Source of the DNA: an uncultured Gammaproteobacteria bacterium
Lineage (GTDB): Bacteria > Patescibacteriota > Microgenomatia > UBA12405
Direction of reading: 5' to 3'
DNA length: 64,000 nucleotides
NCBI GenBank assembly: GCA_964544275.1
Contig: CAZIZX010000002.1
Coordinates: 96,100 to 160,099 of the forward strand
Positions within the stretch are counted from its first letter, which is position 1; every line of letters starts with the position of its first letter. Made by a program: the position numbers and the translations under genes. Shown one piece after another: positions 1 through 64,000 of this stretch. Below the pieces are notes generated by a model that searched no databases, was not told where the DNA came from, and saw only the letters and a program-made list of their open reading frames with translations.

Positions 1-370
1 GTAGGTAATCCAAAAAAATTTAATGAGGTTTGTTTGGATTCAATCAAGCTGGAGGCTTCAAGAAACAGGCAGAGTTTGCCAAAGGTGTTGGAAAGGGTAA
101 GGCGGGAAATAAAAGGCCTACCGAAAGGGTGACTTCAATAGTGGCTTTTCCACGCTAAAAAAACGTGGCGGAGGACTATTTTCAGAGCCTAGACTCTAAA
201 AAACGCGACCTCCATACAAGAAGGGTAGCTAGAAAAAACACCTTCTTAAAGATCCCCTTAAGGTAGGTTGAGATAATTATAGCATTGGAAAAAGTTTTGA
301 ATTGCAAGAATAAGGTAAGAGTATTAGTTTCGGGCTATTGTTTTGAGGTGAAAAAAGATAAAATGAGAAT

Positions 371-613
371 ATGCCTAAAAAAATTAATAAAGAAATGTTG
401 ATTGGGGAGATTATCGAGAAACACCCGGAGTTAATTGAGGTATTGATGGACGATTACGGGTTTCATTGTGTGGGTTGTTTTGCGGCGGGAATGGAAACGC
501 TGGAGCAGGGAGCTGAGGTCCATGACATGACGTCAGAGGAGATAGATAAAATGGTGATGGCTTTGAACGGAATACTGGAGGGTGTAAAAAAAGAAAAAGT
601 CAGGAGTGGGTAA
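371..613 (+). CDS. DUF1858-type small redox/disulfide domain protein (hybrid-cluster-protein-associated family)
   Basis: 80 aa ORF. The HCVGC motif and overall layout resemble the ~70 aa DUF1858 family. Preceded by an AT-rich leader. Confidence 0.45.
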   Translation: MPKKINKEMLIGEIIEKHPELIEVLMDDYGFHCVGCFAAGMETLEQGAEVHDMTSEEIDKMVMALNGILEGVKKEKVRSG

Positions 614-812
614 GCGGGCGGATTTTGGGACAATCAGCAGTATGGGTGCAGCTGGGTTCGGTGTGGTTGTTTTCGGCACAAGACACGGCTAGGGCTAGGG
701 TGTCGGCGAGTTTGGCGACGATGTAGTTGGGAGTAAACCCGTCGAAACGATTCATTATGGCCTTAACATAGAGGCACTGAGAAGGCGGGATGGGAATGAT
801 CTCGTGAGTCAT
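600..812 (-). CDS. hypothetical small protein (uncertain)
   Basis: 70 aa ORF in a locally GC-rich stretch, lying between the DUF1858 gene and an M50 protease on the same strand as the protease. No recognisable motif. Confidence 0.2.
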   Translation of the reverse strand: MTHEIIPIPPSQCLYVKAIMNRFDGFTPNYIVAKLADTLALAVSCAENNHTEPSCTHTADCPKIRPLTHS

Positions 813-833
813 TAAAAAATGGTAGCATGATTT

Positions 834-1421
834 TTAGGGGAGAAGGAGGTTGAGGACGGTCTGGATGGCGGGAGACAAGATCAGCCCGACAATATTTGAA
901 CCGGCAATGGGAAAAAAGAGAACGACGATTAAGAGGATTGGGCCATAACGAGTGAGGCTGTCTTCCCATTCGAGGGAGGAGTCGATAGGAAGCAGGTTAA
1001 AAAGGATTTTGGAGCCATCCAGGGGAGGGATGGGGAGAAGATTGAAAAGGGCCAAAGAAATGTTGATGGCAACTAGGAAATATAAGGGGACCAAATAGAG
1101 AGATAGAAGTCGAATAAGAAGTGAAATAATCAGGGCGAGAATTAGATTGCTGGCCGGACCGGCCAGGGAAATCAGGAGTTCGTCGCGGCGGGGGTTTTTG
1201 AGATTATAAGGATCGATGGGGACAGGTTTGCCCCAGCCGAAACGGGCAAAAAAAATCATGATGGTGCCGATGGGGTCAAGGTGGCGGAGGGGATTGAGGC
1301 TGACACGGCCGTAAGATCTGGGGGTGGGATCACCTAGTTTGTCGGCAACAAAGGCGTGAGAAAACTCATGGACGGTGATGGCTATTGCCAGGGCCAGTAA
1401 AGATATGATTGCGTTTTCCAT
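834..1421 (-). CDS. peptidase M50 family (site-2 protease / SpoIVFB-like) membrane metalloprotease
   Basis: HEFSH zinc motif in TM1, polytopic membrane profile, and the LPIPPLDG motif typical of the M50 family. Confidence 0.6.
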   Translation of the reverse strand: MENAIISLLALAIAITVHEFSHAFVADKLGDPTPRSYGRVSLNPLRHLDPIGTIMIFFARFGWGKPVPIDPYNLKNPRRDELLISLAGPASNLILALIISLLIRLLSLYLVPLYFLVAINISLALFNLLPIPPLDGSKILFNLLPIDSSLEWEDSLTRYGPILLIVVLFFPIAGSNIVGLILSPAIQTVLNLLLP

Positions 1422-1458
1422 GTTTCAAAAATGTGGGACTAATGTTATAGTATACCCC

Positions 1459-1665
1459 ATGAGAAGATGTAGTTTATGCGGAAAAGGAACCGTTATCAGT
1501 CGAAACCGGTCTCATGCCCAAAATAGAACACCAAAAGCTTACAAGGCTAATATTCAAAAAGTAAGCTTGGATTTGGCCGGAGAGAAAATTGGCGGTTATT
1601 TTTGTACCAAGTGTATCAAAAGATTAAAGAAAGAGGTAAAAGATTCACTGCCAGTTAAGGAGTGA
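1459..1665 (+). CDS. rpmB: 50S ribosomal protein L28 (bL28)
   Basis: GKGTVISRNRSHAQNRTPKAYKANIQKV matches the L28 core (G..NRSHA.N.T). Start placed at the internal Met at 1459. TGA stop. Confidence 0.75.
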   Translation: MRRCSLCGKGTVISRNRSHAQNRTPKAYKANIQKVSLDLAGEKIGGYFCTKCIKRLKKEVKDSLPVKE

Positions 1666-2518
1666 TGCGGTAATAATTTTTGATTTGGTCCCAGGATGTG
1701 GGTTTTTTACCTTGGATTTGGACTTGATCGGGGATAAATTGGTTATCCTTGACTTTACCTGAGAATATTTTCACGGTCATTTTCACGTTATCCCGAGTTT
1801 TTATGTCAGTCCAGGCTATCGGCCAGGGTTGCATGGCACGGACGAAACGTTCAATTTTTTGGGGCTGCCAGGACCAGTCTATTTTGGCTGTATCTTTGGT
1901 GAATTTGGGAAAATAGCTTCTCTGGTGGTGATCCTGTGGGATTAGCTTGTTGGGGTTTTTAATATAGGATTTGAGAGTATTTTCCAGATTGGAGGCAGCC
2001 AAATCAAAGGCTTTTTGGTAGAAAGAACGGGTGGTTTCGGTGGGTAAGATGGGAAAGGGTATTTGGGCAATTATCGGTCCGTGGTCGGGTTTTTCATCAA
2101 TTTGAAAAAAGGTGACGGCACTTTCAGTTTCACCGTTAATAACTTGCCAGGGGCCGGGGGTGGCACCGCGATATTTGGGTAGAGGTGAGGGGTGGATATT
2201 GACAACTTTGTATTGGGGGATATTAATCATTTCCAGAGTAAAGTAAGGCGGACCATAAGCGACAATTAGTCCTAAGTCGGGCTTGAGTTTTTGGTATTGA
2301 GTAATAAATTTATTATTAAAGTCGAGAGGTTGGAGGAGAGGGAGGTGGTGTTGGCGGGCGAATTGGGATACCGGATTGGGTTGGACTTGTTGTTGGCGAC
2401 CGATGGGCTTGTCGGTTTTGCTGACAACGGTAATTACCCGGAAATCAGGAACTTTGAGTAAAGATTGTAAAATGGTGACTGAGTAGGGTGAAGAGCCAAA
2501 AAATATTATCCGATACAC
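1655..2518 (-). CDS. fmt: methionyl-tRNA formyltransferase
   Basis: N-terminal formyl-transferase fold (FFGS..., the HPSPLPKYRG motif) and the C-terminal Fmt domain. Divergent from def, which follows. Confidence 0.85.
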   Translation of the reverse strand: MYRIIFFGSSPYSVTILQSLLKVPDFRVITVVSKTDKPIGRQQQVQPNPVSQFARQHHLPLLQPLDFNNKFITQYQKLKPDLGLIVAYGPPYFTLEMINIPQYKVVNIHPSPLPKYRGATPGPWQVINGETESAVTFFQIDEKPDHGPIIAQIPFPILPTETTRSFYQKAFDLAASNLENTLKSYIKNPNKLIPQDHHQRSYFPKFTKDTAKIDWSWQPQKIERFVRAMQPWPIAWTDIKTRDNVKMTVKIFSGKVKDNQFIPDQVQIQGKKPTSWDQIKNYYRITP

Positions 2519-2538
2519 AATCAGATTATAACTTAAAT

Positions 2539-3135
2539 ATGAGTAAATTTGATAAAATAAGAACTATGAAAGATATTGTGGTGTACCCGAATAAAGTATT
2601 GCGGCTGAAAACCAAAGAAATCAAGAAAGTTGACAGCGGTCTTTTGACAGATATTAACAGTTTGACAAAAGTCCTGGAAAAAAGTGAAAACGGGGCCGGG
2701 CTGGCAGCCCCGCAGGTGGGGATGAGAAGAAGAATTTTTGCCAGAAAGGAGTTGAAATCAGGTAAAGTGATGGTGTTTGTAAATCCAAAGATAGAAAAGG
2801 TCTATGGGGTGAAAGATTATGTAAATATCATTAGTAAAGAGGTGTCGGGAGAGGAAAAGCAGGATAATTTTTTGGAAGGATGCCTGTCTTTTCCAGGGTA
2901 TTTTGGAATGGTCAAAAGACATATGAAAATTGAGGTATGGTGGCAGGAAATTGAAAAGGGGAAATTAGTTGAAAAGAGTGGTCTATTATTGGGGTTTGAA
3001 GCGGTGGTGTTTCAGCACGAGTTGGACCATTTGGACGGAATTTTGTTTGTGGACCATGTAAAGGCAGACGGAGGGAAATTTTACAAGGAAGTCGGGGGAA
3101 AACTAATCGAGTGGGATATTAACGAGTTGGTTTAG
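2539..3135 (+). CDS. def: peptide deformylase
   Basis: The three PDF motifs are present: GLAAPQVG, EGCLSFPG and HELDHLDG. The ORF opens at 2488 but the likely start is the Met at 2539. Confidence 0.85.
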   Translation: MSKFDKIRTMKDIVVYPNKVLRLKTKEIKKVDSGLLTDINSLTKVLEKSENGAGLAAPQVGMRRRIFARKELKSGKVMVFVNPKIEKVYGVKDYVNIISKEVSGEEKQDNFLEGCLSFPGYFGMVKRHMKIEVWWQEIEKGKLVEKSGLLLGFEAVVFQHELDHLDGILFVDHVKADGGKFYKEVGGKLIEWDINELV

Positions 3136-5094
3136 CAGTTCTGAAGCCTGGGTATTGGCGGGGGCGAATTTGAGGGTTAATTCCAAATTTTTGATGGCAT
3201 CGGGGATATTTTGTTGTTGGTAGTAAATTTGGGCCAGATTGAAGTAGGCGTGGTCGTAGTTGGGTTTGAGAATGATAGCTTGTTGGTAGTAGGAGATGGC
3301 CTGGTCTTTCTGGTCGACAGAGTCGAGGAACTTGCCCAGAAGATAGAAAGTTTTGGCGTCGGTGGGAGCCAGGTGGGAAACGCGAAGAAGAGAATCGATG
3401 CTTTGAAGGAAGTGTTGGGTGTCAATCGAAGACAGGTAATAAAAGACCTGGGCTCTTTCTTTCCAGAAGCTGGTATTGGCAGGAGAGAGAGTGATGGAAA
3501 TATCGGAGTGGTGAATGGCCTGATTTAAATAATACTGTTTTTTTTCGGTTTCGGGTTGAGTGATGGCCAGTTTGGCTGCCAAAGATGAGATTTTGCTATG
3601 GTAAAGTGGTTCGTTTTTGTAATTGAGGCTGCGAGTTAGCTGGTCGTAGGCAGCAGAGTAATTGTTCTGGGAGTCAAGCGTTTGGGATTGGGCATAGGTG
3701 ATATCGGCTAAATAGGAAAAAAGAATCTGGCGACTGAGTATCAGCAGTAGAAGGAAGGGTAGGTAGGTAGGTAAACGTTTGGGTTTGGTTGGTGAATAAG
3801 CGGGGGGGGTGGTGACTAGAGTAGGTAGCAAGAAGAAAAAAAGAGAAGTAATCACTACGGAAAATCCGGCAAAGTTAGTAATTAAAAGACTGATGAAGGC
3901 CGAAAAGGCGGGAAGAGCGTGGGGCAAGTTGGGTTTGGATAAATTTTTGAAGAGGAAAAAAATTATAGCTAAAATTAAAACAGCGTAACTTAATAAGCCA
4001 AAAGTTCCGGTGGTGGCCAGGTGATTTAGGTATTCGTTATGAGCTTTGTTGTAGAGGAAATCCCATTCCGAGGTAAGGTTGTGAGATGGTGGGCGGGTCC
4101 AGTAATATGAATAAGCAAATGTTTCGGTGCCGGTACCAAAATAGGGGAATTGACGCCAAAGATCCAGGGCACCTTGCCAGACGATTTGGCGGATGTCTTC
4201 GGATGGGGTGATATTGATATTGGAGTCAACCGGGGGTTGGGTTGGGGGTGGACTTTCCGGGAAGAGGTAATCATGGATGGGATTTTTGACAAGAAGGGAG
4301 AGGACCAAGATGAGCAGGATAGGGAAGAAAATGATGGGTTTGAATTTTTGGAGGCGAATTTGGCGGAGGGTGAAAATTAAGAAAAAAATGGAAAGAGAAA
4401 TAACGGCGGCGATAATTCCGGATTTGGATTTGGTAAAGAGGAGACTTAGATAAAAAGAGGCGGTGAGTAGAAGGAAATAGAAACGATGGAAGAGATGGGG
4501 TGAAGAGAAAAATTTGGACAGGGAAAAGGGAAGGAGAAGACAAAGATAAGCAGCCAACCAGTTGGGTTGACCTAAGGTAGAGAAAACCCGAGTTTGGACA
4601 TCCTGGACCCAGAGGTGTTTGTCGATGCCAAAATGTTGGAGAATGCCAAAAACGGAGACTAGTAAGCCGGAGAATAGAAAAATGTTGACGATTTTTTGTT
4701 TGAAATCGTGGTCGAAATAAATTTGAGCAATAAAAAAGAGGGTGCTAAAGGATAAAAGCGATAGAAGTCCGCCGTTGAGTCGGGAATAGTAGCCATAGAT
4801 TGAAGTGTGGAGGTCAATTGAAAGGACGGTGGAAATGACTTGGGAAAGAAGGAAAAGCAGGAGGGGGAAATTTAAAAAGGATTTTTGGACGAGAGGATAC
4901 CGACGGTTGAGGACATTAATCAGATGAAGGGAAAGAATGACGGATGTCAAAAGGTAGACGAAGTGCATTTTGGGGAGTTCGAAGAGTTCAGAATTTTGGG
5001 AAGCGAAAATCAACGGGGTGAAAAGAAAAAGCAGAAGGAAGGAAATTTTTATGAGCCGGGTGGTCTTTTCCATAAGGAATAGTATACCTTGCAT
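3103..5094 (-). CDS. O-antigen ligase (Wzy_C)-like polytopic membrane protein with C-terminal TPR repeats
   Basis: Multi-TM region with the Wzy_C-like segment (RVFSTLGQPNWLAAYL). The C-terminal ~200 aa contain TPR-like repeats (AISYYQQAI..KPNYDHAYFNLAQIYY). Confidence 0.5.
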   Translation of the reverse strand: MQGILFLMEKTTRLIKISFLLLFLFTPLIFASQNSELFELPKMHFVYLLTSVILSLHLINVLNRRYPLVQKSFLNFPLLLFLLSQVISTVLSIDLHTSIYGYYSRLNGGLLSLLSFSTLFFIAQIYFDHDFKQKIVNIFLFSGLLVSVFGILQHFGIDKHLWVQDVQTRVFSTLGQPNWLAAYLCLLLPFSLSKFFSSPHLFHRFYFLLLTASFYLSLLFTKSKSGIIAAVISLSIFFLIFTLRQIRLQKFKPIIFFPILLILVLSLLVKNPIHDYLFPESPPPTQPPVDSNINITPSEDIRQIVWQGALDLWRQFPYFGTGTETFAYSYYWTRPPSHNLTSEWDFLYNKAHNEYLNHLATTGTFGLLSYAVLILAIIFFLFKNLSKPNLPHALPAFSAFISLLITNFAGFSVVITSLFFFLLPTLVTTPPAYSPTKPKRLPTYLPFLLLLILSRQILFSYLADITYAQSQTLDSQNNYSAAYDQLTRSLNYKNEPLYHSKISSLAAKLAITQPETEKKQYYLNQAIHHSDISITLSPANTSFWKERAQVFYYLSSIDTQHFLQSIDSLLRVSHLAPTDAKTFYLLGKFLDSVDQKDQAISYYQQAIILKPNYDHAYFNLAQIYYQQQNIPDAIKNLELTLKFAPANTQASELLNQLVNIPLD

Positions 5095-5111
5095 TTTGTT
5101 ATACTTTTAGA

Positions 5112-6227
5112 GTGATTAGCCTATCTTTGACAGGAAATAAAATTGGAAATGTATTGGCGCTTTTGAGTTGGGATATTGGAGTAGATTTGGGTAGCAGCAA
5201 TGTTTTGGTTTATTTAAAAGACAGGGGGGTGGTAATTGACGAACCTTCAGTCGTTGCTAGGCAAAAAAAGAAAAGATGGACTGGGTTGTCGGCGCCGAAG
5301 AGGGGCTATGTGGGTCCAATTGCTTTTGGGTTTAAAGCCAAAGAGATGATTAACCGGGAGCCGGGGCGAATTGAAGTAGTGAGACCATTGGTTGACGGAA
5401 TTATTAACGACATGGAAGCGGCGGAAATGATGATCAGTTATTATCTGAAGTTGTTGTATGAAATTCCGAGTAAGGGGATAAAGATATTTAAACCAAGAGT
5501 GGTGGTGGGTGTCCCCAGTTTTATTAGTAATGTTCAAAAGAGAGCGGTGAAGTCAATTTTTATGAAATCAGGGGTAAGCGAAGTGGTGTTGATTGAGGAG
5601 GCGGTGTTGGCGGCGGTAGGGTTGGGTTTGGCAAGCGATAAATCAAACGGATTAGTAATCGTGGATGTGGGTGGAGGAAAGACGGAGGTGACGGTGGTGT
5701 CGATGGGAGGTATTGTTTTGGGAAAGTCGGTCAGGGTGGCAGGGGAAGACTTTGATGAGGCAATTGCCAATTATATAAAAATGAAATATGGACTTTTGAT
5801 AGGTAAGAACAGTGCCGAAAGAATTAAGATTGAGTTGGGAAATGTATCCGAAGATTTGGGGGACAAAGAAAAAAGTTCGATAGTCAGGGGCAGGGATTTG
5901 GAATCAGGATTGCCTAAATCTATCAAATTGAAGGAGAGTGAAATTCGGGAGGCCTTGAGTTTGGAAGTGGGGAAGATTGTTCGAGTGGTGGCTGAAGTAC
6001 TGGATGAGACTCCACCAGATATGATGGAGGACATTTTGAGACGGGGGATAGTGATGGTTGGGAACGGCTCGTTGATGAAGGGACTGGATGGTTTGATCGA
6101 GAAGAAAACAAAAATCAGTACCAGGGTGGCAGATGATCCTGGAACTTGCGTTATTCGAGGCTGCGGTGAATTATTGCAAAACAGATCGCTTTTTGATCGA
6201 ATAAAATTAGTTTCGGGGTTGGGCTAA
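5112..6227 (+). CDS. mreB: rod shape-determining protein MreB (actin-like ATPase)
   Basis: Actin-fold phosphate loops are present: DLGSSNVLVY, VDVGGGKTEV and MVGNGSLMKGLD. End-to-end similarity to MreB. Confidence 0.7.
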   Translation: MISLSLTGNKIGNVLALLSWDIGVDLGSSNVLVYLKDRGVVIDEPSVVARQKKKRWTGLSAPKRGYVGPIAFGFKAKEMINREPGRIEVVRPLVDGIINDMEAAEMMISYYLKLLYEIPSKGIKIFKPRVVVGVPSFISNVQKRAVKSIFMKSGVSEVVLIEEAVLAAVGLGLASDKSNGLVIVDVGGGKTEVTVVSMGGIVLGKSVRVAGEDFDEAIANYIKMKYGLLIGKNSAERIKIELGNVSEDLGDKEKSSIVRGRDLESGLPKSIKLKESEIREALSLEVGKIVRVVAEVLDETPPDMMEDILRRGIVMVGNGSLMKGLDGLIEKKTKISTRVADDPGTCVIRGCGELLQNRSLFDRIKLVSGLG

Positions 6228-7894
6228 TGAAAGAAGAACTAATTTCGTGGAAATATTGGTGCATTAGAGTGATACTTTTTTTGAGCTTTGGTTTATTGCT
6301 GGTGGCAATTTTCCGGTTAATGATAATCAGGGGTAAATATTATCAGAGTTTGGCCAGGGAAAATAAGGTTTATGAGACTTTGATACCGGCGGGCAGAGGC
6401 AAGATATTGGATCGGAAAGGCAGAGTGGTGGCTGAAAGTATTTATCAGTACTTCAGAATGGATGGAGAAGAGAAGGTTTATGAAGAAGGAGGCGAGTTTG
6501 AGGGATACAAGTTTGAAGGAAAAGATTTGGCTTATGATTTGAAAAGACAGTACCCGTATGGTGAGGCAACGGCGTTTGTCAGTGGATATGTGAGCAAGGC
6601 TGATAGTAAAGACATTGAGAATGACAGGTGTGGAATAAAAATTGGTCCGAATGATAATTTGGGACGAGGGGGGGTAGAGGAGTATTTTGATTGTGAATTG
6701 AGAGGTAGTGATGGCAGGAGGTTGATTGAAGTAGATGCCAAGGGTAAATATGTTCGGGAATTAGGCAGACAGGAGCCGGTATTGGGTAAAAATTTAAATT
6801 TAACAATAGATGCGTATTGGCAGGAAAAAATTTATAAAATGGTGAAAGGTAAGAAAGTGGTGGTGATCTTGAGCCAACCGGATACCGGGCAGATTATATC
6901 GATGGTGTCGTCGCCCGCGTTTGATCCCAACGATTTTTCCTATATGAGGGATAGCGTGGCGATAAGTAATTATTTGAATGATCGGGATAATTTGCCATTG
7001 CTGAATCGGGCAATATCAGGGCGATACCATCCGGGTTCGGTATTCAAAATCGTGGTATCTACTGCCGGTTTGGAAAGTGGACTGGTTGGCAGGAATACTT
7101 TATTTGAAGATACCGGAGTGATAAAGATCGGAGATTATTCTTATAAAAACTGGTTGTGGACGAAGAGCGGTGCTACGGATGGAATGGTTGACATGGTAAA
7201 GGCGATAAGAAGGTCGAACGATATATATTTTTATAAATTAGGAGAGACGATTGGGCCAGATAGAATAAAAGAGTGGTCGAATAGATTTGGATACGGTACG
7301 AAAACCGGGGTGGAGTTGGTGGGTGAGTTGCCGGGCGTAGTTCCGGATGATCGATGGAAACAGGAGGTTAAAGGCGAGAGATGGTATTTGGGCAACACTT
7401 ATCATTTGTCGATTGGACAGGGAGATTTGGACGTGACGCCATTACAGGTGAACCAGATGACGAATATAATTGCCAACAAGGGTGTTTGGTGTAAAATGAC
7501 TTTGAATAAGGACAGAAAAGCAGAGTGTGAAGACCTGAAAATAAAAAGAGAAAACAGGGAGACAATAATTGAAGGGCTGGTTCGGGCTTGCGGAGAGGGG
7601 GGGACGGCTTGGCCACTTTTTAACTTTAAAACAGAAATTGCCTGCAAAACGGGAACAGCAGAGGTGGGTGACGGGAGCTGGGACACCCATGCCTGGTTGA
7701 CGGCTTATGCACCAGTTGATAACCCCGAAATTTCCATCACGGTAATGGTGGAAAGGGGTGGTGAGGGTTCGGATGTGGCGGCGCCGATCGTGGGGGATAT
7801 TTTAAAAGAGTGGTTTGATGAGTCGGAGACAATTGTTCCCCGATATGATGAAAGTGGAAAAGTTATATATGGTAGAGGGGAAACGGGTGAGTAA
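6227..7894 (+). CDS. mrdA: penicillin-binding protein 2 (peptidoglycan D,D-transpeptidase)
   Basis: N-terminal TM segment. SVFK (SxxK), SND and KTGTAE motifs of the transpeptidase domain. Start codon overlaps the mreB stop. Confidence 0.8.
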   Translation: MKEELISWKYWCIRVILFLSFGLLLVAIFRLMIIRGKYYQSLARENKVYETLIPAGRGKILDRKGRVVAESIYQYFRMDGEEKVYEEGGEFEGYKFEGKDLAYDLKRQYPYGEATAFVSGYVSKADSKDIENDRCGIKIGPNDNLGRGGVEEYFDCELRGSDGRRLIEVDAKGKYVRELGRQEPVLGKNLNLTIDAYWQEKIYKMVKGKKVVVILSQPDTGQIISMVSSPAFDPNDFSYMRDSVAISNYLNDRDNLPLLNRAISGRYHPGSVFKIVVSTAGLESGLVGRNTLFEDTGVIKIGDYSYKNWLWTKSGATDGMVDMVKAIRRSNDIYFYKLGETIGPDRIKEWSNRFGYGTKTGVELVGELPGVVPDDRWKQEVKGERWYLGNTYHLSIGQGDLDVTPLQVNQMTNIIANKGVWCKMTLNKDRKAECEDLKIKRENRETIIEGLVRACGEGGTAWPLFNFKTEIACKTGTAEVGDGSWDTHAWLTAYAPVDNPEISITVMVERGGEGSDVAAPIVGDILKEWFDESETIVPRYDESGKVIYGRGETGE

Positions 7895-7910
7895 TTTTGT
7901 CGGGGTTGAA

Positions 7911-8531
7911 ATGAAAGGTTTCCCAGTTGGTTTGAGAGAGACAGTTGGAGGACTAAGAGGATTGTATTGTTTGGGAAATGCAGAATTACTAAAGAATATA
8001 AAAATGGTAGCGGTGGTGGGAAGCAGAAGTATGAGTGGGTACGGAAAAAGGGTGGTGAGAGAGTTGGTACCGGAGCTGGTGAAGGAGGGAATAATAATAG
8101 TGTCGGGAATGGCGTTTGGGATAGACGCGGAAGTACATAGGGTGTGTCTGGAAAATGAGGGAAAAACAGTGGCGGTGTTGGCCAGCGGGGTGGATATAAT
8201 CAGTCCCAAGGGAAACAGAGGAATTTATAATGAAATATTGAGTAAGGGAGGGTTGATAATATCTGAATACAAAGATGGAACAACTCCGGACAAGGTTAAA
8301 TTCCTCGAAAGAAATAGAATTGTGGCCGGGTTATCGAAGGCGGTGATGGTAGTTGAGGGTGGAAGAAAAAGTGGGACTCTGGTAACGGCCAGATTGGCTA
8401 GTGATTATGGTAAAGAGGTATGGGCGGTACCGGGAAGGATTGATGACGAAAATAGTTTTACGCCGAATTATTTGATTAAGAACGGGGCGGTACCAATTTG
8501 TGAAATTAATGATATGATAAGCCAGATATGA
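7911..8531 (+). CDS. dprA: DNA processing protein DprA (Smf)
   Basis: Rossmann-like DprA core (VVGSRSMSGYGKRV...SGMAFGIDAEVHR...). Immediately upstream of topA, which is the conserved dprA-topA arrangement. The ORF opens at 7815 and overlaps the PBP2 end; a start at the Met at 7911 was chosen. Confidence 0.7.
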   Translation: MKGFPVGLRETVGGLRGLYCLGNAELLKNIKMVAVVGSRSMSGYGKRVVRELVPELVKEGIIIVSGMAFGIDAEVHRVCLENEGKTVAVLASGVDIISPKGNRGIYNEILSKGGLIISEYKDGTTPDKVKFLERNRIVAGLSKAVMVVEGGRKSGTLVTARLASDYGKEVWAVPGRIDDENSFTPNYLIKNGAVPICEINDMISQI

Positions 8532-8829
8532 GGATTAAAGAAAAAGCTGAGCAATTATATGAAACCTGGAATATTTCCAGGATGATCGGTTCGAGGGAGA
8601 ACAGGGTGTTAATGATGGTTGGAGATGCCAATGGTGGAGGTGAGAGTCGGATTGAATTTAATGATCCGCATGAGCGGCCTTCTAGGGTAAGTGCTTTTAT
8701 CAGGGCGTGTACCGAAAGTGTGGCAGTGAAGATGTATGTTTTCGATAAAAGTGGCGATGAAATAAATGGGATGGAATTTGCGCCTAGGAAGTCTTGACAG
8801 CTTGACAGGGGTGTTAAGATAGTAGGACA

Positions 8830-10824
8830 ATGGCAGATATGCAAAAAAAATTATTGGTAGTGGAATCTCCGACTAAGGCTAGGACTATTGGAAAATATCT
8901 GGGGAAAGACTATCGGGTGTTGGCAACGGTGGGGCATTTAAGGGATTTGCCTTCGAGCAAAATGGGGGTGGACTTAGAAAATTTTGATGTTGATTACGTA
9001 ATCAGCCCGGATAAGAAAAGAGTGGTAAATGAGTTAATGAAGGCGGTGGTGGGGACAAGTTCAATATATATTGCGACAGACCCTGATCGTGAAGGCGAGG
9101 CGATAGCTTGGCATGTGCAGTGGTTGATTGAAAATTCAGGTAAGAAGAAGAAAAAAAGTAAGACTAATGTTGTTAGAGTAAGTTTTCATGAAATAACCCG
9201 ACAGGCGGTGGAAGAAGCCATAAAAGAACCTCGGGGTGTTGATTTGGATTTGGTGAATGCTCAGCAAGGGAGGCGGATCTTGGACCGGGTGGTGGGATAT
9301 AGCCTGTCACCGGTGTTATGGAAGAAGGTGAGGAGGGGATTGTCAGCGGGTAGGGTACAGTCGGTGGCGGTCAGATTAATTGTAGAAAGAGAGAGGGAAA
9401 TAGAGAAATTCAAGAAAGAAGAATATTTCAAGATTTGGGCAGATTTAGAAAAGAACGGGGAGGTATTTCGGGCTGATTTATCGAAAGTGGGCGGAAAAAA
9501 TGTATACAGAAATGAAAAAATAAGATTGTTTGACGGAGATTATTCTTATAGCCGAACTGTTTTTGATAACCAGGGAGAGGTAGATAAGTTTATTGAAAGT
9601 CTAAACAAAGAATTTAGAGTAGAAAAAGTTATTGGCAGGGAAGTGAGCAGGTCGCCGCTGCCAGCTTATACGACGTCAAAATTACAGCAAATGGCGGCCA
9701 GGAGATTTGGCTGGTCAGGAAAGCAGACAATGAGTGTGGCTCAAAGGCTTTATGAGCGGGGTTTGATTACCTATCATAGGACTGATTCGGTGTATCTGTC
9801 GGCCAGGTCCATAGAAGATTTTCGGAATTTCATTGAAGAAAAATACGGGAATGAGTATTTGTCGGCCAAATTTCGGGTTTACAAAAATACAGCTAAAAAC
9901 GCTCAGGAGGCCCATGAGGCAATCAGGCCGACGAATGTGGCGGTGATCGGTTTGGGCGAGGGAGATGCCCGGGAGAAAAAATTGTATGAAATAATCTGGA
10001 GGAGGGCAGTAGCGACCCAAGCGGCAGCAGCCAGAATGAGGAATACAACAGTAATATTGGCTAATCAAGCTGGATTGTTTCAATCTAAGGGGGTAAGGAT
10101 GTTGTTTGATGGTTATTTGAAAGTGAGCGGTGACAAGCATGAGGACCAGATATTGCCGGAACTATCAGAGGGAGAGATGGTCGAGAGTAAAAAAATTGCT
10201 CATGATAAAACCGAAACTAATCCTCCGCCTAGATATAGCGAGGCTGGCTTGGTAGCTTCTTTGGAAAAGCAGGGCATTGGCCGACCTAGTACGTATGCTC
10301 CGATTATTTCGACGATACAGCAGCGGCAGTATGTGGAGAAAGAAGAAGGAAAGTTTAAGCCAACGGTTTTGGGAATGGCGACAAATGATTTTTTGGTAAA
10401 AAATTTTGAGGATATTTTATCGTTGCCCTTTACCGCTGGGATGGAAGAAAGTTTGGATGAGGTGTCGTTGGGTAAATTAGACTGGAAGGTTATGATGAAA
10501 AAGTTTTGGGGTGGATTTGAGACGGAAGTGAAGCTGGCGGAAAAAAATGCAGAAAGAGTAAAGGTAGAAACGGAGAAGCTGGGAGAGAAGTGCCCGGAAT
10601 GCAAAGAGGGAGACTTGGTTATCCGAGTGGGTAGATTTGGTAAATTTATTTCCTGTTCCAGGTTTCCAGATTGTAAATATACGGCCCAATTTAAAGAAGC
10701 GGCAGGGTTTAAATGTCCGGAGTGTGGAGCTGAAGGAGTGGTCAAGAGGACCAAAACCGGCAGAAAATTTTTCGGTTGCAGTAACTACCCTAGTTGTAAG
10801 TGGGCCAGTTGGAAAAAGCCTTAG
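8830..10824 (+). CDS. topA: DNA topoisomerase I
   Basis: N-terminal Toprim (LLVVESPTKARTIG), an active-site Tyr region, and C-terminal C4 zinc ribbons (CPECKEGD..C..C and CPECGAEG..C..C). Confidence 0.85.
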   Translation: MADMQKKLLVVESPTKARTIGKYLGKDYRVLATVGHLRDLPSSKMGVDLENFDVDYVISPDKKRVVNELMKAVVGTSSIYIATDPDREGEAIAWHVQWLIENSGKKKKKSKTNVVRVSFHEITRQAVEEAIKEPRGVDLDLVNAQQGRRILDRVVGYSLSPVLWKKVRRGLSAGRVQSVAVRLIVEREREIEKFKKEEYFKIWADLEKNGEVFRADLSKVGGKNVYRNEKIRLFDGDYSYSRTVFDNQGEVDKFIESLNKEFRVEKVIGREVSRSPLPAYTTSKLQQMAARRFGWSGKQTMSVAQRLYERGLITYHRTDSVYLSARSIEDFRNFIEEKYGNEYLSAKFRVYKNTAKNAQEAHEAIRPTNVAVIGLGEGDAREKKLYEIIWRRAVATQAAAARMRNTTVILANQAGLFQSKGVRMLFDGYLKVSGDKHEDQILPELSEGEMVESKKIAHDKTETNPPPRYSEAGLVASLEKQGIGRPSTYAPIISTIQQRQYVEKEEGKFKPTVLGMATNDFLVKNFEDILSLPFTAGMEESLDEVSLGKLDWKVMMKKFWGGFETEVKLAEKNAERVKVETEKLGEKCPECKEGDLVIRVGRFGKFISCSRFPDCKYTAQFKEAAGFKCPECGAEGVVKRTKTGRKFFGCSNYPSCKWASWKKP

Positions 10825-11153
10825 GATTGCAGTTTGGCTTCAAGGTTTATTCTATTTTGGGATATTATTTGACGGCACTGAATGGATTCAGGCTGGACAC
10901 CGGCGATGGCACAAAAACAGTCAGTTCCGCACCTGTCACAGTTTATTTCAACCTGAGGGGAATCTATTCTGGTAAATCCCTGATGAGGAAGGCTGCCTGA
11001 TTTGGTAAACGACTTAAAGTTTTCGGGACGATTAGTAGCCATAGTATAAATGAGTTAATTGGTAATTAGACCAATGATAAAGTGGGCGTAGGGGAAATGT
11101 AAGGAATATCTTGTGAATTTATTATGGGGTATAATCAAAAGTTGGGGTGGGTC

Positions 11154-13430
11154 TTACTCGATGCTGGTACGGCGACTATCGGTTAGAGGGGTAATGTTTT
11201 TTGTTTGAGGTGGTTTTGGAGTTAGTTTTGGTGTTGAATTATTGGGAGAAAGTGAATTTTGTTTTGGTTTGCCCCAACGTTGGCGGGAGATTTGGATAAG
11301 TTTTTGGCGGGCCTGGTTTTTGCAGGAAAGAGGTGGCAGGGTGACGGCATAAAACGGATTAGTGGTTTCAGAGTCGATTGAAAGTTTGTTGATAACTTGA
11401 TAGCGGCCGATTTTGACTAAGTCTTCGGGTGGAAATTGTGGTCCAAATTCTTTGCTTAAGATAAAGGCGTCCTGGTTGCCGACAACGAAAGAGACCATGG
11501 AGCCGACGTTGCCGAAAATAGCGTCCTGAATGGGGCGTTCAAGCTGGGCCATGTATTGATTGGCAACTATCAAATTTAATTTAAATTTGCGGGCTTCGGA
11601 GAGGATTTTGATAAACGAGGTGGTGGCGAAATTTTGAAATTCGTCAACATACAGGTAGAAATCGGACCTGGCCTCGGCTTCCTGGAAAACCCGGTTCATA
11701 GCTGAAAGTTGGATTTGGGTAATTAACATGGCACCAAGAAGAGCGGAGTTGTCTTCGCCTAATTTGCCGGTAGACAGATCGGCAATAAGAATTTTTTTCT
11801 CGTCCATAATTTGCTGGATATTGATTCTGGACTTAGGATGATTGATGGTGTTTCGGATGTTGCTGGAGGCAATAAACTGACCGACTTTGTTTAAAATGGG
11901 GGCAATAGCTTCGTTTTGGAATTTGGGATCCATACGGTTGAATTCATTGATCCAGAAATTTTTGAGAGTTTGGTTTCGGAGTTTGTTGATTACTTTGTCT
12001 CGGAAATTTTTGTTGGTGAGGATTTCAACGATGTCGACCAGGGTGGTATCGGGAGTGTTGACCAAAGTTAAGACGGCGTTTCTTAAAATGTGTTCAAGTC
12101 GGGGGCCCCAAGAGACTTCACCGTAGATTTTTTTGAAAATGGAGATAACGCCTGAAGCGACAAGTTCTTTTTGAGATTCATTTTGGGCTTCGAGAACATT
12201 GAGGGGATAGACGTATTCAGGATCAGCAGGATTGAAATAACAACAATCGTTAATACGATGAGAAGGTATGTAGTCAAGGATGTTATTGCATAAATCGCCG
12301 TGAGGATCGATAACAGCAACTCCACGGCCTTTGCGAATGTCGTCAATGGCCATGTTGGAAATTAAAGTAGTCTTGCCGGTACCGGACTTGCCGATAATAT
12401 ACATATGGCGACGGCGGTCTTCGCCTTGTTTGATGCCAAAGATGGAATCTTTGTTTCGAAACTCAGTTTTGGCAAAAAAGGTTATTTCTTTTTTTTGTTC
12501 TTCGGTAGTATCGTCGGCGACAGGAAGGTTTTCGGGTGGGTCGGAAAACAAATTTTTGCCCCAGGCGATGTTGGGCAGTTTGGTAAGTTTATTGGGAAAG
12601 TGCCAGAGAGCGGAGACTTCTTCGGTGTTGAGAATTTGGGATTTGAGTTTGGTAGAAATTTTACGATTTATGATGCAGTCGGGGAGTTTGTTGCGATTAA
12701 AAAGGTTAGGAGTAAAGGTCTTGATGGAGTTACCGCGGGGAGAGGTAAAGGCTCCGAAAGAGGAGGAAACTGAAGCAATCAGGCTAGGATTGTTAGAAGC
12801 GAGATTGATTTGAGCCAGGATACCGGGGAATTGAATTTTCTGTTCAAATATTGAACGGTCGGGATGAGCTTGGCGTAAGCCTTTTTCTTTGTCAATGACA
12901 ATACCGTTTTGGATAATATCCATTATTGAACTTTGCCAGTTTTTGGAGGCAGGACCGAGGATTATTTGATAGACAAAAAAGTCAGTAGTGCTATTTGATC
13001 GGGAAAGGGGGGCTAGGACGGAAACAAGAGGATCGGTATCGCGGAAATCACGGGCGGTTTTGAGGGGATAATTGTAGGATTTGGAGAGTCCGATTTGGGA
13101 GAAGTTGAGTAACTTGGGATTCTCCAGATCGGTAAAATAGTCCAGGGTATCTTTGGTGATGGCAGAAGGATATTGGGCTAGGATTTGGGATCGGACATAT
13201 TCCATGTTGTCGGTTGGCGCGACGACATAGAAATGAATTTGACCGTGACTAAGTACAATCTCCAGGCTGGCGATGGTCTTTCTTTTACCGCTAAGGCGGT
13301 CAATAAGAGAGGTGGAGCCGGATTGGGAGAAGTTACTTAAAAGTGAGGACATGGCTTCGAGGGTAAATTCGTTTTCTTGAGGGAGGCGGATTTCCAGTAT
13401 TGACAGGTTATTTTTGACGGTGTGCGCCAT
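11154..13430 (-). CDS. VirD4/TraG/TraD-like coupling-type ATPase (FtsK-HerA superfamily), soluble
   Basis: Walker A IIGKSGTGKTT followed about 20 aa later by DPHGD, and Walker B YLYVDEFQNF. No TM segments. Long N-terminal non-ATPase region. Confidence 0.55.
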   Translation of the reverse strand: MAHTVKNNLSILEIRLPQENEFTLEAMSSLLSNFSQSGSTSLIDRLSGKRKTIASLEIVLSHGQIHFYVVAPTDNMEYVRSQILAQYPSAITKDTLDYFTDLENPKLLNFSQIGLSKSYNYPLKTARDFRDTDPLVSVLAPLSRSNSTTDFFVYQIILGPASKNWQSSIMDIIQNGIVIDKEKGLRQAHPDRSIFEQKIQFPGILAQINLASNNPSLIASVSSSFGAFTSPRGNSIKTFTPNLFNRNKLPDCIINRKISTKLKSQILNTEEVSALWHFPNKLTKLPNIAWGKNLFSDPPENLPVADDTTEEQKKEITFFAKTEFRNKDSIFGIKQGEDRRRHMYIIGKSGTGKTTLISNMAIDDIRKGRGVAVIDPHGDLCNNILDYIPSHRINDCCYFNPADPEYVYPLNVLEAQNESQKELVASGVISIFKKIYGEVSWGPRLEHILRNAVLTLVNTPDTTLVDIVEILTNKNFRDKVINKLRNQTLKNFWINEFNRMDPKFQNEAIAPILNKVGQFIASSNIRNTINHPKSRINIQQIMDEKKILIADLSTGKLGEDNSALLGAMLITQIQLSAMNRVFQEAEARSDFYLYVDEFQNFATTSFIKILSEARKFKLNLIVANQYMAQLERPIQDAIFGNVGSMVSFVVGNQDAFILSKEFGPQFPPEDLVKIGRYQVINKLSIDSETTNPFYAVTLPPLSCKNQARQKLIQISRQRWGKPKQNSLSPNNSTPKLTPKPPQTKNITPLTDSRRTSIE

Positions 13431-13688
13431 GTGTATATTTTACATTATTTAAAATGGGGTAGAGAAACTAAGTCAGTAATAACAAACGAGGACTTACTTG
13501 TTGCAAAACAATACATATTGGTGTAGTATCGCATATGGAGCTAGTAAGACTTATAGTCTTGGATTGGCAAAGAAAATGTTTTGGAGATAAAAAGGATTTC
13601 TTGCGGCTGAAATTGGGCGATGACCTTAGAAAACAAACACTTGATATTATTATATTGAGTGATAATATAAGTCTATAATATTTTGAAG

Positions 13689-13704
13689 GATATCAAAAGA
13701 TATC
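13689..13704. promoter_or_regulatory. GATATC-N4-GATATC direct repeat of palindromic hexamers in a divergent intergenic region (candidate operator)
   Basis: Seen directly in sequence, about 260 nt upstream of the VirD4-like start and 23 nt upstream of conserved motif copy 1. Confidence 0.25.
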
Positions 13705-13726
13705 AGCATCTTTTTTGTATTCTTCA

Positions 13727-13800
13727 GAAAGCACTTTGACAACCCGAAGGATTGGGATCTAAAGAGGACGTAAAAATTTGTGTTTTCTTTGGATCCCAAT
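13727..13800 (+). promoter_or_regulatory. conserved ~20-nt motif (GAAAGCACTTTGACAACCCG) followed by a long perfect hairpin (13751-13800); copy 1
   Basis: The same motif recurs at 14296-14318, followed by a different-sequence long hairpin. It contains TTGACA, but no conserved -10 follows. Confidence 0.4.
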
Positions 13801-13879
13801 AAAGAAAGAAGGTGATGCAAATTGATTGCGGGCTGAGTTTTTATCCCTCAAAAAACAACAGCGCAAAAAGGAGAGACTG

Positions 13880-13996
13880 ATGTCTGGGAAGTGCAAATCC
13901 TGTGTGTACAAAAACAACTGTGTCCGACGGAAGAAGTGCCCCGGCCCTGTTGTCAAGGGTCAGAGGTCGAGAAAAGTCTCTTCCGATGGGCGATAG
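13880..13996 (+). CDS. small Cys-rich basic peptide (38 aa, MSGKCKSCVYKNNCVRRKKCPGPVVKGQRSRKVSSDGR)
   Basis: Strong RBS (AAAGGAG, 7 nt upstream of the ATG). Lies in an atypically GC-rich segment. Followed by hairpin 14091-14120 and a T-run. Coding status uncertain. Confidence 0.3.
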   Translation: MSGKCKSCVYKNNCVRRKKCPGPVVKGQRSRKVSSDGR

Positions 13997-14090
13997 ATCG
14001 CCAGAGAAGACGCCCAAGCGGCGAGCGGGACGACCACGGAGACCTAAACCGAGGCCGAAGACTAACTGCCGTTAGGGCAAAATGTGGTGT

Positions 14091-14160
14091 GGGAGCCAAA
14101 ACAAAGCCGTTTTGGCTCCCTGCCCTGGACCTGGTGCATTGTTTATTTTTTGCTTTTTTG
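14091..14160 (+). terminator. putative intrinsic terminator (GGGAGCCAAAAC...GTTTTGGCTCCC hairpin with a downstream T-rich tract)
   Basis: Perfect 12-bp stem. The T-rich tract starts about 20 nt downstream, which is atypical spacing. Confidence 0.3.
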
Positions 14161-14295
14161 GTGTTGAGTACACATTTTTCTTTTCTTTCGGGTTGTCTTT
14201 TATTGAAATTTAGTTTTAAGGGTGACTTTGAGACTAGTTTTCAATAAAATATAAGTTTTTGGAGCTAAAGACATAAAGCTTGTCAATTTAGCTTT

Positions 14296-14374
14296 GAAAA
14301 CAGCACTTTGACAACCCGGGGAACGATAGGGACCAAGAGAGACAGTTTTTTAAACTGTTTGTCTTGGTCCCTAT
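14296..14374 (+). promoter_or_regulatory. conserved motif copy 2 (GAAAACAGCACTTTGACAACCCG) plus long hairpin (14325-14374)
   Basis: Second copy of the motif. The hairpin is about 21 bp with a different sequence from copy 1, so the structure is conserved while the sequence is not. Confidence 0.4.
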
Positions 14375-14486
14375 TTGGATCAAGAAAGGAACAGGGTGAT
14401 GCCACCGTAGTCATGCGGCAATGATGCCAAGAAATTCTAGTTTATCCGCCGAACTTGAACTCCTACCCTCAAGGAGAAAACACAAC

Positions 14487-14684
14487 ATGCTTCCGGCTAA
14501 GAAAGAAAGAGTTGTTGACGATGACGTCGTCAGCACAGAAGAATATCGACGATCTCGCCGTCCTTCTCGGCAGCGTTCGGAAACGTATTATTGTATTGAC
14601 TCGAGCGGGGTTGTTCTTACTGCTCGGGAAGTGGCCGAGGCCCGAAAGGGTAACGGTCAAGAGCCGGTGAAGTTGGACGGCTAG
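14487..14684 (+). CDS. small basic hypothetical protein (65 aa)
   Basis: RBS AAGGAG 10 nt upstream. Arg codons are mostly CGN, unlike neighbouring genes. Followed by a strong terminator. Confidence 0.3.
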   Translation: MLPAKKERVVDDDVVSTEEYRRSRRPSRQRSETYYCIDSSGVVLTAREVAEARKGNGQEPVKLDG

Positions 14685-14694
14685 AGTTCGAGAA

Positions 14695-14790
14695 GAAGGG
14701 GGCGCTGCAAGCATTTTTGCAAACAGCGCCTCCGTATTTGTGGTGGTTTTTCGTTTTTGTTTTGTTCGTTTTTTCTTTTTTGTTTCCCGG
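14695..14790 (+). terminator. intrinsic terminator (GGGGGCGCTG...CAGCGCCTCC hairpin followed by a long T-rich run)
   Basis: 10-bp GC-rich stem followed by TTTTTCGTTTTTGTTTTGTTCGTTTTTTCTTTTTTG. Confidence 0.55.
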
Positions 14791-14848
14791 GTTGTTTTTA
14801 TATATAGTATTGCTTGTTTATAAAAATTTATTAAAATTTAAATAAGCT

Positions 14849-15064
14849 ATGAGTTGGGGGTCGAAAGAAAAACCGAAGGGTTTGTATTCGAATGGTACTT
14901 TTGATGGATTTAGGCCGTGCAGAATTGACGGAAAACCGGGTGTTTTGTTGAATGGGGTAGAAATGGCAAATTTAGCAGCGTTAGGATACGATGTAAAGCC
15001 GATAGAAATCAGGGTGGCTGAAAGAAAAAAACCAAGACATAATGGGCGAGGGTCATTGGATTAA
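14849..15064 (+). CDS. hypothetical small protein (71 aa)
   Basis: ORF with a plausible upstream TTGCTT-N16-TAAAAT promoter and a very short leader. No recognisable family. Confidence 0.3.
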   Translation: MSWGSKEKPKGLYSNGTFDGFRPCRIDGKPGVLLNGVEMANLAALGYDVKPIEIRVAERKKPRHNGRGSLD

Positions 15065-15166
15065 GTTTGTGATATAATTTCGAGGTTAAAGTTATTCATT
15101 TATTTTGGGCGTTAGTCCTGGGTAGTTCCTACCCCGCCTGTTTTAGAATTTAATAAGGACAAAATT

Positions 15167-16087
15167 ATGGAAAAAAAGAAGGTAATCAGTAAAACCGTCA
15201 ATCGAACCGGTAAAAGTTTGGTTAAAAAGGCATTGGTAGTTAATTCCCGCAAGCAGTCAAGTATCAATGCAGAACAGGTGAAGAGATTGAATGAAGAAGT
15301 AAAGGCAAAAAAAGAAAAGGTGGTGCAAGGTAGAAAATATCAGGAGAACTTAAAACCGGAAAAGAATGTTAAGGCAGATACCAATAAAAAACCGGATAAG
15401 AAATATGAACTGACGGTTGACATGAAAGATATGCTGAAGGCCGGAGCACATTTAGGTCACAAAGTGTCCAAAACTCATCCGAAAGCCAGGGACTATATAT
15501 ATACTTCGAAGGACGGAATCGAAATATTGGATCTGACCAGCTCTATTAAAGAATTCGAGAAAGCCTGTAATTTTGTTTACAACGCTAAAAGAAACGGTAA
15601 GCAGGTTCTGATGGTAGGTACCAAAAGACAGGCTAGGGAAGTAGTTAAAAGAGTGGCGATGGATGCCGGGGCTGCTTATGTAACTGACAGGTGGCTGGGG
15701 GGGACTATTACTAATTGGGAGGAAATCAGAAAGAATATTAAGAAATTAAAAGATTTGCGGGCCGGAATTGAAAATGGTACTTTTACTGAGCTGACCAAAA
15801 AAGAATTGTCGGATATGCAAAAAGAAATTGGTCGATTGGAAAGGAATGTTGGTGGTTTGGTCAACTTGGACAAATTGTTTGACATTTTGTTTGTGGTTGA
15901 TGCTGGTTTTGAGAAGACGGCTGTTCGGGAAGCCAGACTTCGAGGTGTTTCGGTGGTAGCTATGATTGATACCGATAGTAATCCGGACAAGATTGATTAT
16001 CCGATTCCAGCCAATGACGACAGCGTCAAAAGCGTTAATATGGTAGTTGAAGAAATTGGTAAGGCGATAAAGGCTGCCGGAGTTTAA
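15167..16087 (+). CDS. rpsB: 30S ribosomal protein S2 with an ~85 aa Lys-rich N-terminal extension
   Basis: The S2 core starts at MKDMLKAGAHLGHK (15422). Good RBS (AAGGA) only at the 15167 start. S2 motifs include DRWLGGTITNW. Confidence 0.85.
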   Translation: MEKKKVISKTVNRTGKSLVKKALVVNSRKQSSINAEQVKRLNEEVKAKKEKVVQGRKYQENLKPEKNVKADTNKKPDKKYELTVDMKDMLKAGAHLGHKVSKTHPKARDYIYTSKDGIEILDLTSSIKEFEKACNFVYNAKRNGKQVLMVGTKRQAREVVKRVAMDAGAAYVTDRWLGGTITNWEEIRKNIKKLKDLRAGIENGTFTELTKKELSDMQKEIGRLERNVGGLVNLDKLFDILFVVDAGFEKTAVREARLRGVSVVAMIDTDSNPDKIDYPIPANDDSVKSVNMVVEEIGKAIKAAGV

Positions 16088-16107
16088 AAGTTAAGTATTT
16101 TTTAAAT

Positions 16108-16566
16108 ATGGACCAAAAACAAATTATTGAATTAGTTAAAAAAATTAGAAGTGAGACGAGTTTGGGGATCATGGAAATAAAAGCGGCCTTGGAAGAAGCC
16201 AACGGTGATGAAAAGAGAGCTAGAGAGATATTGAAAGAGAGGGGATTCAAAAAAGCCGAAAGTAAGAAAGAACGGGAAACCCGACAGGGAAGAGTGGTTA
16301 CTTATACCCATACTACCGGGAAAATTGGGGTAATGATTGAAATCTTGTGTGAGACTGATTTTGTAGCTAAGAACGAAGAGTTTATGGCTTTGAGCCGGGA
16401 TATGGCTTTGCAGGTGGCGGCGATGAATCCGGAATCGGTAGAGAAATTGATGGAGCAGGAGTTCATTAAAGATCCGACTCAAAAAGTTGGTGATTTAGTT
16501 CAGGTCTTGATCGCTAAGTTGGGTGAGAATATTAAAGTGGGTCGAATGGCAAGGTTTGAAATTTAG
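16108..16566 (+). CDS. tsf: elongation factor Ts (short form)
   Basis: N-terminal UBA-like segment (LVKKIRSETSLGIMEIKAALEEANGD), the TDFVAKNEEF motif, and conserved rpsB-tsf synteny. Confidence 0.85.
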   Translation: MDQKQIIELVKKIRSETSLGIMEIKAALEEANGDEKRAREILKERGFKKAESKKERETRQGRVVTYTHTTGKIGVMIEILCETDFVAKNEEFMALSRDMALQVAAMNPESVEKLMEQEFIKDPTQKVGDLVQVLIAKLGENIKVGRMARFEI

Positions 16567-16593
16567 GCAATAAGTAGAGGTTGTTTCTGGATG

Positions 16594-16620
16594 AAGCCCC
16601 GCTTGGCGGGGCTTTTTTGT
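16594..16620 (+). terminator. intrinsic terminator after tsf
   Basis: AAGCCCCGCTTGGCGGGGCTTTTTTGT hairpin with a T-run. Confidence 0.7.
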
Positions 16621-16633
16621 TATACTAGGCTAT

Positions 16634-17185
16634 ATGCTAAACACAATCGCAATAAGGTCGAGAATGGATAAAATTATGGAGATATTTGGAGAGGACATCG
16701 GATCGATAAGGACGGGAAGGGCGACACCGGGTTTGATTGAAAATGTTTTGGTGTCGGTATATGGCGGGCAGAAGATGAGGCTGATGGAGTTGGGGACGAT
16801 TTTGGTACCGGATGTGCGGACTTTGACTTTTCAACCTTGGGACGTGTCGGTATTGAAAGAGGTGAGTAATGGAATTGCTGTAGCCAATATTGGAATGAAT
16901 CCGGTAGTAGATGGGCAGTTGATAAGGATATCTTTGCCGGTGATGACAACGGAGCAAAGGGAAGACTATATTAAACTTTTGGGACGGAAGTTAGAAGGGG
17001 CCAGGGGAATGGTTCGGGATGTTCGGGGGGATTTCCGTAAAGATTTGCAGGATGCCAAGCAAGAGAAAACGATATCTGAGGATGAATATAAAAGAGATGA
17101 GACCGAACTGCAAAAAATTAACGATGAGTATATGTTAAAACTGGAAAAATTAGCTCAAAAGAAAGAGGAAGAAATCAGAGGATAG
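16634..17185 (+). CDS. frr: ribosome recycling factor
   Basis: The IRTGRATPGLIENV segment and the coiled-coil body are typical of RRF. The start could instead be the Met at 16664. Confidence 0.85.
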   Translation: MLNTIAIRSRMDKIMEIFGEDIGSIRTGRATPGLIENVLVSVYGGQKMRLMELGTILVPDVRTLTFQPWDVSVLKEVSNGIAVANIGMNPVVDGQLIRISLPVMTTEQREDYIKLLGRKLEGARGMVRDVRGDFRKDLQDAKQEKTISEDEYKRDETELQKINDEYMLKLEKLAQKKEEEIRG

Positions 17186-17189
17186 AGTT

Positions 17190-18239
17190 ATGAACTTAAT
17201 AATATTTATTGTGGCGTTATCTATATTAGTTTTGGTTCATGAGCTGGGGCATTATATTGCAGCCGTCAAAACGAAAGTGAAGGTGGAGGAATTTGGGTTG
17301 GGGCTGCCGCCGAGAATTACAGGAAAGAAAATCGGAGAAACGATTTTTAGTCTAAACTGGTTGCCGATTGGGGGGTTTTGTCGGTTGTACGGAGAGGATG
17401 GTGGGGGTAAAGGAGGCCGGGCGTTTAACAACAAAAATCCGTGGCAGAAATTGATAATCGTTTTGGGTGGGGTGCTGATGAACGTAGTTCTGGCAGTTTT
17501 GGTGTTTACGGTGGTTTATGCCATACTGGGAGTTCCTCAGAAGACAGATAGGGTGAAAATTATTGGGGTAGCAGCGGAATCTCCGGCGGAGGAAGTGGGG
17601 TTAGAAGAGGGGAATTGGATAAAAGAAGTGGCGGGAGAGCCAATTTCCGAACCGGAACAGCTGACTCAAAGGGTGAATGAATTTAAAGGAGAAACGGTTG
17701 AATTACTGGTGGAAAAAGATGGTGAGGAAGAAGTGGTGGGGGTTTTGGTCCGGGAGAGTCCGCCCGAGGGTGAAGGGGGTATGGGGATAGCTATATCCAA
17801 CACGGAGATGGTAAAGGTGCCCTGGTACCAGTTTTATAAGGGAGTGGTGGCGGGTTTTGAGGAGGCCTATTTTTGGGGTGAAATAATTGTGGGTGGAGTG
17901 GCCAAAATGATTGGTAGTTTGCTGAGCGGGCAAAGAGTAGAAGATGTGAGTGGGCCAATAGGAATGTTTCAGGCCACCAGTGCAATTCGGGAGAATCAGG
18001 GGATGCTGGCCGTGGTTCATTTCTTTGGAGTGGTTTCGGTTAATTTAGCGGTGGTAAATATTTTGCCTTTTCCGGCATTGGATGGAGGCAGGATTATGTT
18101 CGTGTTGTATGAGCTAATTACCAGAAGAAAACCGAACCAAAAAGTAGAGTCAATTATTAATAGTGTTGGGATGGTGGTTTTGCTGGGATTGATATTTTTG
18201 ATCACTGCCGGGGATATTGCCAGATTGGTTCGAAATTAG
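17190..18239 (+). CDS. rseP: RIP metalloprotease RseP (site-2 protease with PDZ)
   Basis: HELGHY zinc motif in TM1, a central PDZ-like region, and the C-terminal LDGG motif. Confidence 0.8.
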   Translation: MNLIIFIVALSILVLVHELGHYIAAVKTKVKVEEFGLGLPPRITGKKIGETIFSLNWLPIGGFCRLYGEDGGGKGGRAFNNKNPWQKLIIVLGGVLMNVVLAVLVFTVVYAILGVPQKTDRVKIIGVAAESPAEEVGLEEGNWIKEVAGEPISEPEQLTQRVNEFKGETVELLVEKDGEEEVVGVLVRESPPEGEGGMGIAISNTEMVKVPWYQFYKGVVAGFEEAYFWGEIIVGGVAKMIGSLLSGQRVEDVSGPIGMFQATSAIRENQGMLAVVHFFGVVSVNLAVVNILPFPALDGGRIMFVLYELITRRKPNQKVESIINSVGMVVLLGLIFLITAGDIARLVRN

Positions 18240-18335
18240 TTTTCAGGCTATTTTCATTTTTCTTTGTTGACGGGGGGTTTTAAAGGTGTTTTACTAGTTA
18301 TATTAGCTATTGTTTGCTTGATAATTAGTAAAAAA

Positions 18336-20204
18336 ATGGAAAAGAAGTTGAGGAGATTCAGGAAAAGTTTAGGCTTAGCCCAGATTCCCTTGATCATTGG
18401 TTTGCTGGTAATGGCAGTGGCGATTCCGGTGGCAACCAGGTTAGTAGAACAGAATCAGGATGTGAGGAATCGGGCGGCGAGTGACTGGATTTGTCAGGAG
18501 TCACAGTGTAAAGCAAATTGTGAAGCGCCTTGTACAACTCTACGAGTTTTTGATTCTAATACGGATGTTGGTAGATGTTCTAACGTGAGTAATACAAAAT
18601 CAATAAAGATACATTGTTCAAATACGAGTCCGCCTAAGCCGATTGCTACGGTAGGGCCACAACCATCACCCGCGCCCCACCCGGCTACTCCCATCCCGAC
18701 TCAGGGGACAGTTACACCGACAACCAAACCGACAGCGACTGTGACGACCAAGCCTACAGCAACAGCTACAACCAAACCGGCGGCTACCAGTGTTCCACAG
18801 CCAACGGCAAAGCCAACTTCAGCGCCTAGTGGCGGTACAACTTGCGCATCGAAGGGATTAAAAACATGTCAGGAAGCTTATTCTACCGATCAGGGGTGTT
18901 CGGGAGGTCAGGTTAAAGAATGTGTAAAGTATGGTTGTAATTCGACAGGTCAAGGGGGATCGGGTTGTCCTTTTGACAAAAATGAAAATGGTACTTCTTC
19001 TTGCGGTTCTTGCTTTACTCCTTCAGGCGGGGGTGGTGGGAGTAGCGGTGGTAGTGGGTATCATTCTTGTCCGTCTTCGGACGGTAATCCGAATAAGCAA
19101 GCTTGTTGTGATAGTAGTGGTAATTATGTTGATTGGTGGTTGTGCGGAGGAGCTGGGGATGGTGGTGGAGGACAAACTTTGACATCGTTTAATGGGGTGG
19201 TGGTAGACGAGACGGGAGCGAGATGGGTACCAGGGAATGATGATTGTTCGGCAAAGAAAGGAAGTGTTTCTATTAGTTCGTCTAAGGGGAATGTTAAGTG
19301 GTTGGGTCAAGGGACTCCTGATGCACGTTTTGATGTTACTGGGGTGCCTTTGTCGGAGGTGACGGTGGTGCTGAATCCTCCCGGAGGATGCGGCTACACT
19401 TGTGATAAGTGGAGGATTACTGATGTTGGGGATAATTTGAAATCTTGGAAGGTTGTTGCTGAAGGGAGCGGTTGCACTGTGAAACTTACGCCTTATAAGA
19501 AGGAATATAGGTCCGGTATAACCTTTTTTATGAAAAAAGTTACACCAACCCCTATGGTACCTCCCCGGTTTAATGTAACAATTGAAGGGCCGACAGAAGT
19601 AGTAAGGGGTGAGACGGCGACGTTTATTGCCAGATCGCAAAGTACGGATGTAAAATTAACCAATATTAAATTATATTGGGGTGATAAGGGGGTTGTGGAT
19701 AGTTTATCCGGTTCGATTAATCCATGGGCATTATTTAAAGAATGCAGCGGTAGTAATGTTACTAGTTGTCAGGGAAATTTTCCGACGGACCGTTTTGACG
19801 GGGAATATTATATTGTCGTTAATGCTTCGACTGGTAGCAACGTTCATTGCAGTGGCAATCCTACCTGCCGGAGTTATCCCTGTAGCGGATTTTATGATTG
19901 TGGAACGGGAGATAATATGGTTTTATCATTAAGTGTAGCGCCAACTAGTACGCCTGCATTAGCTCCGACGGCGATGGCTACACCAAAGCCAACAGCTGGA
20001 GTGACTGGTGTTCCGACGGGGACACCGACATTATGTGAAAAAGCCTTAAATGTTAGGCTGGAAGGCTGGAAAACAGAATATGTAGCAAACAGAGGAAGAA
20101 GAGTTTCAGGGACTTGGAATGCTGACGTCAACAGGGATGGTTATGTTGACATAGTGGATCGTTCAATCATTCTAGAATGCTTGATTAAAAACGGTATTAT
20201 GTAA
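18336..20204 (+). CDS. secreted Cys-rich protein with P/T-rich linker, Gly/Ser-rich segment and a C-terminal dockerin-like module
   Basis: N-terminal signal/anchor. TTKPTAT tandem repeats. C-terminal DVNRDGYVDIVDRSIILECLIKNG fits the dockerin Ca-loop pattern DxNxDGxVDxxD. The ORF opens at 18264. Confidence 0.5.
   Translation: MEKKLRRFRKSLGLAQIPLIIGLLVMAVAIPVATRLVEQNQDVRNRAASDWICQESQCKANCEAPCTTLRVFDSNTDVGRCSNVSNTKSIKIHCSNTSPPKPIATVGPQPSPAPHPATPIPTQGTVTPTTKPTATVTTKPTATATTKPAATSVPQPTAKPTSAPSGGTTCASKGLKTCQEAYSTDQGCSGGQVKECVKYGCNSTGQGGSGCPFDKNENGTSSCGSCFTPSGGGGGSSGGSGYHSCPSSDGNPNKQACCDSSGNYVDWWLCGGAGDGGGGQTLTSFNGVVVDETGARWVPGNDDCSAKKGSVSISSSKGNVKWLGQGTPDARFDVTGVPLSEVTVVLNPPGGCGYTCDKWRITDVGDNLKSWKVVAEGSGCTVKLTPYKKEYRSGITFFMKKVTPTPMVPPRFNVTIEGPTEVVRGETATFIARSQSTDVKLTNIKLYWGDKGVVDSLSGSINPWALFKECSGSNVTSCQGNFPTDRFDGEYYIVVNASTGSNVHCSGNPTCRSYPCSGFYDCGTGDNMVLSLSVAPTSTPALAPTAMATPKPTAGVTGVPTGTPTLCEKALNVRLEGWKTEYVANRGRRVSGTWNADVNRDGYVDIVDRSIILECLIKNGIM
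18723..18794 (+). repeat. 3 x 24-nt tandem repeat encoding a TTKPTATx linker
   Basis: The three units are ACCAAACCGACAGCGACTGTGACG, ACCAAGCCTACAGCAACAGCTACA and ACCAAACCGGCGGCTACCAGTGTT. Confidence 0.7.
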
Positions 20205-20217
20205 ATAGGGGAAAACA

Positions 20218-21414
20218 ATGAAAAACAAAACAACAATTTTGGTGATGTTGATACTGGCTGTTGCTTTGGTAGCGGTAATGGCAGTGATAAGCAGTCGGCA
20301 GGATTTGCGAAGAAGTGCCCATTATGCCAAGGGAAGTTTGTATTTAACTCCGACAGATAATGAGGTGAGGGTGGGGGATGATATTAATTTAATTTTAAAA
20401 GCTGTTCCCGGCCCAGATAGTCCGAAAATCCAAAATGTTCAGGCTTTTATCTGTTATAACAAAAGTATTTTGACGTTGGGTGATGATACAGTGGATGCTT
20501 CGGGAAATTATGTTAATGATGGTAGCTTGGCAAATATTAGGGTGATTAATAAAAACGTGTTTTTGGAAGAGCCGATAGTTTTTTTTGAGGATATTGCCGC
20601 TAAAAGATGCTTGAATTTGACAGTGGTTTCCAATAGAGCGTCAGAATTAACCAGTGAGGTGGTTGATGTGGCTTCAATTAAGTTTACAGCAATAGGTGAA
20701 GGAAACGGGGCGGTGGAGATCGTAAAAGCGGATTCGGTAATGTCGGGTTATATAGCCGATAATCTTGATAAAAGCATTGAAATTACAAACGTGGAAAATG
20801 CTAATTATTTGGTAAGGGCAGCACAGGAAGAGCCGCCAGTCGGGGAAGTTCCTTGGTTGAATTTCAAAATGGCCTTTATGGGAGTGAACAGCGAGTCATC
20901 TTGTGCAGTTAATTGGCCGATGACGTTGACAGTTTTGGGAGGTGGAGTGACCCGAGTGTACAGCAATGTTAAGGGTACAGTAGTAAGTGGAACTGAGGGT
21001 CCGGTGGTGTATAACGTAAGTTTGCCGTTGACTGGTTTTAATCAGACAGAGAAGGTGGCAGTGCTAATTAAGGGACCAAAACATCTTCAGGTAAAATATG
21101 CGGTTGATGGACAAAAGGGCTTTTACGGTGCTGCGGGAGGGGAATTGACATTGGCCAAAGACAAGGCAGCAAGTAAAGTTTACGATTTTACAGGTTATCC
21201 TTTGTTGGCGGGCGATGTGACGGGTAAAAATGGAATCCAGGATGGGTTAATTAATGGATTGGATTTTCTTTTCGTCAGAGATAAAGCCATAGCTAGGGCA
21301 AGGGATTTGCAGAATATGGACATGGCTGATTTAGATGGAAATTGTGTTCATAATTCGCTTGATATTACTTGGTTAATGCAATCACTTGCTGAAAGGCAAG
21401 AGCAAATGAATTAA
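20218..21414 (+). CDS. secreted protein with a cohesin-like beta-sandwich module and a C-terminal dockerin-like module
   Basis: N-terminal signal anchor. Cohesin-like segment (LYLTPTDNEVRVGDDINLILKAVPG...IQNVQAFICYNKSILTL). C-terminal dockerin-like ADLDGNCVHNSLDITWLMQSL. Confidence 0.4.
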   Translation: MKNKTTILVMLILAVALVAVMAVISSRQDLRRSAHYAKGSLYLTPTDNEVRVGDDINLILKAVPGPDSPKIQNVQAFICYNKSILTLGDDTVDASGNYVNDGSLANIRVINKNVFLEEPIVFFEDIAAKRCLNLTVVSNRASELTSEVVDVASIKFTAIGEGNGAVEIVKADSVMSGYIADNLDKSIEITNVENANYLVRAAQEEPPVGEVPWLNFKMAFMGVNSESSCAVNWPMTLTVLGGGVTRVYSNVKGTVVSGTEGPVVYNVSLPLTGFNQTEKVAVLIKGPKHLQVKYAVDGQKGFYGAAGGELTLAKDKAASKVYDFTGYPLLAGDVTGKNGIQDGLINGLDFLFVRDKAIARARDLQNMDMADLDGNCVHNSLDITWLMQSLAERQEQMN

Positions 21415-21429
21415 TATTAAAGGAGAAAA

Positions 21430-22038
21430 ATGATAAACAGTGAATTTGGAAAAACATTATTACCATTAGTTTCGGTGGTGGTTATTTTGCAGAGCGTTGT
21501 TTTGGTGAATAGTATTCGGGATAAAAGAAATATTGGGGTGCAGACATTGAGAAACGATGTAGACACTACTGTGGCAAGGGTAAGCGAGGCGAAAGTGTTC
21601 GATATGGTATTTGGTGTAGATTCAAAATCGATGGTTGTCGGTAAAAAATATGCGATTGACTTGAGTTTGCTGAGCAAGGAGCAAAGTAACGTTGGGTCAG
21701 TTGAAATTTATGTAAAATATGATCCAAGCGCTTTTGAGGTGAGTAATTTAAGTTATGATGGCAAATTACAAAAGCCAGATGTTTTGATTGCAGGGGAAAA
21801 GAAGGGGTTAGTGGTGGCAAATTATTATTCTCTAAATCCGGCCGGGTTTGCTTTTAATGAGGCAGAACACTATAGTCTAGTCATGTTTGATGTTAAGCCG
21901 AAGAAGGAAGGAAGCTTTGATTTTGAAATTAGTACTGGTAATGCCGGTGATGGTTCTGCTACCATGATTTTAGACAATAATACAAAGAAGGAATTGCTCT
22001 ACTCGAGCAATAAATTAACTGTTAATGTAACTAAGTAA
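21430..22038 (+). CDS. secreted protein with a cohesin-like module
   Basis: Signal anchor. Cohesin-like hallmark segment (GSVEIYVKYDPSAFEVSNLSYDG). Confidence 0.35.
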   Translation: MINSEFGKTLLPLVSVVVILQSVVLVNSIRDKRNIGVQTLRNDVDTTVARVSEAKVFDMVFGVDSKSMVVGKKYAIDLSLLSKEQSNVGSVEIYVKYDPSAFEVSNLSYDGKLQKPDVLIAGEKKGLVVANYYSLNPAGFAFNEAEHYSLVMFDVKPKKEGSFDFEISTGNAGDGSATMILDNNTKKELLYSSNKLTVNVTK

Positions 22039-22730
22039 TGAAGTATAAAAAAATTATAATTATAGGGTTAATAGTAATGGGAATGTTGGTTTCGGCCAGA
22101 GGGAGGGTGGCGCAGGCTGCGCCTCATTTTACGTTGTCACCGGCGACATACTCGGTTTCTGTGGGCAGTACTTTTGTGGTTGATCTGGGAGCCGATTCGG
22201 AGACTCAAAGTATTATTGCTATGGATGTAGTGGGTACTTTTGATCCAGTTAAGTTAGAGGTGGTATCAGTTGAGAAGAATAATACGACTAACTTTAATTT
22301 TGTGTTTGATACGACAACCCCAATTATACAAAATACCAACGGGAGGTTTGAGGTAACCTTGAGTCCGAGTAGTACCAGTGTTTATGACGCTCAGGTAGTG
22401 AAAGGAAGTTTGTTGAGGGTTAGGTTTAAAGCTAAAGCTGCTGGTGTGGCGAGTGTTAATTTGTCTTGTCAGGCTGGTTCGGTAACTGATACCAATATGT
22501 TTAATCAGAATTCAGAAGATGTAGTTAGCTGCGCTGCCAATCAAAGTGGTTCGTTTACACTGACTGCAGTGGGTGGTGATGGCGATGTCGTGAGTGATAC
22601 AACTACGGTGGCGACTACGGCCGCGCCGACGAGCGAGTTGCCGCAGACTGGTGGTATTGCTTCGACGATAGGATTGGTGTTGTTCGGGACTATCAGTGTA
22701 TTAGGCGCTCTTATGCTGAGGTTTTTATGA
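22038..22730 (+). CDS. cell-wall-anchored (LPxTG) protein with a cohesin-like module
   Basis: Signal peptide. Cohesin-like segment (VSVGSTFVVDLGADSETQSIIAMDVVGTFDPVKLEVVSVEK). C-terminal LPQTGG followed by a hydrophobic stretch and a charged tail, the classic sortase sorting signal. Confidence 0.45.
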   Translation: MKYKKIIIIGLIVMGMLVSARGRVAQAAPHFTLSPATYSVSVGSTFVVDLGADSETQSIIAMDVVGTFDPVKLEVVSVEKNNTTNFNFVFDTTTPIIQNTNGRFEVTLSPSSTSVYDAQVVKGSLLRVRFKAKAAGVASVNLSCQAGSVTDTNMFNQNSEDVVSCAANQSGSFTLTAVGGDGDVVSDTTTVATTAAPTSELPQTGGIASTIGLVLFGTISVLGALMLRFL

Positions 22731-23467
22731 AGGGAAGGGTGAATGCCAAAACTATCATTGTTTTGATAATTATGCTTTTGGTGGTGGTGTTGGGTGTTTT
22801 GGGAGCAAAAACGGTTCAAACATACTTGAGCGGTGCAACTGAAGATGTACTGCCCAGAAATGTAGTACCAACATCGAGTGAGGATGGTAGAAGTGTAGTT
22901 ATTTCCTGGATGTCGGACAAAGAATCTATGGGGGTGGTAGAGTATGGAACATCTCCGGCGTCTTTATTACTTCGGGCAATAGAGACGGGTCAAGTGACAA
23001 GCCACAAGGTAACTTTGACGCCGCTTAAACCGGGAACAGTTTATTATTTTCGGATAAAGATTGGCGAGGAGATATTTGATAACAGTGGTATACCCTATTC
23101 GGTTAAGACTAATGAGGATAAAGGAGTTGGAGTGGAAACAGAAGTAGAGACTCCAACGATAGAGTTAAAGCCGACGAGTGCGCCGGCGGGAAGCGGGGGA
23201 GATACTGAGGTGATAAGCAGCACATGCAACAGACAAACAGACTATAACGGTGATGGTGTAGTTAATGCGCTGGATCACATCCAGTGCATGAAAGGAGGGA
23301 CAGAAGGTGTTGTATCCGTGACTCCAACTCCGGCGGGAACGACACCGGTGATTCCATCCGAGGCAAGTGCAGCCAGTGAAGGTGAATGCAAGGCGGGGGT
23401 TGATTATGACGAAAACGGAGTGGTGAACAGCTTGGACATGATCAAGTGTTTACAAAATAAGAGATAA
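22727..23467 (+). CDS. secreted protein with an FN3/PAP-N-like domain and two dockerin-like repeats
   Basis: Signal anchor. FN3-like segment (VISWMSDKE...GTVYYFRIKIG). DYNGDGVVNALDHIQCMKG and DYDENGVVNSLDMIKCLQNK fit DxNxDGxVNxLD. Confidence 0.45.
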   Translation: MKGRVNAKTIIVLIIMLLVVVLGVLGAKTVQTYLSGATEDVLPRNVVPTSSEDGRSVVISWMSDKESMGVVEYGTSPASLLLRAIETGQVTSHKVTLTPLKPGTVYYFRIKIGEEIFDNSGIPYSVKTNEDKGVGVETEVETPTIELKPTSAPAGSGGDTEVISSTCNRQTDYNGDGVVNALDHIQCMKGGTEGVVSVTPTPAGTTPVIPSEASAASEGECKAGVDYDENGVVNSLDMIKCLQNKR

Positions 23468-23509
23468 TAGGTAGAATATTGAACTGTTAAAACAAAAGGG
23501 GGTGACCTG

Positions 23510-23725
23510 ATGCCAATAATCGTAAAGAAGAAAAAAGGTGAAAGTAAGGATGATGTAATCGGAAAATTCCGAAGGTTGTGTCTTGAAGAAGATATTACTG
23601 AAGAAGTGAAAAAAAGAGCTGCTTATTCTAAACCGTCTGAGGGCAGGTATGCCAAAAAGAAAATAATTTTGTGGAAAGAAAAATGCCGCAAACGAGCTAA
23701 AAATTCGAGAAAATATGTCTCTTAA
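23510..23725 (+). CDS. rpsU: 30S ribosomal protein S21
   Basis: KFRRLCLEEDITEEVKKRAAYSKPSEGRYAKKK matches the S21 core. 71 aa, basic. Confidence 0.8.
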   Translation: MPIIVKKKKGESKDDVIGKFRRLCLEEDITEEVKKRAAYSKPSEGRYAKKKIILWKEKCRKRAKNSRKYVS

Positions 23726-24158
23726 GGATCAAATTAAGTCAGACAGCGTGACTGCTTTAAAAGCGCATGAGAGCAACAGGGTGGAAGTGTTGCGGTACTT
23801 AGTATCGCTAATTGATAAGAAGGAACTGCAATTGCCACCCGGTGAAATGAAGGAAAGTGAAGCGATAAATGTTTTGAGGAAGGAGTTGAAGAATAAGGAA
23901 GAATCGAGAGAAATGTTTAAAAATGCAGGAAGGGATGATCTGGTTGAGTCTTTGGACTATGAAATTGAAATAGTGAAGAGTTATCTACCTGAAGATATGA
24001 ACGAAGAGGATATTAAAGCTATGGTGGATGGGGCGGTGGAGAAGTTTGGAGCTAATTTTGCCCTGGTAATGAGAGAGGTGATGCCTCAGGTACAGGGAAG
24101 GGCGGGAGGAGATCTGGTTTCCAGAATTGTTAAGGAAAAATTAAGTGAAGAAAAATAA
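23715..24158 (+). CDS. GatB/YqeY domain protein
   Basis: YqeY-like sequence throughout. Conserved rpsU-yqeY synteny as in Firmicutes. Confidence 0.7.
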   Translation: MSLKDQIKSDSVTALKAHESNRVEVLRYLVSLIDKKELQLPPGEMKESEAINVLRKELKNKEESREMFKNAGRDDLVESLDYEIEIVKSYLPEDMNEEDIKAMVDGAVEKFGANFALVMREVMPQVQGRAGGDLVSRIVKEKLSEEK

Positions 24159-24516
24159 TTCGGAGATATTGATTAAATACCCCAGGAATTGGGGGTTAAG
24201 TGAGGTTTGGGTGAAAAAGGCCTTGGGGAAGGGATTGGCAGAAAGGGGTTTTGGCAGAAATGTGGAAGTGAGTGTGATTTTTGTGGGTCAGGTAAGGGCT
24301 AAAAAATTAAATCAGGAATATAGACAAATGAACTATATTCCACAGGTTTTGGGATTTTCGATGTCAAAGGCAAAAGACGCGGACGGAATGATTAGGTTGG
24401 GCGATATCGTGATTTGCACCCAAAAGTTAAAGTATGAAGCCAAAATTTTGAAAAAAGATATTAAAGATGTTTTGAGCGACTGGTTGACTCATGGATTGGA
24501 CAATTTGCTTAAGTGA
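24145..24516 (+). CDS. YbeY-like protein (endoribonuclease fold, metal-binding His triad apparently degenerate)
   Basis: The N-terminal half aligns to YbeY (VIFVGQVRAKKLNQEYRQ...PQVLGF...LGDIVIC). The H3xH5xH motif is replaced by LTHGLDNLL. Confidence 0.4.
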   Translation: MKKNNSEILIKYPRNWGLSEVWVKKALGKGLAERGFGRNVEVSVIFVGQVRAKKLNQEYRQMNYIPQVLGFSMSKAKDADGMIRLGDIVICTQKLKYEAKILKKDIKDVLSDWLTHGLDNLLK

Positions 24517-24550
24517 TACATAAGAGACTAATTGCCAAGTTGGATAGTCT

Positions 24551-26089
24551 TTGATTAAATGGGAAGAGATGGCAGTTTTTCATTTGAAGTACAGACCACT
24601 TAAAATAGCGGACTTGGACTTGGCCGATGTATCAGCGAAATTTGCCAGTATATTGGGTAATAGGGATATACCCCAATGCTTTTTATTTGCCGGGCCGAAA
24701 GGGGCTGGGAAGACTTCAGCTGCCAGGATTTTGGCCAGAGCGATAAATTGTGAGGATAAACAAGGGGTAGAGCCTTGCGGTAAGTGTGGGAATTGTAAGG
24801 AAATATTGAGTGGATCGAGTATGGATATTATGGAAATCGATGCTGCTTCGAACAGGGGGATTGAGGATGTGCGGGCACTAAGAGATAAGGCGTATTTACT
24901 GCCGAGCAAATTGAGTCGGAAAGTATTTATTGTGGATGAGGTTCATATGATGACGAAGGAGGCGTTTAATGCTCTTTTGAAGTTGATTGAGGAGCCTCCG
25001 GTTCACACCATGTTTATTTTGTGTACAACTGACGCGCAAAAGATTCCGGAAACGGTGTTGTCTCGGTTGATGAGGGTTGACTTTCGGAAAGGGGAGAAAA
25101 GTGAGTTGGTCAAGTCGCTTAAGAGGGTGGTAAAAGGGGAAAAGCTGGAAATAGAAAAAGAAATTTTGGAGTTGATAGCTGAAAAGAGTGACGGGAGTTT
25201 CCGGAACGTACAAAAGGCGTTGAATGAAATGTTTTTACTTTTTGGAAAAAAGTTGGACAAGGATTTGGTTGAAAAATATTTTGCTAGCAAGGGTGGAGAT
25301 TATACCGAGGAAGAGTTTGAGACAGATTTAAAGAATAGGGAGGTGAGAAAGATTCTGGAAAGGATGGAAAAAATGGCTGATGTGGGAGTGGATTTTACAA
25401 GTTTTAGAGAGAAAATAATCAGTTATTTCCAGAAGCAGATATTGGCAGTTTATGGAGTGGGAGAGAAAAGGAAAGGAGGATTGGGAGTAGGAGATATGGT
25501 GAGGCTGATAAACTTGCTGATTTTGGCTAGCAGAAAAGAGAAAGATATCAGTGTTGATCAGCTACCAATGGAGTTGGCGGTGATTGAATTTTTGGGTGAG
25601 AGCATGGATGGCAAGGGTGAAAATAAAAAATCAGAGGAGGAGACGAGGGCGGCTAAAAATGGAGTTGAGAAGAAACAAGAAACTAAGAAGGTAAACAAAG
25701 GGTTGGATGTTTCGATTGAAATGAAAGAGGTAGAGGAGGCTTGGGGGAAGGTGCTGTTGGCGGTAAAACCGTTTAATCACTCGGTGGAAGCGTTTTTGAG
25801 AGCGGTTAGACCGAGAGAGGTGAGTGGGGATTGTTTGGTGCTGGAAGTATTTTATCCTTTCCATAAAGAAAAGTTGGAGGAGAATAAGAATCGTCGAATA
25901 GTAGAAACAGGACTTAAAAAAGTATTTGGTTGCGATATGGGTTTTGAGTGTATTTTGAGCCAAACCCGGAAAAAACCATTAATAATAGATAATAATACTC
26001 CAATTGAAGTGGTGAGCGACGATGGTAGTCTGGGAGATAAGCAGACGGACAGGGAAATGTATGATGTAGCTAAAGAGATTTTTGGGTAG
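24551..26089 (+). CDS. dnaX: DNA polymerase III subunit gamma/tau
   Basis: Walker A GPKGAGKTSAARILARAINC, the zinc module CGKCGNC, and the sensor/SRC region. Confidence 0.85.
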   Translation: MIKWEEMAVFHLKYRPLKIADLDLADVSAKFASILGNRDIPQCFLFAGPKGAGKTSAARILARAINCEDKQGVEPCGKCGNCKEILSGSSMDIMEIDAASNRGIEDVRALRDKAYLLPSKLSRKVFIVDEVHMMTKEAFNALLKLIEEPPVHTMFILCTTDAQKIPETVLSRLMRVDFRKGEKSELVKSLKRVVKGEKLEIEKEILELIAEKSDGSFRNVQKALNEMFLLFGKKLDKDLVEKYFASKGGDYTEEEFETDLKNREVRKILERMEKMADVGVDFTSFREKIISYFQKQILAVYGVGEKRKGGLGVGDMVRLINLLILASRKEKDISVDQLPMELAVIEFLGESMDGKGENKKSEEETRAAKNGVEKKQETKKVNKGLDVSIEMKEVEEAWGKVLLAVKPFNHSVEAFLRAVRPREVSGDCLVLEVFYPFHKEKLEENKNRRIVETGLKKVFGCDMGFECILSQTRKKPLIIDNNTPIEVVSDDGSLGDKQTDREMYDVAKEIFG

Positions 26090-26137
26090 AGGGGTGATAA
26101 AATGGATTGTTGTTATAAATTCTTTTAAATTACTTTT

Positions 26138-26386
26138 ATGTTTGATAAAGCAAAAATGTTGGCCCAGGCTTTGAAGCTGAAAAAAGCTGTTGAAGCGGAA
26201 ACCGTTGAGGTGGAAGAGGGTGGAGTTAGAGTGGTGGCCAGTGGAGATCAGAGAGTGAAACATTTATCGGTCAACGGGGTGGAAAATAAACTTTTAGTTG
26301 ATACGGTTAACAAAGCTTTGAAAAAATCACAGGAAGCCGCCGCTAAAAAAATGAAAGACATGGGTGGAATAGAGGGTTTATTTTAA
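26138..26386 (+). CDS. ybaB: nucleoid-associated protein YbaB/EbfC
   Basis: 82 aa. Conserved dnaX-ybaB-recR synteny. YbaB-like segment VVASGDQRVKHLSVNG. Confidence 0.7.
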   Translation: MFDKAKMLAQALKLKKAVEAETVEVEEGGVRVVASGDQRVKHLSVNGVENKLLVDTVNKALKKSQEAAAKKMKDMGGIEGLF

Positions 26387-26395
26387 AAAATATAT

Positions 26396-27019
26396 ATGGC
26401 TCAATTTCCAGCAGCAATCAGTAAGTTGATTGCCATGTTTGAAAGGTTGCCCGGGGTGGGGCCAAAAAGTGCAACCAGGCTAGTCTTTTATTTGCTGAAT
26501 ACACCAGAAAGTTACGTGAAAGAATTTTCGGAGGCATTAGTGGAAATCAAAAGCAGAATCAAGACGTGCAGAGAGTGTTTTTCGGTAAGTGAAGACGAAT
26601 TGTGTGATATATGTAGTAAAAAGGATCGGAAGAAAAATTTGATTTGTGTGGTGGAACGGGCAATAGACGTTATGGCTATTGAAAACACGGGAGGATTTGA
26701 GGGAGTTTATCATGTTTTGGGTGGGGTAATTAATCCGTTGGATCATGTCGGGCCGGATGATTTGAAGATTGATGAGTTAATCCAGAGAATTAAGCAAATT
26801 TATGCTGATAGCAAAAGTAAAAAGCTAGAAATTATCTTGGCGACGAATCCGACGATGGAAGGGGAAGCAACGGCACTTTATATAAATAAACAGATTGAGG
26901 CTTTGGGGGTGGAGGCTCAGGTGAGTCGGATTGGCAGTGGATTGCCAATCGGAGCGGATCTGGAATATGCTGATGCCAGTACTTTAACAAGGGCACTGGA
27001 AAGTCGCAGAGCAATTTAA
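26396..27019 (+). CDS. recR: recombination protein RecR
   Basis: HhH segment LPGVGPKSATRL, C4 zinc finger (CRECFSVSEDELCDIC) and a Toprim domain. Confidence 0.9.
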   Translation: MAQFPAAISKLIAMFERLPGVGPKSATRLVFYLLNTPESYVKEFSEALVEIKSRIKTCRECFSVSEDELCDICSKKDRKKNLICVVERAIDVMAIENTGGFEGVYHVLGGVINPLDHVGPDDLKIDELIQRIKQIYADSKSKKLEIILATNPTMEGEATALYINKQIEALGVEAQVSRIGSGLPIGADLEYADASTLTRALESRRAI

Positions 27020-27032
27020 TATAGTTTAATAA

Positions 27033-27539
27033 ATGAAAAAGATAATCAGTGATACGGCCAGGGCTTTGGGTGAGTTAACGGTGGAGACGGGAAAAGAGGC
27101 GGTTAAACAGGCTGGGGAAATGGGCCGTACAGTAGCGACAACGATTACCGGAAGTGATCTTTTGGGAGATATGGTAAAAATGAGTGATGGGGAGATGAGT
27201 CAAAAGAAAGAACAGGATGAGGCAGTTAAAAATGAGGAGATGGAAAGATTGAGGCGGCAGATGCAAACAGGCCGAAACGTGGAAAGAGAGCTGGAAGAAT
27301 TGAGACAGGAAAGGGAGATTGAGGAAAAGAAGAAGGAAGAGGTGTTTTTGGAGAATATTAGAGTACAGCGAGAGGAAGAGGAGGAAGAGAGACAGCGGAT
27401 GTTGGCACAACAGGAAAGTTCCAATCCTTCAAAAAGGAAAAAGAAAAGAGGAAGTGCTTTTGCTAGGGGTAAGCAGGGCCAGGCATCATTGTCGGAGATG
27501 TCGGCAACGAGTGAGTTTCCAAAAAAGTCAGATCAATAG
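27033..27539 (+). CDS. hypothetical Glu/Arg/Lys-rich coiled-coil protein
   Basis: Highly charged low-complexity ORF with no catalytic motifs. Confidence 0.35.
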   Translation: MKKIISDTARALGELTVETGKEAVKQAGEMGRTVATTITGSDLLGDMVKMSDGEMSQKKEQDEAVKNEEMERLRRQMQTGRNVERELEELRQEREIEEKKKEEVFLENIRVQREEEEEERQRMLAQQESSNPSKRKKKRGSAFARGKQGQASLSEMSATSEFPKKSDQ

Positions 27540-27553
27540 GGTATAATCAGGAA

Positions 27554-28939
27554 ATGAGTAAAAAAATTTATCTTTATAATACTGCTAGTAGACAGAAGGA
27601 AGAGCTGAGGCCGATAAGTGAAAACAAGATTGGAATCTATTCATGCGGACCGACCATCTATTGGAATCAACATATTGGCAATATGTATGCTTATGTTGTT
27701 TGGGATGCGTTGGTCAGGTTTTTGCGGTATGATGGTTTTGAAGTGAAGTGGGTGATGAATATGACCGATGTGGGCCATATGACTTCGGATGAAGATAGCG
27801 GTGAAGATAAAATGGAAAAAGGAGCCAGAAGAGAAGGTTTGACGCCTTTGGAGTTGGCTAAGAAGTATGAAGCTCAATTTTTAAAGAGTCTGGAATTGTT
27901 AAATATTGACAGACCTGATCATTTACCTCGGGCAACGGAACATATTGAGGAGCAAATTAAATTGGCTAAGAAGATGGAAGATCGGGGTTTTACCTATAAA
28001 ACCAAGACGGGGTTGGTATTTGATACCAGTAAATTTCCGGAATATGGCCGTTTGGCTAATTTAAAATTGGACAAAATGGAGGCGGGAGCGAGGGTGGAAG
28101 TTGATCCGGACAAAAGACGGCCGTGGGATTTTTTGTTGTGGGTAACTAATCAACCAAATCATATAATGAAATGGGATTCACCTTGGGGAGAGGGATTTCC
28201 CGGTTGGCACTTGGAGTGCACGGCCATGTCGACTAAGTATCTGGGTGAGAGATTTGATATCCACACGGGAGGAATTGAGCATATCGGAGTGCATCATACT
28301 AATGAAGTGGCTCAGGCTTATGGTGCCTTTGGGGATAAGACAGCCAATATGTGGCTACATAATGCCTGGTTGACTTTGAAAGATGCCAAGATGAGTAAAT
28401 CTGAAGGGAGGGTATACACAATAGAGCAGTTGGGGGAAATGGGATACAATCCGTTGGCTTTCCGGTATTTGGTTTTGACATCTCATTACAGAAAAGGGTT
28501 GGTGTTTTCTTTTGAGTCATTGGAGGCTGCTGGCAAAGCTTTAGATCGGTTGAGGAACTTTGTGGTTGAGTGGAGCGGAGGGGAGACGGGTAAAATTAGT
28601 TTGAAGTACAAAAACCAGTTTAAAGAGGCGGTGGCCGACGACTTAGCTCTGCCGGAAGGGATGGCTGTTTTGTGGAAAATGGTAAAAGATACTGGTTTGA
28701 GTAGTGGAGATAAACTGGCAACGTTACTTGATTTTGATCGGGTGTTAGGGTTAAATTTGAATAGGCCCGTAGATAAATTATTGGTTCCCAAGGAGGTTGC
28801 GGCATTAGTTTCCGAGAGGAATAAAGCTAGAGAGAGTAAAGATTGGCGTCGAGCAGATGAGTTAAGAAAAAAAATTACTGAGTCAGGATATGTAGTGGAA
28901 GATGTGGAAGGTGAGAGTGTGATTAGGAAAATAAAATAA
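27554..28939 (+). CDS. cysS: cysteine--tRNA ligase
   Basis: Class I HIGH region ([13 protein letters not shown]), KMSKSEG, and the C-terminal anticodon-binding DALR-like domain. Confidence 0.9.
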
Positions 28940-28977
28940 TTGTAATTATAAGTATAATGTGTTAATCTAGAGCGTTT

Positions 28978-29268
28978 ATGAATGACAACAAAGATCGATA
29001 TCAGATAGTTTCAGTTTTGAACCCGAAAACTGAGGAGAAAGAAACTGTGCTAAAAAAAATATCTTCTTGGATTGAAGAGCAGGGCGCGGCGGTAACTAAC
29101 TCGATTAATTGGGGAAATAAGGAATTGGCCTATGATATTCAGAAGCTGAATAAGGGGGATTTTTGGATCATGGAGGTGGAGAGCGAAAAGCCTTTGAATG
29201 TGCGGAATTTTAATGTATTTTTAAATAGAGAACCTAGTGTTATTCGTTATATCATTTTGAAAAAGTAA
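28978..29268 (+). CDS. rpsF: 30S ribosomal protein S6
   Basis: S6-like sequence. Conserved rpsF-ssb-rpsR operon. Confidence 0.8.
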   Translation: MNDNKDRYQIVSVLNPKTEEKETVLKKISSWIEEQGAAVTNSINWGNKELAYDIQKLNKGDFWIMEVESEKPLNVRNFNVFLNREPSVIRYIILKK

Positions 29269-29277
29269 GGAGACAAC

Positions 29278-29829
29278 ATGCCTAGTCGATGTTTGAACCG
29301 TGTGATGTTAATTGGTAATTTAACCCGTGATCCGGAATTGAGGTACACCCCTGGAGGAATGGCGGTGACTTCTTTTGGGATGGCGACAAATCGGGTATGG
29401 GTGACTAAGCAGGGTGAAAGAAAGGAAGACGCTCAGTTTCACCGAATTGTAGCTTGGAATAAGTTAGCCGAGCTTTGCTCGCAATTATTAAGCAAGGGAC
29501 GAAGAGTGTTTGTGGAAGGCAGAATCCAATATCGGGAAATTACAGACCAGCAGGGTGTTAGAAAACAGGTATCAGAAATCGTGATTGATGATATGGTTAT
29601 TTTGGATAATAAAGGGGTTCAGTCGAATGAAATGAGAGATAGTGCTGACATGGATAGAGGAATGGAAGAATCCGGCGCTCCGGTGGATGACGATGGAAAG
29701 ATTGAAGATATTGTGATTCCAGATGAAATTATGGATGAGGCGGAGCCTGAAGTTAAAAAAGAGGACCAAGAGGTGACTACTGAACCAGCTGATGCGGACA
29801 AGCCAGCTGAAGAGGAGATGCCCTTTTAA
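29278..29829 (+). CDS. ssb: single-stranded DNA-binding protein
   Basis: OB-fold segment (LNRVMLIGNLTRDPELRYTPGG), an acidic C-terminal tail ending in EEEMPF. Confidence 0.85.
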   Translation: MPSRCLNRVMLIGNLTRDPELRYTPGGMAVTSFGMATNRVWVTKQGERKEDAQFHRIVAWNKLAELCSQLLSKGRRVFVEGRIQYREITDQQGVRKQVSEIVIDDMVILDNKGVQSNEMRDSADMDRGMEESGAPVDDDGKIEDIVIPDEIMDEAEPEVKKEDQEVTTEPADADKPAEEEMPF

Positions 29830-29849
29830 TTAAACAAGGAACAGAAAAT

Positions 29850-30089
29850 ATGGTAAGACCCAAGAAAGCTTTTGTAATTCAACCGAGATCAAAAGAATGC
29901 CATTTTTGTAAGACGGCAACTGAGCCGGTATGGCAGGAATATGAGGTTTTGAGGGATTACTTATCCTCACGAGGGAGAATTTTGAGTTCTCAATATACGG
30001 GCGTGTGTGTGAGGCATCAGAAGGGTTTGGCAAGAGCGATTAAGCAAGCCAGGCACTTGGCGTTGATACCTTTTACTACGCAAGAATAA
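29850..30089 (+). CDS. rpsR: 30S ribosomal protein S18
   Basis: CHFCK...RDYLSSRGRILSSQYTGVCVRHQKGLARAIKQARHLALIPF matches S18. Confidence 0.85.
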   Translation: MVRPKKAFVIQPRSKECHFCKTATEPVWQEYEVLRDYLSSRGRILSSQYTGVCVRHQKGLARAIKQARHLALIPFTTQE

Positions 30090-30112
30090 AGCGTGGTGTT
30101 AGTTTTTTAAAG

Positions 30113-30146
30113 AGACCCTCCTTTTTATAAAGGAGGGTTTTTGTTT
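30113..30146 (+). terminator. intrinsic terminator after rpsR
   Basis: AGACCCTCC-TTTTTATAA-AGGAGGGTTTTTGTTT. Confidence 0.65.
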
Positions 30147-30911
30147 ATAATAAGGAAGATGAGACAAAAAAAGATTAAAGCCAGGTGGGTAATCAAATTA
30201 CCAAGTGGGGCAAAGATGGCGGTTAAGGCAGGGGTGAAGGTGGCAGAAGGTGAAGTTTTGGCCAGCGTAGTCCAGGGTTTGGTGGAGACAGTTGATATGT
30301 CGCTGATACTTCATGAAATAAAGGCGGAAGAAGCAGATATTTTTCGCCAAACTTGGATTGATAAGGAGGTGGCTGAGGGTGAGGTGTTGTTGAAAAAGGG
30401 AGGTCTTTTTCCGAGAGTAATAACTTCTCCTAAAAGTGGGGTGGTAAGGAAAATTGATGAGTTTTTTAATTTTGAGTATTGGCAGAAGGTTAATCTGTCA
30501 AGAGAGATAAAAAGTCCGGTGGCGGCTAAGGTGGCGGAATTGGATAAAGGAAGGTTGGTTTTGGAGTTTAGTGCTTTTGAGTTTAAAGGGGTTGGTTTGA
30601 CTTTGGGAAAGGTTTGGAGCAATGGAACTATTCCTTTGGTTGAGAAAATTAGTGATTTGAACCATCAGATGAAAGGGCAGATTGTGGCTTTGAGAAATTT
30701 TAGTAGTGTGATGCTGATGAAGGCGGAGGTAATTGGGATAGGGGGGATTTTGGTAATTGGGGAGGAGGTATCTGACTTGAAGTCAGAGATTCCGACTATG
30801 GTGATTGAAGAAGAGGAGTGGGATAAATTGGATGCGGCGACAGAAAGAGGTGGGGGGGCGAGGTTTTTGTTAAATTCGAAATCGGGGAGATTGTTGGCCG
30901 TGGTAGAATGA
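30141..30911 (+). CDS. hypothetical protein with barrel-sandwich-hybrid-like repeats
   Basis: VKAGVKVAEGEVLASV and EVAEGEVLLKKGG resemble lipoyl/BSH motifs. Start uncertain because it overlaps the terminator. Upstream of ctpA. Confidence 0.3.
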   Translation: MFIIRKMRQKKIKARWVIKLPSGAKMAVKAGVKVAEGEVLASVVQGLVETVDMSLILHEIKAEEADIFRQTWIDKEVAEGEVLLKKGGLFPRVITSPKSGVVRKIDEFFNFEYWQKVNLSREIKSPVAAKVAELDKGRLVLEFSAFEFKGVGLTLGKVWSNGTIPLVEKISDLNHQMKGQIVALRNFSSVMLMKAEVIGIGGILVIGEEVSDLKSEIPTMVIEEEEWDKLDAATERGGGARFLLNSKSGRLLAVVE

Positions 30912-32107
30912 AAAGATCAATGAAAAAAATTAGAAATGTAGTACTGGTGGTGGCCTTGGTAATATTGACTTCAGTGGTGAGTTTTCGCTTGGGTCAATCC
31001 AATAGTAGACAGACTGCTGGTGGAGAACTGGACTTGTCGATGATGTGGACGGTTAAATCTCGATTGGAGAAGGTCTTTTTGGATAAGGATACGATGGACG
31101 AAAAAGGAATGACTTACGGTGCGATTTCAGGAATGGTGTCGGCGTTGGGTGATCCTTATACGGTATACTTACCGCCAAAGGATAATAAGAGCTCGAACGA
31201 AGATTTGGCCGGTGAGTTTGGAGGAGTGGGTATCTCTTTGGGTTATAAGGATAAAACATTGGCGGTAATGACTCCGTTGCCCAAAACTCCGGCAGAAGTG
31301 GCGGGCATAAAAGCAGGTGATTTGATTGTAAGGATTAAAGACAGTGGAAAGAACATTGATAGAGATACTGTGGGTATCGCTTTAGATGAGGCAGTTGAGA
31401 TTATACGGGGAAAAGTAGGTACTGAAGTTATTTTGACTTTATTGCGAGAGGGAAAAGATGGTTCGTTTGAGGTGGTGCTGAAAAGAGATAATATTGTTGT
31501 ACCAAGTGTAGAAATGGAGTGGAAAGAGAAAGATGGTAAGAAATTTGCTTGGTTAAAGGTCTACAAATTTACTGAAAGGTTGAGTGTGGAATGGAATGAA
31601 GCGGTAGAGAAGATTGTTAAAGAGAAGGGCACTGATTATGGTGGGGTGGTACTGGATTTGAGGAATAATCCTGGAGGATACTTGCAATCGAGTGTGATGG
31701 TGGCATCGGATTTTCTATCTGAAGGTGTGGTAGTGAAGCAGGAATCGGGTGACGGAAAAGTTGAAATCTATAATGTGGAAAAAAGAAAACAAAGATTATT
31801 GAATGACAAAATGGTAATTTTGATGAACGGTGGTTCGGCGTCAGCATCGGAAATTCTGGCTGGGGCGCTGAGTGAACATGGCCGGGGTAAAATGGTGGGT
31901 GAGACGACTTTTGGTAAAGGGACTGTCCAGCAACCGGAAAATTTTGATGATGGGTCAGGTCTTCATGTGACGGTGGCGAAATGGCTATTGCCAAGCGGGA
32001 AAAATATTCACAAGGAGGGCGTGAGTCCGGATGTTGAAATAAGTGATGATAGTGAAACGGAAGAAGATGAGCAACTGGAGAGAGCGATGCAAGTCCTACT
32101 TGAGTAG
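30908..32107 (+). CDS. ctpA: carboxyl-terminal processing protease (S41)
   Basis: N-terminal anchor, PDZ domain and S41 catalytic region (ILMNGGSASASEILAGAL...GKGTVQ). Confidence 0.85.
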   Translation: MKRSMKKIRNVVLVVALVILTSVVSFRLGQSNSRQTAGGELDLSMMWTVKSRLEKVFLDKDTMDEKGMTYGAISGMVSALGDPYTVYLPPKDNKSSNEDLAGEFGGVGISLGYKDKTLAVMTPLPKTPAEVAGIKAGDLIVRIKDSGKNIDRDTVGIALDEAVEIIRGKVGTEVILTLLREGKDGSFEVVLKRDNIVVPSVEMEWKEKDGKKFAWLKVYKFTERLSVEWNEAVEKIVKEKGTDYGGVVLDLRNNPGGYLQSSVMVASDFLSEGVVVKQESGDGKVEIYNVEKRKQRLLNDKMVILMNGGSASASEILAGALSEHGRGKMVGETTFGKGTVQQPENFDDGSGLHVTVAKWLLPSGKNIHKEGVSPDVEISDDSETEEDEQLERAMQVLLE

Positions 32108-32134
32108 ATTAAAAAAATATTTTATTATATTATT

Positions 32135-33316
32135 TTGAATATGGAAGGAAAAACGATAAGAGGCTTTTTGTTGGGTTTGTTATTGGGTGGTGTTTTGGTG
32201 ACTGGAGTGGTGGGTGGGGCTGCGGCTGACAGGGTTTTTGGATTTAGTTTTTTGGATAAGTTAATTAACAGGAGTAGTCAGGGTGGTCCGGCATTGATAA
32301 CCGACAGGGAGGTAGTAAATGAAGAATCGGTAGTGACATCAGTGGTGGAAAGTGCGACGCCAAGTGTGGTGACGGTGTCAATTAGTAAAACTCAAGTTTA
32401 TAGCGCTGATCCATTTGATTTTTTTGGAAGTTTTTTTGGAATTCCCCGAGGCGAGACGCGTCAGGAGAATATCGAACAGGATATCGGGACGGGATTTGTT
32501 ATATCGGCCAGCGGGTTGATTGTAACGAATAAACATGTGGTATCAGACACCAATGCTAAGTATCGGGTGGTGGCTGGCAAAGATGAGGTGATTGAAGTAG
32601 AAAAGATATATCGTGATCCGACGAATGATTTGGCAATTTTGAAAGTCAACAAAACCGGATTGATCCCGGTGGAAATGGGGGATTCGGATGAACTAAAGGT
32701 GGGTCAAACAGTGATAGCTATCGGGACGGCTTTGGGTGAGTTTAGATCGACAGTAACAACCGGAGTAATATCGGGATTGGGAAGGGGTATTGTGGCGGGT
32801 TCTCCGCTGTCTGGATCCGAGAAACTTGATAATGTTATCCAGACCGATGCGGCAATTAATCCAGGAAATTCGGGAGGGCCTTTGTTCAATAGTCAGGGAC
32901 AGGTGATCGGAGTAAATGTAGCAGTGTCTCAATCAGGGCAAAATATTGGATTTGCTCTGCCGATAAATTTGGTAAAAGATTCAATAACTAATTTTGAAAC
33001 AACCGGGGCGTTTGATAGACCGTATATGGGCGTTTCCTATAGAACGATATCCAAACAGGCGGCTTTGTTAAACGAAGTCCCTGCAGGGGCTTTTGTGCAG
33101 GAAGTTATTGAGGGTAGTCCGGCAGCAAAGTCAGGGATAAAGGAGGGGGATATTATAGTTGAGATGGATGGGAAAAAACTTGGCGAGAATGAAGATTCGT
33201 TAACTGAAATTATTAACAAGAAGAAAATAGGTGATTTGGTGAAGGTGAAATACTGGAGGAATGGAGAAGACACAACTGTAGATGTCAGACTGGAACAGCG
33301 GGATATGAGTAATTAG
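32135..33316 (+). CDS. htrA: HtrA/DegP-family serine protease with C-terminal PDZ
   Basis: Catalytic triad context ([19 protein letters not shown]...D...[11 protein letters not shown]) and a PDZ domain. Confidence 0.85.
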
Positions 33317-34035
33317 AGGGTTGTTGTTTGGTTGCTGTCCAGAACGGAGAGTTCCAATAAAAGATCTTCGAGGTCGCCTTGCATAGTTTTATCTAGATTA
33401 AATGTTTTGTCTATCCTGTGGTCTTTTATTTGATTTCTGGGAAAATTATATGTTCGGATTTTGTCGGCCCTATTTCCCTGGCCAATAGAGGCCCTGGTGC
33501 CGGTAATTTGAGAGGTTCTTTTTTCTTCTTCAATTTGCCAGAGTTTGGCTCGGAGTAGGTCCATGGCGATTTCACGGTTTTGTTGTTGAGACCGTTCCTG
33601 ACGGACGGAGAAAGTTAGCCCAGTGGGTTTGTGAACAATTCTGACAGCAGTTGACACCTTGTTGACATTCTGGCCGCCTTTGCCCCCAGCCCTTGATGCA
33701 GTCATGTCGACATCATCGGGGTTGAGGATGACATCTTTGGCTTCAATCTGAGGATAAACAACCACTGAGGCAGTAGAAGTTTGGATACGGCCCCTTTTTT
33801 CAGTAAGGGGGATTCTTTGGACACGATGGGTGCCGGTCTCGAACCTCAATTGGTTATAAGCATCGAAACCCGAAATTTTTATAATGTTGTCGTCAATCTG
33901 GGAAACCTTCCAACCAACTTTATTGGCATAGCGAATGTACATGTTTTGCAGGTCCTGGGCCCAAATAGCCGCTTCTTGGCCTCCAGGACCCAAATAGAAC
34001 TCCAAGATGGCTACATGGGAATCTATGATGGGCAT
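33313..34035 (-). CDS. prfA: peptide chain release factor, RF1-type, lacking N-terminal domain 1
   Basis: GGQ ([13 protein letters not shown]), PxT-type tripeptide (QRIPLTE), and the RF1-specific [16 protein letters not shown] segment. Only 240 aa and starts 14 nt after the rpmE stop. Alignment begins at about residue 107 of E. coli RF1. Confidence 0.65.
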
Positions 34036-34049
34036 AAGAAGTTTGAGGT

Positions 34050-34286
34050 TTAAGCTTTTTTGGCTTGTTTTTTGGCAAATTCTTGACCTTGGGTAACTTT
34101 GCGCTTGAATTTATCAATACGACCGCGGGTGTCAACAAATTTTTGTTGGCCGGTAAAGAAAGGATGACATTTGGAGCAGACTTCAACTTCGATTTTTTCG
34201 ACAGTTGAGCCGGTAGTGAAGTTGTTGCCGCAGGTGCAAGTAACCTGACATTGTGAATAAAATTTTGGGTGTATACCTTGTTTCAT
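34050..34286 (-). CDS. rpmE: 50S ribosomal protein L31
   Basis: [10 protein letters not shown]...CTCG...[10 protein letters not shown] is the L31 type A signature with a CxxC zinc motif. Confidence 0.85.
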
Positions 34287-34305
34287 AGCTTCTTATTATA
34301 CCAGA

Positions 34306-35571
34306 TTATTGGCGATTTAAAATTTTTATTAGTTGTTCTCGAGAAACTTTGCTTTGTTTGTTTTGGGCTAAATCTTTGATAACAACTTTATTTTCCTTGA
34401 TTTCATCGGGTCCAATGATACAAAGGTAGGGTATGGCCAAATCAAGAGCGTATTTGATTTGTTTACCCAACTTGTCGGCCTTGGGGTAAAAAACGACACT
34501 TAAATTATTTTGGCGCAAGAAATTGGCTAATTTGAGGCTATCTGTTTCAGTTTCTGGGTCGAAATTGGCAACGAGAATATTAATTTTGGTTTTGGGTAAG
34601 TTAGGTAGTAAGTTTAGCTCGATGATGCAGTCAACAATGCGGTCCAGACCGATAGTAGTACCAACGGCAGGAATATCCGGACCACCCAGATCTTTGACTA
34701 AACTATCATAACGGCCGCCTCCAGTAATTGATCCGATTCTTGGTTCTTCGACATAAGTTTCGAATATTGGTCCAGTATAATAATCCAAGCCTCGAACCAT
34801 GGTCGGGTCAAAAGTATAGGCCGTGTCCGGTACGTCAAAGTTTTTGATTTTGGAAAACATTTCCTGAAGGTATTCGTCAGGTTGAGCTGATTTGATATAT
34901 TCAAAAAGACGGTTGATTGAGCCTGGTTGGAGGCCTTTACCGACGAGTTCATTTTTTACTCCTTCTTGACCTATTTTCTGGAATTTATCGAGACTTTGTA
35001 GTACAGAATTTTGTTGTTCTTTGATGCCGGATTTTTCGATAATTTGCTTTAGGACCTGGCGGCTGTTGATTCGGATAGAATATTTTTTGAAATTGAGTTT
35101 TTCTAAAACTGTATAGATAACGGCTATTGTTTCGGCGTCGGAAAGGGGAGAAGAAGACCCGAAAGTATCTATATCACATTGAAGCACTTCACGATAGCGG
35201 CCTTTCTGGGGTTTTTCCGAGCGCCAAACAGGTTGGATTTGGTAACGCTTAAAAGGGAGTGGCAGTTTGTTGGAGTAAAGACTGAGGACTCTGGAAACTG
35301 GTACGGTCAAGTCGTAGCGAAGACCTATTTGGCGCTGACCTTGGTCCTGAAAGGTATAAACGAGCTTGTCGGCTTCAGGGCCATATTTGCCCAGAAGAGT
35401 GGCGGAATATTCAAGTGAAGGTGTCTCCAGGGGGAGAAAGCCGAAACTTTCAAAAACTTCAATAAGTAAGTTTTTGACGTAATTTCTGACAATCATTGTT
35501 TCGGGAAGAAAGTCACGAAAGCCTTTTAGTGTTTGTGATTTGTTTTTGGCGGGTGGATTTACTCGATTCAT
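34306..35571 (-). CDS. hisS: histidine--tRNA ligase
   Basis: Class II motifs (GFRDFLPE, RYDLTVP, YYTGPIFE, GGGRYD) and a C-terminal anticodon-binding domain. Confidence 0.9.
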   Translation of the reverse strand: MNRVNPPAKNKSQTLKGFRDFLPETMIVRNYVKNLLIEVFESFGFLPLETPSLEYSATLLGKYGPEADKLVYTFQDQGQRQIGLRYDLTVPVSRVLSLYSNKLPLPFKRYQIQPVWRSEKPQKGRYREVLQCDIDTFGSSSPLSDAETIAVIYTVLEKLNFKKYSIRINSRQVLKQIIEKSGIKEQQNSVLQSLDKFQKIGQEGVKNELVGKGLQPGSINRLFEYIKSAQPDEYLQEMFSKIKNFDVPDTAYTFDPTMVRGLDYYTGPIFETYVEEPRIGSITGGGRYDSLVKDLGGPDIPAVGTTIGLDRIVDCIIELNLLPNLPKTKINILVANFDPETETDSLKLANFLRQNNLSVVFYPKADKLGKQIKYALDLAIPYLCIIGPDEIKENKVVIKDLAQNKQSKVSREQLIKILNRQ

Positions 35572-35593
35572 AGTTTGATTGTAGCATTAAGTA

Positions 35594-35613
35594 AAAAGCC
35601 CCGAAGGGGCTTT
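35594..35613 (-). terminator. GC hairpin (AAAGCCCCTTCGGGGCTTTTT on the minus strand) between tRNA-His and the hisS start
   Basis: Perfect 7-bp stem with a GAAG-type loop and a T5 tract on the minus strand, ending about 22 nt before the hisS ATG. Either a terminator or an attenuator. Confidence 0.45.
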
Positions 35614-35614
35614 G

Positions 35615-35689
35615 GGTGGTACACCGGACTTGAACCGGCAACCTTCTGCTCCACAGGCAGATGCTCTAACCAATTGAGCTAGTACCACC
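35615..35689 (-). tRNA. tRNA-His (anticodon GTG), with encoded G-1 and C73 discriminator; CCA not encoded
   Basis: Manual cloverleaf. G-1 plus the GTGGTAC/GTACCAC acceptor stem, D-arm GCTC/GAGC, anticodon stem TCTGC/GCAGA with loop CTGTGGA, T-arm GCCGG-TTCAAGT-CCGGT. Confidence 0.8.
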
Positions 35690-35748
35690 ATAAATTAGGG
35701 ACATGGATAGTATAGGCGAAAAAGAGGCAAAATTAAAGTATTTGAGAA

Positions 35749-36447
35749 TTATTGTTCAGGTACCGGAGTTGGGGTGGGTATACTTTGTTGAAATATTTTG
35801 ACTGCGTAAAATGTTTTGGCCATAGTCGGGTGGGGCTTAATGATACAAATTATTTTTTGTCCCGTTACTATGGTAGTATCAGTCGGTTTTTTGTTATTTT
35901 TGTCGAGGATTATAGTTTTGGTGTCGGTAGTTATCTGGTATTGCTGGTCTTTGTTTTGGGTGGGTATGAGGACAAAAACGGGAGAGGAGACGGAGGCATC
36001 GACGACAGCGCCGATTAAAACTTGTTCCTGACTTTGAATTGTTTTTATGTCCATAAAAATAAGTCTTTTGGTTTCTAGGACGTTGGGTTCGGTAAGATAA
36101 CCCATAGCCAGTACATCCTGACCAACCTGTATCTTGTCAAACTGAGTTTTGTTTCTTTTGGAATCAATATAAGTTGTATCGTCGTTGACGATAAGGGTCA
36201 GGTTTTGGGAATTGTGGGTTATTAATATTTGATTTTGGTTTATTTGCGATACTGTGCCGATATGACCCTTTTTGGTTGATTCGGGATCGGTAATGTCTTT
36301 AATTTTTTCCAGGACTTTATCCTGAACCACCTGTCTTATTTTTTGGATTTCATCCAGATTGACTGGGTTGGGGGTGGGTGTATTGGCGTAGACAAATTGG
36401 GTGGTAAAAACAAGGGAAAGAATAAGGCTAATGATGGTAATTATCAT
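35749..36447 (-). CDS. hypothetical secreted/membrane-anchored protein
   Basis: N-terminal hydrophobic anchor, a Pro/Thr linker and beta-rich repeats. No catalytic motif. Confidence 0.3.
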   Translation of the reverse strand: MIITIISLILSLVFTTQFVYANTPTPNPVNLDEIQKIRQVVQDKVLEKIKDITDPESTKKGHIGTVSQINQNQILITHNSQNLTLIVNDDTTYIDSKRNKTQFDKIQVGQDVLAMGYLTEPNVLETKRLIFMDIKTIQSQEQVLIGAVVDASVSSPVFVLIPTQNKDQQYQITTDTKTIILDKNNKKPTDTTIVTGQKIICIIKPHPTMAKTFYAVKIFQQSIPTPTPVPEQ

Positions 36448-36450
36448 AGA

Positions 36451-36915
36451 CTAGAATTGAGCAGTTGAATATGTAACCATTAGTTGAGTGTCTGATTGAT
36501 TATCGTCTGGATCGATAGCGTTTATTTTGATGAGGTTGACTCCGGATTCTATATTGACTTGGAGTTCAAATTTGCCGGATTTATCGGCAGTAGTGTTGAA
36601 ATCACCTAAGGGGGTGAGGATAATTAGAAAACTATCAGGTGCGGTTGTACCGGATATTTTCAGTTTGGAGGTATCAACGACAGCATTGTCGGCTGGAGTG
36701 TCGATGGTAATGTTTGAGCTGGTGGACGAGGGACCAGTATCGGATATGGTTGATATGTCAGAACCGGAAGTTTCGGTTTCTTGGTTGGTAGCAGTTGGCG
36801 TGGGGGTGGGTTGATTCCTGGAGGAATTTTGGTTTTTGAGGGAGAAGTAGCCACCAGTAATTCCGAAGCCGAGGAGGGCACCAAGGGCGATAGCAAGGAA
36901 GAGTTCTTTTATCAT
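36451..36915 (-). CDS. hypothetical membrane-anchored protein with a Thr/Ser/Pro-rich linker
   Basis: N-terminal TM, a PTPTPTAT linker, and an Ig-like C-terminal region. Confidence 0.3.
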   Translation of the reverse strand: MIKELFLAIALGALLGFGITGGYFSLKNQNSSRNQPTPTPTATNQETETSGSDISTISDTGPSSTSSNITIDTPADNAVVDTSKLKISGTTAPDSFLIILTPLGDFNTTADKSGKFELQVNIESGVNLIKINAIDPDDNQSDTQLMVTYSTAQF

Positions 36916-36946
36916 AAGAGTTTTATGTTTTTATAAATGATAACAC

Positions 36947-37558
36947 ATGATCATTTGGAGTGGTGATAGAATTACATATATGGAAATCAGGAGAACAAGC
37001 AAGCATGCCGTTTGGTTGAAGGGTAAAAAAGAAAATGTTTTTGTCAATCCTTCGGAAGATAATTTGAAATTAAAAAAATATCAACCAACAAGGATTGTGT
37101 TGTTAACCGGGGAAGAACATGATTTTTTGGGTTTGGGTGAAGAAACGGTTATTATAAGGGGCCCGGGAGAATATGAAGTCGGTGGGGTGGAGATAGTAGG
37201 AATAAATGGTATGCATGGGTTTGTGTATGTGGTTAGCATGGATGGGGTGAGAATTGGAGTTTTGGGAGAAATCGATGAAGCTTTGTCCGACAAGAAAATT
37301 GAGAGGATAAATGCTTTGGATGTTTTGGTAGTTCCAATTAAAAATAAAAATGTGGGGACTAAACTAAAATTAGAATGGGCGAAGAAGTGGGGGGCTAATT
37401 ATGTTATACCGGTGGGATATGAAGAGGACGATGAGGAATATGGCACTTTTTTGGATGAGGCCGATAGGGAAGATGCTAAAAAAGTAGAGTTACTAAAAAT
37501 TGATAAAATCGAGGATTTGCCTGAAGGAAGGGAAGTAGTAATCCTAAAGATTCAGTAA
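36947..37558 (+). CDS. MBL-fold (UPF0173-like) hydrolase homolog with a degenerate metal-binding motif
   Basis: The layout resembles Lactamase_B_3 family proteins, but HxHxDH is replaced by GEEHDF. The likely start is the Met at 36980. Confidence 0.3.
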   Translation: MIIWSGDRITYMEIRRTSKHAVWLKGKKENVFVNPSEDNLKLKKYQPTRIVLLTGEEHDFLGLGEETVIIRGPGEYEVGGVEIVGINGMHGFVYVVSMDGVRIGVLGEIDEALSDKKIERINALDVLVVPIKNKNVGTKLKLEWAKKWGANYVIPVGYEEDDEEYGTFLDEADREDAKKVELLKIDKIEDLPEGREVVILKIQ

Positions 37559-37562
37559 AAAT

Positions 37563-38873
37563 ATGAGTGATGTAATGAGATTGCCGCCAAGTTCAGAAGA
37601 AGCAGAACTGTCTGTTTTGGGGTCAATACTGATCGATAATGATGCGATTTTGAATGTGTCTGAATTTTTGAGGCCGGAAAATTTCTATAATTTCAATAAC
37701 GGATCGATTTTTGAGGCGATGATGAAATTGTACGAGGAGAGATCGCCGATTGATATTGTGACAGTGTCGGAAAAGCTGAAGGAACTAAAGCAATTAAAAA
37801 GGATTGGTGGCAAAGCATTTTTGACAAAGTTGGCCAATGAGGTACCAACGGCAGCGAATGTGGAAAGTTACGGGCAAATTATAAAATCATTATCGGCCAA
37901 AAGAGAGTTAATAACGGCAGCGGGGAAAATAGGGGAAATGGCTTTCGATGATGGTATGGGTTCGAATGAGTTATTGGACGCGGCGGAGCAAGCAATCTTT
38001 TCATTGTCACAAAAACACTTAAAGTCAGTGCCAATATCGATAAAAGAAGTATTGACTGCAAGTTTTGACCGGTTGGATGAGCTGCAAAAAATGGGAAATG
38101 GGTTGCGGGGGGTGCCGTGCGGGTTTAAGGCATTAGATACTTTGTTAGCAGGAATGCAAAACAGTAATTTGATTATTTTGGCGGCTAGACCGGGCGTAGG
38201 GAAGACAGCTTTTGGGTTGAATATTGCTAGGCATGTGGCGGTGGAAGAAAAATTGCCGACATGTGTGTTTTCGTTGGAAATGAGCAAGGAGGAGCTGGTG
38301 GACAGGTTGTTGGTGAGGCAGGGTTTGATTGATGCTTGGAAGTTAAAAACCGGTCAATTGTCGGAGCATGATTTTGGTTCATTATCGGAAGCTATGGGAA
38401 TATTAGCTGAAGCACCGTTGTATATCGATGACACCCCAGGGTTGACGGTAACGGAATTAAGAACGAAGGCGCGCAGGTTGCAGGTGGACAAGGGAATCAA
38501 GTTTATTATTGTTGATTATTTGCAGTTGATGCATGGATTGACCCGAGATAATCGGGTCCAGGAAGTTTCGGAAATATCTCAGGGCTTGAAGAATCTAGCT
38601 AGAGAATTGGGAGTTCCGGTGCTGGCGGCGGCCCAGTTATCAAGGGCAATGGAGACGCGGGGAGGCAAGCCGAGATTGTCTGACCTGAGGGAATCGGGGA
38701 GCATAGAACAGGATGCCGATGTGGTGATGTTTCTGCATCGGGAAAATGAGGAAGTTCGGGAGATGGTGACGTGCAGTATTGAAAAACATAGAAATGGCCC
38801 TACTGGCCAATTTAATTTATTTTTCAATGGTAAACAGGTAAGTTTTTTTGATGTGGAGCAAAAGCCGGAATAA
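37563..38873 (+). CDS. dnaB: replicative DNA helicase DnaB
   Basis: N-terminal DnaB domain and RecA-like core with Walker A ARPGVGKTAF, plus the SLEMS and HRN motifs. Confidence 0.9.
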   Translation: MSDVMRLPPSSEEAELSVLGSILIDNDAILNVSEFLRPENFYNFNNGSIFEAMMKLYEERSPIDIVTVSEKLKELKQLKRIGGKAFLTKLANEVPTAANVESYGQIIKSLSAKRELITAAGKIGEMAFDDGMGSNELLDAAEQAIFSLSQKHLKSVPISIKEVLTASFDRLDELQKMGNGLRGVPCGFKALDTLLAGMQNSNLIILAARPGVGKTAFGLNIARHVAVEEKLPTCVFSLEMSKEELVDRLLVRQGLIDAWKLKTGQLSEHDFGSLSEAMGILAEAPLYIDDTPGLTVTELRTKARRLQVDKGIKFIIVDYLQLMHGLTRDNRVQEVSEISQGLKNLARELGVPVLAAAQLSRAMETRGGKPRLSDLRESGSIEQDADVVMFLHRENEEVREMVTCSIEKHRNGPTGQFNLFFNGKQVSFFDVEQKPE

Positions 38874-38904
38874 ATAAAAGTTTGGTATACTAGGTAAGTT
38901 TTTG

Positions 38905-38988
38905 GCCGGAGTGGCGGAATTGGTAGACGCGCACGACTCAAAATCGTGTGACAGCAATGTCATCTGGGTTCGATTCCCGGCTTCGGCA
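38905..38988 (+). tRNA. tRNA-Leu (anticodon CAA), class II long variable arm
   Basis: Manual cloverleaf. Acceptor GCCGGAG/CTTCGGC, anticodon stem CACGA/TCGTG with loop CTCAAAA, variable arm GACAgcaaTGTC, T-arm CTGGG-TTCGATT-CCCGG. Confidence 0.8.
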
Positions 38989-39027
38989 CATATAAAAAAG
39001 GGTGGGGATATTATAGAATATATATAG

Positions 39028-39714
39028 ATGCAAATTGGAATATTAAAAGCTATAGGTGTGGTTGTTTTTTTGTATCTTACCTGGAGGAATTCCAAGGAAA
39101 ACTATGGTGATGAGAAATTGATTTCGTATTCGTGGTTAAGTTTGCTGGTTTTTTTGGTAGGCGGGAGATTGACGTATGGCTTGCTTAATTTTGGGGCGTG
39201 GAATGATTCGATAGCAAATTGGTTTTTGGTTTGGCAGAAGCCGGGAATGAACTATATCGGGGCGTATTTGTTCTGGGTTCTAGCGTCGATAATATACGCG
39301 CAAAAAAACGAGTGGAGAGTGTGGTCATTTTTGGAGGAAAGTATCGGTAACTTTGGAATATTTATTCTATTTATTATGGCAGATGAGATATTGCGGGGTG
39401 GGGGAGAAAGTTTGGGGTTGCAAGTTTTGCTGCTGTTGGTGGGAACAGGTATTTTAACGGTGGTTTTGGGCAAGAAATATAGATCGTTTGTGTGGTATAG
39501 AAGCGGGAAAAAGGGATTTTTGTTTTTCTTTTCGAACATGATATTTTGGTTTTTGATGGTAATTAGGGCGTTTATATTTAAAGATGGGTTTCAGCCTTGG
39601 GGGTTGTACCTAACTTTGTGTTTGATTTCTGTGGCGGGATTGTTTATTCTAGGAGAAGTGTTTGGCCAATTATCGTTATTGTTTGTCGGGAAAAGGAGAA
39701 AAAATGAAAAATGA
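39028..39714 (+). CDS. lgt: Lgt-like polytopic membrane protein (prolipoprotein diacylglyceryl transferase-like)
   Basis: VFLVGGRLTYGLLNFGAW resembles the Lgt signature GGRIGYVLF. 6-7 TM segments. Sits in a cluster with lspA. Confidence 0.4.
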   Translation: MQIGILKAIGVVVFLYLTWRNSKENYGDEKLISYSWLSLLVFLVGGRLTYGLLNFGAWNDSIANWFLVWQKPGMNYIGAYLFWVLASIIYAQKNEWRVWSFLEESIGNFGIFILFIMADEILRGGGESLGLQVLLLLVGTGILTVVLGKKYRSFVWYRSGKKGFLFFFSNMIFWFLMVIRAFIFKDGFQPWGLYLTLCLISVAGLFILGEVFGQLSLLFVGKRRKNEK

Positions 39715-40084
39715 TAAGAGTCACGGAAACTTGACATTTCCCAGTCGATTAATTAATCCGATAAGAAAATTTTTGGAAGATGAAATAGTTTTACTGAAGA
39801 GAAGGCAAAAAAATATTAAGGCCGGAGATCCTTTTGTAAATGAAGACAGAAGCGGGGAAAACTCACTGGAGGAGGATGTTGACGAGCAACTGGGTCATTT
39901 TGAGGCTGAAGTTAAGTCTAATTTTATCGGAAAACAACTGGTCCAACTCCGAAAAGCGTTAACACGGATTAAGTTGGGGAAGTATGGAATGTGTGAAAAT
40001 TGTGGCAAAATGATAGATACTGACAGGTTGGCCGCTAAGCCTGACACCACTATTTGTATAGATTGTGAAAAAGAGCAGGAATAG
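39704..40084 (+). CDS. DksA/TraR-family C4 zinc-finger protein
   Basis: C-terminal CENCGKMIDTDRLAAKPDTTICIDCE and an upstream coiled coil. The ORF opens at 39662 and overlaps lgt; a start at the Met at 39704 was chosen. Confidence 0.55.
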   Translation: MKNDKSHGNLTFPSRLINPIRKFLEDEIVLLKRRQKNIKAGDPFVNEDRSGENSLEEDVDEQLGHFEAEVKSNFIGKQLVQLRKALTRIKLGKYGMCENCGKMIDTDRLAAKPDTTICIDCEKEQE

Positions 40085-40454
40085 TCGATGGGCGAAATGG
40101 CTGGTATCAGCCATTTTCTGGTATGGAGTACATGAACTAATTTGGGGGAGTGTTGGAGTAGATGGGGGAGTGAAAAATAGCGGAATGAGTTTCGGTTGGC
40201 TGAATGATGCTTGGTGGTTGGTGCTGGTGGCGTTTATTGTCTTTTTTATTTACTTTCGAAGAGAGAAAAGGGTGGGTTTCTGGCTGGTTTTGATGGGTGG
40301 GGCGGCAAACTTAGTCGACAGGTTCAGGTTTGGGTATGTAAGGGATTATTGGTTATTGTCGAGGCTGGGTTTGTACAATAATATAAACGACTGGCTTATT
40401 ACAATTGGAGCTGTTATGTTTATTTATAGCTTATGGAAAAGCAGATTAAAATAA
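40065..40454 (+). CDS. lspA: lipoprotein signal peptidase (signal peptidase II)
   Basis: 4-TM small protein with the LspA-like motifs GMSFGWLN, GGAANLVDR and NNINDWLITIG. Confidence 0.6.
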   Translation: MKKSRNSRWAKWLVSAIFWYGVHELIWGSVGVDGGVKNSGMSFGWLNDAWWLVLVAFIVFFIYFRREKRVGFWLVLMGGAANLVDRFRFGYVRDYWLLSRLGLYNNINDWLITIGAVMFIYSLWKSRLK

Positions 40455-41113
40455 TTTTTGAGGATGATTATTTGATGGTAATAGATAAGCCCGATGGGGT
40501 AGTTGCCACCGAAGAGGGGCGGACCAATGAGCAGATTACGGTGGAAGACTGGTCAAGCCGGGTTATGAAAGTGGCGGTGGAGAGGGGTGGCGTGGTTCAC
40601 CGACTGGACAAAGACACAACCGGTCTATTATTGGTAGCCAAGAAAAGTGAAGTTTGGAGAAAGCTTAAGGGGCAGTTTAAGAGGAGGCAGGTAGAGAAAA
40701 AATATTTGGCGTTGGCGTCAGGAGATTTGCCGCTTAAGGGTCAAATAAATGTGCCGGTGGGGAGATCGAAATATGTTTTTGGGAAATTTGGAGTGAGACC
40801 GGAGGGGAAGGCAGCTATGACATGCTTTTCTACTTTAGCGAAGTATCGGATGGAAGGGAGAATTTACAGCCTGATTGAGGTGAACTTGGTGACCGGCAGG
40901 ACTCACCAAATTAGAGTTCACATGTCATATATGGGTTGGCCATTGGCTGGCGATAGAAATTATGGAGGAAAGGAGGTTGGTGGACTAAAAAGACAATTTT
41001 TGCATGCATATAAAATCAGTTTTGACCATCCGATGTCGGGCGAGAAAATGAGTTTTGAATCTCAGCTGCCGGATGACCTGAAGGAGTTAATTAATAAGAG
41101 TGAAAAAGTATAA
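40433..41113 (+). CDS. RluA/RluD-family pseudouridine synthase (no S4 domain)
   Basis: Catalytic-Asp motif HRLDKDTTGLLLVAK and the RluA-family core. Confidence 0.8.
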   Translation: MEKQIKIIFEDDYLMVIDKPDGVVATEEGRTNEQITVEDWSSRVMKVAVERGGVVHRLDKDTTGLLLVAKKSEVWRKLKGQFKRRQVEKKYLALASGDLPLKGQINVPVGRSKYVFGKFGVRPEGKAAMTCFSTLAKYRMEGRIYSLIEVNLVTGRTHQIRVHMSYMGWPLAGDRNYGGKEVGGLKRQFLHAYKISFDHPMSGEKMSFESQLPDDLKELINKSEKV

Positions 41114-41945
41114 ATATATAATGCCGGTTTTGGTTATTTTGGTGTTGGCGGGTTTGGGCGTTTTGGCTTTTGATAGAGTTTATAATGATGTATGGGATGG
41201 TAAAAATGATTTAAAGCTGGGAGTAATAAGTAAAGACAGACTGGCGTTGGTGTCGGTGTCGAGCGAGAGGAAAATGATCAATGTAATGAAATTGGACGGG
41301 AAGGTGATGGTGTGGATTCCAAAAGGTCTGAGCTGGTATCAGGCTGATCGGGTCGAGAGGCTTTTGGGTTTGGAAAAAGACGGCGATGAACTGGCGAGAT
41401 TATTATTTTTTTATAACTTTGGATTTATCAGCGATAAGATTGTGTATCTAGAGGAGGTTGATGACTGGCGGAACGACAAGGTATTACTAGAAGAAATTGG
41501 CCTGATTAACTGGGTCAGGTTTCGGCGGATGAGTGGAGAGATGTTATATAAGGAGGAAAACGTGACTGAGAATTTAGCGGATGAGGCGATCTTACTGGAT
41601 GAGGTTATGATGCGTGATTTTGCTGATAATAGGGTACTTAAGGGAGATTTAAGAATTAATACGATGAATACGACGGAGATTTCGGGACTGGCAAATTTTT
41701 TGGCGACTAAATTGGAGTGGGCCGGTTTTTCGGTGATCGGTGTGGATAATGTCGAAGCTGAGGTGAAAAATTGTTTGATGGTAAAAGGTGAGAATAGCGA
41801 AAATGAGTATTCCCTGAAAGTCCTGGAGAGTATTTTGGGTTGTCAGGTGAGTGAGAGTAAGGGTGGACAACATGAAACAGAGTTGTATTTTGGAGAGGGT
41901 TTCGCGGAAATGTTAAAATATTCAAGCTATGTCAGGACATTCTAA
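41100..41945 (+). CDS. membrane-anchored protein with LytR_C-like C-terminal domain (LCP-related)
   Basis: N-terminal TM segment. C-terminal LRINTMNTTEISGLANFLATKLEWAGFSVIGVDNVEAEV fits the LytR_C pattern. Confidence 0.35.
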   Translation: MKKYKYIMPVLVILVLAGLGVLAFDRVYNDVWDGKNDLKLGVISKDRLALVSVSSERKMINVMKLDGKVMVWIPKGLSWYQADRVERLLGLEKDGDELARLLFFYNFGFISDKIVYLEEVDDWRNDKVLLEEIGLINWVRFRRMSGEMLYKEENVTENLADEAILLDEVMMRDFADNRVLKGDLRINTMNTTEISGLANFLATKLEWAGFSVIGVDNVEAEVKNCLMVKGENSENEYSLKVLESILGCQVSESKGGQHETELYFGEGFAEMLKYSSYVRTF

Positions 41946-42642
41946 GTGGGCAAATATCAAACAGAGGAAGGGTTCGCAGGATAAAAAAAGAAGCGAGTCT
42001 TTTACCCGGGTAGCGAAAGATATCCTAACGGCGATTAGATTGGGTGGTGGGGTGACTAATTCGGAGACGAATAGCTATTTGAAGAAGGCTATCGACAAAG
42101 CTCGAGAAGTAAATATGCCAAAGGAAAATGTTGCCAGGCTAATTGATAGTTTTGAGGCCAAAAAGGCGAAGTTGAGTAATTATATATTGGAAGGATACGG
42201 GTCTTTTGGAGTTCCTTTGGTAATCGAAGTGGAGACTGACAACAAGAACAGAATTTTGGCTGAAGTGAAGTCAGCTTTGAAAGTTTATGGCGGTAGTTTG
42301 GGTGAAACCAATTCGGTTATGTATCAATTTGAAAAAAGGGGTGAAGTTGAACTGGAAAGTATTAATGATGAGGACCAATTAACGTTGATTGATTGGGGGG
42401 CACAGGATTTTGACGAAAATATAGTGATTGTAAATCCGGGCGAGTTGGGTGATCTGGTCAAAAAGTTGGAGTCAAGTGGAAAAAATGTGGTGAGAGCGGA
42501 GGTGGTGTTGAGATCGAGTATGCCAGTGATGCTGAAGAGTGAAGATGAGTTAAACAGAGTTCTGGATTTGATGGCCGATTTGGAGGAGAATGAAGATGTG
42601 ATAAATGTTTTTGCCGGTTTTGATTATGAACAAAAGGATTAA
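41929..42642 (+). CDS. yebC: YebC/PmpR-family transcriptional regulator
   Basis: MSGHSKWANIKQRKG N-terminus and the conserved YebC body. Confidence 0.85.
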   Translation: MSGHSKWANIKQRKGSQDKKRSESFTRVAKDILTAIRLGGGVTNSETNSYLKKAIDKAREVNMPKENVARLIDSFEAKKAKLSNYILEGYGSFGVPLVIEVETDNKNRILAEVKSALKVYGGSLGETNSVMYQFEKRGEVELESINDEDQLTLIDWGAQDFDENIVIVNPGELGDLVKKLESSGKNVVRAEVVLRSSMPVMLKSEDELNRVLDLMADLEENEDVINVFAGFDYEQKD

Positions 42643-43411
42643 GTATTTATTGTCGTCATTATTGTCGGCTTTTGGGTTTTTCCTTTTGATAACTTTACCG
42701 TATGAATCCCATTATTATGGTCTGTTTGCGGGAATTGTTTTGATTTCGGTGTGTTTCTGGTTTGGTTTGGGGATAATTTTTGAAAAGGATTGGTTTAACA
42801 AGATGATGTCGACAATTTTGCCAGTATGTTTTTTTGTTGGTTCCGGGTTGTTTGTGGCGTTATTACCGTTAAATATGGTGGGATCTTTATTTTTGAGTGT
42901 GTTGTTCGGGGTGGTTTGTTACGTCATATTTTTGGTGGAAAATGTATTTTTGGTGGCAATTGGATATAAAACGGTGCCTTTGTATCGGGCGGCTTACACG
43001 GTGAGCTTGATAATACTTTTGCTGTGTTCATTTTTGCTGTTTAACAGCGTTTTTTCTTTCAGGTTTAACTATGGAATAAATATGCTTTTAGTGTTTTTGG
43101 TGTCGATATTGGTGTATTTGTACCAGTTTTGGGCAATAGCTATTGAACTGCCCGATGATGGTAGAGGGAAGAATATAATTGTCTACGTTTTGGTACCGGC
43201 ATTGCTGATGGCTGAGTTATCTTTGGTCTTTTCTTTTTGGCCCGTAGGTATTTTTAAGGGCTCAATCTATCTGGTGTCAGCGATTTATGTCTTGAGCGGA
43301 CTTTTGCAGGCTGATATTAGAGATCGGTTGTTTAAGAGGACCTGGCTATCGAATATTTGGATTGGGGTGGCTATACTTCTGGGCGTAGTGATAATGACCA
43401 GGTGGAAATAA
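42605..43411 (+). CDS. hypothetical polytopic membrane protein
   Basis: About 8 predicted TM helices. No motif recognised. Confidence 0.35.
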   Translation: MFLPVLIMNKRIKYLLSSLLSAFGFFLLITLPYESHYYGLFAGIVLISVCFWFGLGIIFEKDWFNKMMSTILPVCFFVGSGLFVALLPLNMVGSLFLSVLFGVVCYVIFLVENVFLVAIGYKTVPLYRAAYTVSLIILLLCSFLLFNSVFSFRFNYGINMLLVFLVSILVYLYQFWAIAIELPDDGRGKNIIVYVLVPALLMAELSLVFSFWPVGIFKGSIYLVSAIYVLSGLLQADIRDRLFKRTWLSNIWIGVAILLGVVIMTRWK

Positions 43412-43614
43412 ATATAAATTATACCTAAAGATAGGTTAAAACTTAATATTTGTGATTTAGAAAGGGGATTGTAGGTGAGTTGAAGCAGCTTTAGGGTTTG
43501 GTTTAGATGAAAGTTCGTGAGTGAGGTTTTGCGGTTAGTTGTGGCAATGATTTAGCGGGATTTGGGATAAAAACTGGGAAAAATATTTTGACAAGGGTGG
43601 GAGAGTAGGGAAGT

Positions 43615-43650
43615 GTCCTATAATATTTATATCCTATAATAATATTATTT
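43615..43650. repeat. bipartite CCTATAATA...CCTATAATAATATTATT motif with a palindromic AATAATATTATT core, upstream of the recombinase gene
   Basis: Seen in sequence. Related copies occur at 45382-45404 and 45478-45519. Confidence 0.45.
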
Positions 43651-44271
43651 TCACGGTATTGGTAATAATTTTCACATAATTATATGATATACAATGATAT
43701 AGTCTGTGTGGAAAAGTTAGAGGATGATGAATGTATCAGGAGAAGTGCTTGTTTGTAGTGAGAGTAGAGGGGGTAAGCAGTCAAATAACAAGCAAGCGAA
43801 GAAAATTAAAAAAGTAATAAAGTGGATGTGTTGGTAAGTGATAATATATACCTTCCCTAAGCAGGAGGAGGGTATCTTTGCTATGTCGCACAATGTATCT
43901 TTTACGACTAGGAAGCTGGAAAAAGGGAGGGGAGGTAGCGTGGATTTATTTTCTAAATTATTTAAAAATAGTTCCTGGTATTTTGGTAATTAAAGTTTTG
44001 GGGATTTTAAAAATGGCATTATTTGTCCTCTGGCGACTTTGGATCCATCTCAAATTGTCAGGCATAAATTTGATTTTTGACTCCCCTGAAGAGAAAATCC
44101 GGGGATATAGATAAAAATAACGAAAAGATAGGTAAAAAATGATATGACTTCACCAGAGGCTCTGTAATTAAAGATTTGAACAAAATGATATTCAGTATCC
44201 TTGGTTTTGGTAAATTTGAGCTAAGTTCGACAAAAATTGTGACAAACAAATAAAACTGTTAAGATGAAGTT

Positions 44272-45207
44272 ATGGAAAATGATTTAAGAGTTCTTGTTAG
44301 AAGATTTTTGGAATATCTGGAAGTGGAAAGAAACTGCTCGAAATTAACAATCAGGAATTATGAGCACTATCTTGATGTATTACTAAATTATTTGTCAGAG
44401 GGAAAAGAAGAAAAGGTTTTGACGATTTTTGATGTGAACGTTGAGAGTGTGAGGAAGTTTCGATTATATTTGAGCCGGCAGAAAGGAGTCAAGGGAGAAA
44501 TGAAACCGGTAACTCAGGGGTATTATATTATTGCTCTAAGGTCGTTGCTGAAGTGGTTGGTGAAGAATGATTATGTGGTTTTGCAGCCGGAAAAGTTGGA
44601 AGTACCAAAGAGTAAAGATCATTCATTAAAGTTTTTGGACGATAGTCAGATGGACAGGCTTTTGGGACAGCCGTTGTCGTCAACGATTAATGGCCTGCGG
44701 GATAAGGTGATATTGGAATTATTGTTTTCTACGGGCTTGAGGGTGTCGGAGTTGGTGTCCTTGGATCGGGATCAGGTAGATTTAGCGACGCGTGAGTTTG
44801 GGGTTGTGGGCAAGGGTGGTAGGTCGCGAGTGGTATTTATTTCGAAAAGAGCAGCTGATTACATGGATAAATACTTAAAAAACCGAAGGGATCACTTCAG
44901 ACCGCTGTTTATTCGGTATTCGGGTAAAAGAGATGTGGTCGTCAGTGACCAAGGTATGAGGTTGACAGTAAGATCGGTGCAGAGATTGGTCAAAAAATAT
45001 GTTAGGCAGGCTCGCCTACCGGTTGAGGCCACACCCCATACTTTGAGGCATTCGATGGCGACTGATTTGTTGAGGGCCGGAGCCGATTTGAGATCGGTGC
45101 AGGAAATATTGGGACACAAAAATATTGCCACCACTCAAATTTATACCCACGTGACAGATGCCCGGCTGAGGGAAATTCATGAAAAATTTCATAAAGGTAA
45201 TAAATAA
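44272..45207 (+). CDS. XerC/XerD-like tyrosine site-specific recombinase
   Basis: Catalytic residues in context: R (GLRVSEL), HxxR (HTLRHS) and Y (TTQIYTHV). N-terminal SAM-like core-binding domain. Confidence 0.8.
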   Translation: MENDLRVLVRRFLEYLEVERNCSKLTIRNYEHYLDVLLNYLSEGKEEKVLTIFDVNVESVRKFRLYLSRQKGVKGEMKPVTQGYYIIALRSLLKWLVKNDYVVLQPEKLEVPKSKDHSLKFLDDSQMDRLLGQPLSSTINGLRDKVILELLFSTGLRVSELVSLDRDQVDLATREFGVVGKGGRSRVVFISKRAADYMDKYLKNRRDHFRPLFIRYSGKRDVVVSDQGMRLTVRSVQRLVKKYVRQARLPVEATPHTLRHSMATDLLRAGADLRSVQEILGHKNIATTQIYTHVTDARLREIHEKFHKGNK

Positions 45208-45381
45208 AAGGTGGTGCCGGGCAGTATCCTTATAGTAGTGGTTTAGCAGGAGATGTCAGTGTACGAATGCAATTGTGATGTGTACTAGTTACTTATGGTT
45301 TAATTTATCCGTATCTTAGGTTAATATATAAATTGTGTGCCTGATTAGCAGTAGTGGTTGGTAACTGCTAATATCCCCCAC

Positions 45382-45519
45382 CCTATAGTTAATGACCTAT
45401 AATTTTGATACGACTCCCCTACCCTACCGATTTATTAAATAAAAAATTTAGCCAAAAGTGTGAACAATATTATTAATTGTCCTATAGTAATTGGTGCATT
45501 AATCCTATAATATTATTAG
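45382..45519. repeat. two further bipartite CCTATAGT..CCTATAAT motif pairs plus CCCCTACCCTA-type C-rich repeats between the recombinase and the gyrA 3' end
   Basis: CCCTATAGTTAATGACCTATAAT at 45382-45404. TGTCCTATAGTAATTGGTGCATTAATCCTATAATATTATTAG at 45478-45519, which contains the palindrome ATAATATTAT. Confidence 0.45.
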
Positions 45520-45561
45520 TCCCCTACTCTGATTACTAAGATGGTGACAGTCTAAGGAAGT

Positions 45562-48186
45562 TTACTGAGCTTCTTCTGTTTCAGGTTTTTGGAGTACGGT
45601 CAGAGTGCTAACTTTGTCATCTTCGGCCTTTATTCTCATCAGGATTACTCCTTGGGTGTTTCGGCTGAGAATGGGAATATTTTTTAGGGGTAGCTTGATA
45701 GTAATGGCTTTTTTGGAGACGAGAATCACCTGTTCGTCATTTTCGGTGACTACTTGAGCAACTGCTACTTTGCCGGTCTTGGAGGTTAAACTGGAGACCT
45801 TGACACCAACGCCGCCCCGTTTTTGGAGAGGATATTGGTAGATGTCGGTACGTTTACCGATACCTTTTTCGGTGCAGACTAAAAGATGTCGGAAACTTTT
45901 GTCCTTTTTGCCTTTTTCTTTGGGAATAGAAGGTGGAACTACCCCAACACTGACAAGGTAATCGTTCTCTTTGAGAAAAATACCCCGAATACCCCGGGTG
46001 TGGCGACCCATGGGCCGGGCGTCTTTTTCATCAAAACGGATACACTTGCCTTCGTGGGTAATCATAAAAATGTGGCAGTTGCCGTCAGTACTTTTGGCCC
46101 AGACAAGCTGGTCGTTAGGATCAAGCTTGATAGCAGTCAGGCCGTTTTGGCGAATATTGTTGAATTTCTCGACGGCAGTTTTCTTAATGACACCTTTTTT
46201 GGTAGCTAGGAGAATATATTTGATGGGATCTTCTTTTCTAATTGAAAGTACGGCTTGAACTGTTTCTCCCTGGGAGATGTTGATGAGGTTAATGATAGCC
46301 TGTCCTTTGGACTGGCGGTTGGCTTCATTTAGATCCCAGACTTTGGTTTTGAAAACCCGACCTTTGTTGGTAAAGAAAAGGAGGTCGTCGTGAGTGGTGA
46401 CGTTGAGCATGTTTTCGATTTCGTCTTCCTCCTTGGTAGTCATGCCTAAGACTCCGATGCCACCGCGTTTCTGGGTGCGATAAGTGTCCTTGGAAACTCT
46501 TTTTATGTAGCCGGTTTTGGTGATGGTAACAAAGGTTGATTCTTTGGAGATCAGGTCTTCTTCGGAAAAGTCTTCCAGTCCCCGAGAATAAATTTTGGTA
46601 CGACGAGTATCACTGTATTTTTCGAGTATATCTTTGTTGTCGGATTTGATAACGCCAATCATGCGGTCTTCCCGGGTGATGATGGCGGTTAAGTCGTCGA
46701 TTACCGCTTTGATGGCGTTATATTCTTCTTCGATCTTTTGACGTTCGAGAGCAGCCAGACGTCGGAGCTGCATTTCCAGAATGGCATTGGCCTGAACGTC
46801 GGTAAAGTTGAATTTAGCCATTAAATTATTTCGAGCGTCTTCGGTGCTTTGTGAGGCGCGGATAGTTTTGATAACTTCGTCGATATTGTCCAGAGCAATT
46901 TTGAGACCTTCTAGAATGTGAGCCCGCATCAGCGCACCCTTGAGATCAAAAAGGGTGGCCCGACGGATGATATTTTCTCGATGACGAAGAAAGAGGAGCA
47001 GCATCTGACGGAGGTTTAGAGTTTGAGGAATACCGTTGACCAAAGCCAATATATTGGCAGAATAGGAGCTTTGGAGGGCGGTAAATTTGTAGAGTTTATT
47101 TAAAATTGTTTTGGGTTTGCCAGTTTTCCTGATTTCTATGACTATCCGGATACCATGGCGGTCAGATTCGTCGCGAAGATCGGAGATACCAATTATTTTT
47201 TTGTCGCGAACCAGATCGGCGATTTTTTTGATGAGTTCAGACTTATTAACCTGATAGGGCAACTCGGTGACGATAATTCTGATTTTGCCTGATTTGGTTT
47301 CTTCAATAGTGGATTTGCCCCTGATTTTGAATTTGCCTCGGCCAGTATTGTACATTTCAAGGATGCCGCTTTTGCCGTAAATTTCTCCGGCTGTGGGGAA
47401 ATCAGGGCCCTGGACGTATTTGACCAAGTTATCAATGGTGGCATTTGATTCCAGATTAAAACGGAGTTTTTGGAGGTCGTAGAGTGGTTTTAGAATTATG
47501 TCTTCGGTGGTTTGTTTTTTGTTGATCGGTTCAATCTCAATTTCGGGTTCAACTTTTTCCAGATGGGCATGATCGAGCATGTGATCTAGGGCAAGACAGA
47601 GCTCTTTGAGGTTGTGAGGTGGAATTCGGGTGGCCATGCCGACAGCAATACCGTCAGCTCCGTTGAGTAAGAGGTTGGGCACGCGGGCAGGCAGTACGGT
47701 TGGTTCTTTGAGGGTAGCGTCAAAATTTTCACTCATGTCAACAGTTTCTTTGTTGATGTCGGAAATCATTTCATTGGTTAATTTGGCCATTTTGACTTCG
47801 GTATACCTCATGGCCGCTGGAGGATCACCGTCGATAGAACCAAAATTGCCTTGGCCAGTGACTAGCGGATAGCGCATGGAAAATTCCTGGGCCATACGGA
47901 CCATGGCAAAGTAAACCGAAATGTCGCCGTGAGGGTGGTATTTACCCAAAACTTCACCCACAACTTTGGCTGATTTTGAGTTTTTGCCTCCAGGAGTCAA
48001 GCCCATTTGGTTCATGGCATAGATAATGCGGCGGTGGACGGGTTTTAGCCCATCGCGGACATCAGGAAGTGCTCGTTGGACGATGACACTCATGGCATAG
48101 TCCAGATAAGATTTTTCCATTTCCGGGACGATGTCTACCGCAAGTATTTTGCCGATATTGTTTTTTGAGGTGTTTGAATCTGCCAT
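45562..48186 (-). CDS. gyrA: DNA gyrase subunit A
   Basis: N-terminal region [24 protein letters not shown] with the active-site Tyr region, and C-terminal beta-pinwheel repeats. Confidence 0.95.
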
Positions 48187-48192
48187 GATTTA

Positions 48193-50142
48193 TTAAATGT
48201 CTAATGTAGCCAAGTGGGCGTGGGTCTGAATAAATTTTTTTCGAGGCGGAACATCGCTACTCATTAAAACCCTAAAAGTTTCGTCAGTTTTCTGGGCATC
48301 TTCGATAGAAACTTTCTTAAGAAGCCTGGTTTCGGGATTCATGGTGGTATCCCAGAGTTGTTGAGGATTCATTTCTCCCAAACCCTTATAACGCTGGATG
48401 TCGAAGGCTTTGCTGGTATCGATTGATTTGAGGTAAGTTTCTTTTTCTTCTTCGGTATAGACATATTTGACTGTTTTGCCCTGCTGGATTCGATAAAGAG
48501 GCGGCATGGCAATATAGACATAACCGTTTTCGATGGTGTAGGGCATGTGGCGGAAGAGAAAAGTTAGAAGGAGGGTGGAAATATGGGCGCCATCAACGTC
48601 AGCGTCAGCCATGAGGATGATACGGTGATAACGGAGTTTCTCCGGGTTGAGGGTTTCCCCTATTCCCATGCCCAGAGCGATAATCAGGTCTTTCAGCTTA
48701 TCAGAGCCGACAATTTTGTCTAGGCGCATACCTTCGGTGTTGAGGGCTTTGCCCCAAAGTGGCAAAATGGCCTGGAAGCGGCGGTCTCTTCCTTGTTTGG
48801 CGCTACCGCCAGCCGAATCGCCTTCGACGATATATATTTCCGAATCCTGTGGGTTTTTTGATTGACAGTCGGCCAGTTTGCCGGGAAGTCCGAGAGAGTC
48901 GAAAACGCCTTTGCGCATAATTGCCTCCTTGGCGGCTTTGGCAGCTTTGCGGATTTGGATGGCCAATAATGATTTTTGGACGATTGATCGGGCGACATCG
49001 GGATGTTCTTCAAAAAACATATCAAGTTCTTCTTTGACGATTTTGGTGACTATGGGTTGGACTTCGCTGTTGCCAAGTCGACCTTTGGTTTGACCTTCGA
49101 ATTGAAGATCGCGACTAGGCATTTTGACGGAGATAACGGCAGTTAGGCCTTCGCGGGTATCGTCGCCGGTGATATTATCATCTTTGTTTTTGAGTAATTC
49201 TTTTTTGATAGCATAATCTTTGACGGATCGGGTGAGGGCTGTTTTGAAACCGGACAAATGAGTGCCGCCCTCATGAGTGTTGATAATATTGACGTAAGAA
49301 GGGGTATTTTCCTGAAAAGTATCGTTATATTGGATAGCAACTTCCAGATCAACGCCATTAGCCTGATCCTGGCCGTGGATGTAAATTGGTTCGTGGACAG
49401 TAACTTTATTTTTGTTGAGTTCGGTCAGAAGTGATACGATGCCGCCTTCGAAGTAATAGTGGTGTTGGGTATTGTGTCTTTCGTCGAAATAATGAAAGTA
49501 TATTTTGGAGGTCAGGTAAGCTCGATCTTTGAGGGATTTTAAAATGATTTTGGAATCAAACTCGGTGGTTTCTTTGAAAATTACAGGGTCCGGGAGGAAG
49601 GTAACGGTGGTACCGGTGGTACCTTGGGGGATAATTTTACTTAATAGTTTGACGTTGGTTTGAGGTATTTGGGTTAGTTTGGTTTTGACTTTGCCTCGAC
49701 TGAATTCCATGAGATAGATCTTGTCGTCCCGGCGAACTTCGACTCGGTAGGCCTGGGACAAGGCGTTAACGCAGGCGGCACCGACACCGTGCAATCCTCC
49801 AGAAACTTTGTAGGCGGCACCTTCAAATTTGCCGCCAGAGTGGAGGGTGGTCATAATGACTTCCAGGGCTGGCTTATTGTATTTGGGCATGATGTCGATG
49901 GGGATTCCCCTACCGTCGTCGGCAACAGAAATGGAGTTGTCAGGATGAACAACAACCCAAATATTTTTGGCAAAACCGGCCAGGGCTTCATCGATGGAGT
50001 TGTCAACAATTTCGGTTAGACAATGGTGGAGTCCTCGAACATCAGTGGTGCCGATATACATGGCAGGCCGTTTTCTGACCGGCTCAAGACCTTCTAAAAC
50101 TACAATTTGTTGGCTGGTATATTCTTGTTTTGGGGCTGGCAT
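48193..50142 (-). CDS. gyrB: DNA gyrase subunit B
   Basis: GHKL ATPase, transducer and Toprim (EGDSAGGS) domains. Conserved gyrB-gyrA order. Confidence 0.95.
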   Translation of the reverse strand: MPAPKQEYTSQQIVVLEGLEPVRKRPAMYIGTTDVRGLHHCLTEIVDNSIDEALAGFAKNIWVVVHPDNSISVADDGRGIPIDIMPKYNKPALEVIMTTLHSGGKFEGAAYKVSGGLHGVGAACVNALSQAYRVEVRRDDKIYLMEFSRGKVKTKLTQIPQTNVKLLSKIIPQGTTGTTVTFLPDPVIFKETTEFDSKIILKSLKDRAYLTSKIYFHYFDERHNTQHHYYFEGGIVSLLTELNKNKVTVHEPIYIHGQDQANGVDLEVAIQYNDTFQENTPSYVNIINTHEGGTHLSGFKTALTRSVKDYAIKKELLKNKDDNITGDDTREGLTAVISVKMPSRDLQFEGQTKGRLGNSEVQPIVTKIVKEELDMFFEEHPDVARSIVQKSLLAIQIRKAAKAAKEAIMRKGVFDSLGLPGKLADCQSKNPQDSEIYIVEGDSAGGSAKQGRDRRFQAILPLWGKALNTEGMRLDKIVGSDKLKDLIIALGMGIGETLNPEKLRYHRIILMADADVDGAHISTLLLTFLFRHMPYTIENGYVYIAMPPLYRIQQGKTVKYVYTEEEKETYLKSIDTSKAFDIQRYKGLGEMNPQQLWDTTMNPETRLLKKVSIEDAQKTDETFRVLMSSDVPPRKKFIQTHAHLATLDI

Positions 50143-50378
50143 GATTTGATTTTAGGGCTTTTTTTAATACATAAACATTCTAACAGAGCTAAGTTAGCTT
50201 TACAATAAGCAAATTATGCCTATAGATAGGGTAAATAAAGTACATTTTTGACAAGAAAACAGAATGAAATATTTTGCCTTAGTTTGGGTGAAAGTATTAT
50301 CGTTGGACTAGGACCCATAATAATGGTATAATTAAGTTATAGGGATATAAATATACACATCGATATGGTTTGGTAGGA

Positions 50379-50915
50379 TTAGTTACTCTGGCTGATTATA
50401 TGGAAGGAAATTACCGAGGCGGCGACCAGGACATTTAAGGACTTATTGATACCGTACATGGGAATTTCTACAATCTGATCGACGTGTTGGAGAGTTTTTG
50501 GGGAAATTCCCAGAGATTCACTGCCGACGATGAGTGCCAGGGGAAATTTGTAGCTGGCGTTGAGATAAGAAGCGCTGTTGGGCGCTTGTTCGATAGCAAC
50601 GGTGTAGTAGCCGTTTTTTTTGAGGTGTTTGATGCAATCGATCGTAGATGGGCAGTGTTCCCAGGGAATCCATTTCCAAGTACCGATGGAAGAGCGGTGG
50701 ATTTTGATATTGGGCGGAGTGACTACCGGGCCGCAAAGATAAATTTTTTCGGCAGCCAGGGCGTCGGCCAGGCGGAAAAAAGTACCGACATTGTAAGTGT
50801 CAACGACGTTGTCCAGTACCAGGACCAGAGGATGACGCTTGATATTTTTTTGATTTTTGCCAGCTGAGGCTGGGTGGCTTTTTCTGATTTGATGAGAATT
50901 TAGCTTTTGGGACAT
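50379..50915 (-). CDS. SpoU/TrmH-family RNA 2'-O-methyltransferase
   Basis: SPOUT motifs LVLDNVVDTYNVGTFFRLADA and LIVGSESLGISPK...EIPMYG...SLNV. Confidence 0.75.
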   Translation of the reverse strand: MSQKLNSHQIRKSHPASAGKNQKNIKRHPLVLVLDNVVDTYNVGTFFRLADALAAEKIYLCGPVVTPPNIKIHRSSIGTWKWIPWEHCPSTIDCIKHLKKNGYYTVAIEQAPNSASYLNASYKFPLALIVGSESLGISPKTLQHVDQIVEIPMYGINKSLNVLVAASVISFHIISQSN

Positions 50916-50926
50916 GAATAGATTCT

Positions 50927-50956
50927 AACAAAAAAAGCCGCTAAAAGCGGCTTTAA
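50927..50956 (-). terminator. intrinsic terminator (AAAGCCGCTTTTAGCGGCTTTTTTT on the minus strand) after the 50975-51952 gene
   Basis: 8-bp stem followed by T7. Confidence 0.65.
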
Positions 50957-50974
50957 TTGAAAACAAAGTGGTTT

Positions 50975-51952
50975 TTAGTTGCAAGCAGCGCCGGTTTGGG
51001 CAACGGCTTGAGCTTCGGGTACTGAGTCAAGTGTGGTGTTGCACTCTCTGGGAGATTTTTTGAAGGCAGAGCAAACAGCTTCCTTGATGGTATTGGGTGA
51101 TCGGTATTGACTTTGTTGAATAGTTTTTTTACCTACTTTGAGAGAGCCGGTGCCATCTTGGGTGTAGGCTTCCTGAGGTGGGAAGTTAACGCCGTTGACC
51201 AGGACTGTGGGCGAGGCGGTGACCTGTTTGGCGGTGGTGGCGGCGATTTCTGCTTCAATCAAGTCAATTGTTTGCTCATTGAAACAGGTAGTAATCTGAT
51301 TGACGTCAAGTCCGGATTTCTGGGCCTGGTCTTGCCAGCAGGTATCGGCATTTTGGTCGTTACAGTTTAGGTTGACGTTGTCGACAAAATTCCACCACAT
51401 TTTTTTGTCTTGGGCTAGGTTATAGGCGCAAATTTCACGGACGTTTTGATTAGCTTCTACCCGACCGTGCAAAGAGGAGTAATAAACACCATTTTCGGCT
51501 TTAATGTAAGCACTTTCGTTGGTGCAGGTTTTTTTGCTGTCTTCGATGGTTTTCTTGCAGGTAGCTTCATCCTGGAAATAACCGTTTTGGACATAAACAG
51601 AGCAAAGAGAAGGATCGCCAACCCGTTGAGGACCGCAATAGCTGGCAAGACCACCTTCAATTTTGTCGAAAATGTAGCGAGGACGGATATTGGCTTTGTC
51701 GCCAAGAAGGTCAGCCACTGGTCTGATAACATCTTCGATTTGATTACCATAAGGACAAAAGCTCATGACGTAAAATTCCAACTCCGGAGTCTCGGACTTT
51801 TCGACAGCGAAGACGTTTTTGGCACTGAGGGTGTCACCCTGCAATTTTGATCTGGTGAAGGTTACTCCAGAATAAAAAGAAGTGGCAAAAAACAGGACAA
51901 TGAATAATATAGCGGCCGGGGTGGGTACTTTCAAATATTTTTTGGTTTTCAT
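50975..51952 (-). CDS. secreted Cys-rich thioredoxin-fold (DsbA-like) protein with monothiol CPYG site
   Basis: Signal anchor. SFCPYGNQ where CxxC is expected, and SPTVLVNG resembling the cis-Pro loop. About 16 Cys. Confidence 0.35.
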   Translation of the reverse strand: MKTKKYLKVPTPAAILFIVLFFATSFYSGVTFTRSKLQGDTLSAKNVFAVEKSETPELEFYVMSFCPYGNQIEDVIRPVADLLGDKANIRPRYIFDKIEGGLASYCGPQRVGDPSLCSVYVQNGYFQDEATCKKTIEDSKKTCTNESAYIKAENGVYYSSLHGRVEANQNVREICAYNLAQDKKMWWNFVDNVNLNCNDQNADTCWQDQAQKSGLDVNQITTCFNEQTIDLIEAEIAATTAKQVTASPTVLVNGVNFPPQEAYTQDGTGSLKVGKKTIQQSQYRSPNTIKEAVCSAFKKSPRECNTTLDSVPEAQAVAQTGAACN

Positions 51953-51969
51953 ATTTTTTAAAGTAATAA

Positions 51970-52170
51970 TTATTTTTCGACAACAGTAATGGCTGCTACC
52001 GGACAGGAGTCGATAACAGTTTGAATGTCGGGAGTAATTTCTTGGGGTTGGCGGATGACTTTGGCTTTGAAAGTGTCTTTATCCAGCTCGAAGATGTCCG
52101 GGGCCATCAGAGGACAGGTGTTGCAACCGATGCAGGTTTCCTGGTCAACATTAATTAACTTTTTTGGCAT
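51970..52170 (-). CDS. 4Fe-4S ferredoxin
   Basis: CIGCNTCP...CP cluster-binding motif. 66 aa. Confidence 0.7.
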   Translation of the reverse strand: MPKKLINVDQETCIGCNTCPLMAPDIFELDKDTFKAKVIRQPQEITPDIQTVIDSCPVAAITVVEK

Positions 52171-52193
52171 GATTCTTTTAGATTAACAGATCA

Positions 52194-52700
52194 TTATAGC
52201 ATTTTGGAATAGGTAGGTTGATTTTCTTTGGCGAACTGCCCGGAAGTAATGATGGCGTTCATGATAAGAGCGATCCTTTCTTCGGCTTCCGATTGGGTTA
52301 ATTTTTTTAAATTATTGGGGAAGTAATGAAGAATTTCGTTGCGTCCAAATTTCCAGGCGTCCCAGAGAGTTTCAGCAAGCTCCTCTCCCCTATCGTGTAA
52401 GTCGGTAAGTTTTTGGAAAATGGAAAAGCGCTTGTAGCGAAGCGAGGGGTTGAGGGTTTTACCGACACGAAAACGGTCGCTTTCGTAATTAAATTTATCG
52501 ATGATGCCAACTTTCAGAAAAAAGTCTTTGAGATAACCTTCGTAGGCTTTGGCGGCGGGAGCTACCAGGAAGGAATAATCTGAAATATGGTTTTGCTGGA
52601 GACATTGTCTGATGGTCTGAATGTCGGAAATAAGTGATTGTTGTTGAGTCGATAAGTGGCCTTTGGCCTTTTCCAGGAGGTGGTCAGATAGTTGGGTCAT
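52194..52700 (-). CDS. hypothetical protein with HEPN-like Rx4H motif
   Basis: Mostly helical. GRNEILHY fits the HEPN/HepT-type RNxxxH motif. Family not identified. Confidence 0.3.
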   Translation of the reverse strand: MTQLSDHLLEKAKGHLSTQQQSLISDIQTIRQCLQQNHISDYSFLVAPAAKAYEGYLKDFFLKVGIIDKFNYESDRFRVGKTLNPSLRYKRFSIFQKLTDLHDRGEELAETLWDAWKFGRNEILHYFPNNLKKLTQSEAEERIALIMNAIITSGQFAKENQPTYSKML

Positions 52701-53260
52701 ATATTAGTTCTGGTGAGGATATAAACAAAAAGACAGGTAGTCAAGAGAAAGAATAGAATATAGTGCTTGAGATAATCTATGGGCAATTGCTTTTTTTCCC
52801 GGGCAAACAGCCAATTTTGGAGACGTTTCTTGTCCTGGTTATAATCGATAATTTCCTCGATTAAAAGATGGACGTTGAGAGCCAGAACCACGGCTTTGGT
52901 GAAAATGCCGGAAGTTGAGGTAAAGACAAAGAATGAAATTAAGACTAAAACGACTTGAAAAAAATAGTGATGAAAGATGAGGTTGGTGTGACTTTGTCGG
53001 GTTTGTCTATAGATTTCCAGGAGTGATTTGTAATCTTTATTTTTAAGGGCGGTTTGGGCCAGACGGCTTTCTTCAATATTGGGCTTGAGGTAAAACCAGA
53101 AAATAAGGTGGTCCAGTTCAAGAAGAAAAGCTCCCCAGGCGAGTCCAAAAAAAAGATAAACAAAGTCAAAAATTCTGACCTGCTCGATGAGCCAAAAGAT
53201 ACTGATGAATATAAATATTCCCAGCAGAGGGAATAGATGCTGCCTAAATTCTTGTTTCAC
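52697..53260 (-). CDS. hypothetical membrane protein (4-5 TM)
   Basis: Hydrophobic profile only. Confidence 0.3.
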   Translation of the reverse strand: MKQEFRQHLFPLLGIFIFISIFWLIEQVRIFDFVYLFFGLAWGAFLLELDHLIFWFYLKPNIEESRLAQTALKNKDYKSLLEIYRQTRQSHTNLIFHHYFFQVVLVLISFFVFTSTSGIFTKAVVLALNVHLLIEEIIDYNQDKKRLQNWLFAREKKQLPIDYLKHYILFFLLTTCLFVYILTRTNI

Positions 53261-53281
53261 TAAATCAATAATAGCAGAAGA

Positions 53282-53602
53282 TCAGGACGGGTTATTTTGT
53301 TTTGCCTCCGTTTTTATTTGTTTTAGTTTCCACATGAAAAGCTTGTAGGGTGTTTTGATGCTGCCGGTTGTTTGGTCTTTGACAAAGTAGCGGGCTTTTT
53401 CCAGTAATCCCCTATCGATTTGTTTGGCCAGACGGATATAAAGAGAGCGGTTTTTCCAATCACCTAATTCTTTGGCCAGCTCTAGGCCGTAGGCCTGGTA
53501 TTCATTTTTGACGTATTTCTGGCGGCCTTTTAGGGTCTGTTTAAAGAGATCAAGCTGGTCTTTGATGGATGAGGTGTTGTCGGCCACATCTAATTTTACC
53601 AA
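53282..53602 (-). CDS. hypothetical basic protein (106 aa)
   Basis: ORF only. Confidence 0.3.
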   Translation of the reverse strand: MVKLDVADNTSSIKDQLDLFKQTLKGRQKYVKNEYQAYGLELAKELGDWKNRSLYIRLAKQIDRGLLEKARYFVKDQTTGSIKTPYKLFMWKLKQIKTEAKQNNPS

Positions 53603-53626
53603 CTGGAAAGCAAGAAAACCTTTATT

Positions 53627-53830
53627 TTAGGTGTAGAGGTGGCGAGCCATGTCTTCAGGTCTGATAACGGTAACCTGTTCCCCGTTCCTGGTTTCAGTAA
53701 AGGGAGTTTTCCAGGTTTCGCCATCGTCGGCCAGTACTGTTCTTTGGCCGGCAATTATTTGAGGGAGTGAGTTGAGATCGATAGACTTGGGTTGGTTTGT
53801 AACTTTAGGACTTTCGACATTGTTGGTCAT
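53627..53830 (-). CDS. hypothetical small protein (67 aa)
   Basis: ORF only. Confidence 0.25.
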   Translation of the reverse strand: MTNNVESPKVTNQPKSIDLNSLPQIIAGQRTVLADDGETWKTPFTETRNGEQVTVIRPEDMARHLYT

Positions 53831-53960
53831 GGTGTCTATGTTTTGTAAATTAATAATGAAAAAGTAAGTTTAGGTGGGCTTTAAGTGGGCGTGAGCCGAA
53901 GGAATTCTTGTTGGGAGTAGACTTTGATTTTAGGATACTAAAAAGCGGTTGTCAAATTGA

Positions 53961-54037
53961 GTGGTGGACCGTGGGGGAGTTGAACCCCCGACCTCACCCA
54001 TGCGAAGGGTGCGCTCTAGCCAACTGAGCTAACGGCC
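53961..54037 (-). tRNA. tRNA-Ala (anticodon CGC), CCA encoded
   Basis: Manual cloverleaf. Acceptor GGGCCGT/ACGGTCC with G3:U70, anticodon loop TTCGCAT, T-arm GGGGG-TTCAACT-CCCCC, 3' ACCA. Confidence 0.8.
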
Positions 54038-54038
54038 C

Positions 54039-54569
54039 TTAGAGTAAGTTTTTTAAATCGATCAGGACTTGATTGATGGTGGTATCTATTATAACTCTTT
54101 CTGCTGGTGTGAAGGGTAAAAGTACGAATTTTTCGACCGGGGTTTGATCAGGGGGGTGGCCGATACCAAGGCGAATCCGATGAAAAGCCTGAGTGTTGAG
54201 GTGTTCGATAATGGAGAGGATACCATTGTGGCCGGCGGGTCCCCGGTCAAATTGGAGCCGGTAATCCCCTACTGGCAAGTCAAGGTCATCGTGGATAATG
54301 TAAATGTTTTTAGTTGAAATTTTGTAATAATCAGCCAGGGCCTTGACGGTGACGCCTGAGTTATTCATGTACTGGCCGGCATAAGCTAAAATTTTTTTTT
54401 GACCACTCCCCCACCCTGTTGCCTGGGTCAGGTGAGCCTGAAGTTTGGGGTGATAGTTTGTTTTCAGATTTAATTCCGAAATTAATTTTTTTATGACGGT
54501 TTGGCCCAAATTATGGCGGGTATTTTGATATTGTTTATCCGGGTTTCCCAGACCGATTATTAGTTTCAT
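54039..54569 (-). CDS. pth: peptidyl-tRNA hydrolase
   Basis: MKLIIGLGNPDKQYQNTRHN is the Pth N-terminal signature. 176 aa. Confidence 0.85.
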   Translation of the reverse strand: MKLIIGLGNPDKQYQNTRHNLGQTVIKKLISELNLKTNYHPKLQAHLTQATGWGSGQKKILAYAGQYMNNSGVTVKALADYYKISTKNIYIIHDDLDLPVGDYRLQFDRGPAGHNGILSIIEHLNTQAFHRIRLGIGHPPDQTPVEKFVLLPFTPAERVIIDTTINQVLIDLKNLL

Positions 54570-54687
54570 GTGTTATTTTAACGCTTGAGTGATCAGAAAT
54601 ATACTGATGTATAAAGTGTATTTAAATTATATAAAGATTCTTAGTGATATATTTTGATATATAAATATCCCCTGAGCTTGGGACAAA

Positions 54688-54732
54688 TTTAAAATCAGGT
54701 TTAAACTAGCAGTCGTAAGCATAGACTGCTAG
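54688..54732 (-). terminator. putative terminator hairpin (CTAGCAGTC...GACTGCTAG) after the ligA-associated operon
   Basis: Perfect 9-bp stem. Only a modest T-tract follows on the minus strand. Confidence 0.35.
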
Positions 54733-54749
54733 TATGTAATGGATGTGTT

Positions 54750-55088
54750 TTATTTTTGGTTGGAATAAAATTGGGAAAGGGAAAAGAAAAGAGGTTCGAT
54801 ATGAAGAGTTATCAGCCTGTCGGAAGCATCTTTGAGCATGGCTTCTTCGGTTTGGGGAATGACGGGAGTGGCGATAATAATTTGGGTTTGAGGGAGTAAT
54901 TTTCTGATGATATCAGTGTATTCATTGTATTCTTGACCCCTGGTCTCACCGGTGTCACAGATAACAAGGTAAGAAGCTGGTTTATGACTTTTTGACTTAA
55001 TAATCTGAGGGAGAAATTCGGCTTTTAGTTTTAGATTTTTCCCCCAGAAGCTGGCAATAAGTTTGTGCGTCCGGGTTGATGTAGCCAA
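54750..55088 (-). CDS. hypothetical protein (112 aa) co-oriented downstream of ligA
   Basis: ORF. Rossmann-like segment LVICDTGETRG. No family assigned. Confidence 0.3.
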   Translation of the reverse strand: MATSTRTHKLIASFWGKNLKLKAEFLPQIIKSKSHKPASYLVICDTGETRGQEYNEYTDIIRKLLPQTQIIIATPVIPQTEEAMLKDASDRLITLHIEPLFFSLSQFYSNQK

Positions 55089-55172
55089 AGATGGTGTTCT
55101 GGTTGGTTAATTTCAATTCTCCGGTTATTTTCTGGCAGAGTAAAGAAGCCGATTCGGTTTTGTTTTTGAAAA

Positions 55173-57110
55173 TCATGGTTTATTTTGGGAGAGTAAATCA
55201 TTAAACTGTTCTTCGCTGATGATGGGTATGCCCAGCTTGAGGGCGGTTTTGTATTTACTGGAAGCAGAGTTGGTTTGGTTGGTTAAAAGAAAGTTAGTGG
55301 TGACGGAAACAGACGAAGATACTCTGCCGCCCTGGGATTCTATGTCGGCAATGATGTCTTTTCGGGGACGGGAGAGGCTGCCGGTAATGACGAAGGTCTG
55401 ATTGCCTAATTTATTTGGGGTTGATTCTTTTTTGATGTCGATTTGACCAAGAAGGGATAAAATAAAATCCCGGCGGTTTTTTATGCCCTCAACAATTTTT
55501 TGGGCTAGTGTACTTTTGATGCCGGGAAGATTTTCCAGGTCAGTTTGAGTGATATTCAGGATTTTTTGGGGTGTATCGAAGCCCGAGGTAATAAGTTGCT
55601 GGATTCTTTGGGAGCTGAAGTTGGGGATGACTGAGGCGTCGAATAATTGGCGCAGGGTAAGCTGTTTTTTGGTTTGGATTTCTCTGACAATGTTGGTGCC
55701 CGATTTGTCACCCAAGCCCTCCAACTCCTTGAAGTCTTCGATTTTGAGCTGGTAGAAATCACCTGGGAGGCGGACTTTTTCGGCTTCAAAAAGTTTTTTG
55801 ATGGTTTTTTTGGAGATATTTTTGATGTCGAGAGTTTTTATAAAAAGATTGAGACTGCCTAGGATTTGGGCGGGGCAATTGAAAATATTGGGACAGGATA
55901 TGTGTTTTTCGTCAATAATTAGGTTGGTGTTACAAGAGGGACATTTCTTTGGAGGGTAAGCGTGGCTTGGAGTGACTTTACTGGCAACTTTTTCAACATA
56001 AGGGATGACGTCGCCTCGGCGGCTGATTTCGACAATATCGCCGACATTAATATTTTTTTCCCGGATTAAATCATAATTAGCCAGAGAGGCAAAAGTTATG
56101 ACTGCTCCTGAAATTTCCACCGGTTCGACTTGGGCAACCGGAGTGACTGACCCCATAGGTCCGGTTTGCCAGTTGATACCGAGAATACGAGTTTCGTCAG
56201 TGTTGGCCGGGAATTTGTAAGCTACTTGACCTTTGGGGCGGTTGTTGTGGAAGCCCAGGGATTGTTGTAATTCCAAGTCGTTACTTTTTATAACTAAACC
56301 GTCTATCTCAAAGGGATAAGCCAATCTTTTTTGATTTAGAAATTGAGTATAGATTGATTCAACTTGAGAAAGGTTGGCACAATAGTAATTTTCGACAGTG
56401 ACAATGTTCATATTTTGGAGATAATCCATTTTTTCTTTTTCTGATTTGGGATTACTTTCCAAATTGATTAGATCGACGGCCATCAGGGTGCATAGTTGGC
56501 TATATTTACCGTCAAGGCGTTGGGAGATACCGGAAGCTGCGTTTCTGGGGTTACTGTAATTTTCGTCAGACAGGCGGTTTAAGTTGGCAAAATCTTTGTA
56601 GGTTACTAACAGTTCGCATCGGATGGAACCATTAAAGTTTTGATTCAAGTTTGGGCGGAAATTTTTCATTTTGACAACGTTTTGGGTAATGACATCGCCG
56701 ATCAGGCCGTCACCTCGAGTAATGGCATCGACTACCCTACCCTGACGGTATTCAATTTCAAGGGAAATTCCGTCACACTTGGGTTGAACCAGAAAATCGG
56801 TAGAATCGGGAATCTTTTTGAGACGGAAATAATTTTCTAGATCAGAAAAGTTGCTAACCTTGTTTTGAGATCCCATGGGGATAAGGTGTGGCTTTTTTTC
56901 AAAACCGGTATCGAACGAGGGTGTACCAACTTTGGAAAATAAACGGTGATGGGGATTTTTTTGGCGCAGGATTTCTTCGAGAGTATCGTAAGTGTGATCG
57001 TCCATGATGGGTTTGCCGGTGGTGTAATAGGCTTTTTTGGCATTGATCAAAATCTCTCCCAGATCTTGCGGGGAGATATTTTCCAAATCAATATCTTTGA
57101 GAGTAATCAT
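55173..57110 (-). CDS. ligA: NAD-dependent DNA ligase
   Basis: Domain Ia. Adenylation motif KxDG (PKCDGISLE). OB fold, Zn finger (CPSCNTNL..C..C), HhH and C-terminal BRCT. Confidence 0.9.
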   Translation of the reverse strand: MITLKDIDLENISPQDLGEILINAKKAYYTTGKPIMDDHTYDTLEEILRQKNPHHRLFSKVGTPSFDTGFEKKPHLIPMGSQNKVSNFSDLENYFRLKKIPDSTDFLVQPKCDGISLEIEYRQGRVVDAITRGDGLIGDVITQNVVKMKNFRPNLNQNFNGSIRCELLVTYKDFANLNRLSDENYSNPRNAASGISQRLDGKYSQLCTLMAVDLINLESNPKSEKEKMDYLQNMNIVTVENYYCANLSQVESIYTQFLNQKRLAYPFEIDGLVIKSNDLELQQSLGFHNNRPKGQVAYKFPANTDETRILGINWQTGPMGSVTPVAQVEPVEISGAVITFASLANYDLIREKNINVGDIVEISRRGDVIPYVEKVASKVTPSHAYPPKKCPSCNTNLIIDEKHISCPNIFNCPAQILGSLNLFIKTLDIKNISKKTIKKLFEAEKVRLPGDFYQLKIEDFKELEGLGDKSGTNIVREIQTKKQLTLRQLFDASVIPNFSSQRIQQLITSGFDTPQKILNITQTDLENLPGIKSTLAQKIVEGIKNRRDFILSLLGQIDIKKESTPNKLGNQTFVITGSLSRPRKDIIADIESQGGRVSSSVSVTTNFLLTNQTNSASSKYKTALKLGIPIISEEQFNDLLSQNKP

Positions 57111-57122
57111 TGATTTATTTTA

Positions 57123-58256
57123 CTAGACGTTGGAGAGGCAGTAGTAGGCCCCTTTGGTGGAGCCGCGTTTTTCGACAACTTTGTCATCGATGAGTTTCTT
57201 GAGGTCACGCCAAATAGTATCGTCAGAAACCATGGGGAGAAGTTGTTGGGCGTCGGGCATGCGAAGACCGCCAAATTGCTGCATGTATTCGACTAATTTG
57301 ATCTGGCGTTCGGAAAGATGGATTTGTTTACCACCCAGCTTTTGTTTGAATTTAATATCACGGGAAAGACTTTGAACTTTTTCTTTGACCCGAGTCAGTT
57401 CGATGGACAGGGCCTGGGTAAAATATTCAATCCAAGCGGTCATGTCTCTTTTGAAAATATCGGAAGAAGAATTGTGGGTTTGCTGGATGGTGTTGTAATA
57501 GCTTTCAGCATTTCGGTCAAAATATTCTTCGAGGGAGAAAAGACGGCGGATGTCGTAACCTTCGACAAAGAGGGGCAACATGGCAAAAGCCCGGGAACAA
57601 CGGCCATTACCTTCGATAAAAGGATGAATGGCGACCAGGACATATTGAGTGATAGCTGATCGGATAGACGGATGAACATCGCGAGAGGAGGGATGGTTGA
57701 GCCAGTCAAGAAAATCAACTATCAGGTATGGAACTTCGATGGCAGGTGGTGGACGATGGGCGATTTCGCCGGTACGGGTGTTTTTGAGGACCACTTGTTG
57801 ATGACGGTATTTACCAACTTCCGAGTCAGGGATAACTTTGGTGGTGGTCAATTCGTGGATTCTTTTGATAATTATTTGGCTGTAGAAAAATGGTCTTTTT
57901 TCATTTTCGTCATTAGCAGGAACAGTTTTTTCTTCGGGCAGGGGCATGTTGGCATCGTAGAGCGACCAGAGCTCCTCGAGGTAGTTCATAACGTTTCTAT
58001 AGTTAATTACCTCCTGAATATCCCGGTCGGTAGCAGTAATTTTTTGACCCTCAACCACTCGGGCGACTTCCTGAAAAGTGAGATCGTTGCCTTCGATTCG
58101 GGTACCAAAATGAACAGTCCGAACGATAGCTTCCTGCTGAAATTGTTTTTCGTAGGCCGGTATAAGTGGGGCTTCGTCAATGATCGCCTTGGCTCCTTCA
58201 ATGGTGGCTATGTTTTTTAGAATCTGATTATTGATGGTAAACAAAGGCGAAAACAT
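57123..58256 (-). CDS. Fic-family protein (AMPylator-type motif) with C-terminal winged-helix
   Basis: Canonical Fic motif HPFIEGNGRCSRAF. Confidence 0.8.
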   Translation of the reverse strand: MFSPLFTINNQILKNIATIEGAKAIIDEAPLIPAYEKQFQQEAIVRTVHFGTRIEGNDLTFQEVARVVEGQKITATDRDIQEVINYRNVMNYLEELWSLYDANMPLPEEKTVPANDENEKRPFFYSQIIIKRIHELTTTKVIPDSEVGKYRHQQVVLKNTRTGEIAHRPPPAIEVPYLIVDFLDWLNHPSSRDVHPSIRSAITQYVLVAIHPFIEGNGRCSRAFAMLPLFVEGYDIRRLFSLEEYFDRNAESYYNTIQQTHNSSSDIFKRDMTAWIEYFTQALSIELTRVKEKVQSLSRDIKFKQKLGGKQIHLSERQIKLVEYMQQFGGLRMPDAQQLLPMVSDDTIWRDLKKLIDDKVVEKRGSTKGAYYCLSNV

Positions 58257-58325
58257 TTGATTGATTATATCATTTTTATTAACATTTGTGAGGTGAAAAT
58301 GCGGTTATTTGAAAATACAATTTTT

Positions 58326-58973
58326 TCAGGAAAGAAAATAGTAGTCAAGAGCAGATTTGGGGTCAACGTTGTGCTTGATCATGGAGATGGCCTTGATGAT
58401 CTTGTTGATGTGTCCGGCTTTGATAGGTGTGGGGTGGTTTAATAGCTGCTGTTTTTGGAGTAATAGCTGTTCTTCCAGGATTGACAAGATTTGGTTTTTG
58501 TTTTGGGCAATCTTTTCTGAGGAAAGAAGGTTGGTTTGGATGTTGTGGCTGATTGAAAGGAGGTCGGTTTTTGGGACTTGGTTTGAGCTGGCGGCCTTTA
58601 TAATGTGAACCCGGGAAATAATGGTGGGCAGAAGGGCAGATGAGTTGGGAGCGGTCAGGATTAAGTAATTATCTTTACCGGGTTCTTCCAGAGTTTTTAG
58701 TAATGCATTTTGGGATTCTAAATTAAGCTGTTGAGCGTCGGAAATAATTACGATTTTGTTTTGGTGGCAAAACGGCTTTTGGGACAAAAAGTTTTTGATT
58801 TTTCGGATGACATCGATCCCCCAGCCTGAGTTCTGGTCGATATTGAGAATATCAGGGTTGTTGGGTGTGGGCAGGTTTTCTAAGGACAGGCAGATCAGGC
58901 TGATCTGTTTTCGGATAACAGAAAAGTTATTTGAGACGATGAGAGTGCTTTGGAAGTTACCGACTGTTGTCAA
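58326..58973 (-). CDS. holB: DNA polymerase III delta'-like clamp-loader subunit (degenerate N-terminus)
   Basis: AAA+ sensor/SRC region (NALLKTLEEP...LLPTIISRV). No Walker A. The ORF extends to 59138 but would overlap pilB by 134 nt. A TTG start at 58973 is proposed; the true start is uncertain. Confidence 0.5.
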   Translation of the reverse strand: MTTVGNFQSTLIVSNNFSVIRKQISLICLSLENLPTPNNPDILNIDQNSGWGIDVIRKIKNFLSQKPFCHQNKIVIISDAQQLNLESQNALLKTLEEPGKDNYLILTAPNSSALLPTIISRVHIIKAASSNQVPKTDLLSISHNIQTNLLSSEKIAQNKNQILSILEEQLLLQKQQLLNHPTPIKAGHINKIIKAISMIKHNVDPKSALDYYFLS

Positions 58974-58995
58974 GCTTATTAGAAAACTGTAATAT
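58967..58995 (+). promoter_or_regulatory. sigma70-like promoter for pilB (TTGTCA-N17-TAATAT), with the ATG 9 nt downstream (near-leaderless)
   Basis: Both hexamers seen in sequence, with a 17-nt spacer. Confidence 0.45.
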
Positions 58996-59004
58996 GTTGT
59001 TATT

Positions 59005-60744
59005 ATGAATGATACTGCCCAAAAAAGGTACAAGAACTTAACGGAGGTGTTGAAGGGCAAAGGTTTGATAGACGAAGAAAAGGCCAAGGAGATCCATTTA
59101 AGGCAGTTGAAGACGGGTGAAACGGAAGAAGAAATCATTAAGTCTTTGAGAGTAGTTACCGACGGAGAGTTTGTCCAAGCAAAGGCAGATTTACTGCGGA
59201 TCCCTTATGTTGATCTGGAGGCAATCGGGTTCTCGCCTGAAGCTTTGGCACTGGTTCCGGAAGGTGTAGCCACAAAATACAAGGTTTTTCCTTATAAACT
59301 GGATGCAAAGACGAAGACTATTTATGTGGCTATGGCTAATCCGTTGGATTTGGAGACGGTAGAATTTATCGAGAAAAAAACCAGTCTTAAGGTAGCGACC
59401 GCGATTTCGACAGAAAAACAGATAATGTCGTTTATTCGGGAGAAATATGAAAGAGAAAAAGGAATAACTTCTGAGGTGACCAAGGCTTTGGACGAGCAAA
59501 AGAAAGAAGAAAAGATAATCAAGGAAACTCAAAGAAAAGTTTCTTCAGAGGCACCAGTGGCCAAAATTGTAGAAACGATATTGGAATACGCAGTCAAATC
59601 CAGAGCTTCCGATGTCCATATCGAGCCGCAGGAGGACAATGTCCGGGTAAGGTACCGGATTGACGGAATATTGCAGGAAAAATATTTATTACCTCGTAAT
59701 GTCCAAGAGGCGGTGGTGTCGAGAATCAAGATTTTGGCCGATTTGAAAATTGATGAAAAAAGAGTACCTCAGGATGGCAGGTTTTTCTTCTCATCAGACG
59801 GCAACGATGTTGATTTGCGTATTTCTACTTTGCCGGCAACTTATGGTGAAAAGGTGGTAATGCGGTTGCTGAAGAAGTCACAGAAGGTACCAACCTTACC
59901 GGAGTTGGGATTGAGAGGTCTGGCTTTGAAAAATTTATCAAATAGTATTTTGAGGCCGCATGGAATTATTATTGTCTGCGGGCCGACCGGTTCAGGTAAG
60001 ACGACTACTTTATATTCGATATTGGACATCGTATCGACAACCAAGGTGAACGTGGTGACGATTGAGGATCCGGTAGAGTACCAAATGAAAGGGGTAAACC
60101 AGGTCCAGGTCAATGTCCAGGCCGGTTTAAGTTTCGCTTCGGCTTTGAGGTCTTTTTTGAGGCAGGATCCGGATGTTATTATGGTGGGCGAGGTTCGGGA
60201 TGCGGAGACAGCCGAGTTAGCAGTAAATGCCGCCTTGACCGGCCACTTAGTTTTCTCTACCTTGCACACGAACGATGCTGCCGGTGTGCCACCGAGACTG
60301 TTGGATATGGGGGTGGAGCCTTTTTTGCTGGTTTCCTCGTTAAACTGCGTGGTGGGACAGAGGGTATTGCGTCGGGTATGTCCCAATTGTGTTTCTCAGG
60401 AGGAAGCGTCGGCCGATGTTGAGGCAGAGATGAAGGTAACTTTGGGCCCGATTTACGACATGATTGAAGACAAATGGAAAAAGGAGGGCAAAAAAATCTT
60501 GTTGCCCAAGGTTGTGGGTTGTGAAAAGTGTAATAACTCAGGTTATTTTGGCAGGATTGCTATTTACGAAGTTATGCCGGTGACGGAAAAAATTAGTAAA
60601 CTGATAATTGAGAAAGCAGCAGCATCAGCGGTACAGAGGTTGGCTATGGAGGAAGGGATGCTGACAATGAAACAAGACGGATACGTTAAAGTATTAGAGG
60701 GGGTGACGACGATGGAGGAAGTCGTTCGGGTAGCCCAATATTAA
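59005..60744 (+). CDS. pilB: type IV pilus assembly ATPase PilB (GspE family)
   Basis: N-terminal GSPII_N domain, Walker A GPTGSGKTTT, Asp and His boxes, and a tetracysteine motif (CPNC...C..C). Confidence 0.9.
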   Translation: MNDTAQKRYKNLTEVLKGKGLIDEEKAKEIHLRQLKTGETEEEIIKSLRVVTDGEFVQAKADLLRIPYVDLEAIGFSPEALALVPEGVATKYKVFPYKLDAKTKTIYVAMANPLDLETVEFIEKKTSLKVATAISTEKQIMSFIREKYEREKGITSEVTKALDEQKKEEKIIKETQRKVSSEAPVAKIVETILEYAVKSRASDVHIEPQEDNVRVRYRIDGILQEKYLLPRNVQEAVVSRIKILADLKIDEKRVPQDGRFFFSSDGNDVDLRISTLPATYGEKVVMRLLKKSQKVPTLPELGLRGLALKNLSNSILRPHGIIIVCGPTGSGKTTTLYSILDIVSTTKVNVVTIEDPVEYQMKGVNQVQVNVQAGLSFASALRSFLRQDPDVIMVGEVRDAETAELAVNAALTGHLVFSTLHTNDAAGVPPRLLDMGVEPFLLVSSLNCVVGQRVLRRVCPNCVSQEEASADVEAEMKVTLGPIYDMIEDKWKKEGKKILLPKVVGCEKCNNSGYFGRIAIYEVMPVTEKISKLIIEKAAASAVQRLAMEEGMLTMKQDGYVKVLEGVTTMEEVVRVAQY

Positions 60745-60753
60745 TTAAAATAT

Positions 60754-61827
60754 ATGAACACAAAAATAAGAGAACTGATCAAACTGGCAGTAGCAAACAA
60801 GGCGTCGGATATTCATCTGACTGGCGGCGATGTTCCAAAAATCAGGGTTAACGGGGAATTAAAGGAAGTGCCGAGTTTTGGTGTGGCGGGTAATGCCCAG
60901 GAAATGGAAGGAATGATTTTCTCGATGTTGTCGCAGGAACAGAAAAATAAAGTGATTGAGGAGAGAGAGTTTGATTTGTCGGTGGCAGTGGAAGAGACAA
61001 GGTTGAGGGCTAATGTTTATTATCAGATGGGAAAGCTGTCATGTGCATTGAGGTTGGTGGCGGGAGAAATCCCAAGTTTTGAGCAATTGAATCTGCCCAA
61101 GAATTTCGTTTCGTTTGCCAGTTTGAAACAGGGATTTGTTCTGGTTACCGGTCCGACCGGGCACGGGAAATCTACTACCGTGGCTTCGATGTTGAATGAA
61201 ATAAATAATACCCGAAACTGTCATCTGGTGACGATAGAAGACCCGATTGAATACGTGATCAAACCGAAAAAAGCCCTGATCTCTCAAAGAGAGTTGGGTT
61301 CGGACACATTATCGTTTGATATGTCTTTGAGGTCTTGTTTGAGGCAGGATCCAAATGTGGTATTTGTAGGTGAGATGAGAGACCTGGAGACAATTTCGTC
61401 GGCTTTGACGGTGGCAGAGACGGGCCATTTAGTCTTCTCTACCTTGCACACCAATTCTGCTGCCCAGACTATTGACAGGATTATTGATGTGTTTCCCGAC
61501 GGTGTCAAAGGTCAAGTGAGAGTGCAGTTGGCTTCGGTGATTACGGCAGTTATTTCACAAAGATTATTACCTCGATTAAGTGGCGGGTTAATACCGGCAT
61601 TTGAAATGATGTTTGCCAGTGGTGCGGTTAAAAATGCTATTAGAGAGGGAAAAACCCACATGCTGGACAACATAATTCAAACCAGCGCTGATGTGGGGAT
61701 GATGAATCTGGAGACTTATCTGGCGACTTTGGTGAAACAGGGCGAGGTGAGCGAGGAGGTGGCAATGGATTATTGTTTGCGGCCGTCAGAATTACAAAGT
61801 AAGTTAAGAAGTGTAAGGATAAAATGA
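60754..61827 (+). CDS. pilT: twitching motility / retraction ATPase PilT
   Basis: Walker A GPTGHGKSTT, and the PilT-type core lacking the N1 domain. Confidence 0.85.
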   Translation: MNTKIRELIKLAVANKASDIHLTGGDVPKIRVNGELKEVPSFGVAGNAQEMEGMIFSMLSQEQKNKVIEEREFDLSVAVEETRLRANVYYQMGKLSCALRLVAGEIPSFEQLNLPKNFVSFASLKQGFVLVTGPTGHGKSTTVASMLNEINNTRNCHLVTIEDPIEYVIKPKKALISQRELGSDTLSFDMSLRSCLRQDPNVVFVGEMRDLETISSALTVAETGHLVFSTLHTNSAAQTIDRIIDVFPDGVKGQVRVQLASVITAVISQRLLPRLSGGLIPAFEMMFASGAVKNAIREGKTHMLDNIIQTSADVGMMNLETYLATLVKQGEVSEEVAMDYCLRPSELQSKLRSVRIK

Positions 61828-63038
61828 CAAAATATTCTTTTCGGGCAAAAGACTGGAATGGTAAAACTGTAAAGGGCGTGCTGGATGTGACCAGCAAAAA
61901 GGATGTTTTGGAGTCGGTCAAAAGCAGTGGTCTGGTGCCTTTGTTTGTGGCGGAGAAGAAAACAGGATTTTTGGACGAGATGAACAAGAAGGTCCTGGGA
62001 AAAGCGAACCTGAAGAGGATTACAGGGTTTACGAGGCAGTTGTCAACGATGATGACGGCCGGATTGCCCTTAACCGATGCGTTGTCGATGTTGAAAAACC
62101 AGATGGAGGAGAGCAGTCAGTTGTATGAGATTGTCGACGATGCTCTAAATACGGTTCGGGGTGGACATTCGTTGGGAAGCGCTCTGGAGAGATACCGGGG
62201 AGTATTCGGGGAGGCTTATGTGGCATCAATTAATGCCGGTGAAGAAGGAGGGGTGTTGGAGGAGGTATTGGCCAAGCTGGCGGTTGGACTGGAAAATGAG
62301 AGCGAGTTTCAGGGAAAGGTGAAAGGGGCGATGGTTTATCCGGCAATTGTGGTGACGGGAATGATTGCGGTGGCGATTTTGATGATGGTAGTGGTAATTC
62401 CGAAGTTGATGAGTCTGTACGATGATTTTGGGACGGCGGAGTTGCCGACGGCAACGAGAGTCCTGATGTCGATTTCCGGTGCCGCAGCCAAATTCTGGTT
62501 TTTGATTCCACTGGGGTTTTTTGGGGTGTTTTCGGCTCTGAGAACGGCCTATCAAAATAAAGAAATGAAGTTAAAACTGGACGGTTATAAGTTCAAGATC
62601 CCGATTGTTGGTGATTTGATTCGGAAAACGGTAATGGCCAATACTTCCAGGACCCTGTCGATGTTGTTGTCGGCTGGTATTTCTTTGGTTGAGGCGTTGA
62701 GGATAGTTTCCAATGTAGCTGGCAATGAGTTGTATTACAGGGCTTACAACAGAATCGCCGAAAGAGTCCAAAAAGGCTTTGGGATTGCTAACTCATTTGA
62801 TGAAGCGGGTGTTTTTCCTCCGATAGTTAATCAGATGGTGGAAACGGGTGAAGCCACCGGTAAACTGGACGAAGTGCTGATGAGGGTTTCGGATTATTTT
62901 TCGACGGAAGCGGAGCAGTCGGTAAAAGCGTTGACTTCGGCTATGGAACCTTTGATTATGATTGTTTTGGGTATCGGGGTGGCTTTTTTGGTAATTGCGG
63001 TGATAATGCCGATTTATAACTTGACATCGTCATTTTAG
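61824..63038 (+). CDS. pilC: type IV pilus inner-membrane platform protein PilC (GspF family)
   Basis: Two GspF repeats and 3 TM segments. Confidence 0.85.
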   Translation: MTKYSFRAKDWNGKTVKGVLDVTSKKDVLESVKSSGLVPLFVAEKKTGFLDEMNKKVLGKANLKRITGFTRQLSTMMTAGLPLTDALSMLKNQMEESSQLYEIVDDALNTVRGGHSLGSALERYRGVFGEAYVASINAGEEGGVLEEVLAKLAVGLENESEFQGKVKGAMVYPAIVVTGMIAVAILMMVVVIPKLMSLYDDFGTAELPTATRVLMSISGAAAKFWFLIPLGFFGVFSALRTAYQNKEMKLKLDGYKFKIPIVGDLIRKTVMANTSRTLSMLLSAGISLVEALRIVSNVAGNELYYRAYNRIAERVQKGFGIANSFDEAGVFPPIVNQMVETGEATGKLDEVLMRVSDYFSTEAEQSVKALTSAMEPLIMIVLGIGVAFLVIAVIMPIYNLTSSF

Positions 63039-63084
63039 TAGTCAATAATGATTGTTAACAAGCAATTAATTGTTAAATAAATAG

Positions 63085-63774
63085 ATGAAAAGAAAATTAA
63101 GATATACACAGGGCTTTACCCTGGTGGAGTTGTTAATTGTTATCGCACTGATCGCTATTTTGGCGGTAGGTATCTTGGCAACCATCAACCCGGTGGAACA
63201 GAGGAATAAAGCGAGTGATTCGAACACGTTGAATGATGCAGGTGAAGTGTTGAACGCTTATGAGAGGTATTATGCTAATACGAATTATTATCCGTGGATG
63301 ATTATTGATAATACCTATTTGACTGATACGGCCTATGGTACAGTGAGTAACAGAATTGGTGGAGGACTTTGTGGTACGAATACAGCAACTACTAATTCGC
63401 AGACAACTTGTTCAGGTTATGATTATCAGGGAGGGTTAATTGCAACCGATGAGTTGAAAGCTTCGTTTTTAAATAAGGGCTATACGTATAATGAAGGTTC
63501 TGTACCGGCAGGTACTACTTATAACTTGTTGAACATGTTGTTTGTCTTCAAGACTGGGGCTGAGCAGAATAACTCGATATATGTGTGTCATGTACCTAAA
63601 GCCAAGGCTAACAGGACTAGTGCTAACAGGTTGAAGGTGATTACGTTTGATGTAAATGGTACTCCAAGTGATCTTTCAGACGCGCCGGCTAGTGCTTTTG
63701 ATGCCAGTGGGAATCCAGTTTCCACCTACACTTTTCAAGATGTAGCCACGTCGCTATTTAAATGTGTGCCTTAG
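63085..63774 (+). CDS. type IV pilin (prepilin-type N-terminal cleavage/methylation domain)
   Basis: Class III signal RYTQG/FTLVELLIVIALIAILA. Variable C-terminal domain with Cys. Confidence 0.75.
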   Translation: MKRKLRYTQGFTLVELLIVIALIAILAVGILATINPVEQRNKASDSNTLNDAGEVLNAYERYYANTNYYPWMIIDNTYLTDTAYGTVSNRIGGGLCGTNTATTNSQTTCSGYDYQGGLIATDELKASFLNKGYTYNEGSVPAGTTYNLLNMLFVFKTGAEQNNSIYVCHVPKAKANRTSANRLKVITFDVNGTPSDLSDAPASAFDASGNPVSTYTFQDVATSLFKCVP

Positions 63775-63861
63775 GGTTTTTAAGTAAGGCTGATTAAAAC
63801 CCCGGTCGTGAGATCGGGGTTTTTGGTTGGAATAGAGGTTCCTTTACAGTAGAATGAAGGC

Positions 63862-64000
63862 ATGGATTTGATTGTTAGTTTTTTTATTTTTGCCTTAGGT
63901 TTGTGTTTTGGGTCATTTATTAACATGTTGGTATATCGGACGGCAGTTAACTACGAACTGAGGAGTAAGTTAAAAGTTGACAATGACAAGTACAGTTTTT
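63862..64000 (+). CDS. pilD: prepilin peptidase PilD (A24), 5' partial, continues beyond window
   Basis: N-terminus MDLIVSFFIFALGLCFGSFINMLVYR matches the PilD TM1 consensus. Confidence 0.55.
   Translation, partial: MDLIVSFFIFALGLCFGSFINMLVYRTAVNYELRSKLKVDNDKYSF

Follow-up and report, generated by a model that had tools for sequence, protein, structure and literature searches.

In a 64-kb window (the whole stretch of DNA that was analysed), we found two tandem units between a VirD4-like gene (T4CP) and rpsB, each of which is probably a transcription unit for small proteins with the architecture of precursor 16S rRNA. Units 1 and 2 (13730-14197 and 14302-14795) are each ~470-500 nt long and have in common an exact 17-mer, a 23-bp hairpin, a Shine-Dalgarno (SD)-led small ORF, and a GC hairpin (Table 1). 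Each unit is closed by a 14-bp long-range helix between the 3′ part (one half) of the 17-mer and CGGGTTGT, which lies at the unit end.

Layout of the two units

The preliminary description of this DNA reported two cassettes, each with a motif, a long hairpin, an SD-led small ORF, and a GC hairpin, and we recovered all four elements in both units. It was also correct that the units are richer in GC than their surroundings: GC content peaks at 0.57 and 0.525 at the units against 0.32-0.34 in the flanks, with 0.428 for the whole window. The claimed use of CGN Arg codons was confirmed for the 65-aa ORF of unit 2 (8 of 9 Arg codons, compared with 45% in long ORFs), and the suggested strong RNA-structure constraint is supported, on the + strand. 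Promoter prediction placed a promoter-like site ~60 nt upstream of the unit 1 boxA. The block 13674-13720 is nearly unchanged between the window and the relative L093, and the inter-unit hairpin is maintained in L093 via a compensated change that was read directly.

Table 1. Positions of the features of the two units within the 64-kb window
Feature	Position	Strand	Remarks
Sigma-70-like promoter, unit 1 (TTGATA, 16 nt, TG-TAATAT)	13641..13668	+	Promoter prediction; L093 has TTGATA-16-TACAAT
Leader hairpin 5′ of unit 1 boxA	13679..13731	+	19 pairs; same place as boxB in rrn leaders
boxA-like motif AGCACTTTGACAACCCG, unit 1	13730..13746	+	Matches Microgenomates 16S-leader boxA
Leader strand, unit 1 helix, GACAACCCGAAGGA	13738..13751	+	Overlaps 3′ half of boxA; covariation
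Long leader hairpin, unit 1	13751..13800	+	23 pairs, 5 G-U; directly 3′ of motif
Purine-rich SD-like stretch AAAGAAAGAAGGTGATGC, unit 1	13801..13818	+	Predicted to lengthen helix by pairing with pyrimidine-rich trailer
ORF P1, 38 aa, four Cys (MSGKCKSCVYKNNCVRRKKC...)	13880..13996	+	SD AAGGAG 13868-13873
ORF P2, 29 aa, Arg/Pro-rich (MGDRSPEKTPKRRAGRPRRPKPRPKTNCR)	13986..14075	+	Overlaps P1 end, +1 frame; missed in preliminary description
GC hairpin, unit 1	14091..14120	+	12-bp perfect stem; conserved in L093
Trailer strand, unit 1 helix, TCTTTCGGGTTGTC	14184..14197	+	Inverted repeat, folds, covariation
Inter-unit hairpin, AT-rich	14193..14254	+	27 pairs; overlaps promoter-like site of unit 2
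Promoter-like site, unit 2 (GTGACT, 17 nt, TAAAAT)	14222..14250	+	Weak match
Leader hairpin, unit 2	14255..14301	+	Inverted-repeat search
boxA-like motif AGCACTTTGACAACCCG, unit 2	14302..14318	+	Exact motif match, folds
Leader strand, unit 2 helix, ACAACCCGGGGAAC	14311..14324	+	Inverted repeat, covariation
Long leader hairpin, unit 2	14325..14375	+	23 pairs, one G.G mismatch; directly 3′ of motif
Purine-rich SD-like stretch CAAGAAAGGAACAGGGTGATGC, unit 2	14381..14402	+	
ORF, 65 aa, unit 2	14487..14684	+	SD AAGGAG 14471-14476; orphan, putative coding
GC hairpin, unit 2 (GGGGGCGCTG...CAGCGCCTCC)	14698..14733	+	Conserved in L093
Trailer strand, unit 2 helix, GTTTCCCGGGTTGT	14782..14795	+	Inverted repeat, folds, covariation

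A boxA-like motif shared with 16S rRNA leaders

The common upstream motif, already noticed in the preliminary description, is an exact 17-mer with exactly two copies in the window, where only ~0.14 matches are expected even if 3 mismatches are allowed. Judging from its sequence, the 17-mer is a boxA-like element; the short forms of the boxA-type sequence of the units are GCACUUUGACAA and AGCACUUUGACAA, and the RNA stretch is AGCACUUUGACAAC. In all minimum-free-energy folds its 8-nt core GCACUUUG is unpaired, and we therefore predict it to be single-stranded. When GCACTTTGACA of the window was compared with the gamma-proteobacterial boxA consensus GYTCTTTAANA (PMC5725501), 8 of 10 positions matched: the critical G, C5, and UUU are kept, and the deviations are A at position 3 (U in the consensus) and G at position 8. 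In L115, the homologous unit agrees with this gamma-proteobacterial consensus at 10 of 10 positions.

The match to the lineage rests on the 16S leaders of other Microgenomates lineages. The boxA motif was detected in the leaders of three genuine 16S genes as GCACTTTAACAATC (L158), GTTCTTTGACAATC (L133), and GTACTTTGAAAATC (L134); according to Rfam 16S scores, L133 and L134 are complete (1390 and 1401 bits) and L158 is 3′-truncated (1271 bits). Both deviations of the window motif are present in the L134 leader. With a weight matrix made from the units alone, the 16S motifs of L133 and L134 score 15.8 bits, which is reached by only 19 of 1.0 million positions. The L133 16S gene is closed by a 26-bp leader-trailer helix (TTTGACAATCAAGAAGTGGTAGGAAT / ATTCCTATCACTTCTTGGTTGTCAAA), and in both complete 16S genes the helix starts inside boxA at boxA+4, a register that they share with the units. 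Look-ups from the end genes of the window reached no rRNA operon, and two of three TrmH-gene look-ups showed no adjacent 16S. The statement that no known family could be recognised thus has to be revised, since the motif is boxA-like and the whole bracket reproduces the leader and trailer that surround pre-16S rRNA in related bacteria.

Absence of the motif from relatives had been named as an observation that would speak against the cassettes, and this does not apply because the motif recurs in relatives. An exact-motif scan of viral contigs gave 15 matches, all by chance, with no hairpin or GGTGATG after them. When 185,579 species genomes were scanned with a gapped motif, there were 74 matches, the window's own genome not being among them; all are chance matches except possibly a related boxA-like leader in L088.

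Several other readings of the motif were tried and dropped. A -35 promoter element lacks a -10 element, and TTGACA is not conserved. An oriT/nic site beside an inverted repeat disagrees with the G-U pairs of the stems on the + strand only, the two copies, and the absence of a relaxase. The core sites of attC are absent, no reverse transcriptase lies nearby as expected for a retron msr/msd, and the pattern of RNase E sites is too degenerate. The ATG within GGTGATGC does not open a conserved upstream ORF, the frame having 21 codons in unit 1 and 3 in unit 2.

Hairpins and the long-range helix

Although the two long hairpins do lie directly 3′ of the motif as described, they are not of unrelated sequence: both have ATWGGGAYC..AAGAG and a UUUGUYUU 3′ arm, and therefore are diverged homologues. 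Compared with L093, 6 pairs of the unit 1 hairpin are altered and none is broken, and 7 pairs of the unit 2 hairpin are compensated on both sides; between orthologous long hairpins, 2 and 7 pairs are compensated on both sides. The long hairpins carry 2-7 G-U pairs each, and the + strand is favoured by 4-23 kcal/mol in 13 of 15 units (11 kcal/mol for the unit 1 hairpin). The two strain SNPs that fall in stems, both in unit 2, preserve pairing: 14342 A>G changes an A-U pair of the long hairpin to G-U, and 14731 T>C changes a G-U pair of the GC hairpin to G-C. The G-U bias, the SNPs, and the compensated pairs indicate that the structures act as + strand RNA.

The GC hairpins had been taken for terminators. 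The hairpins themselves are present, but no U run directly follows them and the terminator scan did not call them; the U/G-rich tract of unit 1 comes only ~20 nt further 3′. Transcription probably continues past the GC hairpins, because the units end 60-75 nt later with the sequence that pairs with the 5′ motif.

Motif and helix comparisons were done with weight-matrix and pairing scripts. In eight units, 91.4% of the cells of the long-range helix are paired and 11 of 16 pairs are changed on both sides; none of 500 shuffles reached this level, and slid registers were 41-58% paired. The minimum-free-energy folds of all six first-found units close with the helix (z = -6.0 and -7.3). Covariation and folds thus establish that the long-range helix is real. 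No other hairpin in the window is flanked by a complementary arm as the two long leader hairpins are. The helix and the boxA identity of the 17-mer had both been missed in the preliminary description.

The helices of 15 units have their start at boxA+4 to +10 and measure 9-22 bp. The core helix is 14 bp (14-16 bp), and a length of ~25 bp requires that the predicted extension beyond the hairpin be included; the L093 counterpart of the purine-rich stretch of unit 1 reads GGAAGGAGGTGATCC. The 14-bp core is shorter than the >17 bp that was found critical in the E. coli 16S helix (PMC10250234).

Small ORFs and their products

Every unit has a canonical SD at the right spacing, and in the window AAGGAG is 6-10 nt upstream of the ATGs at 13880 and 14487. 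The codons of P1 are 15 identical, 7 synonymous, and 13 non-synonymous relative to L093, with all four Cys kept, and those of P2 are 12 identical, 8 synonymous, and 3 non-synonymous. These counts show that P1 and P2 are under purifying selection. In unit 1 the small ORFs are real, which supports the preliminary description. The 65-aa ORF of unit 2 is without evidence of conservation; at its place L093 has an unrelated Cys-rich 68-aa ORF. The 65-aa product, which had been called basic, has a net charge of only ~+1 and is thus not basic overall.

A search of 5.8 billion proteins with the 65-aa ORF matched only itself, and a search of 1.84 billion representatives with P1 gave one spurious match and no homologue. 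Pfam, NCBIfam, PADLOC, and PHROGs yielded only sub-threshold generic zinc-ribbon matches for the unit peptides. P1, P2, and the 65-aa ORF are hydrophilic, and transmembrane cargo is limited to the distant L098 units. Across 15 units, the recurrent cargo is small Zn-ribbon or very basic ORFs.

Relatives and genomic neighbourhood

Homologous units of relatives sit in the same T4CP-rpsB gap, which is 206-3245 nt long and holds 0 to 3 units. The units are accessory, and many relatives are without them. The preliminary description had considered them cargo of a degraded mobile element associated with the VirD4-like ATPase. This is not supported: the gene itself is a conserved Microgenomates chromosomal gene in fixed synteny, flanked by mreB, PBP2, dprA, and topA and, across from them, by rpsB-tsf-frr, and T4CP homologues are common chromosomal genes in CPR.

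In a search of the window with Rfam 15, the only matches at gathering score were three tRNAs, none of them in the units; at E <= 10, the best match in 13400-15200 had E = 0.053 and was a chance match to a hairpin. Since no rRNA or Rfam family lies inside and SD-led small ORFs are found instead, the units are pre-rRNA-like brackets and not rRNA operons.

Comparison with known systems

The production of rRNA is regarded as the purpose of boxA/Nus-factor antitermination and of leader-trailer helices, with few boxA outliers (suhB, CRISPR arrays). The rrn antitermination complex consists of NusA, B, E, G, SuhB, and S4, and the leader-trailer helix is cut by RNase III. In the rrn layout, boxB, boxA, and boxC are accompanied by a leader-trailer helix that is interrupted by leader helices and contains the RNase III site, and looping is modelled as boxA-tethered (PMC10250234). 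The units resemble this leader in the order promoter, leader hairpin, boxA, leader strand, in a boxA sequence that is the same as in Microgenomates 16S leaders, in a helix that starts inside boxA in the same register, and in its interruption by a leader hairpin. The two tandem boxA-plus-helix units also correspond to the division of an rRNA operon into a 16S half and a 23S half. They differ in that 430-460 nt of small protein genes and no rRNA are enclosed, in the shorter core helix, and in being accessory and known from sequence alone.

The bacteriophage lambda pL-nutL-N region has a promoter, boxA, a hairpin, an RNase III-sensitive leader stem, and then a gene for a small Arg-rich protein, and unit 1 is similar in these respects. 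In lambda, however, boxA precedes boxB and there is no 5′-3′ closure; P1 and P2 are without similarity to N, and putative binding of P2 to the hairpin is without support.

Outside rRNA, boxA occurs in mRNA leaders such as the suhB 5′ UTR (Baniulyte et al. 2017, PMC5725501) and in the leaders of CRISPR arrays (Stringer et al. 2020, PMC7665894), where anti-Rho read-through and RNA looping that aids processing have been proposed as its roles (PMC5725501, PMC7665894). As in the units, boxA lies there in the leader of a long, poorly translated non-rRNA transcript; in contrast to the units, no leader-trailer helix closes those transcripts, and the suhB boxA represses. Our literature search found no report of a non-rRNA boxA in CPR bacteria.

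Alternative explanations

The units could be type I toxin-antitoxin-like loci, in which the 5′-3′ fold-back keeps a toxin mRNA inactive until its 3′ end is trimmed and an antisense RNA acts on the hairpin. As in the hok/sok and aapA1/IsoA1 toxin mRNAs, SD-led small ORFs are enclosed by a long-distance helix between the ends, and fold-back control of aapA1 is documented (PMC5416894). The same intergenic hot spot contains type II pairs (BrnT/BrnA-like, HicA/HicB-like) in L109 and, in L098, units for small transmembrane proteins that share the bracket. However, the window peptides are hydrophilic, Cys-rich or Arg-rich, rather than hydrophobic membrane toxins; no antisense RNA is evident, promoter prediction gave no convincing - strand promoter, and the stems fold much worse on that strand. 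The 5′ arm is ~55 nt downstream of the predicted start, away from the 5′ end, PADLOC matches none, and the conserved single-stranded motif, identical to the 16S-leader boxA and foreign to those systems, is left unexplained. We therefore consider type I loci unlikely. The toxin/antitoxin or bacteriocin pair suggested in the preliminary description finds no backing either: hydrophilic peptides, the lack of an evident antisense gene, and the lack of any match to a PADLOC, Pfam, NCBIfam, or PHROG family all speak against it. In AT-rich genomes, structured RNA classically shows up as GC-rich islands between genes, and the GC peaks, the very low folding z-scores, the several covarying stems, and the lack of homologues for the 65-aa ORF and P1 would suit large structured non-coding RNAs with incidental ORFs. 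That the ORFs are incidental is quite unlikely, given the synonymous bias in P1 and especially P2 (8 vs 3), a well-spaced canonical SD in every unit, and the recurrence of Zn-ribbon or basic ORFs in 15 units; in addition, the stretch from hairpin to SD is poorly conserved and no Rfam family was found.

The variable number of units and gap length among relatives, the inverted repeats at both unit ends, and a unit 2 cargo ORF that is wholly different, between retained flanks, in a relative of 85% identity are what would be expected of DNA-level mobile cassettes, either MITEs or integron-like gene cassettes whose terminal inverted repeats serve as recombination sites. Yet the arms covary between copies, so that pairing and not sequence is conserved, and G-U pairs are on one strand only. 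No transposase, integrase, or recombinase is nearby, the units have no attC core sites (GTTRRRY / RYYYAAC) or target-site duplications, the motif occurs only by chance in the viral and species-representative scans, and the most conserved part, AGCACTTTG, is outside the inverted repeat. Mobility at the DNA level is accordingly very unlikely. It is still harder to believe that these are ordinary small orphan genes, the motif being a DNA operator or -35 element and the stems being mRNA stabilisers or terminators without a Nus link. TTGACA is indeed present in the motif, and AT-rich intergenic DNA is full of promoter-like and hairpin elements, but a -10 element is absent at the proper spacing, homologous units read TTAACA or TTAAAA with the boxA positions kept, and the motif is also upstream of three 16S genes.

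Proposed mechanism and implications

In each unit, a predicted sigma-70-type promoter is followed by a short leader hairpin and then by the boxA core, which is predicted to be single-stranded. The 3′ half of boxA (GACAAC) and the next 8-10 nt serve as leader strand, with the partner 430-460 nt downstream at the unit end, and the leader-trailer helix is interrupted by the 23-bp leader hairpin. The body enclosed in this way comprises the GC hairpin and micro-protein genes that are each preceded by an SD, namely P1 and P2 of unit 1 and the 65-aa ORF of unit 2. By analogy with rRNA operons, NusB-NusE (S10) may bind the nascent boxA and nucleate a Nus-factor antitermination complex, which would let RNA polymerase read through the internal GC hairpin/U-rich tract and escape Rho, so that the trailer is made. 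As boxA would stay tethered to the polymerase, we propose that the leader strand remains close to the RNA exit channel and therefore pairs with the emerging trailer. The ~25-bp helix and the 23-bp hairpin resemble RNase III-type substrates, and cleavage would free a trimmed, stable mRNA. The effect of boxA may also be the opposite, since a boxA in an mRNA leader can repress instead of promote expression, as in suhB (PMC5725501).

A more tentative and rather doubtful extension is that the pre-16S bracket is a portable expression module at a hot spot, forming miniature "pseudo-rRNA operons" that would place lineage-specific Zn-ribbon and Arg/Lys-rich micro-proteins under an rRNA-like Nus/RNase III regime. 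The micro-proteins could then act in the ribosome or in its assembly without having been recognised as such, or, like N, they could be RNA-binding cofactors of antitermination that serve the adjacent hairpin. The Zn-ribbon or very basic cargo of the 15 units, the position of rpsB-tsf-frr directly downstream, and the swapping of cargo with the bracket kept are compatible with such a module.

The units and 16S leaders provide a first boxA and leader-trailer sequence set for Microgenomates, with which these genomes can be searched for more Nus-dependent transcripts. If our interpretation is true, the "polymerase as RNA chaperone" mechanism, which joins distant strands by tethering boxA, would also serve mRNAs, and the units would offer a simple and small natural system for testing the tethering model, with a loop of ~450 nt versus 1.5-3 kb. 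It would also mean that CPR bacteria have unannotated micro-proteins whose expression is perhaps coupled to ribosome synthesis.

Two units between the T4CP-like gene and rpsB

The region 13689-14790 lies between a VirD4-like (T4CP) gene and rpsB. The preliminary description of two small-protein cassettes here was accurate except for four corrections. Exact copies of the 17-mer AGCACTTTGACAACCCG start at 13730 and 14302 and nowhere else in the 64-kb window; a search tolerating three mismatches would be expected to give only 0.14 matches by chance. The long hairpins that follow, previously regarded as unrelated in sequence, are diverged homologues with a common ATWGGGAYC..AAGAG and a U-rich 3' arm. 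AAGGAG precedes ATG 13880 (38 aa, four Cys; P1) and ATG 14487 (65 aa). The four-Cys ORF was correctly described, but it is not the single ORF of unit 1, as a second one (P2) overlaps it. The 65-aa peptide had been called basic, whereas its charge is nearly neutral, and a terminator scan indicated that the GC hairpins, taken for GC-stem terminators, are not classical ones. GC content peaks at 0.57 and 0.525, compared with 0.32-0.34 in the flanks and 0.428 in the whole window, and CGN codons for Arg are enriched.

Features of the two units and the genes that bound them (window positions)
Feature	Position	Strand	Remarks
T4CP/VirD4-like gene	11154-13430	-	
Unit 1 closing helix	13738-13751 with 14184-14197	+	GACAACCCGAAGGA with TCTTTCGGGTTGTC; 14 pairs including one G-U
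Unit 1 long hairpin	13751-13800	+	23 pairs, five G-U; directly 3' of 17-mer copy
P1	13880-13996	+	Against L093: 15 identical, 7 synonymous, 13 non-synonymous codons; all four Cys kept
P2	13986-14075	+	MGDRSPEKTPKRRAGRPRRPKPRPKTNCR; begins within the end of P1, +1 frame
Unit 1 GC hairpin	14091-14120		
Unit 2 closing helix	14311-14324 with 14782-14795	+	ACAACCCGGGGAAC with GTTTCCCGGGTTGT; 14 pairs including one G-U
Unit 2 long hairpin	14325-14375	+	23 pairs, one G.G mismatch; directly 3' of 17-mer copy
Unit 2 GC hairpin	14698-14733		
rpsB	15167-16087		

From 11000 to 18000 the GC skew of the + strand is strongly positive (0.1-0.6) independently of gene orientation, which recalls a strand disparity in composition that PMC7143001 reports for a Microgenomates genome. 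A 27-pair AT-rich hairpin between the units (14193-14254) overlaps the unit 1 trailer strand and the unit 2 promoter-like site, and is retained in L093, the closest relative, through a compensated change; candidate roles are a terminator, a processing site or promoter occlusion. A Logan contig (L018, SRR27197518, 1320 nt) equals window 13476-14795, its end coinciding exactly with the final nucleotide of the trailer strand of unit 2, and L017 begins at 13687, close to where unit 1 is predicted to start. These ends could have arisen by chance or because the assembly broke at the hairpins.

A long-range helix closes each unit

Both units have a closing long-range helix that had been overlooked. 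The inner halves of the two helices differ, and the changes are compensating. Of the 27 long hairpins of the window, only the two unit hairpins have closing arms, if low-complexity matches at the intervening AT-rich hairpin are disregarded. The minimum-free-energy folds of both units end in the closing helix, and predicted pairing between the pyrimidine-rich trailer and a purine-rich stretch (..AAGAAGGUG) extends it beyond the hairpin. The folding z-scores are -6.0 and -7.3. Over eight units, 91.4% of closing-helix cells were paired and both sides had changed in 11 of the 16 pairs; locating the 3' arms by complementarity favours the percentage paired but not the double changes. Slid registers gave 41-58% paired, and none of 500 shuffles equalled the observed pairing or covariation score.

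Both units are also present at this position in L093, whose T4CP is 85% identical. Relative to the window, its hairpin 1 differs in 6 of 19 pairs, all of which still pair, and its hairpin 2 in 11 of 20, of which 7 are compensated on both sides. The unit hairpins contain 2-7 G-U pairs, and the + strand is the more stable by 4-23 kcal/mol in 13 of 15 units. Two of four strain SNPs fall in stems and both keep the pairing (A-U to G-U at 14342; G-U to G-C at 14731). The RNA structure of the + strand is under selection in the units.

The conserved motif resembles boxA of 16S rRNA leaders

The conserved core, predicted to be single-stranded, is GCACUUUG with ACAA next, and is boxA-like. The boxA of E. 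coli rrn is UGCUCUUUAACAA. Against the gamma-proteobacterial consensus GYTCTTTAANA (PMC5725501), the homologous unit of the related locus L115 (GTTCTTTAACA) matches at 10/10 and the window motif at 8/10 positions. Since the boxA consensus varies between phyla, the proper comparison is with rRNA leaders of the same lineage. Three other Microgenomates loci, collected for unrelated purposes, include 16S genes, which are complete in L133 and L134 (Rfam RF00177, 1390 and 1401 bits) and 3'-truncated in L158 (1271 bits). Their leaders carry the motif as GTTCTTTGACAATC, GTACTTTGAAAATC and GCACTTTAACAATC, respectively; that of L134 has both deviations of the window motif and that of L158 has GCAC as in the window. 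By a weight matrix built from the units alone, the L133 and L134 motifs score 15.8 bits, a level found at 19 of 1.0 million positions, mostly the units themselves. A perfect 26-bp leader-trailer helix in L133 starts at boxA+4, inside boxA, with its trailer strand ~80 nt past the 16S 3' end, and this layout recurs in L134, where the helix contains two mismatches. The helix register in the units is likewise boxA+4 to +10, and the sequence continues similarly, with ..ACAAYCCGAAGRA.. where the 16S leaders have ..ACAAYC-AAGAAG...

The 16S gene lies directly downstream of the T4CP-like gene, convergent with it, in L133 (2342-3803) and L134 (1977-3434) (minus strand). In L134 the 16S gene is preceded by a TrmH/SpoU methyltransferase gene; in L158 the two are close, with an RRM-domain gene in between. 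Many TrmH/SpoU-bearing contigs are short, which would fit a tendency of assemblies to break at rRNA. In Candidatus Staskawiczbacteria (L088, MHOR01000031.1, reverse strand, ~830-900), a TTGACA-17-TACAAT promoter is followed by a hairpin (GGGTGAATATTGTGTTTACCC), CCCTTTGACAACCCG, an SD and a small membrane-protein ORF; a closing arm was looked for in this element and not found. This may be a case of boxA in the leader of a Parcubacteria mRNA.

Cargo and genomic setting

Of the P2 codons, 12 are identical to those of L093, 8 differ synonymously and 3 non-synonymously, and the substitution patterns of P1 and P2 make it very probable that both are translated. P1 had no relative among 1.84 billion representative proteins. 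The 65-aa ORF of unit 2 matched identical copies only, and L093 has an unrelated Cys-rich 68-aa ORF in its place, indicating that the cargo is exchanged or diverges fast while the bracket of boxA-like motif and closing helix is kept. Across 15 units, the cargo consistently comprises small Zn-ribbon/Cys-rich proteins and very basic peptides, except for membrane proteins in two AT-rich units of L098, and it matched no Pfam, NCBIfam, PADLOC or PHROG family. The composition of P1 and P2 suggests nucleic-acid binding.

The T4CP-rpsB gap ranges from ~200 to >3200 nt in 57 metagenomic loci and is an accessory hot spot. Units of the same plan, one or two each, are present in loci less closely related than L093, namely L109, L115, L098, L108, L113, L114, L141, L142, L149 and L150. 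The AT-rich units in the L096 and L098 gaps have a promoter, a GGAACTTTAAAAACC-type motif, a long hairpin and a closing helix around multi-span membrane proteins; in L098 a promoter and leader of ~110 nt is exactly duplicated before each of two units. In the L109 gap, reading of translations identified type II toxin-antitoxin pairs, BrnT/BrnA-like (antitoxin twice) and HicB/HicA-like, on the reverse strand at ~1100-2810 of the sequence upstream of the T4CP gene.

Other elements share the window gap. The rpsB leader (15066-15140) has an extended -10 promoter (TGTGATATAAT) and then a conserved hairpin, TCCTGGGTAGTTCCTACCC, found in every relative examined, e.g. ATCCTGGGTTAATTAATACCC (L096) and TCCTGGGAAATACCCAACGC (L109). 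This hairpin, with no Rfam match at the gathering score, may be an S2 autoregulatory leader. At 13498-13678, the window and L093 differ hardly at all in a promoter-like block (TTGCAA..17..TAGTAT) and in the beginning of a 47-aa ORF (MELVRLIVL...), but diverge over the remainder of this ORF, which has no family matches. A leaderless small gene or an RNA element could explain this. A 71-aa ORF between unit 2 and rpsB (14849-15064) is conserved in L093 as an 80-aa gene and matched no Pfam, PADLOC or PHROG family.

Alternative explanations

The cassettes had been considered as possible cargo of a degraded mobile element associated with the VirD4-like ATPase. However, homologues of the T4CP-like protein number in the thousands, and those with ~75% identity are labelled Candidatus Shapirobacteria or Microgenomates. 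Genes for T4CP homologues are common on CPR chromosomes, and the synteny is fixed (mreB, PBP2, dprA and topA on one side, rpsB-tsf-frr on the other). The T4CP gene is therefore no sign of such an element. Mobile cassettes in general would account for the variable content of the hot spot, but are contradicted by the covariation of the arms, the strand specificity of the G-U pairs and the lack of a recombinase or core site. Type I toxin-antitoxin loci have only the fold-back helix in common with the units, and this explanation fails because the peptide chemistry does not fit and no antisense gene is evident. A purely non-coding RNA is contradicted by the substitution pattern of P1 and P2, and a role of the motif as an operator or -35 element by homologues that retain the boxA positions but have lost TTGACA.

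Resemblance to rrn operons and a possible mechanism

The occurrence of boxA outside rRNA is already known for suhB and some other mRNAs (PMC5725501) and for CRISPR arrays (PMC7665894). Neither boxA in CPR bacteria nor protein-coding units inside a pre-rRNA-type leader-trailer helix turned up in our literature search. As in rrn, a leader hairpin precedes the boxA-like motif of the units, downstream of a predicted promoter, and a leader helix interrupts the leader-trailer helix; their tandem arrangement resembles the 16S and 23S halves of an rrn operon (PMC10250234). On the basis of this anatomy we propose a NusB-S10/Nus-factor mechanism, each step of which is drawn by analogy. NusB-S10 would bind the nascent boxA and a Nus-factor complex would assemble, taking the polymerase through the GC hairpin and U-rich tract and past Rho, so that the trailer is transcribed. 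The boxA tether may aid pairing of the leader and trailer strands, and RNase III would then trim the closing helix and possibly the 23-bp hairpin. Since boxA in the suhB mRNA leader can repress (PMC5725501), the effect of boxA in the units may be of either sign.

Follow-up and report, generated by a model that had tools for sequence, protein, structure and literature searches.

A conserved cohesin–dockerin gene cluster of Candidatus Shapirobacteria as a probable non-cellulolytic system for protein assembly at the cell surface

Five adjacent genes of Candidatus Shapirobacteria, a lineage of ultra-small CPR bacteria, probably encode a small non-cellulolytic cohesin–dockerin system that assembles proteins at the cell surface, and constitute a core-genome operon of this lineage, with four conserved genes (p2–p5) and a variable slot (p1). 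Most likely, the proteins form a snap-together surface scaffold showing a fast-evolving cysteine-rich protein. The genes (Table 1) lie in a 64 kb window, i.e. the whole stretch of DNA that was analysed.

Table 1. Positions of the five genes and of the cargo leader in the window
Feature	Position	Strand	Description
p1, variable cargo	18336..20204	+	ORF listed from TTG 18264
Conserved N-terminal cargo leader	18336..18497	+	basic residues, then GLAQIPLxIGLLxMAxAxPVATKLVQxNQDxRNxAA
p2, adaptor	20218..21414	+	cohesin + Ig-like + dockerin
p3, single cohesin	21430..22038	+	hydrophobic N-terminal helix + cohesin 55-202
p4, predicted wall-anchored cohesin	22038..22730	+	Pfam Cohesin, LPQTG
p5, FN3-like + dockerin	22727..23467	+	Pur_ac_phosph_N + Dockerin_1

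The original prediction had described five consecutive co-oriented ORFs with signal or anchor sequences at their starts, and all five were found within 18264–23467, closely spaced in one orientation and each opening with a hydrophobic segment. The p1/p2 and p2/p3 gaps were 13 and 15 bp respectively, the p3 stop and the p4 start overlapped by 1 bp (ATGA at 22038) and p4 and p5 overlapped by 4 bp, suggesting that the five genes are translationally coupled. For p1, ATG 18336 is probably the true start, rather than the TTG 18264 proposed earlier; the orthologues start a few residues upstream of the conserved leader (GLAQIPL...). A six-frame search of the window for the strict Ca-loop pattern gave hits at 20124, 23240 and 23402 only, all in-frame within the cluster, and the hallmark strings quoted for the modules were present in the sequence. 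Conserved paired cysteine residues occurred in all of the modules and a secreted thioredoxin-like protein is encoded within the window, which points to extracytoplasmic folding of the modules.

The three cohesin-like modules that had been proposed were all identified as cohesins, that of p4 by Pfam and those of p2 and p3 by hhalign comparison with p4 or its family. The p4 protein consists of a putative signal peptide, a single cohesin with two invariant cysteine residues, a T/P/S-rich linker, LPQTG, a hydrophobic stretch and a basic tail. Its Cohesin score was 32.1 bits (cut-off 24.1), with matches in 39 of the 41 orthologues, and its Gram_pos_anchor score was 19.8 bits, 0.2 bits under the cut-off of 20, with matches in 27 of the 41. 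The LPxTG signal claimed for one cohesin-like protein was located in p4 at 22638, the single occurrence of this motif with a hydrophobic tail in the window, and its L, P and G were invariant across the 41 orthologues. Neither the window nor 69 related loci yielded a sortase gene. We predict that p4 is the wall-anchored base of the assembly. The p2 protein matched the p4 family with 98.2% probability, and p3 matched p4 with 81% probability (E 1.2e-5); p3 had a Pfam Cohesin score of 17.0 bits, under the cut-off of 24.1, and 22 of its 38 orthologues had a Cohesin match. In p3 the N-terminal helix (residues 6–27 in the AF2 model), with a nearly invariant Glu21/Ser22, is followed by a variable linker of ~30 aa, and the protein is probably membrane-tethered. 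Sequence identity to solved cohesins was only 7–20%.

Dockerin-like ends had been assigned to p1, p2 and p5, and the profiles of p2, p5 and the p1-slot proteins matched solved dockerins at the family level. The p2 protein has a signal/anchor helix (residues 4–32 in the AF2 model), a cohesin (~36–200), an Ig-like β-sandwich (~213–325) and a two-helix dockerin (~326–398), which contains the Ca loop DLDGNCVHNSLD and an insertion of 5–6 residues in loop 1. Its Dockerin_1 score was 19.4 bits, under the cut-off of 22.9, and its C-terminal profile matched the dockerins 8x39, 1ohz_B (E 1.1e-4) and 2ccl_B. Among 124 p2 homologues, those with a named lineage belonged to Shapirobacteria, except for one from Woesebacteria, and the Ig–dockerin dyad (residues 214–397) recurred on paralogues with different N-termini. 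In p5, a hydrophobic N-terminal helix is followed by an FN3-like domain (Pur_ac_phosph_N, 39.8 bits, cut-off 30), a linker and two canonical Ca loops, which scored 23.5 bits for Dockerin_1; thus in the Pfam check proposed earlier Cohesin (p4) and Dockerin_1 (p5) passed their cut-offs. The two domains were found in 41 and 36 of the 41 p5 orthologues respectively, and the p5 profile aligned both loops with 1ohz_B and 4fl4_A (E 1.3e-4). The linker between the loops is unusually long, and each loop is flanked by a conserved cysteine pair (C-x5-DYNxDGVVNxLD-x3-C), with each of the four cysteine residues either invariant or conserved in 90% or more of the orthologues. Judged from this pattern, the p5 C-terminus is a split dockerin, probably stapled by disulfides.

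The p1 protein consists of the leader, a P/T-rich linker, a cysteine-rich body dark to Pfam and a C-terminal dockerin remnant. In the window the second Ca loop (DVNRDGYVDIVD) alone is intact and the first is lost, so docking of p1 may be weakened or single-mode. Although its Dockerin_1 score was 12.7 bits (under 22.9), the profile of the p1-slot C-terminus matched ~25 solved PDB dockerins (best E 3e-7), which supports assignment of the p1 C-terminus, by homology, as a dockerin at the family level. Apart from the leader and, at the C-terminus, a dockerin of two repeats (GDANCDG..SIWR..DFNCDG..SIWR), the p1-slot proteins of different genomes had nothing in common; such a dockerin closed nearly all of those with an assembled C-terminus. 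Otherwise the slot, with products of 185 to 1643 aa, held a different cysteine-rich, Pfam-dark protein each time. Between p1 and its closest relative the body could be aligned at residues 308–646 only, with 35% identity, whereas neighbouring genes were 66–99% identical. By contrast with this slot, p2–p3–p4–p5, followed by rpsU–yqeY–ybeY–dnaX, had a fixed order and place in ~45 Candidatus Shapirobacteria genomes or loci. The cluster thus combines three distinct single-cohesin proteins (p2, p3 and p4) with three distinct dockerin types, namely the p1 cargo type, the p2 Ig–dockerin dyad and the split, cysteine-bracketed type of p5.

A phmmer search with the leader against 1.84 billion cluster representatives (E<=1e-3) gave a family of 157 proteins of 68–2778 aa, in all of which the match was N-terminal; 87 of the 119 members of at least 250 aa also carried a dockerin, and the median cysteine content was 8.3%. 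Pfam analysis of 73 representative cargo proteins having both leader and dockerin revealed VWA (2), FG-GAP (1), Big_2 (1), fn3 (1) and Cys-knot-like matches, and none had a GH, CBM, CE, PL or peptidase domain. These results bear on the possibility of a true (mini-)cellulosome, in which the scaffold would tether enzymes that degrade polysaccharides and carry dockerins, their genes lying elsewhere in the genome. Expressed cohesin/dockerin proteins of Ca. Shapirobacterales have been read as cellulosome components, with GH and PL genes in the same genome (PMC9123182), and such proteins of Roizmanbacterium have been read in the same way; at one related locus (L007) a GH18 gene adjoins an X-dockerin paralogue, and one p1-slot protein had a GH123 match, though sub-threshold (20.5 bits, cut-off 23.1). 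However, Pfam detected no GH, CBM, CE or PL domain in p1–p5, in agreement with the earlier claim for glycoside hydrolases, or in nine p1-slot proteins, all Pfam-dark, the L007 GH18 has no recorded dockerin match, and the X-dockerin paralogues with precomputed Pfam matches showed cohesin or dockerin only. Furthermore, each scaffold protein has one cohesin, and so a multi-enzyme integrating scaffoldin is absent. We therefore consider a cellulosome unlikely, although more dockerin-bearing enzymes may be encoded elsewhere in the genome. The term 'mini-cellulosome-like' remains apt for the principle of assembly, but not for cellulose degradation, and the earlier guess of an adhesive rather than cellulolytic role is strengthened by the cargo domains.

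We then analysed co-evolution by mirror-tree comparison in 30 genomes, corrected for yqeY and ybeY distances and assessed by permutation. The p4 cohesin co-varied with the p2 X-dockerin (r=0.54, p=0.0005) and the p2 cohesin with the cargo dockerin (r=0.47, p=0.0005), with distances near saturation (mean 1.78 for the p2 cohesin), whereas the remaining cohesin–dockerin pairs were at or below 0.33. Co-evolution thus tentatively favours these two pairings; for the second, the p1 dockerin and p2 cohesin are encoded side by side, and a shared recombination history could mimic co-evolution. Another possibility is that the five are independent surface proteins with common β-sandwich and EF-hand-like modules, without specific mutual binding, their neighbourhood reflecting envelope co-regulation only. 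Cohesin and dockerin modules are said (Peer and colleagues reportedly, in 2009) to be widespread outside cellulosomes, with partners often not known, several Pfam scores in the window were sub-threshold, and the p5 dockerin co-evolved with no cohesin (r<=0.17). Against this, the two significant pairs, the 3:3 balance between distinct cohesin and distinct dockerin families, preserved together in ~45 genomes, the apparent translational coupling and the retention of the dockerin on cargo whose remaining body is replaced make independence very improbable. The modules could also build a non-covalent fibre or pilus-like polymer, a head-to-tail chain of p2 from a p4 base with p1 or p5 as the cap, as p2 carries cohesin, Ig-like domain and dockerin on a single chain and, in Ruminococcus flavefaciens, the dockerin of ScaH reportedly recognises the cohesin of the same protein (PMC5301203). 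But co-variation of the p2 cohesin was weaker with the p2 X-dockerin (r=0.27), although both lie on one polypeptide, than with the dockerin of the cargo. We also saw neither a pilin motif nor an isopeptide signature, nor a sortase of the pilus type (Pfam on the five proteins; the window and 69 related loci), and such a polymer seems quite unlikely.

In the favoured surface scaffold, a sortase would attach p4 to the wall, the p4 cohesin would hold the p2 X-dockerin, and the p2 cohesin would hold the variable cargo p1 by its dockerin, and likewise other leader- and dockerin-bearing proteins encoded elsewhere, giving a wall–p4–p2–cargo chain with the cargo displayed at its tip. The p3 protein would provide a second, membrane-proximal cohesin, and p5 may be an accessory FN3–dockerin protein. 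The variability of the cargo, its high cysteine content and the occasional VWA, FG-GAP and Ig-like domains suggest an adhesin or ligand-binding protein that may touch other cells or particles.

Cohesin/dockerin proteins are already known in Shapirobacterales, those of BG1-G2 being expressed in groundwater and read as a 'cellulosome', with Ca. Roizmanbacterium cited (Bell et al. 2022, PMC9123182); the likeness to the present cluster is at the level of lineage and domain types. In Saccharibacteria, SEML1_0315, a dockerin-domain envelope protein, is reported to be essential for growth in an epibiont (PMC10633639). Both studies took domain annotations as 'cellulosome' or glycan targeting, and as far as their texts show, neither apparently described the conserved scaffold of four genes, the slot for variable cargo, the cargo leader or the absence of CAZyme cargo. 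The Ruminococcus flavefaciens sca cluster (scaC–scaA–scaB–cttA–scaE, PMC5301203), likewise five co-oriented cohesin/dockerin genes, is a close parallel in operon logic. Its sortase-anchored base ScaE, which has LPXTG and one cohesin, is the docking site for the XDoc dyads of both ScaB and CttA (PMC5301203) and resembles p4, whose anchoring is predicted; ScaC, an adaptor with one cohesin and one dockerin, resembles p2, and CttA, a non-enzymatic binding protein docked straight to the surface, resembles p1 or p5. The Shapirobacteria cluster differs in its CPR host and its place amid housekeeping genes, in having one split, cysteine-bracketed dockerin but no multi-cohesin scaffoldin, and in its cargo, which is cysteine-rich and hypervariable with its own conserved leader and, where examined, lacks CBM and glycoside hydrolase domains. 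In type II anchoring of Clostridium thermocellum (CipA X-DocII on the SdbA, OlpB or Orf2p cohesins) an Ig-like X module likewise precedes the dockerin that fixes the adaptor to a wall-bound cohesin, in a similar two-tier anchor/adaptor/cargo hierarchy. However, those anchors use SLH domains rather than the LPXTG of p4, the adaptor carries a CBM3 in addition to nine cohesins, and the cargo consists of enzymes. The glycoside-hydrolase toxins of Clostridium perfringens (GH33 sialidase cohesin, PDB 2vo8; NagJ cohesin–FN3, 2w1n) are also non-cellulosomal and combine cohesin with FN3-type modules, but there the modules belong to large secreted enzymes, which they link to one another, whereas in Shapirobacteria they reside on small dedicated scaffold proteins, with a predicted wall anchor, and on non-enzymatic cargo.

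The five + strand genes p1–p5 are co-oriented and tightly packed between rseP and rpsU, as the original prediction had it, with gaps of 13 and 15 bp, a single base pair shared by the p3 stop and the p4 start, and 4 bp shared by p4 and p5. The motifs quoted for them proved to be both present and cluster-specific: a six-frame scan for Ca loops returned three sites in the 64 kb, all of them in frame within the cluster, and LPxTG followed by a hydrophobic tail occurred once in the window. p1, as called, starts at a TTG (18264; 646 aa), 24 residues ahead of a conserved N-terminal leader, and its orthologues begin near the ATG at 18336. A promoter and terminator scan of 17000-24600 gave results at chance level and thus does not define the operon boundaries. 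The adjacent rseP is an M50 protease gene. A functional tie of the cluster to rseP was considered and rejected, as their adjacency belongs to the common housekeeping order rpsB-tsf-frr-rseP and many relatives have intervening genes.

Positions in the window of the cluster and of other features discussed
Feature	Position	Strand	Remarks
TraG/VirD4-like coupling ATPase	11154-13430	-	L003 orthologue with DUF8128 and TrwB_AAD_bind
Gene-poor stretch	13431-15166
15-nt box, two copies	13731 and 14303
38-aa Cys-rich ORF	13880-13996
29-aa very basic ORF	13986-14075
rseP	17190-18239		gene before the cluster
Cluster p1–p5	18264-23467	+
Leader of p1	18336-18497	+
p4	22038-22730	+
p5	22727-23467	+
rpsU	23510-23725		gene after the cluster
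Two small secreted proteins with P/T-rich linkers	35749-36915	-	one with a Glucodextran_B-type Ig-like domain, 28.5 bits
Secreted Cys-rich thioredoxin-like protein	50975-51952	-	VSR_TRX 40.7 bits; weaker GILT and Thioredoxin_4
Type IV pilus gene set	59005-63774		PilB-, PilT- and PilC-like, and a pilin with N_methyl motif; another envelope machine

The order p2-p3-p4-p5 followed by rpsU-yqeY-ybeY-dnaX-ybaB-recR recurred in approximately 45 loci of Shapirobacteria, indicating that p2–p5 form a core-genome operon rather than an island. A phage or mobile-element origin was ruled out by these fixed housekeeping neighbours (~45 genomes), by the lack of any PHROG match of note and by a GC content like that of the surroundings. 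Lineage-named homologues of the cluster proteins came from Candidatus Shapirobacteria, plus one named Woesebacteria. Compared with the closest relative, rseP was 86%, rpsU 99% and p4 78% identical, and p1 could be aligned in its C-terminal half only, at 35%. The full-synteny operon, with rpsU up to 99% identical, was also found in several public MAG records titled 'uncultured Gammaproteobacteria bacterium' (loci L008, L011-L014, L019, L021, L024, L027, L028 and others); as the operon is specific to Shapirobacteria, these titles appear to be wrong.

The β-rich modules of p2, p3 and p4 had been described as cohesin-like. p4 scored 32.1 bits with Pfam Cohesin (PF00963) against a curated cut-off of 24.1, and 39 of its 41 orthologues matched this model. 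The window p3 reached 17.0 bits against the same cut-off, with 22/38 orthologues matching at E<=0.01, and the N-terminal domain of p2, which is without a Pfam match, was aligned to the p4 family by hhalign with 98.2% probability. On these matches all three modules are cohesins, and the prediction is borne out. The nine-stranded flattened β-sandwich (jelly-roll) that defines the cohesin fold was found in the modelled proteins, p2 and p3; the AF2 model of p3 was built from an alignment of database homologues. The nearest cohesins by structure include non-cellulosomal modules of C. perfringens. Family profiles were needed for p4 and p2, as single-sequence searches of the PDB returned nothing useful, the sole match of p4 being the LPxTG region of an IgA receptor. 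Searches of NCBIfam and PHROGs gave nothing significant.

Dockerin-like ends had been proposed for p1, p2 and p5, and two tandem segments of ~22 residues, in which a helix follows a 12-residue EF-hand-like Ca loop, were indeed found. This part of the prediction stood for p5, just above the Pfam Dockerin (PF00404) cut-off (23.5 against 22.9), and, at the level of family profiles, for p2 and p1; it did not stand for the scores of p2 and p1 themselves, which were below the cut-off (19.4 and 12.7 respectively), nor for the first loop of p1. Profiles of the p1-type, p2 and p5 ends matched solved dockerins with E-values of 3e-7 to 1.3e-4. In the p2 model, helices were seen at residues 347-359 and 380-397 with a loop ahead of each; loop 2 (DLDGNCVHNSLD) has canonical residues at positions 1, 3, 5, 9 and 12, and loop 1 carries an insertion of 5-6 residues. 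The C-terminus of the p2 family profile matched the solved dockerins 8x39 (E 4.7e-6) and 1ohz_B (E 1.1e-4). p5 contains an FN3-like domain (Pur_ac_phosph_N in 41/41 orthologues) as well as two canonical Ca loops. A conserved Cys pair flanks each loop, and the linker between the two is unusually long (38 residues in the window, shorter in most orthologues). Dockerin_1 was matched by 36 of the 41 p5 orthologues (E<=0.01), and both loops of the profile aligned to 1ohz_B and 4fl4_A (E 1.3e-4). Ca2+ dependence of the dockerins is predicted from the conserved Asp/Asn at loop positions 1, 3, 5, 9 and 12.

The C-terminus of p1 gave the lowest dockerin score and has a canonical loop 2 only. Proteins at the same position in other genomes (the p1-slot) nearly all finish with a full two-repeat dockerin, GDANCDG..DYSIWR...WxADFNCDG..SIWR; the profile of these ends matched ~25 solved dockerins (best E 3e-7), and 15 of 26 ends had a Pfam match (E<=0.01). 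Loop 1 has been lost in the window p1 and in the two proteins closest to it; all three retain helix 1, loop 2 and the conserved Trp residues. A search of the PDB with p1 matched low-complexity linkers only, and a protein search with the cargo-dockerin profile (61-70 aa) found short fragments only. The Ig-like plus dockerin dyad of p2 (residues 214-397; hereafter the X-dockerin) is also carried by paralogues with other N-termini, several per genome. Such paralogues were seen in L007:5992-9653, L007:9966-11219 and other loci (L031-L066), some genomes having two or three, and one adjoins a GH18 gene and an ATP-grasp/7TM-transglutaminase cluster.

One of the cohesin-like proteins had also been credited with an LPxTG wall-sorting signal; this is p4, and the prediction proved correct. 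The p4 C-terminus, ...ELPQTGGIASTIGLVLFGTISVLGALMLRFL, is built as a sorting signal, with LPQTG ahead of hydrophobic residues and a basic tail; across the 41 orthologues L, P and G never vary, and at least 90% have the T. The anchor models scored slightly under their cut-offs (Gram_pos_anchor 19.8 against 20; TIGR01167 14.9 against 15.9). A phmmer search with an approximate SrtA query, a scan for the TLxTC motif and Pfam searches of the unassigned ORFs detected no sortase-like ORF in the 64 kb of the window or in 69 related loci; wall anchoring of p4 is predicted from its signal. A sortase-assembled Gram-positive pilus was considered and rejected, as the pilin motif or isopeptide domains and the dedicated pilus sortase that mark such pili were not found in the cluster. 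Every module of the cluster contains paired conserved cysteine residues. The secreted thioredoxin-like protein of the window is a candidate extracytoplasmic disulfide oxidoreductase, and its presence together with the paired cysteine residues fits oxidative folding outside the cell.

The p1-slot proteins range from 185 to 1643 aa and have only the N-terminal leader and the C-terminal dockerin in common. The leader consists of basic residues followed by GLAQIPLxIGLLxMAxAxPVATKLVQxNQDxRNxAA, and is found at the N-termini of p1-slot proteins in L001-L061. Searching 1.84 billion proteins with it yielded 157 cluster representatives, otherwise unrelated and all matched at the N-terminus; among leader proteins of at least 250 aa, 87/119 have a dockerin of one of the three types, in most cases that of the cargo, with a median Cys content of 8.3%. 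The NQ(D/E)TR box that comes after the helix is also present in p2. The leader could be a lineage-specific signal for export, processing or anchoring.

A cellulosome is built on a multi-cohesin scaffoldin that brings together CAZymes bearing dockerins, in most cases along with a CBM. The cluster differs on these points: each scaffold protein has one cohesin, and no CBM or GH domain was found in the five cluster proteins, nine p1-slot proteins or 73 representatives of the cargo family. In the same 73 representatives Pfam detected no esterase, lyase or peptidase either, the only matches being VWA (2), FG-GAP (1), Big_2 (1), fn3 (1) and Cys-knot-like ones, and the nine large p1-slot proteins were Pfam-dark save for one sub-threshold GH123 match. 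A cargo family of this composition speaks for binding or adhesion rather than cellulolysis, in support of the original prediction of adhesive or host-interaction machinery. Cohesin and dockerin genes are no sign of cellulose degradation in the case of this conserved operon and its cargo family; this corrects a reading now entering the literature and matters when carbon cycling is inferred from metagenomes.

If the cluster works like known systems, p4 would form the base on the wall, p2 would be an adaptor whose X-dockerin may hold on to p4, and the variable cargo would dock onto the p2 cohesin; p3 is probably membrane-tethered. In a mirror-tree analysis of 30 genomes, with yqeY+ybeY distances regressed out, the two strongest cohesin–dockerin correlations were those of the predicted pairs, p4 cohesin with X-dockerin (r=0.54) and p2 cohesin with cargo dockerin (r=0.47; permutation p=0.0005 each). 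The p3 cohesin correlated with the X-dockerin at r = 0.33, and the p5 dockerin with no cohesin. These values hint weakly at a wall–p4–p2–cargo order, the distances being near saturation and the p1 dockerin and p2 cohesin being neighbours in the DNA. For p4 and the X-dockerin simple linkage is less likely, since the p3 cohesin lies between them and is less well correlated with the X-dockerin.

The assembly principle is the classical cohesin–dockerin one, and the closest architectural match is the sca cluster of R. flavefaciens (ScaC, ScaA, ScaB, CttA and ScaE), in which ScaE, a single cohesin with a sortase-processed LPXTG, binds the XDoc dyads of ScaB and CttA, the latter a binding protein that is not an enzyme (PMC5301203). 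Cohesin and dockerin domains are not new in the lineage: Bell et al. (2022) reported expressed proteins of this kind in CPR Ca. Shapirobacterales, read them as cellulosome components and cited the same for Ca. Roizmanbacterium (PMC9123182), and Wang et al. (2023) reported an envelope protein with a dockerin domain that is essential in a Saccharibacterium (PMC10633639). The literature searched does not describe a conserved scaffold of four genes, a variable slot for Cys-rich cargo that has a leader of its own, three different types of dockerin, one of them split and Cys-bracketed, or the lack of CAZymes among the cargo. The observation is confirmed and its interpretation supported; cohesin–dockerin binding, its dependence on Ca, processing by a sortase and attachment to a biological target are predictions.

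We tentatively suggest, giving it rather less than an even chance, that the Shapirobacteria operon is a minimal cohesin–dockerin 'adhesome' whose sole job would be to plug interchangeable adhesins onto a fixed wall-anchored p4–p2 socket chain, the adhesins being hypervariable and cysteine-rich, each with the lineage-specific leader and a C-terminal dockerin. If so, an ultra-small CPR bacterium would possess a modular device for attaching to hosts or particles, and this would be the first cohesin–dockerin system with a non-enzymatic conserved cargo class; the leader (GLAQIPL...PVATKLVQxNQDTRNxAA) would then act as a new signal dedicated to export or anchoring. Beyond a few cultivated Saccharibacteria, little is known of how CPR/Patescibacteria attach to partners or surfaces, and the operon offers a concrete, testable candidate: its four small conserved scaffold proteins can be expressed recombinantly, and the fast-evolving cargo slot could set specificity. 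Protein-assembly engineering could also gain new parts from the small, disulfide-containing modules with a single cohesin and from the three cohesin–dockerin pairs, which appear to be orthogonal.

The remaining gene content of the window is typical of CPR, including the type IV pilus genes and the TraG-like ATPase, both of them further envelope machines. The two small secreted proteins with P/T-rich linkers contain neither dockerin nor cohesin. GC skew was strongly positive (+0.16 to +0.50) across positions 1-64000, even at 45-58 kb where genes are on the minus strand, and its sign does not change, so that neither an origin nor a terminus lies in the window. A gene-poor 1.7 kb lies between the TraG/VirD4-like ATPase gene and rpsB; it had no Rfam match, and its first ~850 nt are 69% identical to L003:3968-4805 in a relative. 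Two copies of a 15-nt box, GCACTTTGACAACCC, are each followed by a perfect hairpin of ~23 bp, the hairpins differing in sequence (z -5.9 and -6.9), and by an SD-like GGTGAT. After the first copy there is a conserved 38-aa Cys-rich ORF (MSGKCKSCVYKNNC...), overlapped by a very basic ORF of 29 aa.

What the first reader, a model, noticed from the sequence alone, without database searches (positions are those of the whole stretch)
20100..23467. Dockerin-like repeats share an invariant Cys four residues after the Ca loop (I/M-x-C-L/M), atypical for classical dockerins
All well-formed dockerin-like segments are followed by a hydrophobic-x-Cys motif at the same spacing: DIVDRSIILECLIK, LDHIQCMKG, LDMIKCLQNK. 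Classical clostridial dockerins have no conserved Cys there. A lineage-specific variant could use a disulfide or thiol for partner locking. Protein 18264-20204 has a single repeat rather than the canonical duplicated pair.
Basis: seen in the sequence. Interest (0 to 1): 0.5.

Follow-up and report, generated by a model that had tools for sequence, protein, structure and literature searches.

The report
Disulfide-stapled single-repeat dockerin-like tags
In a conserved cell-surface gene cluster of tiny "candidate phyla" bacteria, each calcium-binding docking repeat of one protein carries its own invariant pair of cysteines, most likely an internal disulfide staple, which makes it a new variant of the dockerin modules bacteria use to assemble surface protein complexes.

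Summary
The Cys four residues after the Ca loop (loop position 16) exists only in the two repeats of the last protein, P5 (22727-23467). There it is invariant in 120 protein clusters and about 65 species genomes. Each repeat is therefore C-x4-DYNxDGxVNSLD-xIx-C. Cys counts are always even and repeat number varies from 1 to 4, which points to one intra-repeat disulfide rather than thiol locking of a partner. P1's Cys sits at position 19, in a different dockerin type whose first repeat is degenerate, not absent. P2's dockerin has neither Cys.

The operon encodes three cohesin-like modules and three dockerin-like types, and is syntenic across Microgenomates. Structure prediction folds P2's C-terminus as a canonical dockerin. 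P5's repeats come out as two separate loop-helix units on a disordered linker. The same stapled unit occurs singly at the C-terminus of Cys-rich proteins encoded in the same operon elsewhere.

Best reading: autonomous, disulfide-stapled single-repeat docking tags. This is a new variant of a known kind, closest to Ruminococcus flavefaciens single-repeat dockerins and GC-type dockerins. Cohesin binding and the disulfide itself are inferred, not shown.

The parts
18264..20204 (+). P1: 646-aa secreted or anchored Cys-rich protein (31 Cys). The likely true start is M25 at nt 18336. It has the N-terminal motif GLAQIPL..TRLVEQNQDVRNRA.
   Evidence: ORF; Cys list; N-terminal motif; syntenic orthologs
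20022..20201 (+). P1 C-terminal 'type C' dockerin-like module. The first repeat is degenerate (20031-20084; Ca ligands lost, Cys591 and the helix Trp kept). The second repeat has an intact loop DVNRDGYVDIVD (20124-20159) and Cys639 at loop position 19 (20178-20180).
   Evidence: Alignment A3 with orthologs; coordinates; Pfam Dockerin_1 only 12.7 bits, below the cut-off
20218..21414 (+). P2: 398-aa adaptor-like protein made of signal/anchor, cohesin-like module, middle domain and dockerin.
   Evidence: ORF; homologs (some carry precomputed PF00963 or PF00404); synteny
20320..20817 (+). P2 N-terminal cohesin-like module (residues about 35-200).
   Evidence: Local hhalign of the ortholog profile against the P4 cohesin profile: probability 97.4%, E 1.2e-11
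21184..21411 (+). P2 C-terminal 'type B' canonical two-repeat dockerin. The first loop carries a 5-7 residue insertion (GDVTGKNGIQDGLINGLD, 21211-21264). The second loop is DLDGNCVHNSLD (21328-21363) with an invariant Cys at loop position 6. There is no Cys at position 16.
   Evidence: Alignments A5/A6; AF2 pLDDT 83.5, pTM 0.73; the top 21 Foldseek PDB hits are all dockerins
21430..22038 (+). P3: 202-aa N-terminally anchored cohesin-like protein with no Cys.
   Evidence: Pfam Cohesin 17 bits, sub-threshold; hhalign against P4 89% and against the P2 N-terminus 92%; stop overlaps the P4 start (TAATG)
22038..22730 (+). P4: 230-aa cohesin with a C-terminal LPQTG sortase signal (22638-22652), a hydrophobic tail and two conserved Cys (144, 165).
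   Evidence: Pfam Cohesin 32.1 bits against cut-off 24.1; Gram_pos_anchor 19.8 against 20; an LPxTG-like signal (LP[QRKAE]TG, once LPSAG) in all 40 orthologs listed; ATGA overlap with P5
22727..23467 (+). P5: 246-aa protein with a conserved N-terminal transmembrane segment (22751-22807), an FN3 / purple-acid-phosphatase-N-like domain (22853-23110), a Pro/Thr-rich linker and two stapled repeats. The whole protein contains exactly four Cys.
   Evidence: Pfam Pur_ac_phosph_N 39.8 bits, Dockerin_1 23.5 against 22.9; 432 homologs; Cys list
23225..23287 (+). P5 stapled repeat 1: C167-NRQT-DYNGDGVVNALD-HIQ-C187 (Cys at -5 and +16).
   Evidence: AF2 local pLDDT 75-81 with one short helix
23288..23386 (+). 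Variable Pro/Thr/Ser-rich linker between the two repeats. In orthologs, 18-50 residues separate D12 of repeat 1 from D1 of repeat 2.
   Evidence: length range; AF2 pLDDT below 50
23387..23449 (+). P5 stapled repeat 2: C221-KAGV-DYDENGVVNSLD-MIK-C241. The protein ends five residues later.
   Evidence: AF2 local pLDDT 85-88 with one short helix

Best explanation
The region is a conserved five-gene cell-surface assembly operon of Microgenomates (Patescibacteria/CPR). It encodes three cohesin-like modules: the P2 N-terminus, P3, and the sortase-anchored P4. It also encodes three distinct dockerin-like module types, each with its own cysteine pattern. Each P5 repeat is a roughly 21-25 residue unit made of a dockerin-type Ca2+ loop and one short helix, bracketed by two conserved cysteines (about -5 and +16). 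The cysteines most likely form an intra-repeat disulfide. This would replace the hydrophobic packing that normally holds two dockerin repeats together. As a result, each unit is an autonomous, covalently stapled single-repeat module strung on a flexible Pro/Thr linker. The units most likely act as Ca2+-dependent docking tags for one of the operon's cohesins. Either the two units sit side by side on one cohesin, as seen for single-repeat dockerins of Ruminococcus flavefaciens, or they bind separately to two cohesins. In both cases membrane-anchored P5, and Cys-rich cargo proteins carrying one such tag, would be tethered to the wall-anchored scaffold. Shown: the sequence pattern, its conservation, its modularity, the synteny and the cohesin/dockerin homologies. 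Inferred: the disulfide, the autonomy of the units in three dimensions, and cohesin binding.
For: Cys pairing:
- Cys16 is present in 120/120 clusters in both repeats. Cys(-5) is present in 119/120 and 113/120.
- In 65 complete orthologs, all 110 units have Cys16 plus an upstream Cys (83 at -5, the rest at -3..-7 or -15..-19). The Cys count of the C-terminal region is 2, 4 or 10, never odd except in one contig-truncated case.
- Window P5 has exactly four Cys, all in the repeats.
- When the first Ca loop is deleted (L035, L044, L045, L047), both Cys are kept (C-xKGxNTMDYIN-C).

Autonomy of the units:
- Copy number varies: one unit in L053 and L056, more than two in L062, and a single EF-hand-like unit C(-17)...C16 in about 12 genomes.
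- The spacing between D12 of repeat 1 and D1 of repeat 2 is 18-50 residues and the sequence between the repeats is Pro/Thr-rich.
- AF2 gives confident local units (pLDDT 75-88, one helix each), a disordered linker, pTM 0.30 and no dockerin fold match.
- The same pipeline at the same alignment depth folds P2's C-terminus with pTM 0.73, and its top 21 PDB hits are dockerins.

Dockerin ancestry of the loop:
- Pfam Dockerin_1 scores 23.5 against a cut-off of 22.9.
- The profile of the unit hits type I dockerins in the PDB (2Y3N_B 5e-5, 1OHZ_B 4e-4) over the loop columns only.

Docking-tag behaviour:
- The same unit occurs singly at or near the C-terminus of unrelated Cys-rich secreted proteins encoded directly downstream of P5 orthologs (L011 twice, L016, L085/P0192).
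- The operon always carries cohesins: P4 scores 32.1 bits on Pfam Cohesin; hhalign gives 97% for the P2 N-terminus and 89-92% for P3.
- P3-P4-P5 are translationally coupled.
- P2-P3-P4-P5 order and spacing are conserved in all loci with enough flank.

Precedents:
- Single-repeat dockerins bind cohesin, two copies mimicking a full dockerin (PMC12270676).
- SPARC EF-hand 2 has Cys at -1 and +16 (1SRA_A sequence). That these form a disulfide is from memory (Hohenester 1996).
Against: - No coordinates were available, so the S-S distance in the model could not be measured. The disulfide is inferred from pairing statistics only.
- These organisms often live in anoxic, reducing habitats. No clear DsbA/VKOR was identified in the window, only an atypical thioredoxin-fold protein with a CPYG motif.
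- No binding data or complex model exist, and which cohesin is the partner is unknown.
- AF2's failure to pack the two repeats could reflect the variable linker rather than true independence.
- The helix after the loop is only about 8-9 residues. This is shorter than the cohesin-binding helix of known dockerins, so the interface may differ or be absent.
Confidence: 0.5

Rival explanations
1. One reading: the Cys after the loop is a free thiol, or forms an intermolecular disulfide, that covalently locks the dockerin to its cohesin partner.
For: The Cys is invariant and lies in the helix that contacts cohesin in classical dockerins.
Against: Every unit has its own second Cys in cis, and Cys counts are always even. 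Position 16 is the buried hydrophobic position (93% F/L/M/V/W/I/Y in 234 generic loops), not the contact positions 10/11 (PMC12270676). P3 has no Cys; the even Cys counts of P4 (2) and P2 (4) leave no unpaired Cys.
Confidence: 0.06
2. P5 carries an ordinary two-repeat dockerin whose halves still pack into one domain despite a long linker. The cysteines merely add stability.
For: P5 passes the Pfam Dockerin_1 threshold. Most orthologs have exactly two repeats (46 of 65). Two single-repeat dockerins can pair on a cohesin (PMC12270676).
Against: AF2 pTM is 0.30 with a disordered linker, against 0.73 for the P2 control. There is no dockerin fold hit. The spacing between the two Ca loops varies from 18 to 50 residues, with helix breakers (Gly/Pro) at positions 20-21. 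Orthologs with one unit or with more than two units exist, and single units occur on other proteins.
Confidence: 0.15
3. The units are extracellular Ca2+-binding, disulfide-stabilised structural or ligand-binding modules, for example binding cell wall, S-layer or host surface. They have nothing to do with the neighbouring cohesins.
For: Cohesin binding is untested. The post-loop helix is short. A subgroup looks more like an EF-hand, with an entering segment CxxxEFxEKFG. Extracellular EF-hands with a Cys at +16 exist (SPARC).
Against: The units are strictly co-encoded and translationally coupled with cohesins across about 75 genomes. The unit behaves as a portable C-terminal tag on different cargo proteins within the same operon. 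The loop profile matches dockerins, not EF-hand proteins, in the PDB.
Confidence: 0.2
4. The four cysteines of the two repeats together ligate a metal ion (a Zn(Cys)4-type site) that holds the repeats together.
For: There are four Cys in most orthologs (50 of 65). Many of these organisms live in anoxic habitats where extracellular disulfides are less favoured (general knowledge).
Against: Thirteen orthologs have only two Cys and one unit, and one has ten. Single units with two Cys occur on other proteins. The offset of the upstream Cys varies (-3 to -19), unlike metal knuckles. No conserved His accompanies them.
Confidence: 0.04

Closest known systems
Ruminococcus flavefaciens group-2 'naturally truncated' single-repeat dockerins (Duarte et al. 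2025, PMC12270676)
   Same: A single dockerin-type Ca2+ loop plus helix works as a stand-alone module. Two copies can occupy one cohesin antiparallel, mimicking a full dockerin. The family includes a member attached to a cohesin-like adaptor.
   Different: RfDoc2 is about 40 residues with a second C-terminal helix, and it is stabilised by non-covalent contacts (Phe29). The paper mentions no cysteines. The P5 unit is about 21-25 residues with one short helix, is bracketed by two Cys, and occurs as two tethered copies in one polypeptide. No detectable sequence match beyond the loop.
GC-type dockerin domain (NCBIfam NF041540)
   Same: A dockerin variant with a conserved Cys pair that presumably closes the module covalently. 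It was found among the weaker hits of the same profile search.
   Different: In the GC type, one Cys precedes the first loop (-3) and the other is the final 'GC' after the second helix. The pair therefore brackets the whole two-repeat domain, which has a short 15-residue inter-repeat segment and Phe at position 16. Here each single repeat has its own pair. The window proteins do not hit NF041540.
Classical type I dockerin (Pfam PF00404; e.g. C. thermocellum Xyn10B, PDB 1OHZ)
   Same: The same 12-residue loop D-x-N-x-D-G-x-V-N-x-x-D, and co-occurrence with cohesins. The P2 C-terminus in this operon has this fold.
   Different: Classical dockerins have Leu/Phe at position 16 and Ala at -5, and no Cys. 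They have two repeats about 22 residues apart forming one three-helix domain. Stabilisation comes from a non-covalent N/C-terminal clasp (PMC3821032).
SPARC/BM-40 extracellular EF-hand 2
   Same: An extracellular Ca2+ loop bracketed by Cys just before the loop and at position +16: C-DLDNDKYIALDE-WAG-C (1SRA_A residues 121-138). From memory, these form the C256-C272 disulfide.
   Different: It is a true EF-hand with an entering helix and Glu at position 12, paired with a second EF-hand in a eukaryotic matrix protein. There is no homology claim; it is only a structural precedent for a staple at position 16.

Membership tests
Dockerin type I (Pfam PF00404) | 12-residue Ca2+-binding loop D-x-[DN]-x-[DN]-G-x-[IV]-[DN]-x-x-D followed by a helix | tested here: met
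   Both P5 repeats, the P1 second repeat and both P2 repeats have it. The profile of the P5 unit hits PDB type I dockerins over the loop (2Y3N_B E 5e-5).
Dockerin type I (Pfam PF00404) | Score at or above the Pfam gathering threshold (22.9 bits) | tested here: inconclusive
   P5 scores 23.5 bits (just passes), P2 19.4 (fails) and P1 12.7 (fails). About half of the P5 orthologs carry a precomputed PF00404 hit.
Dockerin type I (Pfam PF00404) | Two repeats about 22 residues apart that pack into one compact three-helix domain | tested here: not met
   For P5: loop-to-loop spacing of 18-50 residues, AF2 pTM 0.30 with a disordered linker, no dockerin fold hit, and copy number 1-4. For P2 (control) the feature is met: pTM 0.73 and the top 21 hits are dockerins.
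Dockerin type I (Pfam PF00404) | Hydrophobic core residue at loop position 16 | tested here: not met
   P5 has an invariant Cys there. Generic dockerin loops have F/L/M/V/W/I/Y in 93% and Cys in 2%.
Dockerin type I (Pfam PF00404) | Ca2+-dependent binding to a cognate cohesin | not testable with these tools
   Only genomic association is available: cohesins lie in the same translationally coupled operon in all related genomes.
GC-type dockerin (NCBIfam NF041540) | Match to the NF041540 model; one Cys before repeat 1 and a terminal Gly-Cys after repeat 2 | tested here: not met
   There is no NCBIfam hit for P1, P2 or P5 at E <= 1, whereas P0159 and P0160 from the same profile search hit it at 1.4e-17 and 2e-8. 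The Cys pattern differs.
Single-repeat (group 2) dockerins of R. flavefaciens | One Ca2+ repeat forming a helix-loop-helix of about 40 residues with a second C-terminal helix | tested here: not met
   AF2 gives one helix of 9-10 residues per unit. Window P5 ends 5 residues after Cys16 of repeat 2, and Gly/Pro follow at positions 20-21 of repeat 1.
Single-repeat (group 2) dockerins of R. flavefaciens | Sequence relatedness to group 4/2 dockerins (Gly-Arg at positions 10/11) | tested here: not met
   The P5 units have Ser-Leu (Ala-Leu in window repeat 1) at positions 10/11. No R. flavefaciens chain appears among PDB hits at E <= 10.
Canonical EF-hand | Entering helix, 12-residue loop ending in bidentate Glu12, exiting helix, paired hands | tested here: not met
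   Position 12 is an invariant Asp. AF2 shows no entering helix. Only a divergent subgroup has an entering segment CxxxEFxEKFG. EF-hand proteins in the PDB score only E 0.3-2.
Cohesin (Pfam PF00963) | Match to the cohesin model above threshold | tested here: met
   P4 scores 32.1 bits against cut-off 24.1. P3 (17 bits) and the P2 N-terminus are sub-threshold or absent in Pfam, but are related to the P4 profile by hhalign (89% and 97.4%).
Sortase-dependent LPXTG surface protein | C-terminal LPXTG, hydrophobic stretch, basic tail | tested here: inconclusive
   P4 has LPQTG plus a hydrophobic tail ending in ...LRFL. Pfam Gram_pos_anchor scores 19.8 against 20, and TIGR01167 scores 14.9 against 15.9. 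An LPxTG-like signal is present in all 40 orthologs listed (LP[QRKAE]TG, once LPSAG). No sortase gene was seen among the roughly 50 window ORFs scanned.

The most novel reading that the evidence does not exclude
The stapled unit is the smallest self-sufficient cohesin-binding module known: a roughly 21-25 residue single Ca2+ loop-helix made autonomous by one disulfide. P5 would use two tethered copies either as a 'split dockerin' on one cohesin or to bridge two different cohesins. This would link the cytoplasmic membrane (P5 anchor) to the cell wall (sortase-anchored P4) in an envelope-organising complex that is universal and syntenic in Microgenomates. That complex would also display Cys-rich cargo proteins, possibly for attachment to host cells.
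Probability: 0.3. Interest if true: 0.65.

Novelty: new variant of a known kind. Interest (0 to 1): 0.5.

Why it matters
Cohesin-dockerin pairs are the standard example of modular extracellular protein assembly and are widely used in synthetic biology. It was shown only in 2025 that a single dockerin repeat can be functional. A naturally occurring single repeat stabilised by its own disulfide would be a very small, potentially redox- and Ca2+-switchable affinity tag. It would also show a second evolutionary route, covalent stapling per repeat, to the stabilisation that classical dockerins achieve by repeat pairing and N/C-terminal clasps. Biologically, the operon sits in a fixed housekeeping neighbourhood in essentially all Shapirobacteria- and Woesebacteria-type genomes sampled. 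It therefore probably encodes a core envelope structure of these uncultured, ultra-small bacteria, whose surface biology is almost unknown.

Tried and rejected
- Foldseek of the P5 C-terminal model against the PDB gave only one meaningless hit (E 4.9). This is uninformative on its own, so I ran a positive control with P2.
I spent a homolog search on P2 and rebuilt the alignment (A6).
- Single-sequence PDB searches with the P5 C-terminus and with the EF-hand-like variant gave only weak dockerin or calmodulin hits (E 0.05-2).
- NCBIfam has no model for P1, P2, P3 or P5, or for the other stapled-unit proteins.
- Literature searches found no description of this operon or of Cys-stapled repeats: dockerin+cohesin+Patescibacteria, dockerin+'disulfide bond'+'calcium-binding loop' (0 papers), and Microgenomates+dockerin.
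- The context of P0250 could not be read because the contig is 1.2 kb with no DNA held.
- I considered a Zn(Cys)4 site and an intermolecular disulfide and rejected both on Cys parity, variable copy number and variable offset.
- I considered whether the three modules share one Cys motif and rejected it. The positions are -5/+16 (P5), loop position 6 (P2), and loop position 4 or +19 (P1).
- My first regex scans were too strict: they missed P5 repeat 2 at the protein end and the P1-type N-terminal motif. Both were redone.

Full report
**What is in the region**

Coordinates 18264-23467 hold five co-directional genes.
- P1 and P2 are separated by 13 nt, with a Shine-Dalgarno-like AGGGGA before P2.
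- P3/P4 overlap as TAATG and P4/P5 overlap as ATGA.
- There is no excess of promoter-like or terminator-like sites inside the region.

The gene contents are as follows (Pfam, local profile-profile comparison).
- P1 (646 aa) is a Cys-rich secreted or anchored protein ending in a dockerin-like segment.
- P2 (398 aa) has an N-terminal cohesin-like module (97.4% hhalign probability against the P4 ortholog profile), a middle domain and a C-terminal dockerin.
- P3 (202 aa) is an N-terminally anchored cohesin-like protein (89-92%).
- P4 (230 aa) is a cohesin (32.1 bits, cut-off 24.1) with an LPQTG sortase signal.
- P5 (246 aa) has a conserved N-terminal transmembrane segment, an FN3 / purple-acid-phosphatase-N-like domain (39.8 bits), a Pro/Thr linker and two dockerin-like repeats (Dockerin_1 23.5 bits, cut-off 22.9).

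The rest of the window is housekeeping: fmt, def, mreB, PBP2, dprA, topA, rpsB, tsf, frr, rseP, yqeY, ybeY, dnaX, recR, cysS, ssb, ctpA, htrA, hisS, dnaB, gyrAB, ligA and type IV pilus genes.

**Origin and conservation**

The exact P5 protein occurs on two Logan contigs carrying the same operon. P5 has 432 homologs; the named ones are from Candidatus Shapirobacteria, Woesebacteria and 'Patescibacteria group'.

A scan of one genome per species returned 79 loci. In every locus with enough flank, the order P2-P3-P4-P5 and its spacing are the same. The operon always sits between frr/rseP and yqeY-ybeY-dnaX. It is therefore a core, syntenic operon of Microgenomates.

**Checking the observation**

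I number each Ca loop D1..D12.

P5:
- P5 repeat 1 is DYNGDGVVNALD-HIQ-C and repeat 2 is DYDENGVVNSLD-MIK-C, so Cys is at position 16 in both.
- Cys16 is present in 120/120 homologous clusters in both repeats.
- It is present in all 110 units of 65 complete orthologs from different species, at 38-68% identity.
- Neighbouring positions vary freely: mean column identity is 50%, while C167, C187 and C241 are invariant and C221 is at least 90% conserved.
- As a background, I used 234 generic dockerin loops in 103 unrelated proteins recovered by a profile search. There, position 16 is F/L/M/V/W/I/Y in 93% and Cys in 2%.
- In C. thermocellum Xyn10B dockerin, position 16 is Leu.

P1 and P2:
- In P1 the Cys lies at position 19 (DVNRDGYVDIVD-RSIILE-C), not 16.
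- That Cys is kept only in the two nearest relatives (L006, L007). Other P1 orthologs end in GDADC-SG...SIWRxEF...ADFDC-NGKVNLND...SIWRxNF, with Cys at loop position 4 of both repeats.
- The alignment shows that window P1 does have a first repeat. Its Ca ligands have decayed (LCEKALNVRLEGWKTEYV), but the invariant helix Trp and the loop-position-4 Cys remain. 'Single repeat' is therefore wrong.
It has an invariant Cys at loop position 6 of repeat 2 (DLDGNC) in 71 homologs.

The operon thus contains three dockerin-like types with three different Cys patterns, not one shared I/M-x-C-L/M motif.

Each P5 repeat has a second conserved Cys upstream.
- It lies at -5 in 119/120 (repeat 1) and 113/120 (repeat 2) clusters.
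- Where it is not at -5, it is at -3, -4, -6 or -7, or at about -15 to -19 in a divergent subgroup. In that subgroup the unit has an EF-hand-like entering segment: C-xxx-EFxEKFG-TSDxxY-DFDDNGxVNTxD-WIx-C.

The unit is therefore C-x4-D-Y-N-x-D-G-x-V-N-S-L-D-x-I-x-C.

Evidence that the pair belongs to one unit:
- Window P5 has exactly four Cys, all in the repeats.
[quoted passage not shown] The only odd count is a protein cut by a contig end.
- Some orthologs have one unit (L053, L056).
- One ortholog (L062) has extra units with extra Cys pairs.
- Where the first Ca loop has been deleted (L035, L044, L045, L047), both Cys are still there: C-xKGxNTMDYIN-C.

This parity and co-retention is what an intra-unit disulfide predicts. 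It argues against both a free thiol and a four-Cys metal site spanning two repeats.

**Are the two repeats one dockerin?**

In classical dockerins the second loop starts about 15-22 residues after the first loop ends, and the repeats pack as one three-helix domain. In P5 orthologs, 18-50 residues (median 30) separate D12 of repeat 1 from D1 of repeat 2. The sequence between the repeats is Pro/Thr/Ser-rich, and Gly/Pro are common at positions 20-21.

AlphaFold2 on the 92-residue C-terminus, with a 71-sequence alignment, gave two locally confident units (pLDDT 75-88). Each has a single 9-10 residue helix. The linker has pLDDT below 50, and pTM is 0.30. Foldseek found no dockerin.

As a control, the 76-residue P2 C-terminus with an alignment of the same depth gave pLDDT 83.5 and pTM 0.73, with two long helices. 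Its top 21 PDB matches are all dockerins from cohesin-dockerin complexes: 6KGF_D, 2CCL_B, 4DH2_B, 4FL4, 2VN5 and others, with TM 0.45-0.68.

The same pipeline therefore recognises a canonical dockerin in this operon but treats the P5 repeats as separate units. I could not obtain coordinates, so the Cys-Cys distance and the orientation of Cys16 were not measured. That Cys16 points inward is inferred from the hydrophobic character of position 16 in generic dockerins. It also follows from the fact that the cohesin-recognition residues are at positions 10/11 (PMC12270676).

**How widespread is the unit?**

A 30-column profile of the unit was searched against 1.84 billion cluster representatives.
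- It gave 272 hits at E <= 1e-3 and 33 at E <= 1e-10.
- Of the 149 new proteins among the 150 listed, only 46 show the stapled pattern. These are the P5 family plus a few other architectures.
- Those other architectures are Cys-rich secreted proteins with one unit at or near the C-terminus: P0153, P0161, P0192, P0224/P0246/P0250 and P0261.
- Four such genes lie directly downstream of P5 orthologs in the same operon: two in L011, one in L016, and L085/P0192.

The unit is thus rare, lineage-restricted and portable. It behaves like a targeting tag shared by different cargo proteins co-encoded with cohesins.

Many of the weaker profile hits that I inspected are GC-type dockerins (two confirmed against NCBIfam NF041540). 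These are two-repeat dockerins bracketed by one Cys before repeat 1 and a terminal Gly-Cys. That is a known Cys-containing dockerin variant, but with a whole-domain rather than a per-repeat bracket. The window proteins do not match it.

**Comparison with what is known**

- Dockerins are known to be stabilised by a non-covalent clasp between residues just before the first loop and the C-terminus. That paper does not mention cysteines (PMC3821032).
- R. flavefaciens group-2 dockerins contain a single Ca2+ repeat of about 40 residues and still bind CohScaE. Two copies lie antiparallel on one cohesin and mimic a full dockerin. Engineered half-dockerins of other species can also bind. No cysteines are involved (PMC12270676).
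- SPARC EF-hand 2 has Cys directly before the loop and at +16. The sequence was verified in 1SRA_A; that the two form a disulfide is from my memory of Hohenester et al. 1996.

The P5 unit combines these ideas: a single dockerin-type repeat made self-sufficient by a covalent per-repeat clasp. Its loop is dockerin-like. A profile search against the PDB hits 2Y3N_B at 5e-5 and 1OHZ_B at 4e-4, over the loop columns only and never the Cys columns. However, it fails three defining features of the classical family: paired repeats in one fold, a hydrophobic residue at position 16, and a short inter-repeat segment. I therefore classify it as a new variant of a known kind, not as a plain member.

**Most likely mechanism (confidence about 0.5)**

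- Shown: the three cohesin-like modules, the three dockerin-like types, the per-unit Cys pairs, the variable copy number, the tag-like distribution, and the synteny and translational coupling.
- Inferred: each unit folds around Ca2+ and is locked by its own disulfide.
- Inferred: units bind one of the operon's cohesins. P4 is the most economical guess because it is translationally coupled and wall-anchored.
- Inferred: the two units of membrane-anchored P5 either sit together on one cohesin or bridge two cohesins, tethering membrane, wall scaffold and Cys-rich cargo.

Rivals are scored in the rival section: an ordinary two-repeat dockerin, a cohesin-independent Ca2+ module, partner-locking thiols, and a metal site.

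All extracytoplasmic Cys counts in the operon are even: P1 30 after the likely true start, P2 4, P4 2, P5 4 and P3 0. This fits a fully disulfide-bonded surface complex.

**Caveats**

- No experimental or coordinate-level evidence for the disulfide was obtained.
- The partner cohesin is unassigned.
- The organisms are often from anoxic habitats.
- No canonical DsbA/VKOR or sortase gene was seen in this 64-kb window.

Noticed in passing
window 18336-18480 (P1) and 20218-20330 (P2); also about 56 ORFs in loci L004-L084: Conserved N-terminal signal in P1-like, P2-like and other cargo proteins of these operons: a hydrophobic helix (GLAQIPLLIGLLxMAVAIPVA in the P1 type) followed by [KR]-L-V-Q-x-N-Q-[DE]-x-R-x-x-A. 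It has no NCBIfam or Pfam model and looks like a lineage-specific sorting or processing signal.
   Followed up: partly
window 20218-21414 (P2 Cys229 at about 20902-20904 and Cys376 at about 21343-21345): P2 has four conserved Cys: two in the cohesin-like module, one in the middle domain (C-A-V-N-W-P) and one at loop position 6 of the second dockerin repeat. This suggests a disulfide tying the dockerin to the preceding domain, reminiscent of X-module-dockerin pairs.
   Followed up: no
window 20022-20201 and P1 orthologs in L004, L005, L014, L020, L023, L039 and others: In most genomes the P1-type dockerin has Cys at loop position 4 of both repeats. In the window lineage (with L006 and L007), the second loop lost this Cys and gained one at position 19, while the first loop lost its Ca ligands. 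This may be a relocated disulfide. A Cys4-Cys4 bond is hard to reconcile with a canonical dockerin fold, where the loops lie at opposite ends.
   Followed up: partly
window 50975-51952 (- strand): A 325-aa membrane-anchored, Cys-rich protein with a weak thioredoxin-fold match (VSR_TRX 2.8e-10, GILT, Thioredoxin_4) and a CPYG motif instead of CxxC. It is a possible extracytoplasmic thiol-disulfide factor. There is no NCBIfam hit.
   Followed up: partly
window 1-64000: GC skew is very strong and positive everywhere: 0.22-0.50 over the first 46 kb, where most genes are on the + strand, and still 0.16-0.31 from 46 to 64 kb, where most genes are on the - strand. There is no sign change.
   Followed up: no
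loci L006, L011, L013, L014, L018, L021 and others, and L009: Many public MAG records carrying this Microgenomates operon are titled 'uncultured Gammaproteobacteria bacterium' (binchicken assemblies). One 7-kb contig is filed under Candidatus Methanoperedens. These are probably mislabelled or misbinned records.
   Followed up: no
window 18264-18335: The P1 ORF as listed starts at a TTG. Orthologs begin near the GLAQIPL motif, so the real start is probably Met25 (nt 18336). This removes the odd Cys18.
   Followed up: partly
loci L049, L052, L058, L064, L065, L067, L070, L072-L075, L077, L078: A divergent clade replaces the two stapled repeats of P5 by one (or, in L075 and P0165, two) longer EF-hand-like units with the first Cys about 17 residues upstream. 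In the same genomes, the P2 dockerin lacks the loop Cys (DINFNG). The whole operon therefore co-diverged.
   Followed up: partly
window 59005-63774, 11154-13430, 44272-45207: Type IV pilus genes are present (PilB-like and PilT-like ATPases, PilC, a prepilin). So are a VirD4/TrwB-like coupling protein and a tyrosine recombinase.
   Followed up: no
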